Of a DNA stretch of 64,000 nucleotides, positions 1 through 64,000 are shown piece after piece (within the stretch, counting starts at the first letter, position 1; every line of letters begins with the position of its first letter). The notes beneath the pieces are model-generated. The model worked only from the letters and a program-made list of their open reading frames with translations, searched no databases and was not told the origin of the DNA. Origin of the DNA: Eukaryota sp. GEM-RC1 (taxonomy: Eukaryota); contig JAUFOQ010000010.1 in assembly GCA_040285855.1 (NCBI GenBank), positions 930,001 to 994,000 of the forward strand, given 5' to 3'. Made by a program: the position numbers and the translations under genes.

Positions 1-844
1 AATGACATCGAAATAGCACCATGAACACGCACATGAAGTTGCTTAAGACGTGGAAAGAACATGGAAGACTTGTTCAGAAACTCCAAATCATTGTGATTCT
101 TTAATTCTAAATCCAATCCTGAAATTATGGGAGAATAACTTAGAAATTCTTCAACTAAAAAGGTCTCATTTACATGTAGGATCACAGATTTTTCCTTTAC
201 ATCAAAGAAAGAAGCAAATGAACAGAGTTGAGGAAGGTCTTCAGGTACTACATGAAACGTGTTTGTCAGGAAAAACACCTTGACTGTTAATAGAGCGGAC
301 TCAAAGAAATGTTGGCTTATATAGCCAACTGTGTTGAAGAGATTAGGTACTTGTTTTTTCAAGCTAAGAAGACCACGACTAGGTGCATTATCATCCTCGT
401 CAGTGGAATTCGTTAGAAGTCGTCGTAACAAGTGAAGATGGATCGAAATCAACAAAGATTGCTGAAAATGTACAAACGTGGCTCTCCTAACAGGACTAGT
501 TTTCGTGGTAGAGTGAGTAGGGGGGAGGAGGGAGAGGAAGATAAGAAGACATGGTCATTTCATTGAAGAGCGAACAATGGTCTCCAGCTTGGAGTGGCAT
601 AGAGGGTTTTCCGTTGTTAAGTATGGGATTATTGATACTTACATCGTCAGAAGGTGGTAAGCTGAGAAAAATCTCTGAGTCTCGTTTAGAGGCTTTAGTC
701 ATGCAGGGTTTTGTCATCGGTTGGACCGATTCTTGATCTTGATCAGAGGAATTGAGCATGGAAGCGGTTTGACTGGTCATAACAAGTAAGTTAGTGTTGA
801 TTCGGAATTTTGCAGTGTTGTCATAAAATTTTTGGCTCCACAAC

Positions 845-1002
845 TAGAGATGAGAATATACTCCACTCAAGTACCACTGAGTATATACTCGAGTAGAGTA
901 TTTGAGTAGAGTATATCAAGTTCTACTCGAGTTGTACTCATACTTACTTTTCAGGGACGGTGAGTAGTACTCGAGTACTACTCGAGCATTTTCCCATCTC
1001 TA
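845..1002. mobile_element. MITE-like non-autonomous element, hAT-type ends
   Basis: Imperfect TIRs TAGAGATGAGAATA / TTTTCCCATCTCTA with many internal GAGTA/TACTC subterminal repeats; no convincing TSD. Confidence 0.45.
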
Positions 1003-1574
1003 CCTTAAACGGGTTTTTTGATTTTTGTTGAAAACTTCAGTGTTAGGTTCTCTGGTTGTGACAACTGCAGAATTTTAGGCACAAATACATATAATTAATA
1101 AAATAGCGACACATGGACACTATTAAATGTTTCAACCATCCAAAAAGAACTAAGTATTTAAATACTCTAAAGATGATTGATTTGTTAGTGCATAATGTGT
1201 CGAAATCATTGAAATCGGCATTTTCGCCATTGTGTTCAGAAAATGTCTTACAGGAGTTAGACATATTAGTAGATTAAATAGGGTTAGGGTTAACAGTAAC
1301 CCTGAGAGTAAACCCCGTTTAATAACTCTCCTGTAACGCTGTTTGAGATTCTAGCTGGCGTTATCAACAGGGTTATATGCGGGGTTACACATGGTGTTAC
1401 AATGGGGGTTGGGATTGAGGTTCGATCAGTGAAAATTGACATTAATCATTTATTCAATAAAGTCTCCTACTTTTAAAACAATTATTCAAACAATCTCAAT
1501 GTATCAATGACACTCGATTCAGCAAGGGCTATCGATTAATGTCAGTTAAAAGAAGGATCGATATCAGAGTTGAT

Positions 1575-1624
1575 ACCTTGTTTACTGGGGTTATGTAGTT
1601 TATAATAACCCAAGTAAACAAGGT
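1575..1624. repeat. 20-bp inverted repeat (1 mismatch, 10-nt loop)
   Basis: ACCTTGTTTACTGGGGTTAT ... ATAACCCAAGTAAACAAGGT read directly. Confidence 0.7.
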
Positions 1625-1737
1625 TCTTCAAATTTTCAAAAACCTCCAAATCTCGTTGAATGTCATTGTTAGAAGTGTTGGGGGTGTTGTTTTAAGTTCA
1701 AAGAGCAATCAAGTAAAACTATATACAGTATAATAAA

Positions 1738-2231
1738 CTATAATTTTAAAGGTCTCTTTCTAGGATTGAACCAGTAGCGATCTCGTTCGTCTTGAAAGGC
1801 AGCTGTGGGATAGCGTTTACGACTATCAGGATACAGGATGACTTTCTTAGAGATCTTTGTATGTTTGCCCACATACCCAGTTTCTACAACACGGAAGTAT
1901 GTATGGGAGATAATCATACCTTTTTCCAGTTGTTGGAGGTATGGATCAGACCACGATGGCACAAAACGACATCGAATCTTCCCCACTTATTACCACATAA
2001 CATATTATTCCAGACAATATTGGTTGAAGTGGTGTTGTTATGTTTTGTTGGGAACATCCAATAAATCTGTGCTTGGATGGTGTAGGGATATAGATCGGGT
2101 TTCATGAATCCAATCCAACAAAACTTCACTGGGAGATTGCGGACAGCAGGAGCTTTTGTGCAATCTTTAGAGACTGCTTTAGTGTTGTGTTGGCTAGATT
2201 TCAACATGCAGGCCAACAAATGAATTCTCAA
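1738..2231 (-). other. Possible degraded coding region of unknown product, divergent from the Rep-like fragment
   Basis: Overlapping minus-strand ORFs 1914..2231 and 1738..1986; a possible 36-nt GTATGA...TTGTAG intron; no recognisable motif. Confidence 0.2.
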
Positions 2232-2389
2232 ACTTTATCAAAAACAATCATAATCATTTAAATATTTATTGAAATTACTAAAACTAGATCGACTGACTAT
2301 CATTAACACGAGGGAGCCATGTCATTATCTTCACAACATGACACACAGAACAATCAGTGCGTTCACTGTGCCTACTGATGGATCAACTG

Positions 2390-2421
2390 GTGTGTTGACT
2401 CCACTCCACTATTAACCATAG
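2390..2421 (+). other. Putative 32-nt spliceosomal intron
   Basis: GTGTGT...ATTAACCATAG; removing it joins ATG 2338 in frame to the ORF at 2439 and removes an in-frame TAA. Confidence 0.55.
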
Positions 2422-2688
2422 ATCTTATAGAAACAAACATGCAAGTACCACCTACTGTTGACGATCCTGCTCCGACCACTTCTCCTGCCATTGATGTAGA
2501 TGACTCCCCAAGTCATCAAGTCGTCCCATTTGTTCGCAGAAATGCGTTCAAATTCTTTTTCACTTTCAGCCATTGCCAACTGACTCGTGAAGTTCTCCAA
2601 GCCAATATTGAGAAGGCTTTTACTAATCAGAAGACCAATCAGCTGAACGTCAGTGCTTTGTTTGTTGCCTTGGAACGGCATCAAACAG

Positions 2689-2717
2689 GTATGTACATTC
2701 CAACTAACTAACCACAG
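2689..2717 (+). other. Putative 29-nt spliceosomal intron
   Basis: GTATGT...ACTAACCACAG (fused branch point/3' splice site); removing it eliminates the TAA and gives ERHQTGDW. Confidence 0.7.
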
Positions 2718-3913
2718 GTGATTGGCAAAACTGGATTGGAACTTTGATGAGTTAACAATACAAGATTTGTTACCATTATGTGAAGAAGAATATAATTCAT
2801 TATGCTTATGTTTCTTTTGATCATTAATGTTGCTTCACCTATCCTCTAAGGATCTACAGTTTCCAAAGAAAATTGACAAAAGAACATTCAAAAGAGTTGG
2901 TAATTTGATGTCGGACACTGATATGGTTGCAATCAATCAAGTTTAAGTGAATTTATCCACATTATTCAACAATATCAGCTGAAGTTCTGAGTGGAAGAAA
3001 TTTCTTCTTCCACTGAATAGAACTACTAAAAACAGCACAAATCACCATAATAACTGGGTTCACATATTTTTCTTTCTAATTGGATGCCTAACATGAATTT
3101 TTGAAAATGAGTTCTGCGTGTCAATTGATATCCTTTTCACCTTCGCATGGGTCTGTTTCTAGTTCAGTTGATGTTGAAGTGTTTCCTATGTGTCGTATTT
3201 GTGTAGCTTTATATAGTTGTACTTGAGTGATGTTGATCTAAAAAAAGTGTTGTATTTCATCATTTTCGTCCAATTGTAGTCATAACCATAACAGTCTCCG
3301 TAGTACATCTAGAACAGTAAGAAAATCTATACAAAGCCACAGTCACATGTGTGTTACTCGGATAACTATTTTACCATACCCTGTGTTTGCGTTACACTGT
3401 TTTTTAGTGGTACACCAAGTGTTTCGGCGTTTCCGTTTTTGAATCGTTTCAGAAACGGCGATGACCTATGGAAACGTATCCGAAACGTCAATAGACGTTT
3501 CCAATACTTGACAATCACTGTAAATTTGTTAAAAACAATATTCCATTCGTTGTACTTTAATGGTCTTTATGTGAACTTTATCAGCAAAATTGTTTACAAA
3601 GTATCAGATGTTAGCCAAAGCTGTTAGTATAGTTACGAAGTCCTTATATTCTACTTATAAACGCCCTTTACCTTCCCCTTTGTACCTTTAGGTAGTTATA
3701 ATTAGTATCCTCTTGTTACAGAAGCGGAATCTTACAAGAGCTGCTGTTCAAAGAAATGAGTTGCTAACTGCAGGCAGTCAAGCAGGGATGTCGTTTAGTT
3801 TACAATAATATCTGATTTAGTCTACTCGAATTAGCTTGATGATTGTAGAGTTGATTTAAACAATTGCATCACATACAGAAACTTACCTAAAACGACAAAC
3901 AGTGTTATGAACT

Positions 3914-5218
3914 TTAGTCAACAATTTCAAGTACATGATTATTATAATACATTTCAGCATGTAGAAAGTAATTACCACTACTTAATCTAGGAAGAGTTCC
4001 AGTGAGCTCAATTACAGAATTACGGACGGATTTGATTGTTAAAGTGTAATTAATCAGATTTACATTAATTTCGAGTAATTCACCAGGATTCCACTGAGCT
4101 TTATGCCCTGCGAGACAACCATAAACGTCATTATGATTGAAAATACCATGACCATATAGGAAACAATTATCATCCAGACTAGAATTAGATTCGTCAATGA
4201 CTCCAACCCAAAGATTGGCAGGATATCCGTGGTACCTCATCTTCCAAGTATAATCATTACCGGGAAGAAGTGGATCTTCTCCCAAGATACTTGTAGGAAA
4301 ACCGTTGATCCAATCGTGAACAACTCTCTTTCCATCATCACTCACTTGTAACTCGGGATGTTTCCTAGTTTGAGAGAATTTGATTGCTTCTGATTGATGA
4401 ACTGATTGAGACACCAGTTGAGTGATTGCAATCGTCTTTAGTTGTTCGATTTCTGGCTGGAGCTTAGTAATTTCATTAGACATTGTAGCAGTTAAATTGG
4501 GAATATCAGTTGTTAAGCAAACAGTATTCATGGATAAATCAGAATGTTGCGTCATCAAATGAGAGCTGTCTGTTTTTACATTAGTAATTTCCATTGATAA
4601 ATCAGGAGTGAGTACATTTCTGTCAGCTATTTCTTCTTTCAAATCAGAATGTTGATTCACCAAAGAGAACCACGATTGTGATTGAGTGGATGTGCAATAT
4701 TTAGAGAGAGTGTTAAGCCCTTCAGTACTGATTGTAATCATATCGTCAATCATCATGTCATCAATTTTGGAAAATAAAGAACCAACAAATTCCAGAGCTC
4801 TCAAGTCATTTCTTTCATCTGCTTCTTTAACGAATGGTTTTAACCAAGCCCAGGTCGCAAGATGAGTGTTTAGGTGGTTTTCCACATGGTCAATGAGTTT
4901 GTCCACTTGGAAGTAGTGGACAAGGTAGAAGTAGTTGTAAGCGTTGCTTTCGTTGAGGTTGAATGACTTTCCAAAGAAGGACTTGACGAAGAGAAAGAAG
5001 TTGTCGGAAGTGACGGGGAGATGGGAGAAGTCTATGGGGTTCCCGAGTTTATCCCCAAACTCTAAGAACCAAAGGGATCGGAAGTACGTTGAGTGCGCAG
5101 CAAGAACAGATTTGTTTACTTCGATTGATTCCCCGTCAAATGAAACGGTTTGGTTACATATGGAGGGTTCATCGAGAATGATGTTAAGAGTTTGTGCTGG
5201 TGGAAGAGAGAATGACAT
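3914..5218 (-). CDS. BTB/POZ domain protein with helical linker and C-terminal SPRY/B30.2-like domain
   Basis: N-terminal ESIEVNKSVLAAHSTYFRSLW (BTB signature); C-terminal beta-rich LQVSDDGKRV...YTWKMRY...LWVGVID. Start set at MSFSLPP (5218) because it matches the paralog start at 7886; the ORF extends to 5311. Confidence 0.8.
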   Translation of the reverse strand: MSFSLPPAQTLNIILDEPSICNQTVSFDGESIEVNKSVLAAHSTYFRSLWFLEFGDKLGNPIDFSHLPVTSDNFFLFVKSFFGKSFNLNESNAYNYFYLVHYFQVDKLIDHVENHLNTHLATWAWLKPFVKEADERNDLRALEFVGSLFSKIDDMMIDDMITISTEGLNTLSKYCTSTQSQSWFSLVNQHSDLKEEIADRNVLTPDLSMEITNVKTDSSHLMTQHSDLSMNTVCLTTDIPNLTATMSNEITKLQPEIEQLKTIAITQLVSQSVHQSEAIKFSQTRKHPELQVSDDGKRVVHDWINGFPTSILGEDPLLPGNDYTWKMRYHGYPANLWVGVIDESNSSLDDNCFLYGHGIFNHNDVYGCLAGHKAQWNPGELLEINVNLINYTLTIKSVRNSVIELTGTLPRLSSGNYFLHAEMYYNNHVLEIVD

Positions 5219-5621
5219 TAGAAGCAATAGAAAAAGATAAGTAAATGAGGGACACTTGTTTTTTGTGGTACAAAATTTGTCATCATTCGGCCATAAAACT
5301 GTTTCCTCCACATACTCTTTGATAACGACTAAGTATTCTGCATATAATGTACAGGATTTTTTATGTTTTAATTCTCATAGGTGTTAGTAAATACTACCAC
5401 CAATAAATAGTGAAGTTTTCATCAGTGAGAACTTCCTGATTGACTAGAACGAGAGTGGAGGGTTCACAAAACTGCAAACAACTACTGCTGGTTAGCGCTG
5501 GGCGTTTAGAATCAGATTCAGATCCAGCGTGTGGCCGTTTTAATCGGATTCGGATCAGTTCAAATATCCGAACGTACTGTACATCAGGAAAATTGCATTC
5601 CTTCCACACTTCTCTCAAGAA

Positions 5622-7256
5622 ATGAAGAGTTTTCCAACCAATGTCATCACCGTAACAGGTCTAACTTCTGATGTCACCACCAACGACTTACGTAATGCAT
5701 TCTATCGTTATGGAACTATTGCTTCCTGTGAAGTTAAACGGGACACCCAAGGACCAGATTCCTTTTTTGCCACTATTGCCTTCAACAACATCATTGACGT
5801 CAACAAGGTTATTAATGACTTCTCCCAAGAAGATCTCTATGGATGTTCCATCAAAGTCCACCATTCTCGTCCAAGAAATGGACTTATGCAGACCTCTCTC
5901 ATTATTGAAAACATTCCTCAAACTTTAACAATAGAAAATTTCACTCACAAGTGTCAGATGTTCGGTAACGTTCGATCACGACACTTAGAAACTACTTCAA
6001 AGGACTCGATGGCCATTGGTTTCTGTGACTTCTTTTCTAATCAAGAAGCTAAGTCAGCTCTAGTTCAACTTCAAAACGAGGATTGGGGAGCTGGTTTACT
6101 TAAAGTTAAGTTCAAGGAACTCTCCAGTAAAAAGTCTATCGATTCACCTATTGATGATCCATTTACTGCCACAAGGACTCCTTCTCCATCACGTGATCCA
6201 CTACGTGATCCTTCACAAACCATGGACAATATTTCTAATGCTGATATTATCTCTTCTAGTCGTTTAAATGTCAGTGATCAAACTCCTTCTACAACAAAGT
6301 CTAATCATCCTAATCAAAAGAGTAAGTTAGGTCAGTTATACATCACTGGTTTACATCCCAACATTGATGTAATGAGGTTGGAAGAACTTTTCTCCCCTTT
6401 TGGAAAAATTATGTCCAGGGGATTGAATACCGACGATCAAGGGAAATGTAAAGGACGTGCTATTATCCTCTTTGATACCCTTCAAAGTGCAATCAAAGCC
6501 TCTGATGCAATGCATGGTAAGGAAGTTGGCTCTAGTAAAGATCCAGACTCGACTTCTCCTATATCAGTTCACTTTTACCATCCACCAACCCCACGTTTCA
6601 GGCTGGTTAACGGTATCCCTGCACAACTCTCTGTTATGGTCAGGAAACTTCCCATTGATGTAACAAGTGAACAGTTTTTGGAAATCTTGTCTTCATTTGG
6701 TGAGATCAAATCTCATAGCCTTAAAGCGGTAAAATCCAGCAATCAAACATTTGCATTTGCTTCTTTCGCAAATGTTGAGCAAGCTATCAATGCTGTACAA
6801 GAGCTTGATCAATCATTTGCATTTGGAAAAGTTCCTATTGATATCAAGTTTCTCCAACCAGAAAAACTTGCAGCTGCAGTTCTTGAACAAGAGTATAACC
6901 GTACCTGCACTGAACTCCAGGAAGCATCCAAGCACAAAACTCTTTGGGTAGGTTCACTTCCTCCAAGCACAACAGACGACTCTCTACACCAAATGTTCTC
7001 TCCCTTTGGTGACGTCACTTCTTCAATTGTGATGAAGACTGTAACTGGTGAAAGTAGGAGATTTGGTCATGTTTTTTTTGAGAAGTCAGAAGAAGCTAAT
7101 GCAGCTCTTCTAGAAATGAATGAAAAGTTGATTCCTGGAACGAACCATCGTTTACAAGTATGTAAGTTTAGATCAGAACATGAGCGTAAGGCACTTGAGG
7201 CCAAGATACTCGACCAACAGCGTGTTAAGCGTGTTCGAGTTCCTTATCATCGTTAG
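5622..7256 (+). CDS. Multi-RRM RNA-binding protein (five RRMs; PABP/ELAV-like architecture)
   Basis: 544-aa ORF with RNP2/RNP1-like pairs: ITVTGL/FFATIAF, LIIENI/IGFCDF, LYITGL/KGRAIILF, VMVRKL/FAFASF, LWVGSL/RRFGHVFF. Confidence 0.9.
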   Translation: MKSFPTNVITVTGLTSDVTTNDLRNAFYRYGTIASCEVKRDTQGPDSFFATIAFNNIIDVNKVINDFSQEDLYGCSIKVHHSRPRNGLMQTSLIIENIPQTLTIENFTHKCQMFGNVRSRHLETTSKDSMAIGFCDFFSNQEAKSALVQLQNEDWGAGLLKVKFKELSSKKSIDSPIDDPFTATRTPSPSRDPLRDPSQTMDNISNADIISSSRLNVSDQTPSTTKSNHPNQKSKLGQLYITGLHPNIDVMRLEELFSPFGKIMSRGLNTDDQGKCKGRAIILFDTLQSAIKASDAMHGKEVGSSKDPDSTSPISVHFYHPPTPRFRLVNGIPAQLSVMVRKLPIDVTSEQFLEILSSFGEIKSHSLKAVKSSNQTFAFASFANVEQAINAVQELDQSFAFGKVPIDIKFLQPEKLAAAVLEQEYNRTCTELQEASKHKTLWVGSLPPSTTDDSLHQMFSPFGDVTSSIVMKTVTGESRRFGHVFFEKSEEANAALLEMNEKLIPGTNHRLQVCKFRSEHERKALEAKILDQQRVKRVRVPYHR

Positions 7257-7550
7257 TTAGACTGTGGATAACGGTTCTCCAGCTGTTCTCGAAACTTATT
7301 ATCAATTAACCGGACCATGATTGAGCAGGTTTTATTAAGGTGAAACATGAAATGAGAAGCAGAGGCGATGACAAAACTGGAATTGGAGAAACACATCAGA
7401 ATCTCGCACAACATGTACGTTCTCATTCTTCTGACGGAAAAGTAACTGTCAATGTTATTGATGACGTGATGCAGTTTAAGATGGAATTGGTCCAAGTATT
7501 TCACTAAAATCAGTAAACTTTTCTTTGAACTCAACACTCACTGATATTCT

Positions 7551-7886
7551 CTAAAACTCCCAATGTTTGTCCACTTGGAAGTAGTGGACAAGGTAGAAGT
7601 AGTTGTAAGCGTTGCTTTCGTTGAGGTTGAATGACTTTCCAAAGAAGGACTTGAGGAAGAGAAAGAAGTTGTTGGAAGTGACGGGGAGATGGGAGAAGTC
7701 AATGGGGTTATCGAGTTTATCCCCAAACTCTAAGATCCAAAGGGATCGGAAGTACGTTGAGTGCGCAGCAAGAACAGATTTGTTTACTTCGATTGATTCC
7801 CCGTCAAATGAAATGGTTTGGTTACATATGGAGGGTTCATCGAGAATGATGGAAAGAGTTTCTGTTGGTGGAAGAAAGAATGGCAT
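7551..7886 (-). pseudogene. Truncated duplicate of the BTB gene (BTB domain only)
   Basis: Near-identical to 4896-5225; similarity stops after HYFQVDK and a stop follows. Confidence 0.8.
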
Positions 7887-9196
7887 TAGAAGCCTGGACA
7901 ATAACAAAGTTAGCTGACAAACCAATGTGATTGGTCCAATATGAACCACTTCAACTTTAAAAACGAAGTGGGTTTCCACTCTTCTTTGTTGGTCATCAAG
8001 CAATGGATTTCTTCTTATGTCTTTTGTTTATCTGATTGTGGGTTTACGTGGTACTTCTTAGGGTGACCTCGTTCCATGTCTTTTCCCAAACAACAACTAT
8101 AACAGGATAAGTTCTCCATGTTATCATTTCCTGCTGGTCATAATGACTATACTCCTTTGATATTTCTTCTCTCTGAATCTCAACAATGACATCCACCTTA
8201 TTTGTTCATCGTTCTATAGTTACCGGATATGGGTGCTACCTATTTTCTATGATCACTTTAGTTGTTGTTGAAGCGATTGTCTTTAAAGTTGAGAAGATGA
8301 GGTGAATCATTTCATGTCGTTTCTTCAATGAATGAATTCTACACTGTTCTATTGCACAGTTAATATTCACTGTAACTAAATACAAAGGTAAACTCTTCAG
8401 ACAGTTAACATGTTTGACTATCATTTTTTGGGTTCTCTGATCACTAAATACTTCTCTACCAAACGACAGAAATACATACATGGAGACCCACATACGGTGC
8501 AAATGAAGTGTTGTCTCAAAAAATCAAAAATTACGTTAATTTTGTAATTAAACACGATACGATTCTTCCATTTAGTTCGAATAATCAATCGTTTTTAAGA
8601 AAAGTACGTTTTTATGGTATGACCTGTAATGTTATGATCAACTTCTACTATTATGTAGTGATTCTATTCAGTGGAAGAAGGAATTCTATCCACTAAGAAT
8701 TTCTCAGTCTTTCTTTGTCCTGAGTATTATTGCTTTGTAATTTACTCCAAACTAAAATATATTAACTGTAATCGTAATCAGTTTTTTCCCAATACTACTG
8801 GATAAATACTGGCCGGCCTGCATTGTTATCGGCAACATAGAACTTATAGAAAAACTATGTTGGTGTAAGCTGAATTGTTTTCACTTTTTTACAGTTGTTT
8901 AATCACTCAATTACACATTAACATACAAATACTAGAATGTTCATTTGATGTTTCATGGTTTTAACAATAATGTCATTGATTTACTAGTGTGAAAATATTT
9001 TCAAGCATACAGTACGTGTACAATGTTCACTTTTCACACACTTATTCTAGGCAAATAGACTTATGTTATAGGGGCATTTACAAATAGTTTTTAAAAATAC
9101 AATGCCTTTTGATTTTTTCTGTCTGTTCTTATCAGCCAAACTTTATAAAGTTTTTCTTCTTCTGTTTGAATAAAAAATGTATAACTACTGTATAAG

Positions 9197-10355
9197 CTAA
9201 TACTGTAACAACTCATCTAATGGTGACAAACCTGATTCTTCTATGTCAAAATCAAACGATTCCATCATGTTTAACTCATTAGAGTCAGCTTCTTCCACCT
9301 CAATCTCTACTTCATCAGCTTCCCAATCTGAGTCAAATTGCCCCTTCATTATGGCGTCTACTTCGGCATCTTCAATGCTACTGGTCTTCACATCTTTACA
9401 TGCCTTTCTTCGGAATCGCTTCTTTCTTCTTCTACCAACTCTCTTATTATACACAGGAGGCAAAACTGTTTCAGATCCATTATATGTTGTCCACTCTTCT
9501 CTGCCTCTCAATGGTCTTAAATCAAAGCTGTAAGTACTCACCAGGTTCTCAATTCCAATTCTGAAGCAAGAACTCGTGTACTCCATTGGACTTCCTTTCT
9601 TAAAGATACAAGCAGCTGCGATGTGACAACACGCGAATCCAAAGTGTTTAGTTTGCCCACATGTACATGCTCCTTGATCCAAATCAACTAATAATACTTT
9701 CTCCACATCTCGAACTTCGATGACCTCCTGTCCCTCATCTCCACAGAGAATGGCAGTAAGCTATCTCCCCTTTAGAAACATTGTTCTTCAATTTAGAATA
9801 TACTATTTCTGCTATACCCATGGTCTTTTCTTCATCAAGAACCTGCAATTCTTCTCTTCGTGATTGAATCCATTGGCCAACATTTCTTCTGATTTCTTCC
9901 AACATTGACATTACTGGCAGTTTCACACACAGATAACAACCAGGAATTTTCGGACTCTGATATATTACGAGTTAAATAACCTATCGTTGGCCTTGGGAAG
10001 ACTACAGTAACCCACTGGAATGGTCCAAATTTTACCAAATATTCGCCTGCTTTTGGGGAAATGTTCCGGATTTCTTTTCAGCTGATACTCTTCAATTGTA
10101 AGAAATCGAGCAGATTCCCACACTTTCTTTGTCCATCAAAGACTTCTTTCTGAATCTTTTGCAATATCATCTGCCAAATAAACAGTATCCATGATACTGG
10201 TTTGGGAAAATAAAATTGAAGACATCAATAAGACTCTTCTGTATGTCTGACAAAAAAGTCCAATCATCAGAATTTAGAATTGTTTTCATATGGTTTAAAA
10301 AGTAACGCCACTCTGTACTGTTTTCACATTCGAGATGTTCTTTCACTTTCAGCAT
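9197..10355 (-). mobile_element. Mutator-like (MULE) transposase pseudogene with SWIM zinc finger
   Basis: Fragments ENSTEWRYFL...FLSDIQKSL...IFPNQYHGYC (MULE domain), TRNISESENS, and VDLDQGACTCG...FACCHIAA (SWIM); several frameshifts and stops. Confidence 0.85.
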
Positions 10356-11259
10356 GTTGTTGCATGGAAGAGGCTACCAGTTGTAAATGTGTTTGTTTAG
10401 ACTCTGAAACCAATACTTCTACTTTATCCTTAAACTAGTCTTTTTCTCTTTGCGCAATCTCTCACAATCAAGCAAGACCAACTAAATTAATTGGGTTGAA
10501 TTTGTTGCTAATTACTAATACTGATTCTATTTATGTGAAGCCAAGAACTTCCAGGCTTCTGTTTTGGATACCGCATTATTTGATTCCCAGGATGTTGTTT
10601 CGTCTTACCATGTAACTAATCAGGGATTGTATTCTACAGTGTCAAGAGCAGCTTCTTAGTTTTCGAAAAGAAAGCATCGACGTTTTTGAGAAGGTCGGGG
10701 TTGACGGAAGTAGTGTGAAAGGGTTTGATCAAAAGAGTGGGGCAAAAGGTAAGTAAGTATATGATGATCTGAACTTTAGTGCTTTTGTGACATTTGTCGT
10801 CCTATTTGAAAAATTCCAGGACATGCTCCATGGATATTGAGTCTTTTGGGGTTTCAGCTTATCTTAGGACTGTATCTTCTTCACTGGAAATAAGGAGGAA
10901 GAGGGGTATGTTTGAAGGCCGTATCTAGATGAACCAGTTGGGACTGTATACTAATAAGTAATTTATGAGTCGACAAACACTACTACACGAGTGTTCCCAA
11001 TGGAGTCTTCGGGTATGACTAAAGTGTCGACATTAGAGCTCCCGAATCCCCCAGGTCAGGTCAGATCATCCAGTATTTGTTGATTTCACCTGGAGATCAT
11101 CTAGCAAATGACCTGGGTGAGTTTTTACTCACCTAGTCACCTGAGTGGCCCAGGTTCATATTTATTGTCTGTGTTATTGAAGATACTACGTAAGCTACGA
11201 TGTCAATTGTTACATTCGAAAAAAATTGTTTGGCAAAAAGGCAACTGAGTTGCGGTACA

Positions 11260-11590
11260 TTAGCTTTGTTTGCAGGAGTGGTTTTCTAACAACTGTAGTA
11301 GCATTTCACCTGTAAGGCTAAGTCTATGTTCATATCTGGTCAGAAGTTCTGACCAAATATGAGTATAAGGGTTGATATCTTTGGAAATAGTTTCCACTAT
11401 CGGCAAGATGATATTGTCGTCATCAGTTCGCATACTTTGGTTCAGTCCTTGTCCAGCTTTGACAACTAAATTTAGTATGTGAGCAGAACAACGCCTGGGG
11501 GCTATGGAAACATTTAAGTCCTTCAGGCGGTCCTCTAGTATCTTGACAGCAGACACAACGTTGGCACCATTATCAGTAGTTACCCCTAAA
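11260..11590 (-). mobile_element. hAT transposase fragment
   Basis: LGVTTDNGANVVSAV...RCSAHILNLVVKAG: the TDNxxN and CxAHxLNL hAT motifs. Confidence 0.85.
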
Positions 11591-11806
11591 ACCGATTGAG
11601 TATAAAACAGCTGTCACAACTGATCCTATTTGAAGAAAATGAGGAATTAATGATCGAAAGAATTTAGTTTAAAGATTTGGAATATGCATCTCCAGTGAAA
11701 AGTACAGAATATAATAACGAAGAAGTAAACCAGTACATGTAAACAGTAAAGTCAATCCACTCCATAATTCCAACCAGATTGGATTTCACCTTACATCCAA
11801 CAAAAC

Positions 11807-11897
11807 ATGTCTCATTCTGCAATTCCCTTGAGGACTAGCCGTTCATTGGATTATACTGTATCAGTTACTGACATTGTTGAGTGTAAGAGATTCTCTT
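11807..11897 (+). pseudogene. 5' fragment of the Ser-leader LRR gene family
   Basis: MSHSAIPLRTSRSLDYTVSVTDIVEC matches the N-terminus of 13228, then similarity ends. Confidence 0.7.
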
Positions 11898-12075
11898 ACA
11901 TGTACTATATGACATGTTTATAATTATGTAGATACATATACATTATTGATAACCAAGCCTCCACATCATCTGAGGTCCATTGATGTGTATAGAAACCAGT
12001 TTTTTGTGTGTTCCATTAGAACTCTATTTTTGTTATTATCTCACTTTTTTCAGAAGTTCTATAAAGTGAAAAAAC

Positions 12076-12878
12076 CATACCAGGAAAATACAAGGGTTGA
12101 ACAAAATACAAATACAAAAATACAGATACAGCTTAAAATACAAAAATACAAAGGCAATGATGTTGTATTATTTGTATTTTTAATAGTGTACATTGACAAC
12201 AATGATGTTAAATTTCCACCCACATGTACATGTATTTTGATTCGTTTCTATAAGTGTTTCTTATATACATGTACATTCTTCTTAGGTTAAACTATAATTC
12301 CTTCAGTAAATAGAGATTGATCAATTGTCTCTCACTCCTCGTCAGACTCAATTCTGCTTTTCGTTCTTGTTGGTCAGGTTTTGGCACGTATTTTGTGTCC
12401 TGTTTATGGAGAAACACAATCAAAGAGCAATTCTACCTCCAATTATTCCTCGACATAGTCCAGAAGACTACTGTAGTTTATTCGTCTTTTTTCTGTTTTG
12501 GTTGCTGATAAACTGCTACAACTACTTCGTCTTGTATGTTGATTAATATCATGTTTGTAGTTACTTCTTTAAATCATATAAAGAAAAATTGGAGATAAAA
12601 GAACTATACGTACATCCAAAAGAGGTACTTTACAGGTGAGTAAGTTCAGAAATGTATTCCTAAAAAAATACAGTATTTTGATACCGAAAAATAAAAAATA
12701 CAAATACACAAATACACGAAATGCAAAAATACAGAAAATACTGAAAAGTGTATTTTCCAGGTATGTTCAGAAACGTATTCCTAAAAAAAATACAGTATTT
12801 TAATACTGAAAAATACAAAATACAAATACACAAATACACGAAATACAAAAATACAGAAAAGTGTATTTTCCAGGTATG
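12076..12878. mobile_element. Non-autonomous hAT-type element with tandemly duplicated right end
   Basis: 17-bp TIR CATACCAGGAAAATACA / TGTATTTTCCAGGTATG (1 mismatch); perfect 8-bp TSD GAAAAAAC; AAATAC subterminal repeats. Confidence 0.85.
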
Positions 12879-13227
12879 GAAAAAACTTAAAAAAGTCTGT
12901 TTCGTTGTTTGTTGTGAATGAATGAGTACGTACTCCAAACTCTTTCACACGATTCTACAGAGCATACTTGTGTTACCAATTTGATGAGAAATTGTTTAAG
13001 CACGAGTTATGCCTGGTTGAAGAAAAAACAAAATGAGAGTGTATGGGATGGATGGATGTTAAGTGACGTTGGACAGATTCAACATTGATATACTGTACAT
13101 GGCTTGATGGCCATTGTCAGACATTCTACCATTCTGCCATACGTCCATACGCGTATGGCAAATATATATTCTTGCTTACTAGTATGGTGCAACACTGTTA
13201 TTTCCCATCACAAAAACTGTCATCTAG

Positions 13228-14340
13228 ATGTCTCATTCTGTACTTCTCTCACAGAGTAATCGTTCTTTGGATGATACTGTTTCAGTTACTGATGTTGTAG
13301 AGTACAATGGATCCTCTTCTAGTATCTCCTCTTCGCATCCTAGTTCTGATACATCGTCCGCTTCGTGCTACCTCGACGATTCTCCTTCCAATCACTTACA
13401 CTTCCAACAGTCACTTCTCATTTTGATTCACCTTCATTTTCTCCGTCAGTTCTTAGGGTCTGCTCTTGAATGGAGTACTACTGAACCTCGTCATACTCTC
13501 CTTTTTTTGAAGGAAGAATTTCCCACATTCTTTAAGAAAGTTGGTTATGTAAGCCATCACTTCTTCGAATCCGCTCTATTATCCACCAAGGTGTTTTTCC
13601 AGACAAACACGTTCCACACAGATTCTAAAGAGCTTCATCAACTCTGTTCATTTGCTTCTTTCTTTGGAGCAGATGTACAATCTGTTTTCTTACACGTAGA
13701 CGGGACCTTCAATGTTGAACAATTTCTTAGTTATTCTAATATAATTTCAGGATTGGATTTATTCTTAGAGAATCACAATGACTTGGAGTTTCTTAACAAG
13801 TCTTCTTTGTTCTTTCCACGTCTTAAGCAACTAGATGTGTATGTTCATTTTGATCCTACTATTTCAATGGCGTTCATCGAATTGTTGAAAGTAAATACTA
13901 CTGTTACAATTGTTAATCTGAGTAGAAACTCTATTGAAGATGAAGATGCTAAATCTTTGGCAGAAGCTTTAAAAGTTAATACGACAGTTTTAAGTATTGA
14001 TCTGAGTTGGAATAATATTGAAGTTGAAGGCGCTAAAGCTGTGGCAGAGGCGTTGAAGATTAATACGACAGTTTCAAGTTTTAATCTTTCTGGAAACTCT
14101 ATTGGAGCTGAAGGTGCTGGAGCTCTGGCAGAGGCGTTAAAAGTGAATAGTACAATTACAAGTCTTGATCTGTCGGCAAACCGTATTGAAGCTGAAGGTG
14201 CTAGAGCTGTAGCAGAGATGTTGAAAGTTAACACTACAATAACAAGAGTTAATCTGAAGTTCACCCACATTGAAGATGAAGGTGTTAGAGCTTTGGCAGA
14301 TGCGTTAAAAGTTAATAGAGTTGTACAAATAGAATATTAG
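13228..14340 (+). CDS. Ser-leader + conserved domain + RI-like LRR protein (5 LRRs)
   Basis: Intact 370-aa ORF; 28-aa LxxNxIxxEGAxALAEALKVN repeats. Confidence 0.85.
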   Translation: MSHSVLLSQSNRSLDDTVSVTDVVEYNGSSSSISSSHPSSDTSSASCYLDDSPSNHLHFQQSLLILIHLHFLRQFLGSALEWSTTEPRHTLLFLKEEFPTFFKKVGYVSHHFFESALLSTKVFFQTNTFHTDSKELHQLCSFASFFGADVQSVFLHVDGTFNVEQFLSYSNIISGLDLFLENHNDLEFLNKSSLFFPRLKQLDVYVHFDPTISMAFIELLKVNTTVTIVNLSRNSIEDEDAKSLAEALKVNTTVLSIDLSWNNIEVEGAKAVAEALKINTTVSSFNLSGNSIGAEGAGALAEALKVNSTITSLDLSANRIEAEGARAVAEMLKVNTTITRVNLKFTHIEDEGVRALADALKVNRVVQIEY

Positions 14341-17300
14341 ATCAATTTAATCAGTAAGTTATACTCTATCATTGAAACAAAACCCAATATAACTGGTTAA
14401 CCAATACCAAATGGAAACATTGAATAAACCGAGAGTTCTGAAGTCATTTTTTAAGTAACAACTTATAGTAATGTCGTAATCGTAGCATTGAACAAGAAAA
14501 CGAAATAATCCTGAAACGTAAACAATTATTGGTCTTGTTAAGGAACTTGTCGTCTTTAATCTGCTCTAGTATGTCTTATATTAAATATTGTTGCCATTTT
14601 AAACACAATAAACTTAGAAAGTCGAGTAAAATGAAATGATTTCAAATCATAAGTTTGATGACGCGATCAAAAAGTTTTGAGTAGTATGAAGGGGAAAGGG
14701 CATCCATAGCGATAAAGGATAACTCTTGGAATTATTTTCATTCATAATACGCTGTCTTAATAACCAACAATCTAACAATCTCAAGGTATGTTGGTAAACG
14801 TACGTCTTAAATTAATGCTGTTAAAAGATATCAAGTCACAGGTCAGGTCAAAGTCTTGACCCTATCTTGACCTGACCTTTGACCCGATGGATGAACTGTT
14901 GTGTTTTTTAGTTAAATTGGTTGGTGTTAAGTTGTTTGTTATATTTGAACTCGAAAATAGTAAAGTAACTACATTTATTATATCTTTCAATTCAAAACAA
15001 GATTCTAACCATGCATTCAGACAGACAAGAGCTTCAGTTTTGTAAATTTGTATGCTGTGTCATTCTGACCTATTACATTGTCACTAAAATATGCACAATA
15101 TATTGACAAGCCTTGATACCTTGAACATTGTGACCCAATTAAAATTGATCAAAAATGTTGTTTCCAATCTTACACTACTTCCACTAGTAGTAGTAAGATT
15201 TTGTAGAGTTCAGTTGAATTATTGTCGCAGTATCAAATTATCACCTAAATTCTTAAACTTAGAGTATTAAGAGAAGTAGTAAAAGATTCCCTTTAAGAAT
15301 CAGAAAAGATACATGACAAGTTACCAGACAACATTGAATAAATTGGAAAACAATTTCAGAACCATCACACAAAAATTATTTTAGATGTCACCAATACTTA
15401 TTCTTATTTATACACAAACTATATGAATTTTTGGTCAAATTTTTGGTGTTGAAACTTACTCACACTAGTCGACCAACACCACAACACTGTAAGTACAATC
15501 AATCACTCACATTCTTTTAGCTTTGTTAATTTACATTTTTGTTAATCATAACAGTTAATGTAGTTAAACGTTTGTTTATTGTCTAGAGTGACAGTGTAAT
15601 CACTGTTCTCAGGACTCACTTAGTGTTAGTTCGTAATCAACTCTAAATGATTCACTTGTGAAAACGATACTAGATGTTTTGTGTCTGGTGTTTATTGTTT
15701 AACGTTACTGAAAAAGTTGGCTCAGTATAAATCGGTGCGACAAAAGTGGTGGGAAAGTATGTTGGTGATTTATGCATAATATTGACAAATTATACTGTTT
15801 TATGTCAGTGACTTAAATGACCCCACAATGGGCACTTCAATAATACTGCGTTGAACAATCCTTCACAGAAGCATCTGATGTTGATGCAGTATAAGAACTG
15901 TGGTATTTTTAACCAGCAATTTTCTGAGTCCGGTGTTTGATAGCTTTTATTTTGTTATTTTTGTCCCTTTCATCTATGAACAGGTTTTGGAGGTAAAGTG
16001 AAATTCTAAAATTGTTGAAAATTAAGTTCAATCAGTAAACAAAAATATATAATGTGAATACATCGCTGCTAAAATCAACTTACCTTCCAATAAATTATTG
16101 CAATACTGTATTGCAAAGTATTAAAATTATTGCAAAATGCAATTGTTTTTGAAAATTCCTGGACCTAATAGGTGTTTGGTTGCAATCTATTTTTGAAAAG
16201 TTTGATATTAAAACAACTAACATACACGTAAGAACTACAAAATATAAACAAGACATCATCCGAAATAAAACCCTTTCCAAGTTCAATCAAACATAACGAG
16301 TTGCCGAATTGTAGAATGAACGTGACTCCTCGATGACGTTTTCTTCCCTGGAACGTTACCTCTGGGGAACCTTCATAACCCTGTCATGTGGAATGGGTCA
16401 GTACATTGGACAAGGTGCATCAAATAAGCTGAATCTGCAGACCGGAGTTATATGCACCATATCTTATTTTGCATCACTCTTGGCGAGACTGTTCATTATG
16501 ACATATCCTGACATGGGACATTGGTTAACTCAGTAAGCGTTCTGGGCTGAATGCATTGATTGCATTCTCAAGCAATCACCTGAGCCATGTAGTCAGTTTA
16601 ATGACAACGTCGGTGGTGTCGGTGGTGTGCACGTGCAGCTTGTGGGTTTGGCTTTGATACAACTGTCTAATATATATACATCACAATTGTGTATCAATTG
16701 ATGAATCACCGAAGTCCAGGTACTTCTTTTTCATTTGTTCTTGTTCGTTCTGTGGAGTGTTGTTGGTTGTCGTCTCATAATCATCGCTTACATACTTCTG
16801 ATATCGATGGTTGTTTAAAGTCTGCAATTCCGTTAAAGGAAGAGACACTTTTGAGGATAACCAACTTTAAATCTCTATGTTCTTTGAAACGTTTTTGTTA
16901 CTTGGTTACATCTCTATCACATTCTCAACTCTAGTGATATTAGCAACACTTGAAGTTCTGAGTGTAAGAAATTCCTTCTTCCACTGAATAGAACTACACA
17001 ACACGTAAACTCAAAGTCTAACAGAATGGTCATTCGGGGTCCTTTACGAATTTAAGGACATGTTCCAAAAGTTCGCAGATTTCTAGAGAATACAATACTG
17101 GTTTGATAACGCTGTTGTAGTCACTCCTGCTTGCACCAGGTTATATTTGCGTGTTTACAGTAACACATAAGGTCGTCCATCCTTATAAGAACGTGTTCAT
17201 TGTGTTCAATTGTTGGTCTTTGTTGTTAGTGAAGATAAGGATACCTAGTAGATATCTTCACCTCTGATGACGTGGCATCTATTCTTAAAGATCTCTAGCA

Positions 17301-17409
17301 ACAATAAACACTTCTTCTTTTCATTTGTATCAACGTTGACCTTACGACAACATAGTGCAGTAAACATACTAGAGGTGATCCTTTATTAAGGATAAGAACC
17401 TCTATTACT

Positions 17410-17610
17410 ATATCCTGCCTAATAGAGCACCCCTAATACCAAAATAAAAGGTGCTCTAAGATATAGCACCTGCCTAATAGAGCACCTGCAATTATAACAG
17501 GGGTATATCTGGTCACAATTAGGAGAAGGTGCTCTGAATTGGGGCACCTGCCTAATAAAGCACCCATAAAACCAAGGGAAAACGGTGCTCTAGAATAGAG
17601 CACGGTGCTA
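17410..17610. repeat. Cluster of direct and inverted CCTGCCTAATAGAGCACC motifs (probable transposon terminus)
   Basis: Motif repeated about 4 times, interleaved with inverted GGTGCTCT copies. Confidence 0.5.
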
Positions 17611-18409
17611 TGTATGTAGGAGAAAATAAATAAACCTAATATGAAATTACTCCTATAAAGATAGAACACAACCAGCATGTTTAAGTCGAAAACACTAAAA
17701 ACACCAATCTCATACAACTAGTAAACCAATGACTTCACAAGAAATGCTACACTGGGGAGAAAGGACGGAGCAGCGGTCAACATCAGAAAAGAAGAAGCAC
17801 AACAAATGTTACATGAAAGTATAACTTCAACAGATATTTTAGGGACCCTGAATCATCTGTTGAAGTTCTACTTCTCATGAAAAAAATAAATTAGGGTTGG
17901 CGGCTGGCCTACTTTTTACTCTCGGCTCGGCCTTGCATTTCCGGCCAGCCAGCTTTATCTTAAACGCACTACAGGCCCGCCGGCCGGCCAATGAGCCGGC
18001 TTGATCACTGTTACTGCTCATTTTATCTTTTTAGCACAAACAGTAATTCTTTAACTACACAACAGTCCGTTGTAGATGCTTTCCAGACCGAACAAATTTA
18101 CAATACATTATTTAATTTTTTCCGTACATTTTTATGGATATAATAAAATAAATATCGATTGGCTAAAAACATTTTACCAGTGTGTTATCGTACAATAAAT
18201 TTTATCAAACAAACAAAGAAGTTGGACTCTCACAGATGATGAGAAGTAACGTACATAACGTAGAGAGCTATTGTTCTACTTTAAACTCCATCATGCTAAG
18301 CATTCTGTATTAAAAAGGTATATTCTCAGAAGGAAATTGAACGTTGATACAATCTACTTGTTTTCCAACCTGATTTTATTGACAACAACACTACAGTTTA
18401 CATACATCT

Positions 18410-18700
18410 AATAATCAATATCCTCAAAGTCCAGATTGCATATCTGGAAATTCTCACATACCTTGTCCTCATATTGTCTGCCACACGGTAATCAAGCGCT
18501 AGCTATAGAAGTCACCATACCTTTAAAGATAGCAAACACGATTCGATTTTTCCAAAATCTAAGATCAAATTTCCTAGATGTTGTTTCTCTTACAATTTGC
18601 ACAAAGATTTCAAGTAACAATGTTGCAGATTCACCTACAGAACTGTACAGTGAAAATACAAAAGGGTACAACAAGTAATTCGAGGGTGAACCTGAATTCA
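18410..18700 (-). mobile_element. 3' fragment of an RLE-type non-LTR retrotransposon
   Basis: YPFVFSLYSSVG...RKFDLRFWKNRIVFAIFK aligns with the C-terminus of the copies at 26525 and 36840. Confidence 0.7.
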
Positions 18701-19037
18701 ATAATTTCAATTTAGCACAATACAACCTACAGAATCTAAACCCGTACACACGTCGATTTGTAAGTATATGCTTGATCTACATTTCTGTAATTTTTCAGTT
18801 ACTATGAACTTACGTAATTTGGAATTGTACAATAATTTGAACAGTTCTACCGGACCAAGAAATAGTAATCCTCAACAAAAGATCATTTCACTGCTCATGT
18901 CAAGAGAACAATTCACGAGCACATTTGAAGAACTCTACGAAAACAAAACAACACTTATAGTTTAAAAATGGTCAAAAAAACGGATTTATGTGCGGAGAAA
19001 AACACATAATAAGATAAGTACAAAAAAATAAACACTA

Positions 19038-19361
19038 TTAAAACAAATTATTAAACCAACTACCTGATTCTGAAAAGTAGTTGCCTCCAAACAACTTGGA
19101 CAAAATGGAATCAAGATATCTATACTTAGACCTAAAAATCGAAAAAGCAAATTTACTCTTCCAGTACGATCTGTTAAACTTCTTGCCAAATTCTGACCAC
19201 AAATGTTCGAATAAATTTAAAAACTCTTTGGTAGAAGAACCGAAATTTCCGTACAATGAAACTGCAAAAGGCTGAAAGACGATATTATTGTGTCTTCGTG
19301 AATTCAGTGCAGCAACTTGATGTCCGTACTTAGACATTTTGGCGTTCTCAGCGTCTTCCAA
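19038..19361 (-). mobile_element. 3' fragment of a second RLE-type non-LTR subfamily
   Basis: AENAKMSKY...FQPFAVSLYGNFG: the E-x-x-K-x-x-KY and PFA...G motifs of restriction-like endonuclease domains. Confidence 0.7.
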
Positions 19362-19848
19362 AATGGTTTATTCAAAATAACTCTGTCTAGAGAACTAGAC
19401 TATTTTCAATTTGCATTCGACAATGAGTGTATTGAAGGAAACAATACAAGCATATTCTCTTCTATACTGGAACCTTGCTTATATTAGGACCTTGATGATA
19501 AATATTTGTTACAATAAATACCACCTTAAAAATATATTGTTTCCCACCTCTGGTGTGGATTCACAAAGAGAGATCACAACAAGCAAAAGATGTGATACTC
19601 AACAACAATGAACTACGTCAATAATGTAGTAGTATGAGTGTGACTTTTACCAAAACTATTATGGAGACACCAATACAAGCCTTGTACCGATACGGGGGTA
19701 GAAAAATTTAGGTTTGTACAGTGTTTGGGAAGGGACTGTATTGGTGTCAGGTCCTTGTGGTAGATCAAACAAATACAAGTACTTCAGCCTGACTTTTTGG
19801 TTATGGAGCAACACTGCCAAAAACACTGGATCAAACATATATCATTTT

Positions 19849-21042
19849 ATGTTACGTCCAAAGAGTACCAGGTTATCCAGTCATAATGTTGCGGGTACTG
19901 TCTCTCTCTCCAGTATCTCCTCTTCGAATCTTCGCTCTAAGAAATCGTCCACTTCGTACTCTACCATCGATTCTGCGTCCAATCGCTTACACTTCCAACA
20001 GTCTCTGCTAATTTTGATACATCTTCATTTTCTCCGTCGCTTCTTAACACGAGGTGAATCTCATCGTTTGAAGAAAGATCTATTTACTTTCTTTGCGAAA
20101 GTTGGCTATGTAAGTCACCACTTCTTTGAATCCGCCCTTCTAGCAATCAAGGTGTTTCTCCAAACAAACACGTTTCATGTAGAACCTGAAGATCTTCCTC
20201 AGCTCTGTTCATTTGCTTCTTTCTTTGGAGCAGAGATACAATCTGTTTTCGTACACATAAACGGGATCTTTAAAGCTGAAGAATTCCTGTGTTTCTCTCA
20301 TGTAATTTCAGGATTGGAATTTAAATTAAGAAATCACAATGACTTGGAGTTTCTCAACAAGTCTTCTTTGTTCTTTCCACGTCTTAAGGAACTTCATGTT
20401 GATGCTTGTGCTTCTATTACAATGCTATTGATGGAATCATTGAAAGTTAACACTTCAGTTACCAGTATTAATCTGGTGGACAATTCTATGGGCGCTGAAG
20501 GTGCTAAAGCTTTGGGAGAGATGTTAAAAGTTAATACTACCGTTAAGTGTGTTAATTTGGAACGGAACTTTATTGGAGCTGAAGGTACTTGTGCGATAGT
20601 TGAGGCATTAACACTTAATTCTACAGTTAACAGTATTAATATGTCGATCAACTTCATTAGAGATGAAGGTACTACAGTCCTGGTAGAAGCATTAAAAGCA
20701 AATAATACAATTGCAAATATTAATCTAAGTTACAATGCTATTGGAAATAAAGGTGCAAGAGCTTTCGCAGATGCGTTAAAGGTTAATGCTACTTTGACGA
20801 GTGTTAATCTCGGTTTCAATTCTATTGGAGATCCAGGTGCAAGAGCTTTGGCAGATGCCTTGATGATTAATACTACAATTTCCCGCATCAATTTAGAAGG
20901 TAATTCTATTGGAGCTCAAGGTGCTATAGCTTTAGCAAAAGCTTTAACAATTAATACCACACTCATAAGTGTTAATGTAAAGAATAACTCTATTAATGCT
21001 GATGGTACTAGAGTTTTGACAAAGGCGCTAAAAATCAATTGA
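19849..21042 (+). CDS. Ser-leader LRR family protein (7 LRRs; atypical N-terminus, C-terminal cap shortened by TGA)
   Basis: Open frame from ATG 19849 with the family domain; after the TGA the frame continues KVKIGG, as in paralog caps. Confidence 0.75.
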   Translation: MLRPKSTRLSSHNVAGTVSLSSISSSNLRSKKSSTSYSTIDSASNRLHFQQSLLILIHLHFLRRFLTRGESHRLKKDLFTFFAKVGYVSHHFFESALLAIKVFLQTNTFHVEPEDLPQLCSFASFFGAEIQSVFVHINGIFKAEEFLCFSHVISGLEFKLRNHNDLEFLNKSSLFFPRLKELHVDACASITMLLMESLKVNTSVTSINLVDNSMGAEGAKALGEMLKVNTTVKCVNLERNFIGAEGTCAIVEALTLNSTVNSINMSINFIRDEGTTVLVEALKANNTIANINLSYNAIGNKGARAFADALKVNATLTSVNLGFNSIGDPGARALADALMINTTISRINLEGNSIGAQGAIALAKALTINTTLISVNVKNNSINADGTRVLTKALKIN

Positions 21043-22785
21043 AAAGTTAAAATAGGAGGGCTGTGTTAACTTGATTCAGTATGTATTCATTTTGGAATTT
21101 GTTTCATTTAGCAGATAAATTGTAGTCGATTCTTTAAAATCTGTCAACATCTCCCAAAACTTTTGGTGTGGAAGGGAGGTGATTCTGTGTTTCTGGATTG
21201 TTGAAAATCTGGTAATAAGCCATAGAGTCATGCTAAATATTCAAACATCGATACAACACTTTAAATGTGAAACCATCAATTACATCCTTGTCTTGAAGTG
21301 TGTTATGAAAATAAGGTAGTTCAAAATGTCAGAACGTTGAATTTGGATTCTGATGATGTTGACTGTTGCAGTATTTGCTTTTTACACAAGTTTACTGTTC
21401 GAAATATATTCAAATAGTTCTCAGAACTGATTATTGGATTCTACTCATTAATGTTGAAACTCCAGCCCCTGAAATGACAGAACATTTCAAAACACAATTC
21501 ATATTTTCAACTTGATTTTATCAGAATTTTGGAACTGTTTTCAAAAACGAAATTACTTGTACAATCAGTTATTAACTGAATTTGGCTATCTAGTTGATAC
21601 AGCCAATATTCAGCACAGAAGCCAAATTCCGTGATATACCCATGGAACGCAAATGTTCCGTACCGCGACGATTTTAGGCGTACCGTACCGTACGTGCGTA
21701 CGTACTGTACAAGTACCGGTACTGTTCTTTTGACCGACTAAAATAATTATTACTATTTTGAACATGGTGATCCAATGTTAGATTTTAACAGTTACCATCG
21801 TCATAAAATTTACCGTTAAACATTGTTCATGATATCAAAATCGTGATCGTCACACTCATTCAAATTTAAGGTACGTCATTTGCTGACCGCCACTTCCCCA
21901 AAATGCCACTTTTACGTAAGAAGCTCAGCAATCGCCCGAAATCAACAATAGTAGTAGCTTTTTCGAATCGCAATGCATATATTGAGTGGCTAAGACGGAA
22001 TATAACGATGATAAAGGGTCCAAAAACCCACAGATTGGATTTCTAAACGGTCAGAAGATGTAGTTGCAATTTGCACTAGTATTGTGTATGACTAGTGATT
22101 GAACCGTATCGTTCATGATAACTCTTCTTGACAGATATTACTATGAAATGTTCTTTTCCATCATTGAAAATATTGTGCTATCAAATGCTGCTTTCGCAAT
22201 ACAATGGATCATTCGTGACGACTGATATAATAAGGGGAAAACATTCGTTCTATATGGAACCTAATTTAGATGAAGACGATTTGACAGTATGGATTGGAAT
22301 TCTTTCTAACATTCAAGACGATCAATTATTTGAATCGAAAACTGGTGTTCTATTTGAGGCAAAAGAAGGATATGGGTGTTCACAGATTTTAATGCATTGT
22401 ATGAATTCTTATATTGGTACCTACGAATTGACTCCCGAAGACGAAGTGACGATTATTCTTGTTAATTTTGATTGGTAATCAGCTAGAAGTGAATCTCCTG
22501 AGATCGTGTTCTGCGTTAGACAAGCTAATATCTTCCTTGGGTCACTACCAGAGTTGGTATTGAAACCAACCATCATTTGTATGGAGTAAAGCCAGTTTAG
22601 TACCCTGGTTGTGATCCACAGATCTCTAACAAATTGTTTCTAGACACTGAACAATTCTTGAGTCATTAATTGGTGAAAACTAAAGAGACATTTCCTACGC
22701 TTATGAAGCTCTGGTTTATAGTTGTGTTTGATAGTCAAAACATCAGTGGATTTAACAAATAGGAATTTACTTTATCACATCTACC

Positions 22786-22880
22786 ATGTCTTAAGCTGAA
22801 GCTCAGAAGAGTGGGCGTTCAGAAGATGTTAGTCTATCAGTAACTGATGTTGTTGAATGTGGATGGTGGTTCAGTATCCA
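22786..22880 (+). pseudogene. Degraded 5' fragment of the Ser-leader LRR family
   Basis: ATG TCT TAA ... GRSEDVSLSVTDVVEC resembles the family leader. Confidence 0.5.
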
Positions 22881-23067
22881 TTTTTGAAGAGATTCCTGAG
22901 AAAACACGTGTCAACAACAATCAAGAAAAGTATATCCTTTGTTGCTGATTGACACGTTAACCATGTAGTTTTCACTGTAGCCAAGAGGTTTCTCATCACT
23001 TCCAGTATTTCTATCCCCTGTCTGATACGTCGTTGTTATCTGTCCAATTCTTACTCCAGCCCAGATC

Positions 23068-23733
23068 ATGTACACCACTGAGAACCAAAGCCAGCAACCC
23101 ATCTACCAGTCAGAGAGTTTCAAGAAGTTTTTCGTCATCATAGGAGTTCTATTAGTGGTGATCGCAACTATTTTCGGTGTCGTTGTATTTTATTTCTTCA
23201 TGAATACTATTCATCGAAGTATACTCTTCTCATCGGATGATTTTTGGCAGAAAACAGCAATTGACTATGACGCACGTATTATTTACCTTTCTGAAGGTGG
23301 TGTGCAAGATCTTGCAAAACTGAACGACAAAATGTTCTTCAGTAAAACAGTTGACAATGATGCTTGTGTTGCTCAAAAATCAGAAGAACTCACAATATTG
23401 ATGGACAGAATCTTTTTAGTATTGTTACCTCCCAAAGCTGCTAAGAAAGACGGATCCAAGACAGTAAATGGTGTCACATGTGTCATTTACAAGGCTACTT
23501 TTACACTCGATGGAGACTTGGAGTGGTGTATTACTGAGGGCTTTGTAATTGTAATTGATAGTGATATCGAAGATAGAGAACCAGCTGTTCTCACTGATCA
23601 CCAGAAGCTGGATAAAGATTCCAAATATATTGACGAGAGCAACTTCTGTCATTTAATAGAATTTATTGAATCGGAAACTTCTAACACGAATTCTTCTGTT
23701 CAGACGATCATTTCCATTGGTCCTCTTTTTTAA
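23068..23733 (+). CDS. Hypothetical single-pass membrane protein
   Basis: 221-aa ATG ORF; hydrophobic FFVIIGVLLVVIATIFGVVVFYFF near the N-terminus; Cys-containing domain with KTVNGVTC. Confidence 0.7.
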   Translation: MYTTENQSQQPIYQSESFKKFFVIIGVLLVVIATIFGVVVFYFFMNTIHRSILFSSDDFWQKTAIDYDARIIYLSEGGVQDLAKLNDKMFFSKTVDNDACVAQKSEELTILMDRIFLVLLPPKAAKKDGSKTVNGVTCVIYKATFTLDGDLEWCITEGFVIVIDSDIEDREPAVLTDHQKLDKDSKYIDESNFCHLIEFIESETSNTNSSVQTIISIGPLF

Positions 23734-23923
23734 GGAATAAGAATTAACTTTGACCTATTTGTTTGTGTATGCAAATTGTTCTTTATAAATTTTGTCGGCA
23801 AATATGTCCCAAATGTGTATTTCGTTGGTAATACATTGATTGTCTTACTATCAGATGATCTTGTCCAACATCAGTTATGCGAAGGAGGGAAAGTGTCCCA
23901 CTGACGATAGTTCCAAAATTAGA

Positions 23924-24366
23924 CCTAAGTTCTGTAGAACCAAATAATAATTGTAATGACGAAAAACCGAACAGAGAGCAGATGTTGTTGCCCCTTCTAT
24001 GTCTGTCGATGTTGTGTCAGTGAATGTTTGTAACAAAACATATTTAAAGAATGCTTACTCTGAAACTTCCGCTTTTAGACATTTCTGAACAATCCAAACA
24101 GGATAAGTACAAGAAACCATTGGTAGCACTAAAACATGTAAAACGTTTTGAATACGAATTATGCCCTTTTGATGTTTCCATCCATGACTGTGAAGAAAAA
24201 GTGCATTGAATTTACCAAGCAGATATTCAAAGAATGGTAAAAAATAGGATTAACAAACGTTTTGATCATATGTTATTTTTGAATCGCATAGTTTTTGCCA
24301 TTTTTAAAACAATTCTTCTAATCATCTTCAAAGCTTTACTAGCAGTGACTTCCTTTTATGAGGACC
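23924..24366 (+). mobile_element. Degraded 3' fragment of the RLE-type non-LTR retrotransposon
   Basis: Clear nucleotide similarity to 37850-38322. Confidence 0.8.
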
Positions 24367-25187
24367 AATGATTCTCATGACGGTTTTGCTAAGTAAGTGA
24401 TAAAGATGCACGTATCAACATTAGGTTGATGTTCGAAATTGTTTTTTCTTCTTCAGACGATTGTTTTTACCTCAATTCATACAGAAAAGTCCTTTGCAGA
24501 ACATGATGGTTTTCTTTATCATTGGTTATATTAATATTACATTAATATATAATTTCTTTCATGTGTTCATTTTCTGAATTCATATATTTTACTTGATTGT
24601 GACAAATATACATTCATTTATGTAATGTTTTTGGTTTGATTAGACGAAAATCATTCAAAATATGATGCTAATAAAATTAATTTTGGGTTGTTTGTATCGA
24701 CTACTCGACGCTTGGTGGTAGATGTCCGACGATGTCCGTTCATAATTGTTAATAAAAGAATGGGATTGATACGTTGTCGGTTAACGTCTTGTAACAAGTT
24801 GAATATTATTATTCAGATAGTTTCTACATGGATGAACATGACATTGTTTCAGTGGATGTTTGCCAGAACAGTTACGACAAATTGTTAGTATAGTGTATTC
24901 TGTATGTAAAACAACCCATCGAATGGTTCGCTAAACCTTGACTATCAGTGAGTTCCTTTTTGAGTAAATAACTGTGACCATGTGACAAATAAGACAGAAT
25001 GCAAATTTATGTCTTAAATTCTTTCAGATTCAGTCATATAAATCGTTCGAAAGTACACACACAATAGAAAGCATTGATCACGTTTAGTCTTCAATTCGAA
25101 TATATCTCCATATTTTGCGTATCCCGATCCTCACAAGCATCACAAATATCACTCACAAATATCACATCACAAAAAATGTGTGATAAG

Positions 25188-25849
25188 TAGGGATTGTAAT
25201 GGATTGGTTAGGTTTGGTTTTGGTTCTCAAAATTTGAACCAAACCAACCCAGAACCACACACGTCTAAACCACACCAAACCGGCACCGTAGACGTCTTAA
25301 CCAAACCACAACCACGAATCATATGGTTTTATTAATTTTTACCAATAGTTTTGTGGTTACATACTTGGAACAATACAAAACGCATTTTTCTTCCATGTCT
25401 GATATACTATATCTTTTGTGAGAAGAACCTCAATCTCAATTAAAAAATTACAAGGGACTTTTTTGCAGTTCAAGCCACATCTCTCCCTTGTTAACAACTG
25501 TTTTCTTTGACAGGGATGTACTGTGACCAAATTAGGTAATCGAATAAGCTATTATAGTGTACATGCCTTGATGACTCTGCGATCTTTTCTCCAAAACAAC
25601 AATAGATGATAGTTGATCTATTTTGAACACATAAATAACTACTTTACTATACATATATGAATAAAAATGAGGTTTCAAACACATTTGTTCGTAGGTACTT
25701 TAGGATGATATGTAAGTAAAAACAGGTATTCTGAAGTCATCATGGTCCTGGTTTGGTCCTGGTTTTAAACCCCAACCAAAACCATGATGGTTTCGGATTT
25801 TGGAACTAAACCAAACCAATCCAATCCATTGGTTTTTCGGCCATCTCTA
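25188..25849. mobile_element. Non-autonomous hAT-type element
   Basis: Ends TAGGGATTG / CCATCTCTA, perfect 8-bp TSD GTGATAAG, AAACC/GGTTT subterminal repeats. Confidence 0.8.
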
Positions 25850-25869
25850 GTGATAAGTATGGTCTGAAC

Positions 25870-27350
25870 CAGGCTTCACTAAAGTAGTCCGAAATTCAAA
25901 ATTAAAGTAAAGTAAAGTAGTTTACTTTACTGTAAGTGATACTTTAATTTCACTTTAAAGTTACTTTAAGGCCATTAAAGTACGCCCTGATCTCAATCGT
26001 CTTTTCAATAGTTTTTGTAATAAACATTCGTGTTTAGTTTCATCTTCCCATATATGCATGAATTCACTTCCTTCCGAAGAATGGAGGTCAGTCTGTCAAA
26101 TTGTTGAAGTACTGTCAAGAAATTGTGCTCGGTTCTACTGCAAGCTCTGTGGGATAACTCACTCGGTCAACAGATGGGATATATAGGGGCACTATGTTCC
26201 AGATCTTGTACCCAAAGGATCCGTTCAGCTTTGCTCTGCCATCAACAACGCGAAAACTTTGGCCAATATATCTGCCTTAACTTCCTACTTAATAAGCCAT
26301 GCCAAATCTAGAAACAGCCATTCCATGTTAATATTAAAAGACAAGCACTCACTTGCTTGGTCTTTAATTTTTGTAGTTTTTTGTGAGTTAGGGTAATGTT
26401 CGCTTTTTTTGGACATCTGTGATCACCAGACTAACATTGAAGTATTGTTACTTTACCCATTTTGGTCGTTTCAAGTCAAGTAAAGTTAAGTGATAAAGTA
26501 AAGTTAAGTGACTACAGTACTTTCATGATCATCAATGGACTACAACATTTAGACTTCGATGTTTTTGTGGCCCTCTAATTTACCCAATGATCTTCAATGC
26601 AAATGTGGTAAATTAGTTACTTTTTCTCACCTTTTGAGTTGTAATCGTTTCATTACTTATAGAACTTGTATTCATGATGCTGTCAGAGATCAAATTCGTG
26701 CAATGTGTAAGTCCTACAAAATCGAATCTTTCGTTGAGTCACTGTTGAGATCACTGGAAATCAATAATTCAAAAAATAGAGATTCTGATAAGACTTTTGG
26801 TAAACGAAGAGCTGATGTTATGGTTCCATCAGTTAATGATGAACTAACCGTTGTTGATGTGATTACTGAGGATGTTTGCAAAAAAGTGCATTCAAGGATG
26901 CTAAAAATGAAGTTTCTCCACTGAATTTTTCAGAACAATACAAGAGAAACAAATATGATGAACCACTGACTGCTCTCAAACATATTAGACATGTTGAGTA
27001 CAAATTGTGCCCTTTTGCAATTTCAATTTATGGTCGACTTGGTAGATATGCTCTTTGTTTTCTCTCTGATTTTGAGAAAGTGGTCAAAAAAGAATGAACA
27101 AGAAATTTGATTTCAAATTTTGGTTGAATCGTATTGTTTTTACAATATTTAAAACAATTCCTATCATGATTTCAAAAGCTCTATTAGCTCTCAGTGTTGT
27201 TTATGAAGAAAAAGCTGATGTGAGTTTTAATGGCAATGATTGTTGCTTTAATGATATTGAATTCTAGTACTTATGTTTATTTTAGTGCTTTTGTTCCATA
27301 AACTCTGATCACAGCAAAAAAAAAGTACTTTCTCACTTTAGTGAAGCCTG
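25870..27350. mobile_element. TIR element (hAT-type) carrying a nested retrotransposon
   Basis: Perfect 16-bp TIR CAGGCTTCACTAAAGT; degenerate TSD GTCTGAAC/GTCTGCCT; TAAAG subterminal repeats. Confidence 0.75.
26525..27324 (+). mobile_element. 5'-truncated RLE-type non-LTR retrotransposon (CRE-like domain order)
   Basis: CCHC knuckle CKCG...HLLSC, then HDAV, RRADV...VVDV, K..KY, PFAISIYGRLG; A9 tail; TSD GTACTTTC at 26517-26524 and 27325-27332. Confidence 0.9.
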
Positions 27351-27403
27351 GTCTGCCTCATATTCTGAAGTTCATTTTTACTTCCAAACCAACTCACCCT
27401 CAA

Positions 27404-28728
27404 ATGACAGTGTCTCTATCATTATCGTCCGATGAACGTCTAAGTGATTGTTATGAATCCTCAGTTTCAAGTTTCTCCTCCACAAAGCCTAATGCGACCT
27501 CCCCTTCCTGCTCCGCTGTTGATTCTCCTTCCCGTTCCTTGTACTTACCACAATCACTTCTCATCTTGATACACCGCCACTTATTGAATCGTTTGTTAAC
27601 GCCCTCGCTGAAATGGAAATTTAATCAACCTCGTCGATCTCTCGTTAAGTTGAATGCTAATTTACTTACGTTCTTCAAGAGTGTTGGCTATGTAAGCCAT
27701 CGCTTATTCGAATCCGCTCTATTAGCTGTGAAACTGTTTTTGAATTTAACACGTGTCATTCGGCAGCTGAAGACCTCCCTCATGTGGTTTTACTTGCTTC
27801 TTTTTTTGGAGTAGATACGCAGTTTGCTTTTGTTCACGTAGAGGGGACATTTAAAGCTGACGAGTTTCTACCTTATTCTCACATAATTTCAGGATTGGAA
27901 TTACATCTTCGGTATCAAAATGACTTGGAGTTTCTTTACAAGTCTTCCTTGATCTTCCCACGTCTTACACAACTTCATGTTTCCGTCCATTCTTCTATTA
28001 CTATGGAATTGATTGAATTGTTGAAAGAAAATACCACAGTTACGACTGTTAATCTGTGGAACAAGTCTATTGGAGCTGAAGGTGCTATAGTGTTGGCAAA
28101 TGCATTGAGAGTTAATACAACTGTTTCAAGTATTAACCTCAGAAGTAACTCTCTTGGAAATGAAGGTGCTAAATCATTGGCAGAGGTGTTGAAGGTTAAT
28201 AATACATTAACAGATGTTAATCTTTGGAACAATTCTATTGGAGATGAAGGCGCTAGAGCATTGGCAGATGCATTGAAAGTTAATAATACATTAACAATTG
28301 TTGATCTGAGTTACAACTCTATTGAAGATGGTGGTGTTAGAACTTTGTCAAAAGCGTTAAATCATAATACTACTGTTACAAGCGTTGATCTGAGTATGAA
28401 TTCTGTTGGAGATGCAGGTGCTAAAGCTTTGGCAGAGATGTTACAAGTAAATTCTACAATTACTAGTGTTGATCTGAACGGGAACTTGATTGGTGATGGA
28501 GGCGCTAGAGCATTGGCAGATACGTTGAAGGTGAACACATCAATTACAAAAATTGTTCTCGAGAGCAACTCTATTGGAGACGAAGGTGCTAGAGCATTGA
28601 CAGATGCATTGAAGATGAATACCACAGTCACTCATCTTGATCTGGAGAGCAACTCTATTGGAGATGAAGGTGTTGTAGCATTGACGGGTGTCTCGAACGA
28701 TAATGGCAATATAGAAATTCTATATTAA
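27404..28728 (+). pseudogene. Ser-leader LRR family gene (8 LRRs) with a single 1-nt frameshift near 27740
   Basis: ORFs 27341..27814 and 27784..28728 are consecutive halves of the family protein. Confidence 0.75.
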
Positions 28729-28998
28729 ATAAAAAAAGTAATTGCAGATTTTACGTATTTTGTTCTGATGTGTGTAAATGTAATATGCATTGCAAATATT
28801 CATAAATGTCTCATGTGTTGATTGTACTGAACTGAATGTGAAATTGTTAGATATTTAAACATGTACAAAATTTAAAAGCAGAAGAATGTTGTTGAATTAC
28901 AACTATAGAACATCATCTCACATTCATCTCTCAATTGAAAAGAACAGTTCAAAATTTGATCATAATAATATAATAAACGAACAACGACAAAAGCGATT

Positions 28999-29070
28999 CT
29001 CGGTCACGGGGAATCGAACCCCGGCCTCCCGCGTGACAGGCGGGGATACTCACCACTATACTATGACCGA
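28999..29070 (-). tRNA. tRNA-Asp (GTC)
   Basis: Reverse complement TCGGTCATAGTATAGTGGTGAGTATCCCCGCCTGTCACGCGGGAGGCCGGGGTTCGATTCCCCGTGACCGAG folds as a cloverleaf; anticodon GTC, TTCGATT T-loop, no encoded CCA, downstream TTTT. Confidence 0.97.
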
Positions 29071-29582
29071 TTGGTACCGATATTGGTACCAGTACATTGC
29101 CGGTACTGTACCGGTAACGTTATGTTAGATGTAACTGGTATTTGTAAAAGTGTTGAGACAGAATAGAGTTCTAGTTGTGGCTTTTGTATATTCCCTATAT
29201 ATCCCAACTTTCTTCCTAAAGGAGAAAGTTGTGGTGTTCTCATAATATGTTGTTATTAGGGTGTAAGAATGTGGTGTATATTGGAGACCAACAGGCCATA
29301 AACCCAACCTCAAACGAATGTTGATAAGCCATTCATGATCTTTTAAGTTAAAACTTTAGCTTTGAGGATATAAAACTCCATTATCTCATGAAAGTGGGGT
29401 ACATATAGTTGGTGTCATGGATCGCTATGTTTAATTATAGTGCTTTTCATCAGAAATTCATTATGATTATTGAAAAATGTGATTTTTATATCCAACTACG
29501 TACCTTTTATTTATTATAAATGTAACATATCAAACAACTAAAATTTGATATCACACAGCATGAGTTTTCAAGGAAAGTGTCT

Positions 29583-30767
29583 TTAGAAATAAATTCTGCT
29601 CTGGTGTAGTGATTTTAATGACTGTTGTGTTTGACTGTTGATTAAGTTCTTACGTATATAGATATCAGAAACAGATGAATTCACCGTTAAAGATTCGGCA
29701 ATTGCATTAGCACCTTCATTACCAATTGAGTTGTTAGATAGATCGATCCTAGAAACAGATGAATTCACCGTTAAAGATTCGGCAATTGCATTAGCACCTT
29801 CATTACCAATCGAGTTGTTACGTAGATCGATTGTAGAAACACAAGTATTCACCTTTAAAGCATCAGCAATTGCAATAGCGCCTTCAGAACCAATTGAGTT
29901 GATAAATAAATCGATTGTAGAAACAGAAGAATTCACCTTTAAAGCATCAGCAATTGCAATAGCGCCTTCAGAACCAATTGAGTTGTTACGTAGATCGATC
30001 CTAGAAACAGAAGAATTAACCTTTAAAGCTTCAGCAATTTCAATAGCGCCTTCAGAACCAATTGAGTTGTTCCATAGATTGATCTGAGAAACAGAAGAAT
30101 TGACCTTTAAAGCTTCAGCAATTGCAATAGCGCCTTCAGGACCAATTGAGTTGTTCCATAGATTGATCTGAGAAACAGAAGAATTCACCTTTAAAGCTTC
30201 AGCAATTGCAATAGCGCCTTCAGGACCAATTGAGTTGTTATAGAGACCGATAGTAGAAACAGATGAATTCACCTTTAAAGCTTCAGCAATTGCAATAGCG
30301 CCTTCAGGACCAATTGAGTTATTATCTAGATCGATCTCAGAACCCTCATTTCTCACCATCTCATCATAACAATTCTTCAACTTAGAGCTGAGCTTGCTCC
30401 AATCAATAACAAGTTTCTTCTCTTCAACTTGTTGTACAGGGCATAGACTTTCAATAGACTTGATTGGTAAAGGAGTGTCATCCAGAAGCCTAGCAGAAGC
30501 ACCACTGGACTCCGAATCAACGGCAACCCCTTCCTCACACTCAAAATAAATAGTCTCACCCTGACCAGCAACGAAGGCTTCAATAGCTTCTTTCAACTTG
30601 TAGTTAGGACACAGCCTTGACTTGTCCACTTCAGCTCGACAGATCGGACATCCGTCATGAGAATCAAGCCACTCCTGCAAATCCGACATACAAAATGTGT
30701 GACCACACCAAATAGTTACCGGATTCTTGAGAATTTCATGACAAATATAACAGATATAATGAGACAT
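29583..30767 (-). CDS. RING finger-LRR protein (9 LRRs); B-box-less paralog of 51184..53895
   Basis: CYICHE...CGHTFC..D...CPICR RING followed by 84-bp LRR modules and the same NSQTQQSLKSLH cap. Confidence 0.9.
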   Translation of the reverse strand: MSHYICYICHEILKNPVTIWCGHTFCMSDLQEWLDSHDGCPICRAEVDKSRLCPNYKLKEAIEAFVAGQGETIYFECEEGVAVDSESSGASARLLDDTPLPIKSIESLCPVQQVEEKKLVIDWSKLSSKLKNCYDEMVRNEGSEIDLDNNSIGPEGAIAIAEALKVNSSVSTIGLYNNSIGPEGAIAIAEALKVNSSVSQINLWNNSIGPEGAIAIAEALKVNSSVSQINLWNNSIGSEGAIEIAEALKVNSSVSRIDLRNNSIGSEGAIAIADALKVNSSVSTIDLFINSIGSEGAIAIADALKVNTCVSTIDLRNNSIGNEGANAIAESLTVNSSVSRIDLSNNSIGNEGANAIAESLTVNSSVSDIYIRKNLINSQTQQSLKSLHQSRIYF

Positions 30768-30782
30768 TTGAAGAAGAAAATA

Positions 30783-30873
30783 GAACTATAACTGTTGGAA
30801 GAGGTTGAGAAAAAAAGACAACATTTTTTCTCCCCTCGGGCACTTTCTCAACCTCTTCCAACAGTTATAGTTC
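30783..30873. repeat. Perfect 30-bp inverted repeat (31-nt loop) immediately 5' of the RING-LRR start codon
   Basis: GAACTATAACTGTTGGAAGAGGTTGAGAAA at 30783-30812 and its reverse complement at 30844-30873. Confidence 0.9.
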
Positions 30874-31693
30874 CATTTGTAAGCCAATCTCGATACGTTC
30901 TTTTGCAACATTCACATATATCCAATCTAGCTTAGCCGGGGATCTTAGTCGGGATCGTTGGTTGTTTATTTTTGACGTCCAAAAAGGGTAAAGAACAAAA
31001 GGTATTGTTGGTGGAGTGTTGCTTTTCTTAGGGAGAAGAAAAGAAAAAAGGGCTAAACTCAACAATAAACAAAGCTTTCCTTCATAATATTGGTGAAAGC
31101 ACCAACATTATTGAAGAAACGGAAATGATTGACAGAGCTGGAGAAACTGTAGCTGTTAATTCGGAAGATGAAACTGACATCGTACGAGTGGATTGGAAGT
31201 CACTACAGGAGAGAGAATACAGTTTTAAAAGTGTATTGCAAGAAATAAATAACATCGTTATTAAGAAGATTCAACTTGGCCAAGTTGAACAGCTGTAAGA
31301 GCAGAGACGTGAGTTCGATAACATCATAACGTTACAGCAATACATTATCTTGAGTTCAGTGATGTAGAAAAGTATACGAAAGTAACAGTAAAACTCTTTT
31401 GGTTCAACATGGTATATATTTTTTTGCATGTGATTTGCGTGTTCTGTTGGTTTCATCAGTTTACAATGTTGCTGTTTGTTCGATTGTAGCTGTTTGCAGA
31501 GGAAAATGTCATCAATATGTGTATAGATTTCATTGAAATTATTAAACTCGGCCAAGAAACACTAATATCAAGAATTTGTTATGGAATCCAACAGCAGCAC
31601 TAGTTAAACAATTAGATTTTGGCCAAGCAATAATGCAACAAATCAGTAGAGAATTAGTGAGTGGCACTCACTTTCTCTCTCACCAAAACTGAC

Positions 31694-32823
31694 ATGTCTC
31701 GGTTTGAACTTCCCTTGAAGCGTAGTCGTTCTTTGTATAATAGTGTTGCAGTTACTGATGTTGTTGAATGTAATAGATCCTCTTCTAGTATCTCCTCTTC
31801 GAATCCTAGCTCTGATACATCTTCCTCTTTGTGTTCCCCTATCGATTCACCTTCCAAGCATCTACAGCTTCCACAATCGCTTCTAACTGTGATACATTCT
31901 CACTTAGTAAGTCGTTTGCTAGAACCTTCTCTTGAATGGCGTGGCAATGAACCGCGTAGTGGTTTCCTGTATTTGAAGAATAATTTACTTTCATTCTTCA
32001 ACAAAGTTGGCTATGTGAGCGACAGATTCTTTGAATCTTCCCGTCAAGCAGCAAGGGTGTTTTTGAGATACACACGTTCCATATAGCTTCTTTTGACCTT
32101 CCCCAACTCTGTTCATTTGCTTCTTTCTTTGAAGCAGACGTACCTTCACTGTTTTTACACGTTTACGGGAGCTTCAATATTGAAGAGTTTCTTAGTTATT
32201 CTCATGTCATTACAGGATTGGAATTTTGCTTATGGCATGACAAAGACTTGGAGTTTCTGAACAAATCATCATTGATTTTTCCACATCTTAAGGAACTTCA
32301 TGTCCATGTTGATTATTCTCTTTCTACGTCCTTGATTGAATTGTTAAAACTCAATACTTCAGTTACGAGTGCTAATCTGGGTGAACACTATATCGGTGCT
32401 GCAGGTGCTATAGCCATTTCAGAGGTGTTAAAAGTTAATACTACAATTACCAGTCTGAATCTAAGTGGAAATTGTATTGGAGCTCAAGGTGTTGGACCCA
32501 TATCAGAGGCGTTGAAAAATAATGACACGGTTAAGTGTATTAATTTGAGTGGCAACTTCATTGGAACTGATGGTGCTAGAGCATTGGCCGAGACGTTAAA
32601 AGTTAATGGAACAATTTCCAGTATAGACCTGGGTGGAAACTCTATTGGAATCGATGGCGTTATGGCTTTAGCGGAGGCATTGACAGTTAACGTCACAGTT
32701 ACAAATGTTAGTTTAGGATGCAACTTTATTGGAGATGAAGGTGCCAAAGCTTTGGCAGAGGCGTCAAAAGTAAATAGTAAAGTTAAAATCGAAGGGGTAG
32801 AACAACTTGATCGTTATTTATAG
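31694..32823 (+). pseudogene. Ser-leader LRR family gene (5 LRRs) with a single 1-nt frameshift near 32063
   Basis: ORFs 31661..32086 and 32218..32823 are joined by family sequence in the shifted frame. Confidence 0.75.
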
Positions 32824-34700
32824 GAACTCCAAGTCTATAATTTGATAGAATCGTTGTATTTTTTTTTTAAAACTGATGCTTTTGGAAGAGTAGCTACTCT
32901 TGATATATAAGATTTTCTAATTGTTCTAGATGAGGAAACACTCACAAAAGTATTTGACAAATATACTAATTAAGGGAATTTTAATAAAATTTAATATTTA
33001 ATTTTCTTAATTTATTATTATTTAATAGGAATTTTTTCTACTAGGATCCAACAATTTCTTTGTATACATTAACAATTGTTGGATATATTAATGTATCAAA
33101 GTGACTGTGATTCCGATTCGATTTTTTTAAATAATCTAGAACGACTTTCAACGTAAAAGGAGAATCAGAAGAAATCAATTATTATATATAAACAAAATCC
33201 GAACGCCATCTGCAAATGATGGCGCATAGTTTAACGTAATTTAAGTTCAATGATAACAGTCGTGTAAATTTGAATGATTTGTTGAGAAAATGTCTTCCGG
33301 ATATTGATAGAATTCCGAGAATCGAAAAGTAGGTTTAACTCCACTTTTTAACTTATTCATGTGCTTTAGAAATCAATGACGATATGTGGTTTATTCAGCC
33401 TTAACTCACATTCAATTTTTCAGGATGATGTATTGCTATGGCAACTGAGTTACCAAATGTTTTTTCAGAGATTAACTCACACCCCAGTAAAGGTATCAAG
33501 ATTTCCTAAAACTATAACACTTTAACCTCATGAACTAACAGCGACAACTTCCTTTATTCTAATATATTACTTGCAACCCCCAATTAAGTACACCACTGAA
33601 TGTACCATAAATTCATTAATGTTCCCAAAATGTACCAAAAATTCCGGATTGTACCATGCATTGATAAAGTAGTGTTTTTGAACCTTTTCTGAACTATATA
33701 TAATTGTCGAATATCAAAAGAATTTTAAGTTTTCAGTCAAAAAAAGACCTTAGAAGCTAACACAACAGGAGTCGTTATGCTACTATGGAGAAGTCATTAA
33801 CGGAAGTAAAAAAGAGATGGTGACAACGAACAATATTTACATAAATACTAGATCAAAATACATAAATGAAGAAATTAACGAACAAATTCACGTTCAGTCA
33901 ATTCATGATAGATTACAGTCAAAAGACATTTTTCCACCTTTGTTGTGAAACTGATGCGCCGCATATAATGAATGAGTGGTAAGAACAACAGTTTGTCCGT
34001 AACAAGGACTTGACTCTCCAACAAACAAACCTGGAAACAATGGAGCGAATGACTGAAGTAGAGTGCACTGTTTTCGTAGTTGGATCTGGTTATGCTTGAA
34101 ATTTTGCACGTCAAAATAGGTATTAATACTCGTCCGCATCTAATACGTTCCAATACGTGAAATTCGGTAGCAGTAACTTGTTTATCTTCCCCTCAGCATC
34201 TCTCCATTTTCGTCATGATCATAAATTGGTCATCCAACTATAACATTGCTTTTGAAGGGAATCCTGATGACAGGGACTTGATCAAGATCAAGTGGGTGAT
34301 GATGATGATGATGTGGTTCGTTGTGAGGACAGAAAAGTGTTTGAATCCAGAAATTGACTTCAGTAATAATGTTTTTTTGGTTTGGCCACGTTTCTTAGAT
34401 GATTTGATGTGATATACAGTTTATAGATGAAAATGGCAGACAAATATAATTTATGACACTAAAGAAACAGTAGATTCTTGGTCAATTCACTTTAGTACAA
34501 GATTGTGACGCTATAGACATAGTCGACTGTATATGTTAGATGTCGATAATTCACTGGATTTGCTGATAATAGTACCCCCAATTTTCAACAGACACCCACG
34601 TATCTTTATCTGAAGTTACGTCTCAAGACGGACGAAGACGCTAAATACGTCCTGTGCAACCCTACTTAAAATACACCACAAACCTCTTCCCATCACCACA

Positions 34701-36230
34701 ATGTCTCAGTCTGATCTTCTCTCGAAGAGTCGTTCATTAGATGATAGTATCTCAGTTACTGACGTTGTTGAATGTAATGGATCCTCTTCTAGTAGCTCCT
34801 CCTCGAATCATAGTTCTGGAACATCTTCCCCCATTGATTCTTCCAATTTAATGCACTTCCAACAGTCACTACTTACTTTGATCCACCTTCATTTTGTGAG
34901 TCAGCTGTTAAAGTCTTCTCTCGACTGGAATCGTAATTCACCTCTCTTTATCCTGAAGAGAGATTTACCTACGTTCTTTGAGAAAGTTGGCTATGTAAGC
35001 CATCGTTTCTTTGAGTCTGCTCTACTTGCAACCAAGGTGTTTTTCCAAACGAACACGTTTCATGTCATTCCAAAAGATCTTCCTCAAGTTTGTTAATTTG
35101 CTTCTTTCTTTGGAACTGACACGTGGTCAATTTTCTTACACGTAAAAGAATATTTTAAAGTTGAAGAATTCATTACTTATTCACCTATAATTTCAGGATT
35201 GGAATTGGAAGTACGGAATCACAATGACTTGGAGTTCCTTAACAAGTCTTCCTTGTTCTTTCCAATTCTCAACGAGCTTCATGTAAATATTCATCATCAT
35301 CCTTCTATTTTTACGACATTTATCGAATTATTGAAAGTTAATGAGACAGTGACGACAGTTAATCTGAGAGGGAACTATATTATAGTTGAAGGTGCTAGAG
35401 CTTTGGCAGAGGCTTTGAAAGTTAATCGCACAGTTACAAGTATTGGTCTGGGTTATAACGCTATTGGAAATGAAGGTGCTCGAGATTTGGCAGAGTCTTT
35501 GAAAGTTAATACTTCAGTTACAAATATTGATATGTGGAGCAACTCTATTGGAAATGAAGGAGCTTTAGCTTTGGCAGAGGCTTTGAAAGTTAATACTTCA
35601 GTTACAACTCTTGGTCTGGGTGTAAACTCTATTGGAGATGAAGGCGCAGCTGCTTTGGCAGAGGCAATTGGAGTTACTACTACTGTTCTGTGTGTTAACC
35701 TGGGTGGAAATCATATAGGAAATGATGGTGCTGCTGCTTTTGCAGATGCGTTAAAAATCAACACTACAGTTACAAGTGTTGATCTGTGGAACAACTCTAT
35801 TGGAGCTGAAGGTGCTAGAGCTTTAGCAGATGCGTTAAAAGTTAATGATACAGTGACGGGCGTTAATTTGGAGTACAATTGTATTGGAGATGAAGGTGCT
35901 GGAGCTTTGGCAGATATGTTAAAAGTTAACACTACAGTTACAAGTATTGATTTTCGGGACAACTTTATTGGAGATGAAGGTGCTAGAGCTTTGGCATCTG
36001 CTTTAAAATTGAATACAACAGTTACAGCTGTTTTTCTGGAGGACAACTCTATTGGAGATGAAGGCGCTGAAGCTTTGGCAGAGGCGTTAAAAGTAAATAC
36101 TACAATTACAAGTATTAATCTGCGTGACAACTCTATTGGAGATGAAGGTGCTGAAGCTTTGGCAGATGTGTTGGAAGTCAATAGTAAAGTCAAAATCGTA
36201 GGAGTCTATCAGTTGAATGAATTTTTATAA
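34701..36230 (+). pseudogene. Ser-leader LRR family gene (10 LRRs) with one in-frame nonsense codon
   Basis: TAA at 35094-35096 replaces the TCA of the CSFASFF motif; both ORFs are in the same frame. Confidence 0.8.
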
Positions 36231-36313
36231 CTTTTTCTACTTCCAACTTGTACAATCTAATAAACTGTAGTTGTTTAGTTTTTTTACTTCAGTAAGTTGA
36301 TGAAACTCTGTAT

Positions 36314-36417
36314 TGTAGTTGCCGATCGACTCGAGTCTGAGCGTACTCAGAATTGGGTGAGTCGAGTCCGAGCGTACTCACACTTGTCTGAGTCGAGTTG
36401 AGTCGACGGCAACTCTA
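36314..36417. mobile_element. 104-bp MITE, hAT-type
   Basis: Ends TGTAGTTGCCG / CGGCAACTCTA, flanking direct repeat CTCTGTAT, internal GAGTC repeats. Confidence 0.65.
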
Positions 36418-36839
36418 CTCTGTATTGTATTGAAGATCAAAGAAGCTCTTGTGAACAAAAAGGTAAGTAATTGAATAGAGTAATGTAAGTAGAATTGTAG
36501 AATGCTTTCATCAGTTTCATTCTTTATTTACACTGGTTAGTTGACACATATATTCAAGTGATGACGTTGACGAATAGTGAATGTGGTTTTAACGAACATC
36601 GACAACTGGTCAAGATTTATCATATGTGTGGATTATATAGATGGTTTCACTGATATTACAATCACATTTAAATCACAAGTAATGTGATCATAGAAAACAG
36701 CACAGTGTGGTCACATGTTTTTGTGAACCACAAGTAAGGGTGTGATTATACATACATGTATGATAATTTATATTTGATTAACTATTTTGTGTATATGTAT
36801 AATTCGTTATAGTTTACCAGAAACACAACGTACTGACCA

Positions 36840-38421
36840 CTTTATTAAGCTGCCACTTTGTATGAAGAGATTGGTTTAAATTTAAATATTCAAACATGTT
36901 TCGTTATAGGAAAAGAACCAAAATTATTAACAATTCGTTCAATTGAAGTCCCTTTCATTAGTTATTCTGCTTCAAGTTTCAGATTTCTTGGTTGTTTTTT
37001 TTTTGGTAAAAAGGAAGATATTGTCAAAAACCTTGATGATTATTTGAATTCGATTCAACAAAAGTTGGCTAAGATTGAAGTTCTTGAAATTGAAAAACAT
37101 TTAAAATTCTTCATGCTCAAAAATTTGTTATTCTGGCAAAATTACTCATCTTTTAAGGTCCCTTGCTCCAGAGTTATCGTATGATTTCTGTAGAGCTTTT
37201 AAAAAAATTCGCACAGACTTTCTTTCTTTTCTTCTTCAAGCCAACTCCAATATTTTAAATAACCACACATTTTCCAGTCCATATCTTGGAGGTTTGGGAT
37301 TTACATCTTCTAAATGGTGGACTGAAGCAGCTTTTATCTTAATCATCTCCGTGGTGAAATAGGAAATCTTTCTACTGAGTTATGGTAAACTTGCTTTCCT
37401 GTTGATATCAAATAGAAATTCCATGTCGAGACATTTTGTCTTTAAAGTTTGCTTTAAAAAAAGCTACAAAGTCATTTATTAAAATATTTTGAAAGTTTAG
37501 ATTTAACAGTCCGTCTTAGCTCGGCTAAGGAAAAAAATCCAGGTATCGGTAATTTTTTAATTGATTTAAAGGAGAGTTCTGCTGTGGCATTAATTAATCA
37601 AATTCCACAAGTATACGGTTTGTTATTAAATGATCATCAATGGACCACTACAATGAGACTTCGTTGTTATTTATGGCCATATAATTTGCCAAATGATCTT
37701 CAATGTAGTTGTGGAAAACAATTAACGTTTTCTCATTTGTTAAGTTGTACTCGCTACATAACTTATCGAACGTGTATGCATTATGTGGTAAGAGATCAAA
37801 TACATGCTATGTGTAAGTCTTACAAAATTGAGTCATTTGTTGAACCACTTCTAAGATCTTTAGAACCAAGTAATAATTGTAATGTCGAAAAACAGAACCA
37901 ATTTTTTGTTGAACGGAGAGCAGATGTTGTTGTCCCTTCTTCTTCAGACAAATTGTTCATTGTTGAAGTAGTGTCAGTGGATGTTTGTAAAAAGACATCT
38001 TTAAAGAACGCTTCGTCTGAAACTTCTCCTTTAGACATTTCTGAACAGGCCAAACAGGATATGTACAAAAAACCATTGATGGCTTTAAAACATGTAAAAC
38101 ATGTTGAGTATGAATTATGCCCTTTTGCTGTCTCCAATTTACGGACGTTTAGGAAAAGTGCATTGAATTTTTTAAACGATTTCGGAAGAATCGTAAAAAA
38201 TAGGATGAACAAACGTTTTGATCATATGTTATGGTTGAATCGGATCGTTTTTACTGTTTTTAAAACAGTTCCCCTAATCATCTCCAAAGCTTTATTAGCA
38301 GTGAGTTCGTTTTATGAGGACAAAGCTGTTGTAAGGTTTGATAGCGACGGGTGTTGTTTTAATGATATCAAATTCTAGTTGTTTGATCTATTACATTTAT
38401 AATAAAACTATTTTTTATAAA
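36840..38421 (+). mobile_element. 5'-truncated RLE-type non-LTR retrotransposon (end of RT, zinc knuckle, RLE)
   Basis: EEIGLNLN..., FRFLG, LGGLG, CSCG...HLLSC, RRADV; short A tail; 13-bp TSD AACGTACTGACCA at 36827-36839 and 38422-38434. Confidence 0.9.
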
Positions 38422-38662
38422 AACGTACTGACCAAATATAATTTTTGTCTTTTTCAATCAATGTGATGTTGATTAAATTTCGATCAAGTTTTTGGGTGGT
38501 AAGTAGGAATGGGAATTAAGTTTGTTCTTTAGATAATTTGTTTGAGTAACATCTATTCATATTTAGTTTTGTATTGTGGTGGATACACTATTGTCGTTTT
38601 GCTTTTTGGCGCAATTTAGGTTCTACTAAGTTCAGAATTTTGCTTCTCTCATAATTAGGTCA

Positions 38663-40129
38663 ATGTATAGATATGTTGATTCCATTTTGGCCAAGTTGTT
38701 TGGTGGTAGCTCTGTTACGTCCTCCTCCTCCACAAATTCTCCTCCCAATATCTTGCGCTTCCAACAGTCTCTCCTCGTTTTGATCCACCTCCATTTCCTC
38801 AATCATCTGTTAGAACATTCTTCTCATTGGGATCGTGATGATTTTTTCCGTGATGTCCTTAACTTAAAGAAAGATCTTCCCAAATTCTTCAAGAAACTTG
38901 GCTATATGAGCGACCACTTCTTTGAATCTTCTCTACTATCAACGAAGGTGTTCTTTCAAACAAACACGTTCCATGTCCTTCCAAAAGACCTTCCTCAACT
39001 CTTTCCACTTGCTTCTTTCTTTGAAGCAGATCCCAAGTCCATTTTCTTACACGTGGACAAGACCTTTAATGTTGAGGACTGGATTAGTTATTCTCCTATA
39101 ATCTCAGGATTGGAATTGGATTTGAAAAGCCCTAATGACTTGGAGTTTGTCAATAACCCGTTTTTGTTCTTTCCACGTGTTAAAGATCTTCACGTGCGTA
39201 TTCGTCGTTCTATTTCTATGGCATCAATCGAATCATTGAAGGCTAATACTACAGTTGCAAGTATAAGTCTGAGGAACAATTCTATTAGTGAAGAGGGTAT
39301 TGCATCTCTGATAGAGTTGTTAAAAGTTAATACTACAATTCAAAGTATTGATCTGGGTATGAACTCCCTTGGAGCTGAAAGTGCCAGAGCTCTGGCAGAG
39401 TTGTTAAAAGTAAATACTACAATTAAAGGTATTAATCTATGGAAAAACTCTTTTCGAGCTGAAGGTGCTAAAGTGTTGGCACGTTCATTGAAAGTTAATA
39501 ATACACTTACGAGTTGTAATGTGGGTTGTAACAATATTGGAGCTGAAGGTGCTAGAGAATTTGCAAAGACATTCAAGGTTAATAATACAGTTACAAGATT
39601 TAGTTTCTACAACACCTCACTTAGAGTTGAAGGTGTTAGAGCTCTGGCACAGTCGTTAAAAGTTAATACTACAGTTACTACTATTGATCTGGGTGTGAAC
39701 TCACTTGGACCTGAAGGTGCTGAAACTCTGGCCGAAGCGTTGATAGTAAATACTACAATTACAAGTATTGCTCTTGAAACGAATTATATTGGACCTGAAG
39801 GTGCTAGAGCTCTGGCAAAAGCGTTAAAAGTTAATAATAAGGTTACATTTATTAATCTAAAGGGCAACTATATTGGAGTTGACGGTGCTAGTGCTTTAGC
39901 AGAGGCGTTGAAAGTCAATTCCAAAGTTACAACTATTGTGTTGACGGACAACTTTATTAAAGATGAAGGTGCCAGTGCTTTAGCAGAGGCGTTAAAAGTC
40001 AATAGTACAATTACATGTATTAATCTGAAGTTTAATTCAATTGGAGCTGAAGGTGGTAGAGCTTTGGCAGAAACATTAAAAGTTAATACCACAGTTGAAA
40101 TTGAAGGAGTTAATTATCTTGATTTGTGA
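38663..40129 (+). CDS. LRR family protein (10 LRRs) with a retrotransposon-derived N-terminus
   Basis: 488-aa ORF; the first ~16 aa (MYRYVDSILAKLFGGS) match the RLE fragment at 19038 (KYRYLDSILSKLFGGN). Confidence 0.7.
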   Translation: MYRYVDSILAKLFGGSSVTSSSSTNSPPNILRFQQSLLVLIHLHFLNHLLEHSSHWDRDDFFRDVLNLKKDLPKFFKKLGYMSDHFFESSLLSTKVFFQTNTFHVLPKDLPQLFPLASFFEADPKSIFLHVDKTFNVEDWISYSPIISGLELDLKSPNDLEFVNNPFLFFPRVKDLHVRIRRSISMASIESLKANTTVASISLRNNSISEEGIASLIELLKVNTTIQSIDLGMNSLGAESARALAELLKVNTTIKGINLWKNSFRAEGAKVLARSLKVNNTLTSCNVGCNNIGAEGAREFAKTFKVNNTVTRFSFYNTSLRVEGVRALAQSLKVNTTVTTIDLGVNSLGPEGAETLAEALIVNTTITSIALETNYIGPEGARALAKALKVNNKVTFINLKGNYIGVDGASALAEALKVNSKVTTIVLTDNFIKDEGASALAEALKVNSTITCINLKFNSIGAEGGRALAETLKVNTTVEIEGVNYLDL

Positions 40130-40862
40130 TCATGAGTTTCACAGTTTACACTTAATACATTGGATTTACTAGTATGTCTCTAAAGCTATTAATGTACTTC
40201 TTTAGTTAATGAAAGTGTAAAAACAAGTTTATAATACTACTGTTACACTTATTAGAAGAATGACCACCTCAAATAGACGCATTTGTTTTACTGTAACAGA
40301 GAACAGATTGACGGACGGGCTTCGTTGAAAAGAGACGGACCAGAATCAACAAAAATATTCCTTCATGGAATTATTGTATCCAATGTCTTGAATAACATGA
40401 TGAAATTTCGATATTGTTGTCATCTCATCTACTGATTCTTTCATTATCTTGATTTTGCACAACACCATTTACTTGGTGTTGACTGTATACCAAAAGAGGA
40501 CTCCAAAGATTAGAAGTGTTTATGTAAAGAACATTATTTTGAGCCTGTTATAATGTACAAAGGATTCTTGGAATATGGAGCAAATAAATGTTCAATTATA
40601 CCTGGCAAATGCCATGCTTGCAACAGTTCACTGCATCTCAAATCAAACGAGTACTTTAAAAAGCAGTTTTTTTCTAAGATTTCTGCTCAATAGATTTTGA
40701 CAAAGAAGAGTAATACCGTATGATAGACCATGTAGTCTTCCCAGACTCAGCATGTCTACATGACGAAGCCTGTTGATCGCCTTGTTTCTTGAATTATACA
40801 ACGCTCTACTACTACTACAGTAGTAGTAGTAGAAGGAGAAAATCATTTTGTATCTCCTCAAC

Positions 40863-41493
40863 CATAGTTGTGGATACCTATATCCCAATAAAAAAAATAC
40901 CTAATACCTACCAAAATACCAAAATACCGAATACCTCAGCCTGATACCTGAATACCCAGAAAAATGATTGACCACATTATCGAAGCTAATTTATATAACC
41001 TGTTGTACAAACATCTAACTCAACAATATACTGTGCTACAAGCTATGTTCTTCTTCGTCTTGTTTTTCTTCCATTTTGGCATAGTCCATTCCTATGGTTG
41101 ACAACCATTACACCAGATATCCACAAGATGCTTCCTTGATAACCTTGGCTGTGACACGCTTCCACAATGGGTTCTTAGAAGTTTACCCAATGGTGGCAAA
41201 AGAAGTGTCCTTTTTTGGGAAAAGAAGATTAATAGAGAAGGTTGGCAAAAATTCAACAAACAGTTTTAATCTGGTGTTGACTTAGAACACATACACTGTA
41301 TCCATTTGTTCAAAAATAGAGAACTTGATTATCCAAATGAATGTAAACAAAATTAATACTATTTAAATGTAGCATTAGAAGGGTACTTTTGGTAGTGACA
41401 GGTATCTCCAATATGAGACATGAAAATACCTAATACCTACCTCAATACCTAATACCTACCGAAATACCTCGAATTTAGGTATCCACAACTATG
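40863..41493. mobile_element. 631-bp non-autonomous hAT-type element
   Basis: Perfect 18-bp TIR CATAGTTGTGGATACCTA, perfect TSD TCCTCAAC; the empty site is present in the duplicate at 47449-47456. Confidence 0.95.
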
Positions 41494-41505
41494 TCCTCAA
41501 CTAAA

Positions 41506-42885
41506 ATGTCTCAACATGAACTTCCGCAAAACAGTAGCCGCTCTTTAGATGATACCCTTTCAGTATCTGACGTTGTAGGGTGTCATGCCACTTCCTCTTC
41601 TGTTATCTCCTCTTCGAATCCTAGCTCTGATTCACCGTCCTCCGCCCGCTTCTCCTATGCTCATCCTCCCAATATCTTGAATGTCCAACAATCTCTACTT
41701 GTTTTGATCCATCTTCACTTTCTTGGTGAGCGGTTGAAGTCTTCTCTCAAATGGGTACAACATTCACTTCGTCGTCCTCTACATTGTTTCATGAACGACT
41801 TGCTCAAATACTTTCAAAAAGTTGGCTACGTGAGCCCCCGTTTCTTTGAATCTGTTCATTTAGCAACCAATGTGTTTTTCCAAAGAAACACGTTTCATGT
41901 TAACCCTAAAGAACTTCCTCAACTCTCTTCGTCTGCTTCTTTCTTTGGAGCAGAACCAAAGTCCATTTTCCTGTACATCGAATGGACCTTTAAAGCTGAA
42001 GAATTTCTAAATTATTCACCTTCAATTTCAGGATTGGAATTGATGTTACGACATCATAATGACTTGGAGTTTCTTAACAAGTCTTCCTTGTACTTTCCCC
42101 GTCTTAAGCAGCTTCATGTGTGTGTTCATGGTTCTATTTATGTGGCATTTATTGAATTGTTAAAGGATAATGCTACACTTACGAGTATTGACCTGAACTC
42201 CAACTGTCTTAAAGATGAAGGTGCTAGAGCTTTAGCAGAGGCTTTGAAAGTTAACACTTCAGTTACAAGTATTAATCTGAGGGGTAACTATATTGGTGAT
42301 GAAGGTGCTAAAGCATTGGCAGAGCTGTTGAAAGTAAATACTTCAGTCACAAGTATTAATCTGTATGAAAATTGCATTGAATTTGAAGGTGCTAGAGCTT
42401 TGGCAGAGGCGTTAAAAATTAATAATACAGTCACAAGTATTAATCTGTGGATGAACTATATTAAAACTACAGGTGCTAGAGCTTTGGCAGAGGCGTTAAA
42501 AATTAATAATACAGTCACAAGTATTAATCTGTGTGAAAACTGTATCGGAGCCGAAGGTGCTAAAGCTCTGGCAGATGCCTTGAAAGTTAATTCCACATTT
42601 AGAAGTATTGATCTTGGTAAGAACTCAATTGGACCTGAAGGTGCTAGAGCTTTGGCAGATGCCTTGAAAGTTAATACGTCAGTTAAAAGTATTGATCTGC
42701 AATGGAATTGTATTGGGGATGTAGGTGCTAGAGCTTTGGCAGATGCTTTAAAATTTAATGATACTGTTACTAATGTTGACCTGTTTGCAAACTCTATTGG
42801 AGATGACGCTGTTAGAGCGTTGGCAGAGGTGTTGAAAGCTAATGAGAAAATTAAAATTAGTGGTGTAAGTCAACTTAATCTTTAG
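41506..42885 (+). CDS. Ser-leader LRR family protein (8 LRRs)
   Basis: Intact ORF; native ATG at 41506, with an additional in-frame ATG at 41491 supplied by the TIR. Confidence 0.85.
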   Translation: MSQHELPQNSSRSLDDTLSVSDVVGCHATSSSVISSSNPSSDSPSSARFSYAHPPNILNVQQSLLVLIHLHFLGERLKSSLKWVQHSLRRPLHCFMNDLLKYFQKVGYVSPRFFESVHLATNVFFQRNTFHVNPKELPQLSSSASFFGAEPKSIFLYIEWTFKAEEFLNYSPSISGLELMLRHHNDLEFLNKSSLYFPRLKQLHVCVHGSIYVAFIELLKDNATLTSIDLNSNCLKDEGARALAEALKVNTSVTSINLRGNYIGDEGAKALAELLKVNTSVTSINLYENCIEFEGARALAEALKINNTVTSINLWMNYIKTTGARALAEALKINNTVTSINLCENCIGAEGAKALADALKVNSTFRSIDLGKNSIGPEGARALADALKVNTSVKSIDLQWNCIGDVGARALADALKFNDTVTNVDLFANSIGDDAVRALAEVLKANEKIKISGVSQLNL

Positions 42886-43995
42886 AACTTGACAATAAAT
42901 TAAGAAATTAAATAACACCAACATTGTTTTAATCTTGTTGAGACTAATTATGTACTAAAAATCTATGCTTCAAGTACTCTTTGAACGAGTTTTGTATAAT
43001 ATACATTTTGTTTAATTAATTGAACGACAATGTGATCATGTTGATACAGTCACAACATTTAAAGGGTGGTCTATTACTAGTTTTCAATAGTCCCTTTGCG
43101 AATCATAAGCACTATTGGTAGATTCTTCGAACTCAAACCATTAAAATAGAGACTTGATAGGGTGTATCAGACAGTTATTACTTACTTTTATCAGTGTCTT
43201 TTAGGGACTGTCAAATGTATATTGCAACAATACAATAATTCAATACATTCGGTTTTGAACAACATTCTTTTCTCAAGTTTTTCCTTCCAATCAGTATGAA
43301 AATTCAACAGTGTATGCGCTGTTTGTAAGTACAGTGTATTTTCTAAGAATTACAAAATGATGATTGAATGATTATTGAATAAAAAAATGAAATACAAAAG
43401 ATGATATAACATATTTTATTAAAGGTCACATGTCAGGTCAATTCATTTCATTTGAAGACCTTGACCTGAACTTTGACCTGAATTCAACAATTTGATTAAT
43501 TCTTTAACTAACGAAAATCCGTAAAAACTCAGTCAAATCTATTACTTTTTTGGATGTTTGTGCATACTATTAGTAAATTGTGTATGTTATCTAATTTTGA
43601 TCATTTAAAACAAGAAACTCACACATAAACTTTCGAATGTTGAACCTTGAGCTGACCTGACCTTTTAACAGTATTAAACTGAAAGACAGTATAATTATAC
43701 ATGTAGTTATAAGTTCATTTCATAGTATCCGATTTAAAGATCGTCTGTCGAATTATCTGAATTGAAGACGCATGTTGCTAATTTGATGGTTACGTTAATA
43801 TTAGATGGGCTTCAATAATACCTACAGTAATGTTGTTACAGTCTAACCTCTGAATAGAACCACCCCAACTACTGTCACCCCTATGTCCATGACGTGGCAA
43901 AACCCAGCTATTATAACAAGTAAAATGTCAACATAAAGTCAATCAGATGAAGAGAATCATTTGAACCTAGACTCTCCCCACCACCAAAACTAAAC

Positions 43996-45197
43996 ATGTC
44001 TCGATCTGATCTTCCCTTGAAGAGTAGTCCTTCTTTGAATGATAGTATCTCAGTTACTGACTTTGTTGAATGTGATGGTTCCTCTTCTGGTGTCTCCTCT
44101 TCGAATCTTAGTTCTGATACCTCGTCCGCTCCGTACTCTCCCACCCATTCTCCTTCCAATCACTTACACTTCCAGCAATCCATTCTCACTTTGATACATC
44201 TGCATTATCTGAGTCGTTTGTTAGAGTCATCTCTGGAATGGAACTGTCATGAGTCGTGTTCTTCTTAACTTGGAGAAAGATTTGTTTACCTTTTTCAAGA
44301 AAGTTGGCTATGTAAGCCATCATTTCTTTAAATCCGCTCTACTTGCAACCAAGATTTATCTCCAATCAAACACGTGTCATGTCATTCCTTATGACCTTCC
44401 CTCAACTCTGTTCATTTGCTTCTTTCTTTGGAGCAGAGATACATTCTGTTTTCTTACACGTATACGGGACCTTTACTGTTGAAGAATTTCTCAAGTATTA
44501 TCATATAGATTCAGGATTGGAATTGAATTTACAACATCATAATGACTTGGAGGTTCTTAACAAATATTCATTGTTATTTCCACGTCTTAAGGAACTTTAT
44601 GTTGATGTTCATCATGATCCCTCTATTTCAATGGCGTTCATCGAATTATTGAAAGAAAATACTACTGTTACAAGAATTAATCTGAGAGGCAATTCCTTTG
44701 GTGGTCAAGATGCTAGTGCTTTGGCAGATGTGTTAACAGCTAATACTACAGTTACAAGTGTTGATTTGAGTAGCAATGCTATTGGAAAGGAAGGTGTTAT
44801 AGCTTTGGCAGAGGCGCTGAAAGTCAATACTGCGATTACAAGTATTGATCTTGGTGACAACTTCATTGGAGCCGTCGGTGCTGAAGCGTTGGGAGATGCG
44901 TTAAAACATAATCATGTAGTTACAAGTATTAATCTAAGGTGGAACTCCGTTAGAGCTCATGGTGTTAGAGCATTAGCAGAGGCGTTAATAGTTAATGACT
45001 CAATTACAAGTATTAATCTCGAGAACAACTCTATTGGAGATGAAGGTGCTAGTGCTTTGGCAGAGGCGTTAAAAATTAATACTGTAGTTACAGATCTTAA
45101 TCTAAAGTACAACTCCGTTGGAAGTGAAGGTGATGGTACTCTGACAGAATCTTTAAAAGTTAACAGTCAACTCAAAATAGTGGGTGTTCGCTTTTAA
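43996..45197 (+). pseudogene. Ser-leader LRR family gene (6 LRRs) with two frameshifts
   Basis: Three consecutive ORFs (43996, 44249, 44343) in successive frames rebuild the family protein. Confidence 0.8.
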
Positions 45198-45610
45198 CAC
45201 TTTTAGTTTCTGAACTTTCCAAAGTAATACCACAATCTTTTTGATGTTTTGTGAATGATACTGATACTTTATCGATAAATGAGATTTGTTGTGTAGTCAT
45301 AAAGACCTTTGCTTTTTTGTAATGTCGAACAAACAACAGGCCCCTTGAGAATACGGTGAAAATGGTTCATGATTGAAAATTTTCAAACTGTTCCAAAGTT
45401 ATAAGGACGTTTAAATTGTTCTAACTATAGGATTAAGAGTGAAAATTCTATCTCATATTAAAAAATGACATTTAGTTCCAATTTGACAATGCCGTCTATA
45501 ACTGTTTATTCATCATTGAAGATTCTTCTCACTGGGATCGTGATGATCCTTGTCGTGCTGTCCTTAACTTAAAGAAAGATCTTCCCAAATTCTTCAAGAA
45601 ACTTGGCTAT

Positions 45611-46750
45611 ATGAGCGACCACTTCTTTGAGTCCTCTCTACTAGCAACGAAGGTGTTTTTCCAAACAAAAACGTTCCACGTTCTTCCAAAAGACCTGCCT
45701 CAACTCTCTTCACTTGCTTCTTTCTTTGAAGCAGATCCCAAGTCCATTTTTTTACACGTGGACAAGACCTTTAATGTTGAGGACTGGATTAGTTATTCTC
45801 CTATAATCTCAGGATTAGAATTGGATTTGAAAAGCCCTAATGACTTGGAGTTTGTCAATAACCCGTTTTTGTTCTTTCCACGTGTTAAAGAACTTCACTT
45901 GCGTATTCGTCGTTCTATTTCTATGGCATCCATCGAATCATTGAAGGCCAATACTACAGTTACAAGTATTAGTCTGAGGAACAACTCTATTAATGAAGAG
46001 GGCATTGCAGCTCTAGCAGAGTTGTTAAAAGTAAATACTACAATTAAAGGTATTAATCTATGGAAAAACTCTTTTCGAGCTGAAGGTGCTAAAGTGTTGG
46101 CACGTTCATTGAAAGTTAATAATACACTTACGAGTTGTAATGTGGGTTGTAACAATATTGGAGCTGAAGGTGCTAGAGAATTTGCAAAGACATTGAAGGT
46201 TAATAAGTCAGTTACAAGATTTAGTTTCTACAACACCTCACTCGGAGCTGAAGGTGTTAGAGCTCTTGCACAGTCCTTAAAAGTAAATACTACAATTACT
46301 ACTATTGATCTGGGAGTGAACTCGCTTGGACCTGAAGGTGCTGAAACTCTGGCAGAGGCGTTGATAGTAAATACTACAATTACAAGTATTGCTCTTGAAA
46401 CGAATTATATTGGACCTGAAGGTGCTGGAGCTCTGGCAAAAGCGTTAAAAGTTAATAATAAGGTTACATTTATTAATCTAAAGGGCAACTATATTGGAGT
46501 TGACGGTGCCAGTGCTTTAGCGGAGGCGTTGAAAGTTAATTCCAAAGTTACAACTATTGTGTTGACGGACAACTTTATTAAAGATGAAGGTGCCAGTGCT
46601 TTAGCAGAGGCGTTGAAAGTCAATAGTACAATTACATGTATTAATCTGAAGTTCAATTCAATTGGAGCTGAAGGTGGTAGAGCTTTGGCAGAAACATTAA
46701 AAGTTAATACCACGGTTGAAATTGAAGGAGTTAATTATCTTGATTTGTGA
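45611..46750 (+). CDS. 5'-truncated LRR family copy (9 LRRs); possibly a pseudogene
   Basis: Duplicate of the 38663 gene; the duplication begins mid-domain, and the first ATG is internal. Confidence 0.6.
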   Translation: MSDHFFESSLLATKVFFQTKTFHVLPKDLPQLSSLASFFEADPKSIFLHVDKTFNVEDWISYSPIISGLELDLKSPNDLEFVNNPFLFFPRVKELHLRIRRSISMASIESLKANTTVTSISLRNNSINEEGIAALAELLKVNTTIKGINLWKNSFRAEGAKVLARSLKVNNTLTSCNVGCNNIGAEGAREFAKTLKVNKSVTRFSFYNTSLGAEGVRALAQSLKVNTTITTIDLGVNSLGPEGAETLAEALIVNTTITSIALETNYIGPEGAGALAKALKVNNKVTFINLKGNYIGVDGASALAEALKVNSKVTTIVLTDNFIKDEGASALAEALKVNSTITCINLKFNSIGAEGGRALAETLKVNTTVEIEGVNYLDL

Positions 46751-47460
46751 TCATGAGTTTCATAGTTTACACTTAATAAATTGGATTTACTAGTATGTCT
46801 CTAATGCTTTTAATGTACTTCTTTAGTCAATGAAAGTGTAAAAACAAGTTTATAATACTACTGTTACACTTATTAGAAGAATGACCACCTCAAATAGACG
46901 CATTCCTTTTACTGTAACAGAGAACAGATTTACGGACGGGCTTCGTTGAAAAAAGACGAACCAGAATCAACAAAAATATTCCTTCATGGAATTATTGAAT
47001 CCAAGGTCTTTGAATAACATGATTAAATTTCGATGCGATGTTGTTGTCATCTCATCTACTGATTCTTTCATTATCTTGATTTTGCACAACACCATTTACT
47101 TGGTGTTGACTGTATATCAAAAGAGGACTCCAAAGATTAGAAGTGTTTATGTAGAGAACTTTATTTTGAGCCTATTATAATGTACAAATGATTCTTGGAA
47201 TATGGAGCAAATAAATGTTCAATTATACCTGGCAAATGTCATGCTTGCAACAGTTCACTGCATCTCAAATCAAAAGAGTACTTTAAAAAGCAGTTTTTTT
47301 CCAAGATTTCTGTCCAATAGTTTTGGCAAAGAAGAGTAATACCGTATGATAGACCATGTAGTCTTCCCAGACCCAGCAAGTCTACATGACGAAGCCTCTT
47401 GATCGCCTTGTTTCTACTACTTGTAGTAGGTGAAAATCATTTTGTATCTCCTCAACTAAA

Positions 47461-48840
47461 ATGTCTCAATATGAACTTCCGCAAAACAGTAGCCGCTCTT
47501 TAGATGATACCCTTTCAGTATCTGACGTTGTAGGGTGTCATGCCACTTCCTCTTCTGATATCTCATCTTCGAATCCTAGCTCTGATTCACCGTCCTCCGC
47601 ACGCTTCTCTTATGATCATCCTCCCAATAACTTGAATGTCCAACAATCTCTACTTGTTTTGATCCATCTTCACTTTCTTGGTGAGCGGTTGAAGTCTTCT
47701 CTCAAATGGATACATCATTCACTTCGTCGTCCTCTACATTGTTTCATGGAAGATTTGCTCAAATACTTTCAAAAAGTTGGCTACGTGAGCCCCCGTTTCT
47801 TTGAATCTGTTCATTTAGCAACCAAGGTGTTTTTCCAGAGAAACACGTTTCATGTTAACCCTAAAGATCTTCCTCAACTCTCTTCGGCTGCTTCTTTCTT
47901 TGGAGCAGAGCCAAAATCCATTTTCCTGCACATACAATGGACCTTTAAAGCTGGAGAATTTCTAAATTATTCACCTTCAATTTCAGGATTGGAATTACAT
48001 TTACGGTATCATAATGACTTGGAGTTTCTTAACAAGTCTTCCTTGTACTTTCCCCGTCTTAAGCAGCTTCATGTGTGTGTTCATGGTTCTATTTATGTGG
48101 CATTTATTGAATTGTTAAAGGATAATGCTACACTTACGAGTATTGACCTGAACTCCAACTGTCCTAAAGATGAAGGTGCTAGAGCTTTAGCAGAGGCTTT
48201 GAAAGTTAACACTTCAGTTACAAGTATTAATCTGAGGGGTAACTATATTGGTGATGAAGGTGCTAAAGCATTGGCAGAGCTGTTGAAAGTAAATACTTCA
48301 GTCACAAGTATTAATCTGTATGAAAATTGCATTGAATTTGAAGGTGCTAGAGCTTTGGCAGATGCGTTAAAAATTAATAATACAGTCACAAGTATTAATC
48401 TGTGGATGAACTATATTAAAACTACAGGTGCTAGAGCTTTGGCAGAGGCGTTAAAAATTAATAATACAGTCACAAGTATTAATCTGTGTGAAAACTGTAT
48501 CGGAGCCGAAGGTGCTAAAGCTCTGGCAGATGCCTTGAAAGTTAATTCCACATTTAGAAGTATTGATCTTGGTAAGAACTCAATTGGACCTGAAGGTGCT
48601 AGAGCTTTGGCAGATGCCTTGAAAGTTAATACGTCAGTTAAAAGTATTGATCTGCAATGGAATTGTATTGGGGATGTAGGTGCTAGAGCTTTGGCAGATG
48701 CTTTAAAATTTAATGATACTGTTACTAATGTTGACCTGTTTGCAAACTCTATTGGAGATGACGCTGTTAGAGCGTTGGCAGAGGTGTTGAAAGCTAATGA
48801 GAAAATTAAAATTAGTGGTGTAAGTCAACTTAATCTTTAG
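47461..48840 (+). CDS. Ser-leader LRR family protein (8 LRRs)
   Basis: Intact 459-aa ORF, duplicate of the 41506 gene. Confidence 0.88.
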   Translation: MSQYELPQNSSRSLDDTLSVSDVVGCHATSSSDISSSNPSSDSPSSARFSYDHPPNNLNVQQSLLVLIHLHFLGERLKSSLKWIHHSLRRPLHCFMEDLLKYFQKVGYVSPRFFESVHLATKVFFQRNTFHVNPKDLPQLSSAASFFGAEPKSIFLHIQWTFKAGEFLNYSPSISGLELHLRYHNDLEFLNKSSLYFPRLKQLHVCVHGSIYVAFIELLKDNATLTSIDLNSNCPKDEGARALAEALKVNTSVTSINLRGNYIGDEGAKALAELLKVNTSVTSINLYENCIEFEGARALADALKINNTVTSINLWMNYIKTTGARALAEALKINNTVTSINLCENCIGAEGAKALADALKVNSTFRSIDLGKNSIGPEGARALADALKVNTSVKSIDLQWNCIGDVGARALADALKFNDTVTNVDLFANSIGDDAVRALAEVLKANEKIKISGVSQLNL

Positions 48841-50101
48841 AACTTGACAATAAATTAAGAAATTAAATAACACCAACATTGTTTTAATCTTGTTGAGACT
48901 AATTATGTACTAAAAATCTATGCTTCAAGTACTCTTTGAACGAGTTTTGTATAATATACATTTTGTTTAATTAATTGAACGACAATGTGATCATGTTGAT
49001 ACAGTCACAACATTTAAAGGGTGGTCTATTACTAGTTTTCAATAGTCCCTTTGCGAATCATAAGCACTATTGACATGTTCTTCGAACTCAAAACATTAAA
49101 ATATCGATCTGATTGGATGTATCAGACAGGGATTAGTTACTTTTATCAATGTCTTTTAGGGACTCTCAAATGTATATAGCAACAATGCAATAATTCAATA
49201 CATTCGGTTTTGAACAACATTCTTTTCTCAAGTATTTCCTTCCAATCAGTATGAACTGCTACTGTGATATAATGCGTTCACCTTATACGGCTTCAATGGA
49301 TTGCAGATTTCACTCATCATATGCCACATATTTTACTGTAGTGTTGTTGTCAATAAATCTTGTCAATGGAAAAAATATGCCACATATTATCATATATTGA
49401 ATTTATTTTATTTAATAATATTCCAAAATATTCAGACAACCCAAGTGAATACAATAACATGCTAAAACTTGGAATAAACATTAAACAAAGTCAATTGAAT
49501 GTTGAGAGATAGTTATAGTTTGGAGTGATCTAGATTTTGGAACAGATAGTACTTCACAATATTCAAAAGATCTTCAAACTCTATAAAATCATTACTCAAA
49601 ATGACGTTTTACAAGTCCACTGCTACCTGAATTGGACTAATAACACCCTGGAAATCCTTACAAGACAATATAAAGCCACAAAAGTCACCAAAAGTCAAAG
49701 ATCTGTTTAACCTGATTAATTCACATAAATCAATGACTGACTTATTGGAGAAACAACAAATATTCAAAGTTAGTCTCTTGATTGTGAAACATTGAGACAA
49801 GGACTTTGGTTGTGACATTGCTTCATGTAGATATATTCCAAAACTTGGGTGACAAACAAATCACACATCATATTTACCTTGTGTGATATAACCCAAGGTA
49901 AATCTAGAAGGAGCGAATCAAAAGATTGTAACCGACCCAGGCTTGGTGAAGAAGCGCTTCATAGAAACAAATGTGTTGATATTAAAAATATGATGTATTA
50001 GAGATTTAAAGGTACCTCAAACTTTGATTCAGACACAGGGGTGATACTAATACATCATCGTAGTCACATTGTGGAAGTACATTATAAGTGTTTGGAGAAA
50101 G

Positions 50102-50216
50102 AAGGAGATGGTTAAGAGCATCAGACTGTATGAGAAACAACATAGAGTTATTAAAGGAGATGGTTAAGAGCATCAGACTGTATGAGAAACAACATAGAGT
50201 TATTAAAGGAGATGGT
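50102..50216 (+). repeat. 52-bp tandem duplication
   Basis: AAGGAGATGGTTAAGAGCATCAGACTGTATGAGAAACAACATAGAGTTATTA occurs twice, plus a partial third copy. Confidence 0.9.
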
Positions 50217-51183
50217 ATTCTTCCAAACAATATAAGAATTTCGGTAGTGTGACCTCCTGATTCAAGTACAGTCTACCCTCCCATTAGTGCAAGCTTTTGG
50301 GCAGACCTTAATGGGAGGTTTTGTTTGTACAGACATGAACAGCAGACGACAGCCTTTTATGATATATAAACCAACAAACTACGACTATTGTGCACCATTT
50401 GGTGATGAACTGAAGATGACACGGATAATCGTCGTTCAAATATAAGTGGTGGGATTGAGGGAAAATATTGCAGAACACTCAACCATCAGCAAACAGCAAT
50501 AATCTCTCAGATTTCTGCTAAATAGTTGAGGGAGAGAAGGGGAGAACTAACGGGGAGGGCGATAGAAGAGCGAGAAAGGTCAAGGACGGACCTGAAACTA
50601 CCAATATAGGAAAGGAGAAAGTTTCAGATACTCAAAGAGACAAATCACAGAGAACTTGTTCTGAGTTAGTAAGCAGAATTGAATATGTGAGGAGAAGAAC
50701 CCCTTCAAAGCATTGAGACGACAATAGCAGCATTAACATTGCCAGTGAAAAGTGTTCTTAAAGAATAGAATTCTACAGAAGGGATATGAAAAGATAGGGT
50801 AATTTATGCAAGAAGTACACACAGTCACACCTAAAATCGTATTCCCAAGATGACAACGAAAAGAGCCGATGATTGGTGTTGAACAAGGGTAGGCTCATGT
50901 CTTAAGTTTACCCTTTGTTTCTTTTGCTGCCTAAGAAACAATACACTCTGTTATCTGCTCTTTCTGAAAGTCAAAAATAAAAAACCAATGATCCCGGTTA
51001 AGCTAGATTGGATGTGTGTGATTGTTGCAAAGATAAGGTATCGATCCTGGCTTATATATGGTACTGTAACTGCTGGAAGAGGTTGAAAAAGAACCCGAAA
51101 AGGGAAAAAATTGTCGTGCGACAAAATGATGTCGGAGTTCTCCAGAATGAACTCTTCGATCTGAAGTCTATTTTCTTCCTCAA

Positions 51184-53895
51184 ATGTCTCACTATCTCTG
51201 TGATATTTGTCATGAAATTCTCAAGAATCCGGTAACTACTTGGTGTGGCCACACCTTTTGTATGTCGGACTTGCAGGAATGGCTTGTTTCTCATAACGGA
51301 TGTCCGATCTGTCGAGCTGAAGTGGACAAGTCAAGGCTGTGTCCTAACTACAAGTTGAAAGAAGCTGTTGAAGCCTTTGTTGCTGGTCAAGGTGAGACTA
51401 TTTGTTTTGAGTGTGATGAAGCTGCTGCCACTTGTTATTGCGCAGAATGTGACGCCGATTTCTGTGACAAATGTTTTAACCCTGCTCATCGCCCCAAGTT
51501 GCTACGATCTCATGTTGCTGTCCCCCTAAATAAGAAGCATGCCTACCTTATTCCCAAGTGCCCCAGCCACAGTATGAAGTCGTTAGAGTTGTTCTGCACC
51601 TTCTGCTCCGTCGCCCTTTGCTCCACTTGTGCTTTCCTTGGTGACCATGACCAACACAAAAAGAAGTTGCTTCCCTTTGACGAAGGTCGAACCTCTGTTG
51701 AAAAGAATATCAACTCAATTAATCAAGAGTTGTCGTTAGCCATTGAAAAAATATCTCAGTCAGCTGAAGCTGCTATCCAGCAAGCAACAAGTGGTTTTGT
51801 CCAACTCAAAGAAAGTCTGACTGTCCTGCTCCAAGAAACTATGTTGGACTCTGCTACCATTATGAATGACTTACAATCTGGGAAACCTGTCATGTTCAAG
51901 CCAAAGATCAGCGAGAAATTCACTACCACCACTTCAACCCTTCTCAACAACCAATCTGATATCATCTCCTCTTTAAATGAAGAACTTTTCTCCATCCACT
52001 CCGATGCTTCTCGTCGTTTGACCTCTCTTTCTGTTGATTCGGAATCTAGTGTTGCTTCTGCTAGGCTTCTAGAAGACCCTCCTTTACCAATCAAGTGCAT
52101 TGAAAGTGTCTGCCCTGTACAACAAGTTGAAGAGAAGAAACTTGTTATTGATTGGAGCAAGCTTAGCTCTAAGTTGAAGAGTTGTTATGATCAAATGGTG
52201 AGAAATGAGGTTTCTACGATCGATCTAGGTAACAACTCAATTGGTAATGAAGGCGCTATTGCAATTGCTGAAGCTTTGAAGGTGAATTCTTCACTTTCTA
52301 GAATCGATCTAGGTAACAACTCAATTGGTACTGAAGGCGCTATTGCAATTGCTGAAGCTTTGAAGGTGAATTCTTCACTTTCTAGAATCGATCTAGGTAA
52401 CAACTCAATTGGTACTGAAGGCGCTATTGCAATTGCTGAAGCTTTGAAGGTGAATTCTTCAGTTTCTACGATTTATCTACATATCAACTCAATTGGTCCT
52501 GAAGGCGCTATTGCAATTGCTGAAGCTTTGAAGGTGAATTCTTCAGTTTCTACGATTTATCTACATATCAACTCAATTGGTCCTGAAGGCGCTATTGCAA
52601 TTGCTGAAGCTTTAAAGGTGAATTCTTCAGTTTCTCAGATCGATCTACGTAACAACTCAATTGGTCCTGAAGGTGCTATTGCAATTGCTGAAGCTTTAAA
52701 GGTGAATTCTTCAGTTTCTCAGATCGATCTACGTAACAACTCAATTGGTCCTGAAGGTGCTATTGCAATTGCTGAAGCTTTAAAGGTGAATTCTTCAGTT
52801 TCTCAGATCGATCTACGTAACAACTCAATTGGTCCTGAAGGCGCTATTGCAATTGCTGAAGCTTTAAAGGTGAATTCTTCAGTTTCTCAGATCGATCTAC
52901 GTAACAACTCAATTGGTCCTGAAGGTGCTATTGCAATTGCTGAAGCTTTAAAGGTGAATTCTTCAGTTTCTCAGATCGATCTACGTAACAACTCAATTGG
53001 TCCTGAAGGTGCTATTGCAATTGCTGAAGCTTTAAAGGTGAATTCTTCAGTTTCTCAGATCGATCTATATAACAACTCAATTGGTCCTGAAGGCGCTATT
53101 GCAATTGCTGAAGCTTTAAAGGTGAATTCTTCAGTTTCTACGATTTATCTACATATCAACTCAATTGGTCCTGAAGGCGCTATTGCAATTGCTGAAGCTT
53201 TAAAGGTGAATTCTTCAGTTTCTCAGATCGATCTACGTAACAACTCAATTGGTCCTGAAGGTGCTATTGCAATTGCTGAAGCTTTAAAGGTGAATTCTTC
53301 AGTTTCTCAGATCGATCTACGTAACAACTCAATTGGTCCTGAAGGTGCTATTGCAATTGCTGAAGCTTTAAAGGTGAATTCTTCAGTTTCTCAGATCGAT
53401 CTACGTAACAACTCAATTGGTCCTGAAGGCGCTATTGCAATTGCTGAAGCTTTAAAGGTGAATTCTTCAGTTTCTCAGATCGATCTACGTAACAACTCAA
53501 TTGGTCCTGAAGGTGCTATTGCAATTGCTGAAGCTTTAAAGGTGAATTCTTCAGTTTCTCAGATCGATCTACGTAACAACTCAATTGGTCCTGAAGGTGC
53601 TATTGCAATTGCTGAAGCTTTAAAGGTGAATTCTTCAGTTTCTCAGATCGATCTATATAACAACTCAATTGGTCCTGAAGGCGCTATTGCAATTGCTGAA
53701 GCTTTAAAGGTGAATTCTTCAGTTTCTACGATTTATCTATCTAATAACTCAATTGGTCCTGAAGGTGCTATTGCAATTGCTGAAGCTTTGAAGGTGAATT
53801 CTTCAGTTTCTACGATTTATCTATCTAATAACTCAATTAACAGTCAAACACAACAGTCATTAAAATCACTGCATAAGAATAGACTTCGTTTCTAA
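51184..53895 (+). CDS. TRIM-like protein: RING, B-box1, B-box2, helical/coiled-coil region, 20 RI-like LRRs; putative E3 ubiquitin ligase
   Basis: CDICHE...CGHTFC...CPICR (RING); CFECDE...YCAECDADFCDKCF...H...H (B-box1); CPSH...LFCTFCSVALCSTC...DH..H (B-box2); 20 x 84-bp modules from ~52210. Confidence 0.93.
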   Translation: MSHYLCDICHEILKNPVTTWCGHTFCMSDLQEWLVSHNGCPICRAEVDKSRLCPNYKLKEAVEAFVAGQGETICFECDEAAATCYCAECDADFCDKCFNPAHRPKLLRSHVAVPLNKKHAYLIPKCPSHSMKSLELFCTFCSVALCSTCAFLGDHDQHKKKLLPFDEGRTSVEKNINSINQELSLAIEKISQSAEAAIQQATSGFVQLKESLTVLLQETMLDSATIMNDLQSGKPVMFKPKISEKFTTTTSTLLNNQSDIISSLNEELFSIHSDASRRLTSLSVDSESSVASARLLEDPPLPIKCIESVCPVQQVEEKKLVIDWSKLSSKLKSCYDQMVRNEVSTIDLGNNSIGNEGAIAIAEALKVNSSLSRIDLGNNSIGTEGAIAIAEALKVNSSLSRIDLGNNSIGTEGAIAIAEALKVNSSVSTIYLHINSIGPEGAIAIAEALKVNSSVSTIYLHINSIGPEGAIAIAEALKVNSSVSQIDLRNNSIGPEGAIAIAEALKVNSSVSQIDLRNNSIGPEGAIAIAEALKVNSSVSQIDLRNNSIGPEGAIAIAEALKVNSSVSQIDLRNNSIGPEGAIAIAEALKVNSSVSQIDLRNNSIGPEGAIAIAEALKVNSSVSQIDLYNNSIGPEGAIAIAEALKVNSSVSTIYLHINSIGPEGAIAIAEALKVNSSVSQIDLRNNSIGPEGAIAIAEALKVNSSVSQIDLRNNSIGPEGAIAIAEALKVNSSVSQIDLRNNSIGPEGAIAIAEALKVNSSVSQIDLRNNSIGPEGAIAIAEALKVNSSVSQIDLRNNSIGPEGAIAIAEALKVNSSVSQIDLYNNSIGPEGAIAIAEALKVNSSVSTIYLSNNSIGPEGAIAIAEALKVNSSVSTIYLSNNSINSQTQQSLKSLHKNRLRF

Positions 53896-54463
53896 AGATA
53901 TTTTCCTCTGATATAAAGATCACCCCATTATAAGTCACACATGAACAAATATCAATGCGGTTTAGCAGTTGTTCATACACAGATTGATTTTCAGTTTTAC
54001 CCGGTAATTAAGACTCGTCATATCGAAAAGTTCATTTGCTATTGTTTTCAACAACACCACGTATTAATTGGTATCTGGAAATGATGTAACATTATACTAT
54101 ACTATACTATTATACTTATGTTTCGAAATATTTCGAATCACCGACACATTGTCTCGTCATAAACACGGTTGTATTTTTTCTCAAAAAACAGCTTAATTGT
54201 CCTTGAGTTGAGTGATGCTTTGATTATTCTCAGTGATTTATAAGATGTACAGTATCCTTTTGTATCTATTCCATAGATATTTTAGTCATGGTAATTTATT
54301 AAATATTGGTCAAAATTAGGTTGTTCGTTAGATTCTGTTTTAGTGATCTGTGATTGAATTGGAAATCTGGTCACACAATTGTCTTAACATACAAAGTAGG
54401 TTTTTGTTTATCTTAAATTGAGTTTATTATCTAACATTATCTAAGCTTCTTTTTACTGGATAT

Positions 54464-54910
54464 GTGTTCTATGAACCGGCTAGAATTTCCGATTTCTATC
54501 TACATTACAACTCAAGTGGTCCTGAAGGCGCTATTGCAATTGCAGAAGCTTTGAAGGTGAATTCTTCAGTTTCTACGATCAATCTATATTACAACTCAAT
54601 TGGTCCTGAAGGTGCTATTGCAATTGCTGAAGCTTTAAAGGTGAATTCTTCAGTTTCTCAGATCGATCTACGTAACAACTCAATTGGTAATGATGGCGCT
54701 ATTGCAATTGCTGAAGCTTTAAAGGTGAATTCTTCAGTTTCTACGATTTATCTATCTAATAACTCAATTGGTCCTGAAGGTGCTATTGCAATTGCTGAAG
54801 CTTTGAAGGTGAATTCTTCAGTTTCTACGATTTATCTATCTAATAACTCAATTAACAGTCAAACACAACAGTCATTAAAATCACTGCATAAGAATAGACT
54901 TCGTTTCTAA
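54464..54910 (+). pseudogene. Headless LRR cassette 1 (5 modules)
   Basis: Open frame from a GTG, no in-frame ATG, same C-terminal cap as the main gene. Confidence 0.75.
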
Positions 54911-55478
54911 AGATATTTTCCTCTGATATAAAGATCACCCCATTATAAGTCACACATGAACAAATATCAATGCGGTTTAGCAGTTGTTCATACACAGATT
55001 GATTTTCAGTTTTACCCGGTAATTAAGACTCGTCATATCGAAAAGTTCATTTGCTATTGTTTTCAACAACACCACGTATTAATTGGTATCTGGAAATGAT
55101 GTAACATTATACTATACTATACTATTATACTTATGTTTCGAAATATTTCGAATCACCGACACATTGTCTCGTCATAAACACGGTTGTATTTTTTCTCAAA
55201 AAACAGCTTAATTGTCCTTGAGTTGAGTGATGCTTTGATTATTCTCAGTGATTTATAAGATGTACAGTATCCTTTTGTATCTATTCCATAGATATTTTAG
55301 TCATGGTAATTTATTAAATATTGGTCAAAATTAGGTTGTTCGTTAGATTCTGTTTTAGTGATCTGTGATTGAATTGGAAATCTGGTCACACAATTGTCTT
55401 AACATACAAAGTAGGTTTTTGTTTATCTTAAATTGAGTTTATTATCTAACATTATCTAAGCTTCTTTTTACTGGATAT

Positions 55479-56093
55479 GTGTTCTATGAACCGGCTAGAA
55501 TTTCCGATTTCTATCTACATTACAACTCAAGTGGTCCTGAAGGCGCTATTGCAATTGCAGAAGCTTTGAAGGTGAATTCTTCCGTTTCTACGATCAATCT
55601 ATTTAGCAACTCAATTGGTAATGAAGGCGCTATTGCAATTGCTGAAGCTTTAAAGGTGAATTCTTCAGTTTCTCAGATCGATCTACGTAACAACTCAATT
55701 GGTAATGATGGCGCTATTGCAATTGCTGAAGCTTTGAAGGTGAATTCTTCAGTTTCTACGATTTATCTACATATCAACTCAATTGGTAATGAAGGCGCTA
55801 TTGCAATTGCTGAAGCTTTAAAGGTGAATTCTTCAGTTTCTCAGATCGATCTATCTAATAACTCAATTGGTCCTGAAGGTGCTATTGCAATTGCTGAAGC
55901 TTTGAAGGTGAATTCTTCAGTTTCTACGATCAATCTATATTACAACTCAATTGGTCCTGAAGGTGCTATTGCAATTGCTGAAGCTTTAAAGGTGAATTCT
56001 TCAGTTTCTACGATTTATCTATCTAATAACTCAATTAACAGTCAAACACAACAGTCATTAAAATCACTGCATAAGAATAGACTTCGTTTCTAA
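55479..56093 (+). pseudogene. Headless LRR cassette 2 (7 modules)
   Basis: Same structure as cassette 1, different module series. Confidence 0.75.
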
Positions 56094-56661
56094 AGATATT
56101 TTCCTCTGATATAAAGATCACCCCATTATAAGTCACACATGAACAAATATCAATGCGGTTTAGCAGTTGTTCATACACAGATTGATTTTCAGTTTTACCC
56201 GGTAATTAAGACTCGTCATATCGAAAAGTTCATTTGCTATTGTTTTCAACAACACCACGTATTAATTGGTATCTGGAAATGATGTAACATTATACTATAC
56301 TATACTATTATACTTATGTTTCGAAATATTTCGAATCACCGACACATTGTCTCGTCATAAACACGGTTGTATTTTTTCTCAAAAAACAGCTTAATTGTCC
56401 TTGAGTTGAGTGATGCTTTGATTATTCTCAGTGATTTATAAGATGTACAGTATCCTTTTGTATCTATTCCATAGATATTTTAGTCATGGTAATTTATTAA
56501 ATATTGGTCAAAATTAGGTTGTTCGTTAGATTCTGTTTTAGTGATCTGTGATTGAATTGGAAATCTGGTCACACAATTGTCTTAACATACAAAGTAGGTT
56601 TTTGTTTATCTTAAATTGAGTTTATTATCTAACATTATCTAAGCTTCTTTTTACTGGATAT

Positions 56662-57444
56662 GTGTTCTATGAACCGGCTAGAATTTCCGATTTCTATCTA
56701 CATTACAACTCAAGTGGTCCTGAAGGCGCTATTGCAATTGCTGAAGCTTTGAAGGTGAATTCTTCAGTTTCTACGATCAATCTACATAGCAACTCAATTG
56801 GTCCTGAAGGCGCTACTGCAATTGCTGAAGCTTTGAAGGTGAATTCTTCAGTTTCTACGATCAATCTACATAGCAACTCAATTGGTCCTGAAGGCGCTAT
56901 TGCAATTGCTGAAGCTTTGAAGGTGAATTCTTCAGTTTCTACGATTTATCTATCTAATAACTCAATTGGTCCTGAAGGCGCTATTGCAATTGCTGAAGCT
57001 TTGAAGGTGAATTCTTCAGTTTCTACGATCAATCTAGGTAACAACTCAATTGGTCCTGAAGGCGCTACTGCAATTGCTGAAGCTTTGAAGGTGAATTCGT
57101 TTGTTTCTTCGATTTATCTATATAACAACTCAATTGGTCCTGAAGGCGCTATTGCAATTGCTGAAGCTTTAAAGGTGAATTCTTCAGTTTCTCAGATCGA
57201 TCTACGTAACAACTCAATTGGTAATGATGGCGCTATTGCAATTGCTGAAGCTTTGAAGGTGAATTCTTCAGTTTCTACGATCAATCTACATAGCAACTCA
57301 ATTGGTCCTGAAGGTGCTATTGCAATTGCTGAAGCTTTGAAGGTGAATTCTTCAGTTTCTACGATTTATCTACATAACAACTCAATTAACAGTCAAACAC
57401 AACAGTCATTAAAATCACTGCATAAGAATAGACTTCGTTTCTAA
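56662..57444 (+). pseudogene. Headless LRR cassette 3 (9 modules)
   Basis: Same structure as cassette 1, different module series. Confidence 0.75.
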
Positions 57445-57995
57445 AGATATTTTCCTCTGATATAAAGATCACCCCATTATAAGTCACACATGAACAAATA
57501 TCAATGCGGTTTAGCAGTTGTTCATACACAGATTGATTTTCAGTTTTACCCGGTAATTAAGACTCGTCATATCGAAAAGTTCATTTGCTATTGTTTTCAA
57601 CAACACCACGTATTAATTGGTATCTGGAAATGATGTAACATTATACTATATGTTTCGAAATATTTCGAATCACCGACACATTGTCTCGTCATAAACACGG
57701 TTGTATTTTTTCTCAAAAAACAGCTTAATTGTCCTTGAGTTGAGTGATGCTTTGATTATTCTCAGTGATTTATAAGATGTACAGTATCCTTTTGTATCTA
57801 TTCCATAGATATTTTAGTCATGGTAATTTCTTAAATATTGGTCAAAATTAGGTTGTTCGTTAGTTTCTGTTTTAGTGATCTGTGATTTAATTGGAAATCT
57901 TGTCACACAATTGTCTTAACATACAAAGCAGGTTTTTGTTTATCTTAAATTGAGTTTATTATCTAACATTATCTAAGCTTCTGTTTACTGGATAT

Positions 57996-58693
57996 GTGTT
58001 CTATGAACCGGCTAGAATTTCCGATTTCTATCTACATTACAATAAATTGGTAAAGAAGGCGCTATTGCAATTGCTGAAGCTTTGAAGGTGAATTCGTCTG
58101 TTTCTACGATTGGTCTAGGTAACAACTCAATTGGTCCTGAAGGCGCTACTGCAATTGCTGAAGCTTTGAAGGTGAATTCGTTTGTTTCTTCGATTTATCT
58201 ATATAACAACTCAATTGGTCCTGAAGGCGCTATTGCAATTGCTGAAGCTTTAAAGGTGAATTCTTCAGTTTCTCAGATCGATCTACGTAACAACTCAATT
58301 GGTCCTGAAGGCGCTATTGCAATTGCTGAAGCTTTAAAGGTGAATTCTTCAGTTTCTCAGATCGATCTACGTAACAACTCAATTGGTAATGATGGCGCTA
58401 TTGCAATTGCTGAAGCTTTGAAGGTGAATTCTTCAGTTTCTACGATTTATCTACATATCAACTCAATTGGTAATGAAGGTGCTATTGCAATTGCTGAAGC
58501 TTTAAAGGTGAATTCTTCAGTTTCTACGATTTATCTACATAGCAACTCAATTGGTCCTGAAGGTGCTATTGCAATTGCTGAAGCTTTGAAGGTGAATTCT
58601 TCAGTTTCTACGATTTATCTATCTAATAACTCAATTAACAGTCAAACACAACAGTCATTAAAATCACTGCATAAGAATAGACTTCGTTTCTAA
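57996..58693 (+). pseudogene. Headless LRR cassette 4 (8 modules; 1-nt deletion in the first module)
   Basis: CATTACAATAAATTGGT replaces CATTACAACTCAATTGGT near 58040. Confidence 0.78.
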
Positions 58694-59261
58694 AGATATT
58701 TTCCTCTGATATAAAGATCACCCCATTATAAGTCACACATGAACAAATATCAATGCGGTTTAGCAGTTGTTCATACACAGATTGATTTTCAGTTTTACCC
58801 GGTAATTAAGACTCGTCATATCGAAAAGTTCATTTGCTATTGTTTTCAACAACACCACGTATTAATTGGTATCTGGAAATGATGTAACATTATACTATAC
58901 TATACTATTATACTTATGTTTCGAAATATTTCGAATCACCGACACATTGTCTCGTCATAAACACGGTTGTATTTTTTCTCAAAAAACAGCTTAATTGTCC
59001 TTGAGTTGAGTGATGCTTTGATTATTCTCAGTGATTTATAAGATGTACAGTATCCTTTTGTATCTATTCCATAGATATTTTAGTCATGGTAATTTATTAA
59101 ATATTGGTCAAAATTAGGTTGTTCGTTAGTTTCTGTTTTAGTGATCTGTGATTTAATTGGAAATCTTGTCACACAATTGTCTTAACATACAAAGTAGGTT
59201 TTTGTTTATCTTAAATTGAGTTTATTATCTAACATTATCTAAGCTTCTGTTTACTGGATAT

Positions 59262-59792
59262 GTGTTCTATGAACCGGCTAGAATTTCCGATTTCTATCTA
59301 CATTACAACTCAAGTGGTCCTGAAGGCGCTACTGCAATTGCTGAAGCTTTGAAGGTGAATTCTTCAGTTTCTACGATCAATCTAGGTAACAACTCAATTG
59401 GTCCTGAAGGCGCTACTGCAATTGCTGAAGCTTTGAAGGTGAATTCTTCAGTTTCTACGATCAATCTACATAGCAACTCAATTGGTCCTGAAGGCGCTAT
59501 TGCAATTGCTGAAGCTTTGAAGGTGAATTCTTCAGTTTCTACGATTTATCTATATAACAACTCAATTGGTCCTGAAGGCGCTATTTCAATTGCTGAAGCT
59601 TTGAAGGTGAATTCGTCTGTTTCTACGATTGGTCTAGGTAACAACTCAATTGGTCCTGAAGGTGCTATTGCAATTGCTGAAGCTTTGAAGGTGAATTCTT
59701 CAGTTTCTACGATTTATCTATCTAATAACTCAATTAACAGTCAAACACAACAATCATTAAAATCACTGCACAAGAATAGAATTCGTTTCTAA
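59262..59792 (+). pseudogene. Headless LRR cassette 5 (6 modules)
   Basis: Same structure; the cap switches from RLRF to RIRF. Confidence 0.75.
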
Positions 59793-60342
59793 AGATATTT
59801 TCCTCTGATATAAAGATCACCCCATTATAAGTTACACATGAACAAATATCAAAGCAGGTTAGCAGTTGATCTTACACAGATTGATTTTCAGTTTTACCCG
59901 GTAATTAAGATTCGTCATATCGAAAAGTTCATTTGCTATTGTTTTCAACAACACCACGTATTAATTGGTATCTGGAAATGATGTAAAATTATTCTTTTGT
60001 TTTGAAATATTTCGAATCACCGACACAATGTCTCGTTATTAACACGGTTGTATTTTTTCTCAAAAAACAGCTTAATTGTCGTTGAGTTGAGTGAGGCTTT
60101 GATTATTCTCAGTGATTTATAAGATGTACAGTATCCTTTTGTATCTATTCCATAGATATTTTAGTCATGGTAATTTATTAAATATTGGTCAAAATTAGGT
60201 TGTTCGTTAGATTCTGTTTTAGTGATCTGTGATTGAATTGGAAATCTGGTCACACAATTGTCTTAACATACAAAGTAGGTTTTTGTTTATCTTAAATTGA
60301 GTTTATTATCTAACATTATCTAAGCTTCTTTTTACTGGATAT

Positions 60343-61377
60343 GTGTTCTATGAACCGGCTAGAATTTCCGATTTCTATCTACATTACAACTCAATTGGTA
60401 AAGAAGGCGCTATTGCAATTGCTGAAGCTTTGAAGGTGAATTCGTCTGTTTCTACGATTGGTCTAGGTAACAACTCAATTGGTCCTGAAGGCGCTACTGC
60501 AATTGCTGAAGCTTTGAAGGTGAATTCTTCAGTTTCTACGATCAATCTACATAGCAACTCAATTGGTCCTGAAGGTGCTATTGCAATTGCTGAAGCTTTG
60601 AAGGTGAATTCTTCAGTTTATCAGATCGATCTACGTAACAACTCAATTGATAATGAAGGCGCTATTGCAATTGCTGAAGCTTTGAAGGTGAATTCTTCAG
60701 TTTCTACGATTTATCTACATATCAACTCAATTGGTAATGAAGGCGCTATTGCAATTGCTGAAGCTTTGAAGGTGAATTCTTCAGTTTCTCAGATCGATCT
60801 ACGTAACAACTCAATTGATAATGAAGGTGCTATTGCAATTGCTGAAGCTTTGAAGGTGAATTCTTCAGTTTCTACGATTTATCTACATATCAACTCAATT
60901 GGTAATGAAGGCGCTATTGCAATTGCTCAAGCTTTGAAGGTGAATTCTTCAGTTTCTACGATTTATCTACATAGCAACTCAATTGGTCCTGAAGGCGCTA
61001 TTGCAATTGCTGAAGCTTTAAAGGTGAATTCTTCAGTTTCTCAGATCGATCTACGTAACAACTCAATTGATAATGAAGGCGCTATTGCAATTGCTGAAGC
61101 TTTGAAGGTGAATTCTTCAGTTTCTACGATTTATCTATCTAATAACTCAATTGGTCCTGAAGGCGCTATTGCAATTGCTGAAGCTTTGAAGGTGAATTCT
61201 TCAGTTTCTACGATTTATCTATCTAATAACTCAATTGGTCCTGAAGGTGCTATTGCAATTGCTGAAGCTTTGAAGGTGAATTCTTCAGTTTCTACGATTT
61301 ATCTATCTAATAACTCAATTAACAGTCAAACACAACAATCATTAAAATCACTGCACAAGAATAGAATTCGTTTCTAA
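60343..61377 (+). pseudogene. Headless LRR cassette 6 (12 modules)
   Basis: Same structure; contains SIDNEG variants. Confidence 0.75.
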
Positions 61378-61928
61378 AGATATTTTCCTCTGATATAAAG
61401 ATCACCCCATTATAAGTTACACATGAACAAATATCAAAGCAGGTTAGCAGTTGATCTTACACAGATTGATTTTCAGTTTTACCCGGTAATTAAGATTCGT
61501 CATATCGAAAAGTTCATTTGCTATTGTTTTCAACAACACCACGTATTAATTGGTATCTGGAAATGATGTAAAATTATTCTTTTTGTTTTGAAATATTTCG
61601 AATCACCGACACAATGTCTCGTTATTAACACGGTTGTATTTTTTCTCAAAAAACAGCTTAATTGTCGTTGAGTTGAGTGAGGCTTTGATTATTCTCAGTG
61701 ATTTATAAGATGTACAGTATCCTTTTGTATCTATTCCATAGATATTTTAGTCATGGTAATTTATTAAATATTGGTCAAAATTAGGTTGTTCGTTAGATTC
61801 TGTTTTAGTGATCTGTGATTGAATTGGAAATCTGGTCACACAATTGTCTTAACATACAAAGTAGGTTTTTGTTTATCTTAAATTGAGTTTATTATCTAAC
61901 ATTATCTAAGCTTCTTTTTACTGGATAT

Positions 61929-62543
61929 GTGTTCTATGAACCGGCTAGAATTTCCGATTTCTATCTACATTACAACTCAAGTGGTCCTGGAGGCGCTATT
62001 GCAATTGCTGAAGCTTTGAAGGTGAATTCTTCAGTTTCTACGATCAATCTACATAGCAACTCAATTGGTCCTGAAGGCGCTACTGCAATTGCTGAAGCTT
62101 TGAAGGTGAATTCTTCAGTTTCTACGATTTATCTATCTAATAACTCAATTGGTCCTGAAGGCGCTATTGCAATTGCTGAAGCTTTGAAGGTGAATTCTTC
62201 AGTTTCTACGATTTATCTATCTAATAACTCAATTGGTCCTGAAGGCGCTATTGCAATTGCTGAAGCTTTGAAGGTGAATTCTTCAGTTTCTACGATTTAT
62301 CTATCTAATAACTCAATTGGTCCTGAAGGTGCTATTGCAATTGCTGAAGCTTTGAAGGTGAATTCTTCAGTTTCTACGATTTATCTACATAGCAACTCAA
62401 TTGGTCCTGAAGGTGCTATTGCAATTGCTGAAGCTTTGAAGGTGAATTCTTCAGTTTCTACGATTTATCTATCTAATAACTCAATTAACAGTCAAACACA
62501 ACAATCATTAAAATCACTGCACAAGAATAGAATTCGTTTCTAA
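61929..62543 (+). pseudogene. Headless LRR cassette 7 (7 modules)
   Basis: Same structure as the other cassettes. Confidence 0.75.
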
Positions 62544-63093
62544 AGATATTTTCCTCTGATATAAAGATCACCCCATTATAAGTTACACATGAACAAATAT
62601 CAAAGCAGGTTAGCAGTTGATCTTACACAGATTGATTTTCAGTTTTACCCGGTAATTAAGATTCGTCATATCGAAAAGTTCATTTGCTATTGTTTTCAAC
62701 AACACCACGTATTAATTGGTATCTGGAAATGATGTAAAATTATTCTTTTGTTTTGAAATATTTCGAATCACCGACACAATGTCTCGTTATTAACACGGTT
62801 GTATTTTTTCTCAAAAAACAGCTTAATTGTCGTTGAGTTGAGTGAGGCTTTGATTATTCTCAGTGATTTATAAGATGTACAGTATCCTTTTGTATCTATT
62901 CCATAGATATTTTAGTCATGGTAATTTATTAAATATTGGTCAAAATTAGGTTGTTCGTTAGATTCTGTTTTAGTGATCTGTGATTGAATTGGAAATCTGG
63001 TCACACAATTGTCTTAACATACAAAGTAGGTTTTTGTTTATCTTAAATTGAGTTTATTATCTAACATTATCTAAGCTTCTTTTTACTGGATAT

Positions 63094-63540
63094 GTGTTCT
63101 ATGAACCGGCTAGAATTTCCGATTTCTATCTACATTACAACTCAAGTGGTCCTGAAGGCGCTATTGCAATTGCTGAAGCTTTGAAGGTGAATTCTTCAGT
63201 TTCTACGATCAATCTACATAGCAACTCAATTGGTCCTGAAGGCGCTACTGCAATTGCTGAAGCTTTGAAGGTGAATTCTTCAGTTTCTACGATCAATCTA
63301 CATAGCAACTCAATTGGTCCTGAAGGCGCTATTGCAATTGCTGAAGCTTTGAAGGTGAATTCTTCAGTTTCTACGATTTATCTATCTAATAACTCAATTG
63401 GTCCTGAAGGTGCTATTGCAATTGCTGAAGCTTTGAAGGTGAATTCTTCAGTTTCTACGATTTATCTATCTAATAACTCAATTAACAGTCAAACACAACA
63501 ATCATTAAAATCACTGCACAAGAATAGAATTCGTTTCTAA
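63094..63540 (+). pseudogene. Headless LRR cassette 8 (5 modules)
   Basis: Same structure as the other cassettes. Confidence 0.75.
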
Positions 63541-64000
63541 AGATATTTTCCTCTGATATAAAGATCACCCCATTATAAGTTACACATGAACAAATATCAA
63601 AGCAGGTTAGCAGTTGATCTTACACAGATTGATTTTCAGTTTTACCCGGTAATTAAGATTCGTCATATCGAAAAGTTCATTTGCTATTGTTTTCAACAAC
63701 ACCACGTATTAATTGGTATCTGGAAATGATGTAAAATTATTCTTTTGTTTTGAAATATTTCGAATCACCGACACAATGTCTCGTTATTAACACGGTTGTA
63801 TTTTTTCTCAAAAAACAGCTTAATTGTCGTTGAGTTGAGTGAGGCTTTGATTATTCTCAGTGATTTATAAGATGTACAGTATCCTTTTGTATCTATTCCA
63901 TAGATATTTTAGTCATGGTAATTTATTAAATATTGGTCAAAATTAGGTTGTTCGTTAGATTCTGTTTTAGTGATCTGTGATTTAATTGGAAATCTGGTCA

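What the first reader, a model, noticed from the sequence alone, without database searches (positions are those of the whole stretch)
51184..64000. TRIM-like RING/B-box/LRR gene followed by an archive of at least 8 headless, combinatorially different LRR cassettes: candidate diversifying receptor/E3-ligase system
Seen: one complete gene with 20 LRR modules is followed, in the same orientation, by eight cassettes with 59 modules in total. Each cassette holds only LRR modules, the same C-terminal cap and the same 3' flank. None has an in-frame ATG, RING or B-box. The spacers are nearly identical, yet no two cassettes share a module series. The cassettes carry many specificity variants absent from the full gene (TINLYY, TINLFS, TINLHS, TINLGN, TIGLGN, SIYLYN, QIDLSN, TIYLHS, TIYLYN). 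Established: one expression locus plus silent donor cassettes is the logic of Borrelia vlsE/vls, chicken pseudo-V gene conversion and agnathan VLR assembly, and TRIM proteins couple a C-terminal recognition domain to ubiquitination. Inference: gene conversion, or a deletion between a module of the gene and a module of any cassette, would put a new in-frame LRR surface on the same RING/B-box head and keep the same 3' end. That would make a programmable intracellular recognition system in a unicellular eukaryote.
Basis: partly seen in the sequence, partly recalled or inferred. Interest (0 to 1): 0.92.

Follow-up and report, generated by a model that had tools for sequence, protein, structure and literature searches.

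The report
TRIM-like gene with spare LRR cassettes
A gene for a TRIM-type protein, predicted to be a ubiquitin ligase with a hypervariable leucine-rich-repeat binding surface and likely from a free-living anaerobic protist, is followed by at least eight headless copies of its repeat region that likely arose by ordinary duplication and would let recombination swap in new binding surfaces, though no such swap has been seen.

Summary
The layout is real. A 903-aa RING/B-box1/B-box2/coiled-coil gene with 20 ribonuclease-inhibitor-type LRR modules of 84 bp is followed by eight ATG-less copies of its 3' end (59 modules), and the array runs off the window. Exposed LRR codons show excess amino-acid change (crude dN/dS about 3.4, p about 0.004), and all 1020 modelled gene-to-cassette crossovers stay in frame.

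The vls/VLR reading (one expression site, dedicated donors) is not shown. The gene belongs to a multigene family of a skoliomonad metamonad (7 of 26 retrieved models are complete head+LRR genes). Five of six cassette-only exposed residues also occur in those relatives. Widespread cassette alleles are absent from the gene (22 of 42 vs 0 of 8 distinct modules). The open cassette frames carry no signal of selection. No reads, RNA or second strain were available.

Best reading: a repeat-shuffling, likely defence-type receptor family, like fungal high-internal-conservation NLRs, where a 3' tandem duplication built a passive, usable module reservoir. A selected, fast-switching archive remains possible (about 0.2). 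One other family gene model (head + six differing LRR units) hints that the layout recurs. A two-B-box TRIM head on an LRR sensor in a metamonad was not found in my literature searches.

The parts
51184..53895 (+). Complete single-ORF gene, 903 aa: RING - B-box1 - B-box2 - coiled coil - linker - 20 LRR modules incl. cap
   Evidence: the Atlas holds the 903-aa sequence as such
51199..51312 (+). RING finger, ligands C6 C9 C21 H23 C26 D29 C40 C43 (sixth ligand Asp; His in relatives P0003, P0019)
51403..51657 (+). B-box1 (C74-H110) and B-box2 (C126-H158)
   Evidence: Pfam zf-B_box 2 stretches; MID1 B1B2 and TRIM28 RBCC hits; ligand list
51676..52029 (+). Long helix (res 165-231) plus return helix (244-282), coiled-coil-like
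   Evidence: AlphaFold2, pLDDT 73-90 in these helices, model overall 53
52210..53895 (+). LRR array of the gene: 19 body modules + cap, 84-bp period, 96% matches; exact 588-bp internal duplication (52546-53133 = 53134-53721)
   Evidence: ribonuclease-inhibitor fold
53896..54484 (+). Spacer 1 = 3' flank of the gene, repeated before every cassette; mosaic haplotype blocks
54485..54910 (+). Cassette 1 (5 modules incl. junction module and NRLRF cap)
55500..56093 (+). Cassette 2 (7 modules, NRLRF cap)
56683..57444 (+). Cassette 3 (9 modules, NRLRF cap)
58017..58693 (+). Cassette 4 (8 modules; 1-nt deletion and stop in junction module)
59283..59792 (+). Cassette 5 (6 modules, NRIRF cap)
60364..61377 (+). 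Cassette 6 (12 modules, NRIRF cap)
61950..62543 (+). Cassette 7 (7 modules, NRIRF cap)
63115..63540 (+). Cassette 8 (5 modules, NRIRF cap)
63541..64000 (+). Ninth spacer, cut by the window end; the array probably continues
29583..30767 (-). Paralog: same RING, B-boxes and coiled coil deleted, 8 LRR body modules + cap, different 3' flank, no cassettes

Best explanation
The gene encodes a TRIM-type RING/B-box/B-box/coiled-coil protein with a ribonuclease-inhibitor-type LRR domain that likely binds variable, probably foreign targets and likely ubiquitinates them, and the eight headless cassettes are likely a tandem duplication of its 3' end, amplified and reshuffled by unequal crossing-over, that would act as a passive reservoir of LRR modules. 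SHOWN: domain layout; 84-bp repeats 89-96% alike; variation concentrated on strand/loop codons 3, 5, 7 and 8; one fixed junction shared by all cassettes; mosaic spacers; in-frame geometry; membership of a multigene family. INFERRED: (1) one crossover joined an LRR module to an LRR-like 27-nt stretch about 590 bp past the stop and made the first unit; (2) ordinary homologous recombination expands and contracts the array and shuffles modules; (3) selection on expressed family genes created the exposed-site alleles, which the cassettes inherited or imported; (4) an occasional crossover or conversion returns modules to the gene, mostly at its 3' end, with no dedicated switching machinery; (5) E3 and defence function by analogy.
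For: Family context: 26 named GEM-RC1 models retrieved, 7 with RING+B-box2+LRR, each with its own series. Exposed-site dN/dS 3.4 (all modules) and 3.7 (cassettes), p about 0.004. Modules match at 96% in the gene vs 68-76% in the unrelated LRR genes next door. Recombination marks: 7 four-gamete violations over 6 codon pairs; spacers are patchworks of a 19-SNP block and a 4-7-SNP block; modules identical across cap/spacer types; exact 588-bp duplication in the gene. The gene's 3' end is identical to c1 over 888 nt and to c2 over 753 nt. Three gene hexamers (QIDLRN, TIYLHI, TIYLSN) occur in cassettes but in none of 127 modules of relatives, which points to a locus-wide pool. Five of six cassette-only exposed residues occur in relatives. 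Precedent: intact repeats at Podospora NWD pseudogenes through concerted evolution (PMC1805685, passages).
Against: No direct trace of return flow: 5 of 43 cassette modules equal a gene module vs 25 of 43 equal to one in another cassette, which also fits inert debris. The dN/dS excess inside the cassettes is the signature used to argue that vls cassettes are selected (PMC3828179, passages). Model P0034 (head + 6 differing units) suggests recurrence, which could mean selection. The origin of the junction module is unexplained: likeness to a module is only p about 0.02-0.05 vs shuffles, and a relic-gene source was not found. No expression, read or population data.
Confidence: 0.5

Rival explanations
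1. Selected donor archive (vls-like): the cassettes are kept by selection as silent donors, and frequent, directional conversion or deletion puts new LRR series on the RBCC head within a clonal lineage.
For: 1020 of 1020 modelled crossovers are open and give 742 series vs 281 from the gene alone. Exposed-site dN/dS is 3.7 within cassettes. All 43 body modules are open, and the only frameshift is in a junction module. Module order does not differ from random (P 0.28 and 0.17, low power). Models P0034 and P0032 show head + several differing LRR units at other loci.
Against: At least 7 other complete genes exist, so there is no single expression site. Alleles N5, S8, T17 and D14 (chosen after the fact) are in 22 of 42 distinct cassette modules and 0 of 8 gene modules; nearest-neighbour clustering of the gene P=0.023, not significant after 9 tests, and c6 gives P=0.03 too. 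The gene has recently diversified by self-duplication. Framework dN/dS 0.56 (p=0.21); no-stop probability 0.68. In-frame products follow from the 84-bp period alone. The P0034 and P0032 units may be whole genes stitched by the gene predictor.
Confidence: 0.2
2. Inert debris: a young minisatellite-like expansion of a gene tail. Flow runs only from gene or paralogs to cassettes, and the array does nothing.
For: No in-frame ATG. Framework changes at sites invariant in 108 relative modules, e.g. G12D in three modules of c6. Whole-gene tandem duplications lie nearby (38.8-43.3 kb vs 45.5-49.3 kb). Many family models are truncated. The in-window paralog has no cassettes.
Against: Identity of the gene's 3' end with c1/c2 over 750-890 nt and shared locus-specific modules mean crossovers with the gene are expected, and each crossover that duplicates the gene's tail has a reciprocal product with a cassette tail on the head (inference).
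Confidence: 0.15
3. Expressed parts: the cassettes are alternative last exons spliced to the head, or are translated as free LRR decoys.
For: A GTGAGA donor at 52198 (phase 0, at the head/LRR boundary) and a CTAAC...AAG acceptor 39 nt before each junction would give open 492-688-aa proteins for 7 of 8 cassettes; 0.6% of shuffles give such an acceptor, pattern chosen after the fact. Three relatives are annotated as headless LRR proteins starting MNSSI.
Against: The signals differ from the fused branch-point/3' site of fornicate and parabasalid introns (PMC6679479, passages) and from the one convincing intron-like element in the window (GTATGT...ACTAACCACAG at 2689). The donor overlaps a coding motif shared by relatives (MVRNE). 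No protein of 285-2000 aa containing the junction scored (weak). The 903-aa single ORF is on record.
Confidence: 0.08
4. Assembly or polishing artefact: the array or its module mosaics were created or scrambled by assembly of near-identical repeats.
For: Short-read assembly makes chimeric repeats in such genes (PMC12222747, passages). Published skoliomonad assemblies were Nanopore-built and Illumina-polished (PMC11316075, section 6). Four family models break at the same A-run. Spacers 6 and 7 differ by one T in a run.
Against: Eight different unit lengths (997-1585 bp), coherent SNP blocks in spacers, variants on the same codons that vary in relatives, one indel in 79 modules. Long reads recover such arrays (PMC12222747). 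Polishing could still account for some module mosaics and the exact 588-bp duplication.
Confidence: 0.07

Closest known systems
Podospora NWD/HNWD NLRs with high-internal-conservation WD40 repeats (PMC1805685; PMC12222747)
   Same: Multigene intracellular sensor family; near-identical tandem repeat units; four codons per repeat under diversifying selection; repeat gain, loss and shuffling by unequal crossover; non-coding loci keep intact repeats.
   Different: Here the effector is a RING/B-box/coiled-coil head, not NACHT/HET; the repeats are RI-type LRRs; the non-coding repeats form an ordered tandem array of headless 3' copies right behind the gene; no function is known.
Ectocarpus ROCO/NB-ARC LRR exon shuffling (PMC3341825)
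   Same: Non-coding LRR units next to coding ones, proposed as a reservoir; positive selection on exposed LRR residues; somatic switching proposed, not shown.
   Different: There each LRR is a 72-nt exon inside introns; here modules are intronless 84-nt repeats and the spare ones lie downstream of the stop, each set with its own cap.
Borrelia vlsE/vls silent cassettes (PMC3828179)
   Same: Complete gene beside in-frame, start-less cassettes; dN>dS in variable positions of the cassettes.
   Different: vls has one expression site and proven fast one-way conversion; here there are many complete paralogs, no shown conversion, and the product is a predicted intracellular ligase, not a surface antigen.
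TRIM/RBCC E3 ligases (TRIM28, MID1, TRIM3 hits; survey PMC3503706)
   Same: RING, B-box1, B-box2 and long helix in order at the N terminus, with a C-terminal recognition domain.
   Different: The C-terminal domain is an LRR solenoid; the sixth RING ligand is Asp; non-animal TRIMs in the 2012 survey are one-B-box, MATH-type subfamily A proteins.
Agnathan VLR assembly (recalled; also mentioned in PMC3341825) and Tetrahymena 90-bp-exon LRR genes (PMC6564038, abstract only)
   Same: LRR modules as the unit of diversification; unequal crossing-over proposed in Tetrahymena.
   Different: VLR starts from an incomplete germline gene and needs a deaminase (recalled); here the gene is complete and no such enzyme was seen among the long ORFs listed for the window. 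Tetrahymena modules are exons.

Membership tests
TRIM/RBCC | N-terminal RING finger | tested here: met
   Pfam zf-C3HC4/U-box, res 4-68, E down to 8e-10; sixth ligand is Asp29
TRIM/RBCC | One or two B-boxes directly after the RING | tested here: met
   zf-B_box 2 stretches; MID1 B1B2 match over 72-160; ligand spacing fits the recalled B1 and B2 consensus
TRIM/RBCC | Coiled coil after B-box2 | tested here: met
   Helices 165-231 and 244-282; TRIM28 RBCC best PDB hit, profile positions 39-213, E 1e-11
TRIM/RBCC | Coiled-coil dimer and E3 ligase activity | not tested
   No complex prediction run; activity needs an assay
Silent-cassette antigenic variation (vlsE type) | Single expression locus | tested here: not met
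   7 of 26 retrieved family models are complete RING+B-box2+LRR genes; which are expressed is unknown
Silent-cassette antigenic variation (vlsE type) | Cassettes lack a start and keep the reading frame | tested here: met
   No Met in 8 of 8 ORFs; 43 of 43 body modules open; one frameshift in a junction module
Silent-cassette antigenic variation (vlsE type) | Cassettes are not transcribed or translated | not testable with these tools
   No RNA data could be laid on the locus
Silent-cassette antigenic variation (vlsE type) | Diversifying selection acting on the cassettes themselves | tested here: inconclusive
   Exposed-site dN/dS 3.7, but 5 of 6 such residues are shared with family relatives; framework not significant
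Silent-cassette antigenic variation (vlsE type) | Frequent one-way cassette-to-gene conversion | tested here: inconclusive
   One haplotype only; cassette-wide alleles absent from the gene, 0 of 8 vs 22 of 42
High-internal-conservation repeat sensors (fungal NWD type; works-like claim) | Near-identical tandem repeats with a few hypervariable exposed codons | tested here: met
   89-96% repeat matches; codons 3, 5, 7, 8; codons 3-5 on the beta strand
High-internal-conservation repeat sensors (fungal NWD type; works-like claim) | Exchange of repeats within and between loci | tested here: inconclusive
   Within locus: supported. Between loci: only protein-level sharing of 4 of 10 cassette-only hexamers
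NLR (STAND) | NACHT/NB-ARC nucleotide-binding domain | tested here: not met
   No such Pfam match in the 903-aa protein
Agnathan VLR | Incomplete germline gene completed by somatic assembly | tested here: not met
   The gene is a complete ORF with 20 modules

The most novel reading that the evidence does not exclude
A free-living metamonad keeps ordered archives of silent LRR cassettes behind TRIM-like E3 ligase genes, at this and other loci, and selection maintains them so that recombination rapidly re-targets ubiquitination to new intracellular invaders: an anticipatory, heritable recognition repertoire in a single-celled eukaryote.
Probability: 0.2. Interest if true: 0.9.

Novelty: new variant of a known kind. 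Interest (0 to 1): 0.62.

Why it matters
How free-living protists recognise viruses or intracellular bacteria is largely open. This locus offers a compact test. It has a TRIM-type ligase head, best known from animal antiviral defence (recalled), fused to a repeat surface under diversifying selection, and about 10 kb of spare modules marked by private SNPs. One long-read amplicon experiment would show whether spare modules move onto the head, which would directly test the reservoir idea proposed but not shown for brown algae and suspected for fungal NLRs. Separately, two-B-box RBCC proteins in skoliomonads extend TRIM-like proteins beyond the one-B-box MATH type reported outside animals in the 2012 survey.

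Tried and rejected
No whole genome is held. No sequencing run was listed, and no RNA holder was listed; this is no evidence either way. Metagenome scans found nothing: LRR pattern 0 matches, head alignment 0 of 215 candidates confirmed. Viral contigs: 0 of 42 confirmed. The junction peptide was not found in proteins of 285-2000 aa (8 candidates, none scored); other lengths were not searched. The idea that the spacer is a decayed copy of the neighbouring FPRL-type LRR family started from a tblastn hint at E 0.04 and was rejected: no nhmmer hit with a profile of 10 such genes. No Rfam match in 48.9-56 kb. Adjacent-module permutation test not significant. The Fisher test of N/S at variable vs framework codons was not significant (p 0.06-0.28); the significant figure is the per-site binomial test on the six x positions; both are crude counts that ignore recombination. 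The AlphaFold model of the head is poor for the zinc domains (mean pLDDT 53). Earlier scan findings: none returned. Literature searches. None listed a TRIM-LRR gene with downstream cassettes; one search gave 0 papers. The library lacks most subscription papers. One supplement of PMC11316075 was a scan and could not be searched; the other 6 hold no 'intron' or 'LRR'.

Full report
Observation. The gene (51184-53895, 903 aa) and eight downstream cassettes are present as described. Each repeated unit is LRR modules + cap + about 590 bp of the gene's own 3' flank + one fixed junction module (ISDFYLHYNS), 997-1585 bp long. Module counts are 20 for the gene and 5, 7, 9, 8, 6, 12, 7, 5 for the cassettes. 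No cassette ORF holds a Met.

The protein. Pfam gives RING/U-box, two B-boxes and LRR_6. The best solved relatives of the head are TRIM28 RBCC, MID1 B-boxes and TRIM3, and the model has the two long helices expected after B-box2 (zinc domains poorly modelled). The LRR part folds confidently (pLDDT 84) into a 28-residue strand-helix solenoid whose top Foldseek matches are ribonuclease inhibitors, a kinetoplastid axonemal LRR protein and NLRP LRRs. Module codons 3-5 form the strand. That this strand lines the binding face, and that TRIMs ubiquitinate what their C-terminal domain binds, is established knowledge (recalled); neither was tested here.

Lineage and family. All close homologues (50-98% identity) are named proteins of Eukaryota sp. 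GEM-RC1. I take this label to be Skoliomonas sp. GEMRC, a free-living anaerobic metamonad (PMC11316075: abstract, section 6, passages and supplement search). I therefore read the window as skoliomonad-like. Of 26 retrieved family models, 7 are complete RING+B-box2+LRR genes, each with its own module series; the rest are head-only, tail-only or have another tail. A paralog in the window (29583-30767) has lost its B-boxes and has no cassettes. More distant RBCC proteins occur in GEM-RC1 and TZLM1-RC (10 looked up). Of 150 proteins scanned (145 from the best 150 of 4512 representative hits, plus 5 cluster members), only one, again from GEM-RC1, carried this LRR type. The ESM Atlas lists clusters that combine B-box and LRR_4 at score 0.84, a lead only, so B-box+LRR is probably not unique in nature. 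In the TRIM survey PMC3503706 (three passages) non-animal TRIMs are subfamily A, with one B-box and MATH, and the word leucine does not occur.

Variation. Codons 3, 5, 7 and 8 carry 4-6 alleles each; most framework codons are invariant. Over the six x positions of the LRR motif, a crude minimum-change count gives dN/dS 3.4 for all modules and 3.7 for cassettes (binomial p about 0.004); the framework gives 0.54-0.56, not distinguishable from neutral. A Fisher comparison of the same counts was not significant. Of six exposed-site residues found in cassettes but not in the gene, five occur in relatives, as do 4 of 10 cassette-only hexamers. The selection that made these alleles may therefore have acted in expressed genes. 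Open frames are uninformative: about 12 private changes give a 0.68 chance of no stop.

History of the array. Spacers 1-3 are identical. Spacers 6-9 differ from them by one 19-SNP block spanning the cap and the first 320 bp but match them in the rest (apart from one SNP in spacer 9); spacers 4-5 carry another block. Units with identical flanks have different module series, so modules rearrange faster than flanks mutate (inference). The gene shares a derived cap residue (L; 0 of 13 caps in relatives) with c1-c4 and is identical to c1 over 888 nt around its stop. QIDLRN, TIYLHI and TIYLSN occur in gene and cassettes but in none of 127 modules of relatives. The array thus descends from, or exchanges with, this gene. 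But cassettes resemble each other more than the gene (25 vs 5 of 43 identical modules). Four alleles that are each spread over 4-7 cassettes are missing from all 8 distinct gene modules (chosen after the fact; clustering P=0.023 uncorrected). The gene's first three modules are the furthest from any cassette (4-6 nt). This fits slow, 3'-biased exchange rather than frequent overwriting.

Mechanism. Because all modules are 84 nt in one frame and every cassette ends in a cap and stop, any in-register crossover gives an open gene (1020 of 1020; 742 series vs 281 from the gene alone). This is geometry, not proof of use. I judge a passive but usable reservoir built by unequal crossing-over most likely (0.5). 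It works like the Podospora NWD repeat pool, where pseudogenes keep intact repeats (PMC1805685, passages; PMC12222747, passages and Discussion), and like the reservoir proposed for Ectocarpus (PMC3341825, passages). A selected vls-like archive (PMC3828179, passages) gets 0.2, inert debris 0.15, spliced or translated cassettes 0.08, artefact 0.07.

Recurrence. Gene model P0034 is one head followed by six linker-LRR-cap units with related but different series; P0032 has three units. These may be the same layout with another breakpoint, or whole-gene tandems that the predictor stitched together.

Splicing rival. A phase-0 donor at the head/LRR boundary and an acceptor 39 nt before each junction would give open proteins of family-typical length for 7 of 8 cassettes. 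The signals do not match the fused branch-point/3' site of related metamonads (PMC6679479, passages) or the intron-like element at 2689, so I rate it low. Skoliomonad intron consensus was not found in print.

Limits. Polishing could have scrambled some module alleles. Verdict: a real and unusual locus, a new variant of repeat-shuffling receptor families; programmed switching not shown. Interest 0.62.

Noticed in passing
proteins P0034, P0032: Family gene models with one RBCC head and six or three linker-LRR units of differing series; possibly the same head + copies layout at other loci.
   Followed up: partly
proteins P0025, P0026, P0036; window 51147-51164: Three headless family models start MNSSI, the same five codons as a short upstream ORF in front of this gene; possibly a microhomology deletion of the head that leaves a free LRR gene with its own start.
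   Followed up: partly
proteins P0029, P0030, P0031, P0033: Four near-identical heads end after a frameshift at the same A-run (intact in this window): a shared pseudogenising change or a homopolymer error.
   Followed up: no
window 1-554 (-), 13228-14340, 19702-21042, 27302-28728, 32035-32823, 34614-36230, 38630-48840: About 12 genes or fragments of a second, more diverged LRR family with a Ser-rich N terminus and an FPRL motif; several are broken; only LRR_6 is recognised by Pfam.
   Followed up: partly
window 38803-43300 vs 45510-49255: Recent tandem duplication of a two-gene block, 96-97% identical over its two best matches.
   Followed up: no
window 2439-2717 (+): 83-codon ORF whose motifs recall CRESS-DNA virus Rep motifs I and II (recalled; no Pfam or PDB support), ending at a 29-nt intron-like element GTATGT...ACTAACCACAG of fornicate type.
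   Followed up: partly
window 30778-30870: An inverted repeat of about 30 bp just upstream of the RING-LRR paralog's start, replacing the sequence found upstream of the main gene.
   Followed up: no
window 28999-29070 (-); 3914-5374 (-), 7551-8027 (-); 5544-7256 (+); 9197-9760 (-); 37458-38378 (+): tRNA-Asp; a BTB gene and a partial copy; a five-RRM protein; a SWIM-finger fragment, perhaps a MULE relic; and an unassigned ORF that looks like a retroelement C terminus (recalled).
   Followed up: no
proteins P0038, P0039, P0040, P0041, P0045, P0046, P0051: Skoliomonads GEM-RC1 and TZLM1-RC encode further B-box (mostly RING+B-box) proteins without this LRR tail: a lineage-wide TRIM-like expansion.
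   Followed up: partly

What the first reader, a model, noticed from the sequence alone, without database searches (positions are those of the whole stretch)
52210..63540. Variation in the 84-bp modules is focused on predicted concave-face residues and assorts like interchangeable half-modules
Seen: the scaffold NSIG.EGA.AIAEALKVNSS is almost invariant even at synonymous sites. The segment S[T/Q/R/S]I[Y/N/D/G]L[H/S/R/Y/G/F][I/S/N/Y]N varies by multi-nucleotide codon changes. Left halves (TIY, TIN, TIG, TID, QID, RID, SIY) and right halves (HI, HS, HN, SN, RN, YN, YY, GN, FS) recur in different pairings across the invariant CTA (Leu) codon. A third slot (P/N/T/K then E/D) also assorts. Established: the x positions of xxLxLxxN form the ligand-binding beta-sheet of LRR solenoids. 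Inference: concerted evolution of the scaffold combined with diversifying selection or sub-module recombination produces a small residue code, conceptually like TALE RVDs.
Basis: partly seen in the sequence, partly recalled or inferred. Interest (0 to 1): 0.75.

Follow-up and report, generated by a model that had tools for sequence, protein, structure and literature searches.

The report
TRIM-LRR ligase with spare recognition tails
A gene for a predicted ubiquitin ligase, probably from a free-living protist, ends in 20 near-identical leucine-rich repeats that differ mainly at four residues of the predicted binding face, and is followed by at least eight headless copies of its tail that likely act as spare parts for recombining new binding surfaces.

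Summary
Observation confirmed; interpretation partly supported. The 79 modules belong to one intact RING/B-box/B-box/coiled-coil (TRIM-like) gene with 20 RI-type LRRs, plus eight or more headless tail cassettes, each with its own cap, stop and 3' flank. Variation is concentrated at codons 3, 5, 7 and 8 (pN 0.37 against 0.013 in the scaffold; 15 replacement steps, 4.8 times the synonymous rate), on and just after the predicted beta-strand. Left and right halves are each tree-like but not together (9+10 against 26 steps, best split at CTA), so exchange across the Leu codon is supported. But halves stay linked (16 pairings, 27 if free), breakpoints occur all along the module, three scaffold synonymous sites segregate at about 40%, and nothing supports a TALE-like code. 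This pattern is published for fungal HET-E WD40 repeats, down to shuffled codon pairs. What I could not find described is the TRIM-LRR fusion and the downstream orphan-tail array: any in-register crossover would give the gene a new complete tail. Whether the cassettes are selected donors or debris is untested: no genome, reads or alleles were available. New variant of a known kind.

The parts
51184..53895 (+). Intact 903-aa TRIM-like gene: RING/U-box (aa 6-43), B-box 1 (74-111), B-box 2 (124-160), long helices 165-231 and 244-282, disordered linker, 20 LRR modules, cap
   Evidence: ORF, Pfam, AlphaFold model of the head, profile hits to TRIM28, TRIM25, TRIM3
52210..53895 (+). LRR array of the gene: 20 modules of 84 bp; modules 5-11 and 12-18 are an exact 588-bp duplicate
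53896..54484 (+). Non-coding 3' flank/spacer, repeated after every cassette; no other copy in the window
54485..54910 (+). Headless cassette 1 (junction module, 3 modules, cap module, stop); identical to the gene's 3' end over 888 bp around the cap
55500..56093 (+). Headless cassette 2 (7 modules)
56683..57444 (+). Headless cassette 3 (9 modules)
58017..58693 (+). Headless cassette 4 (8 modules; 1-bp deletion in the junction module)
59283..59792 (+). Headless cassette 5 (6 modules); first cassette with the B-type cap and flank
60364..61377 (+). Headless cassette 6 (12 modules)
   Evidence: folded
61950..62543 (+). Headless cassette 7 (7 modules)
63115..63540 (+). Headless cassette 8 (5 modules)
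63541..64000 (+). Ninth copy of the spacer, cut by the window end; more cassettes may follow
29583..30767 (-). Paralog: RING + linker + 8 LRR modules + cap module, B-boxes and coiled coil deleted; no copy of the spacer behind it

Best explanation
This is a TRIM-like gene whose LRR tail is likely a variable substrate-recognition surface of a ubiquitin ligase, likely diversified by selection on four residues per repeat and by ordinary homologous recombination among near-identical repeats, with the downstream headless cassettes likely feeding it ready-made tails and repeat variants. Shown: domain order, concentration of replacement changes at codons 3, 5, 7, 8, mosaic modules and arrays, cassettes without in-frame ATG but with open frame, cap, stop and 3' flank. 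Follows from the anatomy: all modules share one 84-bp register, so any in-register crossover between the gene and a cassette yields a complete in-frame gene with a new tail, and the reciprocal product is a new cassette; short conversion tracts swap parts of modules. Inferred: E3 activity, a defence role (tagging foreign proteins of viruses or intracellular bacteria), and that cassette sequence has actually entered the expressed gene. No dedicated switching machinery is needed or seen.
For: Domains. Selection signal: pN 0.369 / pS 0.137 at codons 3, 5, 7, 8 against 0.013 / 0.087 in the scaffold; 15 replacement steps on 9.4 sites against 7 synonymous steps on 20.9 sites, ratio 4.8, binomial P 0.0004 (steps read by hand, test). 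Same peaks (2.6, 2.2, 3.3, 1.5 bits) in 55 modules of 11 relatives. Heads 98-99% identical carry almost disjoint repeat codes: gene vs P0018 share 0 of 6, P0001 vs P0010 share 1 of 7 and 5. Recombination: four-gamete failures 0 of 15 site pairs within left, 1 of 10 within right, 14 of 30 across; parsimony 9+10 vs 26 steps, best split at CTA, excess 6 when singleton pairings are dropped; excess at most 4 in 150 of 150 no-recombination simulations. Turnover: gene, cassette 1 and cassette 2 have identical 670-bp cap+spacer yet 20, 5 and 7 modules of different content; arrays share exact tracts of up to 212 nt; similarity to the gene's 3' end falls with distance (729, 705, 263, 493, 17, 17, 17, 17 bp). 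Reservoir: 10 of 13 cassette pairings are absent from the gene; 0 of 51 regular cassette modules has a stop; a single crossover could give 700 distinct code strings.
Against: No direction of transfer can be read from one haplotype; cassette 1 being identical to the gene's end fits copying out of the gene as well as into it. Private changes in regular cassette modules are 5 replacement and 0 synonymous (read), as expected for untranslated DNA, and with so few changes the absence of stops is not evidence of selection. The scaffold's own deficit of replacement steps is not significant (8 vs 5, P 0.25). The in-window paralog has no cassettes, and whether other paralogs do is unknown. The gene's own array is low in diversity (10 of 20 modules are QID-RN), which looks like recent slippage rather than sampling from cassettes. 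The sixth RING ligand is Asp29, not Cys. The side-chain direction of the x residues was not measured on the model; it rests on established LRR geometry. dN/dS on recombining repeats is not a clean test.
Confidence: 0.6

Rival explanations
1. The gene is a HET-E-like variable receptor, but the cassettes are inert debris: one duplication of the gene's 3' end, amplified by unequal crossover, that receives sequence and returns none that matters.
For: Seen at one locus only; private cassette changes look neutral; junction modules are degenerate, one is frameshifted; the window is full of tandem duplicates and broken LRR genes. Podospora pseudogenes keep intact WD repeats simply through concerted evolution (PMC1805685, passages).
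Against: At least 8 copies persist in two flank classes 19 substitutions apart, so the array is not one recent burst; every cassette keeps register, cap and stop, so exchange into the gene is hard to avoid mechanically; three cassette code types recur in relatives P0017, P0018, P0077.
Confidence: 0.22
2. A programmed, high-rate, one-way conversion system (vlsE- or VLR-like) copies segments from archival cassettes into the gene, with a preferred joint at the CTA codon.
For: One complete gene beside contiguous silent cassettes; the largest parsimony excess is across CTA (7, against 2-4 at four other block boundaries).
Against: Cassettes are themselves mosaics of each other and vary in length, so they are not a fixed archive; same-strand layout, unlike the head-to-head vls locus (PMC11499132, abstract); no notable flanking repeat; 41-44% of detectable crossovers would be scored at CTA by default, and with an assumed 5-7 events the excess is marginal (P 0.01-0.13).
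Confidence: 0.07
3. The cassettes are alternative last exons, spliced from the AAG|GTGAAT in a module to the CTAAC...AAG just upstream of a cassette.
For: Both sites are phase 0 and the join is in frame with 13 open codons before the junction module; spliced LRR units are known in brown algae and Tetrahymena.
Against: The same loose motif occurs 14 more times on the + strand of the rest of the window; no intron was seen in the window's LRR genes (breaks look like small frameshifts); the join would insert 9 extra residues and must outrun each upstream stop and 3' end.
Confidence: 0.05
4. The mixed left/right pairings are made by short-read polishing of a repetitive long-read assembly.
For: The genomes of the named relatives were long-read assemblies corrected with Illumina reads (10.1101/2023.05.03.539051, passage); 5 of 16 pairings are singletons.
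Against: Excess of 6 steps remains among the 11 pairings seen twice or more; multi-module tracts recur exactly in separate cassettes; relatives at other loci also reuse right halves with different left halves.
Confidence: 0.04
5. The variable residues are a TALE-like code, one module per nucleotide or residue of a linear ligand.
For: Near-identical repeats with few variable residues; a small recurring alphabet.
Against: RI-type fold whose closest solved relatives are protein binders or scaffolds; four to five variable positions, not two; alphabets differ between paralogs. TALE features are recalled, not from a call.
Confidence: 0.02

Closest known systems
Podospora HNWD family (het-D, het-E, het-R) and other fungal NLRs with high-internal-conservation repeats
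   Same: Concerted evolution of repeats, four codons per repeat under diversifying selection at the binding surface, variable repeat number, chimeric repeats; nine new residue combinations arose by shuffling parental codon pairs (PMC1805685 abstract and passages; PMC2873952 section 10; PMC4986451 passages).
   Different: LRR rather than WD40/ANK/TPR (fungal NLRs had no LRR in PMC4986451); no NACHT/NB-ARC, a TRIM head instead; the selected codons are packed in 18 bp; an adjacent array of headless tails.
TRIM/RBCC ubiquitin ligases
   Same: RING, two B-boxes, long helix and return helix in TRIM order.
   Different: C-terminal RI-type LRR array. A family-wide survey has no occurrence of 'LRR' or 'leucine' and reports only MATH-type TRIMs outside animals (PMC3503706, abstract and word search); 0 of 146 further head relatives carried two or more RI-like motifs.
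Orphan C-terminal modules of Rhs polymorphic toxin loci
   Same: Closest layout: fragments downstream of a main gene, lacking translation start, brought into use by recombination with the main gene (PMC3967940, abstract).
   Different: Bacterial toxin tips with immunity genes; here homologous sensor tails in a eukaryote, and the homology is the variable repeat itself, so many junctions are possible.
Borrelia vls locus
   Same: One expression site and contiguous silent cassettes about 90% identical (PMC11499132, abstract).
   Different: vls is head-to-head, unidirectional and serves immune evasion; these cassettes are same-strand, carry their own 3' end and reshuffle among themselves.
Ectocarpus ROCO LRRs, Tetrahymena 90-bp LRR exons, jawless-fish VLRs
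   Same: LRR units shuffled, concave-face sites selected, non-coding LRRs proposed as a reservoir (PMC3341825 passages; PMC6564038 passages; VLR assembly recalled).
   Different: Those units are exons or germline cassettes filling an incomplete gene; here the gene is complete and intronless and the spare units are whole tails.

Membership tests
TRIM/RBCC | N-terminal RING followed by one or two B-boxes | tested here: met
   Pfam RING aa 6-43, B-boxes 74-111 and 124-160; sixth ligand is Asp
TRIM/RBCC | Coiled coil after the B-boxes | tested here: met
   Helices 165-231 and 244-282 in the model; profile covers RING to coil of TRIM28 and TRIM25, E 4e-22 and 1e-20; Pfam TRIM_CC did not hit
TRIM/RBCC | E3 ligase activity and antiparallel dimer | not testable with these tools
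   Activity needs an assay; dimer prediction was not run
RI-like LRR | 28-residue repeat, LxxLxLxxNxL strand plus helix | tested here: met
   Model pLDDT 90.5, strand at module residues 3-5, helix 12-25; TM 0.87-0.90 to ribonuclease inhibitors 4per_A, 2bex_B
HNWD/HIC-type diversifying repeat receptor | Near-identical repeats, few selected surface codons, chimeric repeats, variable number | tested here: met
HNWD/HIC-type diversifying repeat receptor | STAND NTPase (NACHT/NB-ARC) domain | tested here: not met
   No such Pfam hit; works like, is not, an NLR
HNWD/HIC-type diversifying repeat receptor | Polymorphism among isolates and a non-self recognition phenotype | not testable with these tools
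   No genome, runs or related loci
vls-type silent-cassette system | One expression site with contiguous silent cassettes | tested here: met
   (silence inferred from lack of in-frame ATG)
vls-type silent-cassette system | Head-to-head layout with inverted repeat between | tested here: not met
   Same strand, tandem
vls-type silent-cassette system | Unidirectional segmental conversion from stable cassettes | tested here: inconclusive
   Cassettes are mosaics of each other; direction unreadable from one haplotype
Orphan-tail (Rhs-like) locus | Downstream startless C-terminal modules with homology to the main gene | tested here: met
Orphan-tail (Rhs-like) locus | Toxin tip and immunity gene; observed recombination into the main gene | tested here: not met
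   Tails are LRRs, spacer has no matching gene; recombination into the gene not observable here
TALE | 34-aa helical repeats with two adjacent variable residues reading DNA (recalled) | tested here: not met
   28-aa beta/alpha LRR with 4-5 variable positions
Diversity-generating retroelement | Adenine-only changes, template repeat, reverse transcriptase (recalled) | tested here: not met
   Changes involve A, C and G sites; no RT hit among the 19 window ORFs scanned

The most novel reading that the evidence does not exclude
A free-living unicellular eukaryote keeps, by selection, a library of silent LRR tails behind a TRIM ubiquitin ligase and uses it to generate new degradation specificities at high rate within clonal populations: an anticipatory intracellular immune receptor, convergent with VLRs and orphan Rhs tips.
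Probability: 0.25. Interest if true: 0.85.

Novelty: new variant of a known kind. Interest (0 to 1): 0.6.

Why it matters
How free-living protists recognise viruses and intracellular bacteria is largely open. This locus joins a TRIM-type effector head to a rapidly reshuffled LRR surface, a pairing I did not find in print, and puts a measurable reservoir next to it, so rate and direction of diversification can be tested by long-read amplicon sequencing of clones. The natural alphabet on a constant 28-residue scaffold is also a ready template for repeat-protein binders.

Tried and rejected
No whole genome is held, so cassettes at other paralogs and beyond 64000 could not be checked. Sequencing runs: none was listed, so no reads were laid. 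Metagenome scan: 65 pattern matches, none a relative. No fused form above 1581 aa other than one weak animal hit (weak evidence). The 903-aa protein and three shorter starts are not in the protein collection by exact match, so its annotation is unknown. The protein atlas gave no answer. Earlier scan notes: nothing in three look-ups. Foldseek of the head gave only local RING matches, model pTM 0.43. SPRY in sister TRIM tails looked plausible by eye but Pfam did not find it in 5 of 5. A complex prediction was not run. Rejected: DGR-type mutagenesis, TALE-like code, free assortment of halves, a proven hotspot at CTA. Literature searches that found no description of a TRIM-LRR fusion or of this array: (listings only, open-licence library); the skoliomonad genome preprint has 0 occurrences of 'LRR' or 'leucine' in its main text; its supplements were not seen and could list domain expansions.
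Full report
What is there. The region is the 3' part of one intact 903-codon gene (51184-53895, +) and eight further units. The gene encodes a RING/U-box, two B-boxes, two long helices at 165-231 and 244-282, a low-confidence linker and 20 LRR modules of 84 bp ending in a cap. A profile of 24 heads matches TRIM28, TRIM25 and TRIM3 from RING to coiled coil. Each following unit is a degenerate junction module, 3 to 10 regular modules, a cap module, the same stop and about 590 bp of the same 3' flank. None of the 8 has an in-frame ATG between the upstream stop and the junction. The window ends inside a ninth spacer. The closest named relatives are proteins of Eukaryota sp. GEM-RC1 (63-81% over the head), a skoliomonad metamonad (10.1101/2023.05.03.539051, passages and section 5); more distant heads come from GEM-RC1 and TZLM1-RC (9 of 10 looked up). 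The window is therefore probably from a skoliomonad (inference).

Observation check. In 62 internal modules, codons 3, 5, 7, 8 have pN 0.369 and pS 0.137; the 23 scaffold codons have pN 0.013 and pS 0.087. Counting minimal steps per codon (split into replacement and synonymous by hand), the four codons carry 15 replacement steps on 9.4 sites, against 7 synonymous steps on 20.9 sites over 27 codons (codon 13 left out): ratio 4.8, P 0.0004; against scaffold replacements P 1e-7. The scaffold's own constraint is not significant by this count (P 0.25). The same positions peak in 55 modules of 11 relatives, while in 62 modules of ten older LRR genes of the window variation is spread more widely.

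Structure. A single-sequence model of cassette 6 has pLDDT 90.5, strands at module residues 3-5 (sometimes to 8) and helices at 12-25, and superposes on ribonuclease inhibitors with TM up to 0.90. V1-I4-L6-N9-I11 give LxxLxLxxNxL, so 3, 5, 7, 8 are the exposed strand and turn positions of the concave face by established LRR geometry; I could not measure side-chain direction. Position 2, also an x, hardly varies; position 13 is at the helix start.

Recombination. Four-gamete failures: 0 of 15 pairs within the left half, 1 of 10 within the right, 14 of 30 across; Hudson-Kaplan minimum 5 over the module. Parsimony on 71 modules: left 9 steps with no homoplasy, right 10, together 26; the best split of ten lies at CTA; 2 of 60 random column partitions did as well; the excess is 6 for the 11 pairings seen at least twice. 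A simple no-recombination simulation gave an excess of at most 4 in 150 of 150 runs. So halves do exchange. They are not freely interchangeable: 16 pairings against 27. CTA is the only conserved island in the variable zone, and 41-44% of detectable crossovers would be scored there by default; the excess there (7) is larger than at four other boundaries (2, 4, 2, 2), but a hotspot is only suggested (P 0.01-0.13 for assumed counts). A greedy copy parse builds each cassette from 2 to 14 pieces of the other arrays, with breaks at many registers.

Array dynamics. The cap+spacer falls in two classes 19 substitutions apart, all 19 in the first 378 of 670 columns (P 2e-5 if uniform), so the spacer is itself a mosaic. 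The gene, cassette 1 and cassette 2 have identical spacers but 20, 5 and 7 modules: repeat content turns over faster than point mutation. Array ends are conserved: GGT at codon 15 in 9 of 9 penultimate modules against 14 of 53 others, TIY-SN last in 8 of 9, as unequal crossover would leave. The gene has an exact 7-module duplication and private 5' modules. Relatives with 98-99% identical heads share 0 or 1 code types.

Mechanism. Shown: anatomy, focused replacement change, mosaic modules and arrays. Deduced: because every cassette is in register and complete at its 3' end (0 of 51 regular modules with a stop), one crossover gives the head a new whole tail, with 700 possible code strings of 2 to 30 modules. 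Inferred: the protein is a ubiquitin ligase that recognises changing foreign targets, and the cassettes supply variants; they hold 10 pairings the gene lacks. Against: one haplotype gives no direction, private cassette changes look neutral, the in-window paralog has no cassettes, and the gene's array is dominated by one recently amplified module.

Comparison. LRR shuffling with a proposed non-coding reservoir is described in Ectocarpus (PMC3341825, passages) and LRR exon recombination in Tetrahymena (PMC6564038, passages). The layout is closest to orphan Rhs tails (PMC3967940, abstract), less to vls (PMC11499132, abstract). It is not an NLR, TALE, DGR or vls member. A TRIM with an LRR tail was not found in the family survey (PMC3503706, abstract and word search), in nine literature searches, or among 146 further head relatives; these searches cover open-licence papers and the best 150 of 4565 hits only.

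Verdict. Real feature, known evolutionary signature, unusual carrier and layout. New variant of a known kind; interest 0.6.

Noticed in passing
window 13228-48840: Cluster of about ten further RI-type LRR genes with a shared non-LRR N-terminal region and no other Pfam hit in the three scanned; some look frameshifted (27341-28728, 31661-32823, 43996-45197).
   Followed up: partly
window 39388-43300 and 46009-49255: Recent tandem duplication carrying two LRR genes, 96-97% identical.
   Followed up: no
window 29583-30767 (-): Paralog with an in-frame deletion of both B-boxes and the coiled coil, leaving RING + linker + LRR; its modules are 5-11 nt from the nearest array module and share right halves in 3 of 8, left halves in 0 of 8.
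   Followed up: partly
window 51184-51315: The RING has Asp at the sixth zinc-ligand position (C-x2-D) in this gene and its close paralogs.
   Followed up: no
P0137-P0152: Skoliomonads have an expanded TRIM-like family with other, unassigned C-terminal domains; also BTB-LRR (P0059) and kinase-LRR (P0021) fusions with similar repeats.
   Followed up: partly
window 26559-26924 and 37584-38378: Two related ORF fragments that look by eye like the C-terminal end of a non-LTR retroelement protein (recalled resemblance); no Pfam hit.
   Followed up: partly
window 28999-29070 (-): tRNA-Asp(GTC) gene 500 bp downstream of the paralog.
   Followed up: no
window 3914-8003: Two BTB ORFs (-) with a 329-bp duplicate flanking a four-RRM gene (5622-7256, +).
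   Followed up: no
window 50102-50216: Exact 52-bp tandem duplication about 1 kb upstream of the gene.
   Followed up: no
window 54431-54445 and the same place in each spacer: Branch-point-like CTAAC followed by AAG in frame with the cassette; chance level not excluded.
   Followed up: partly
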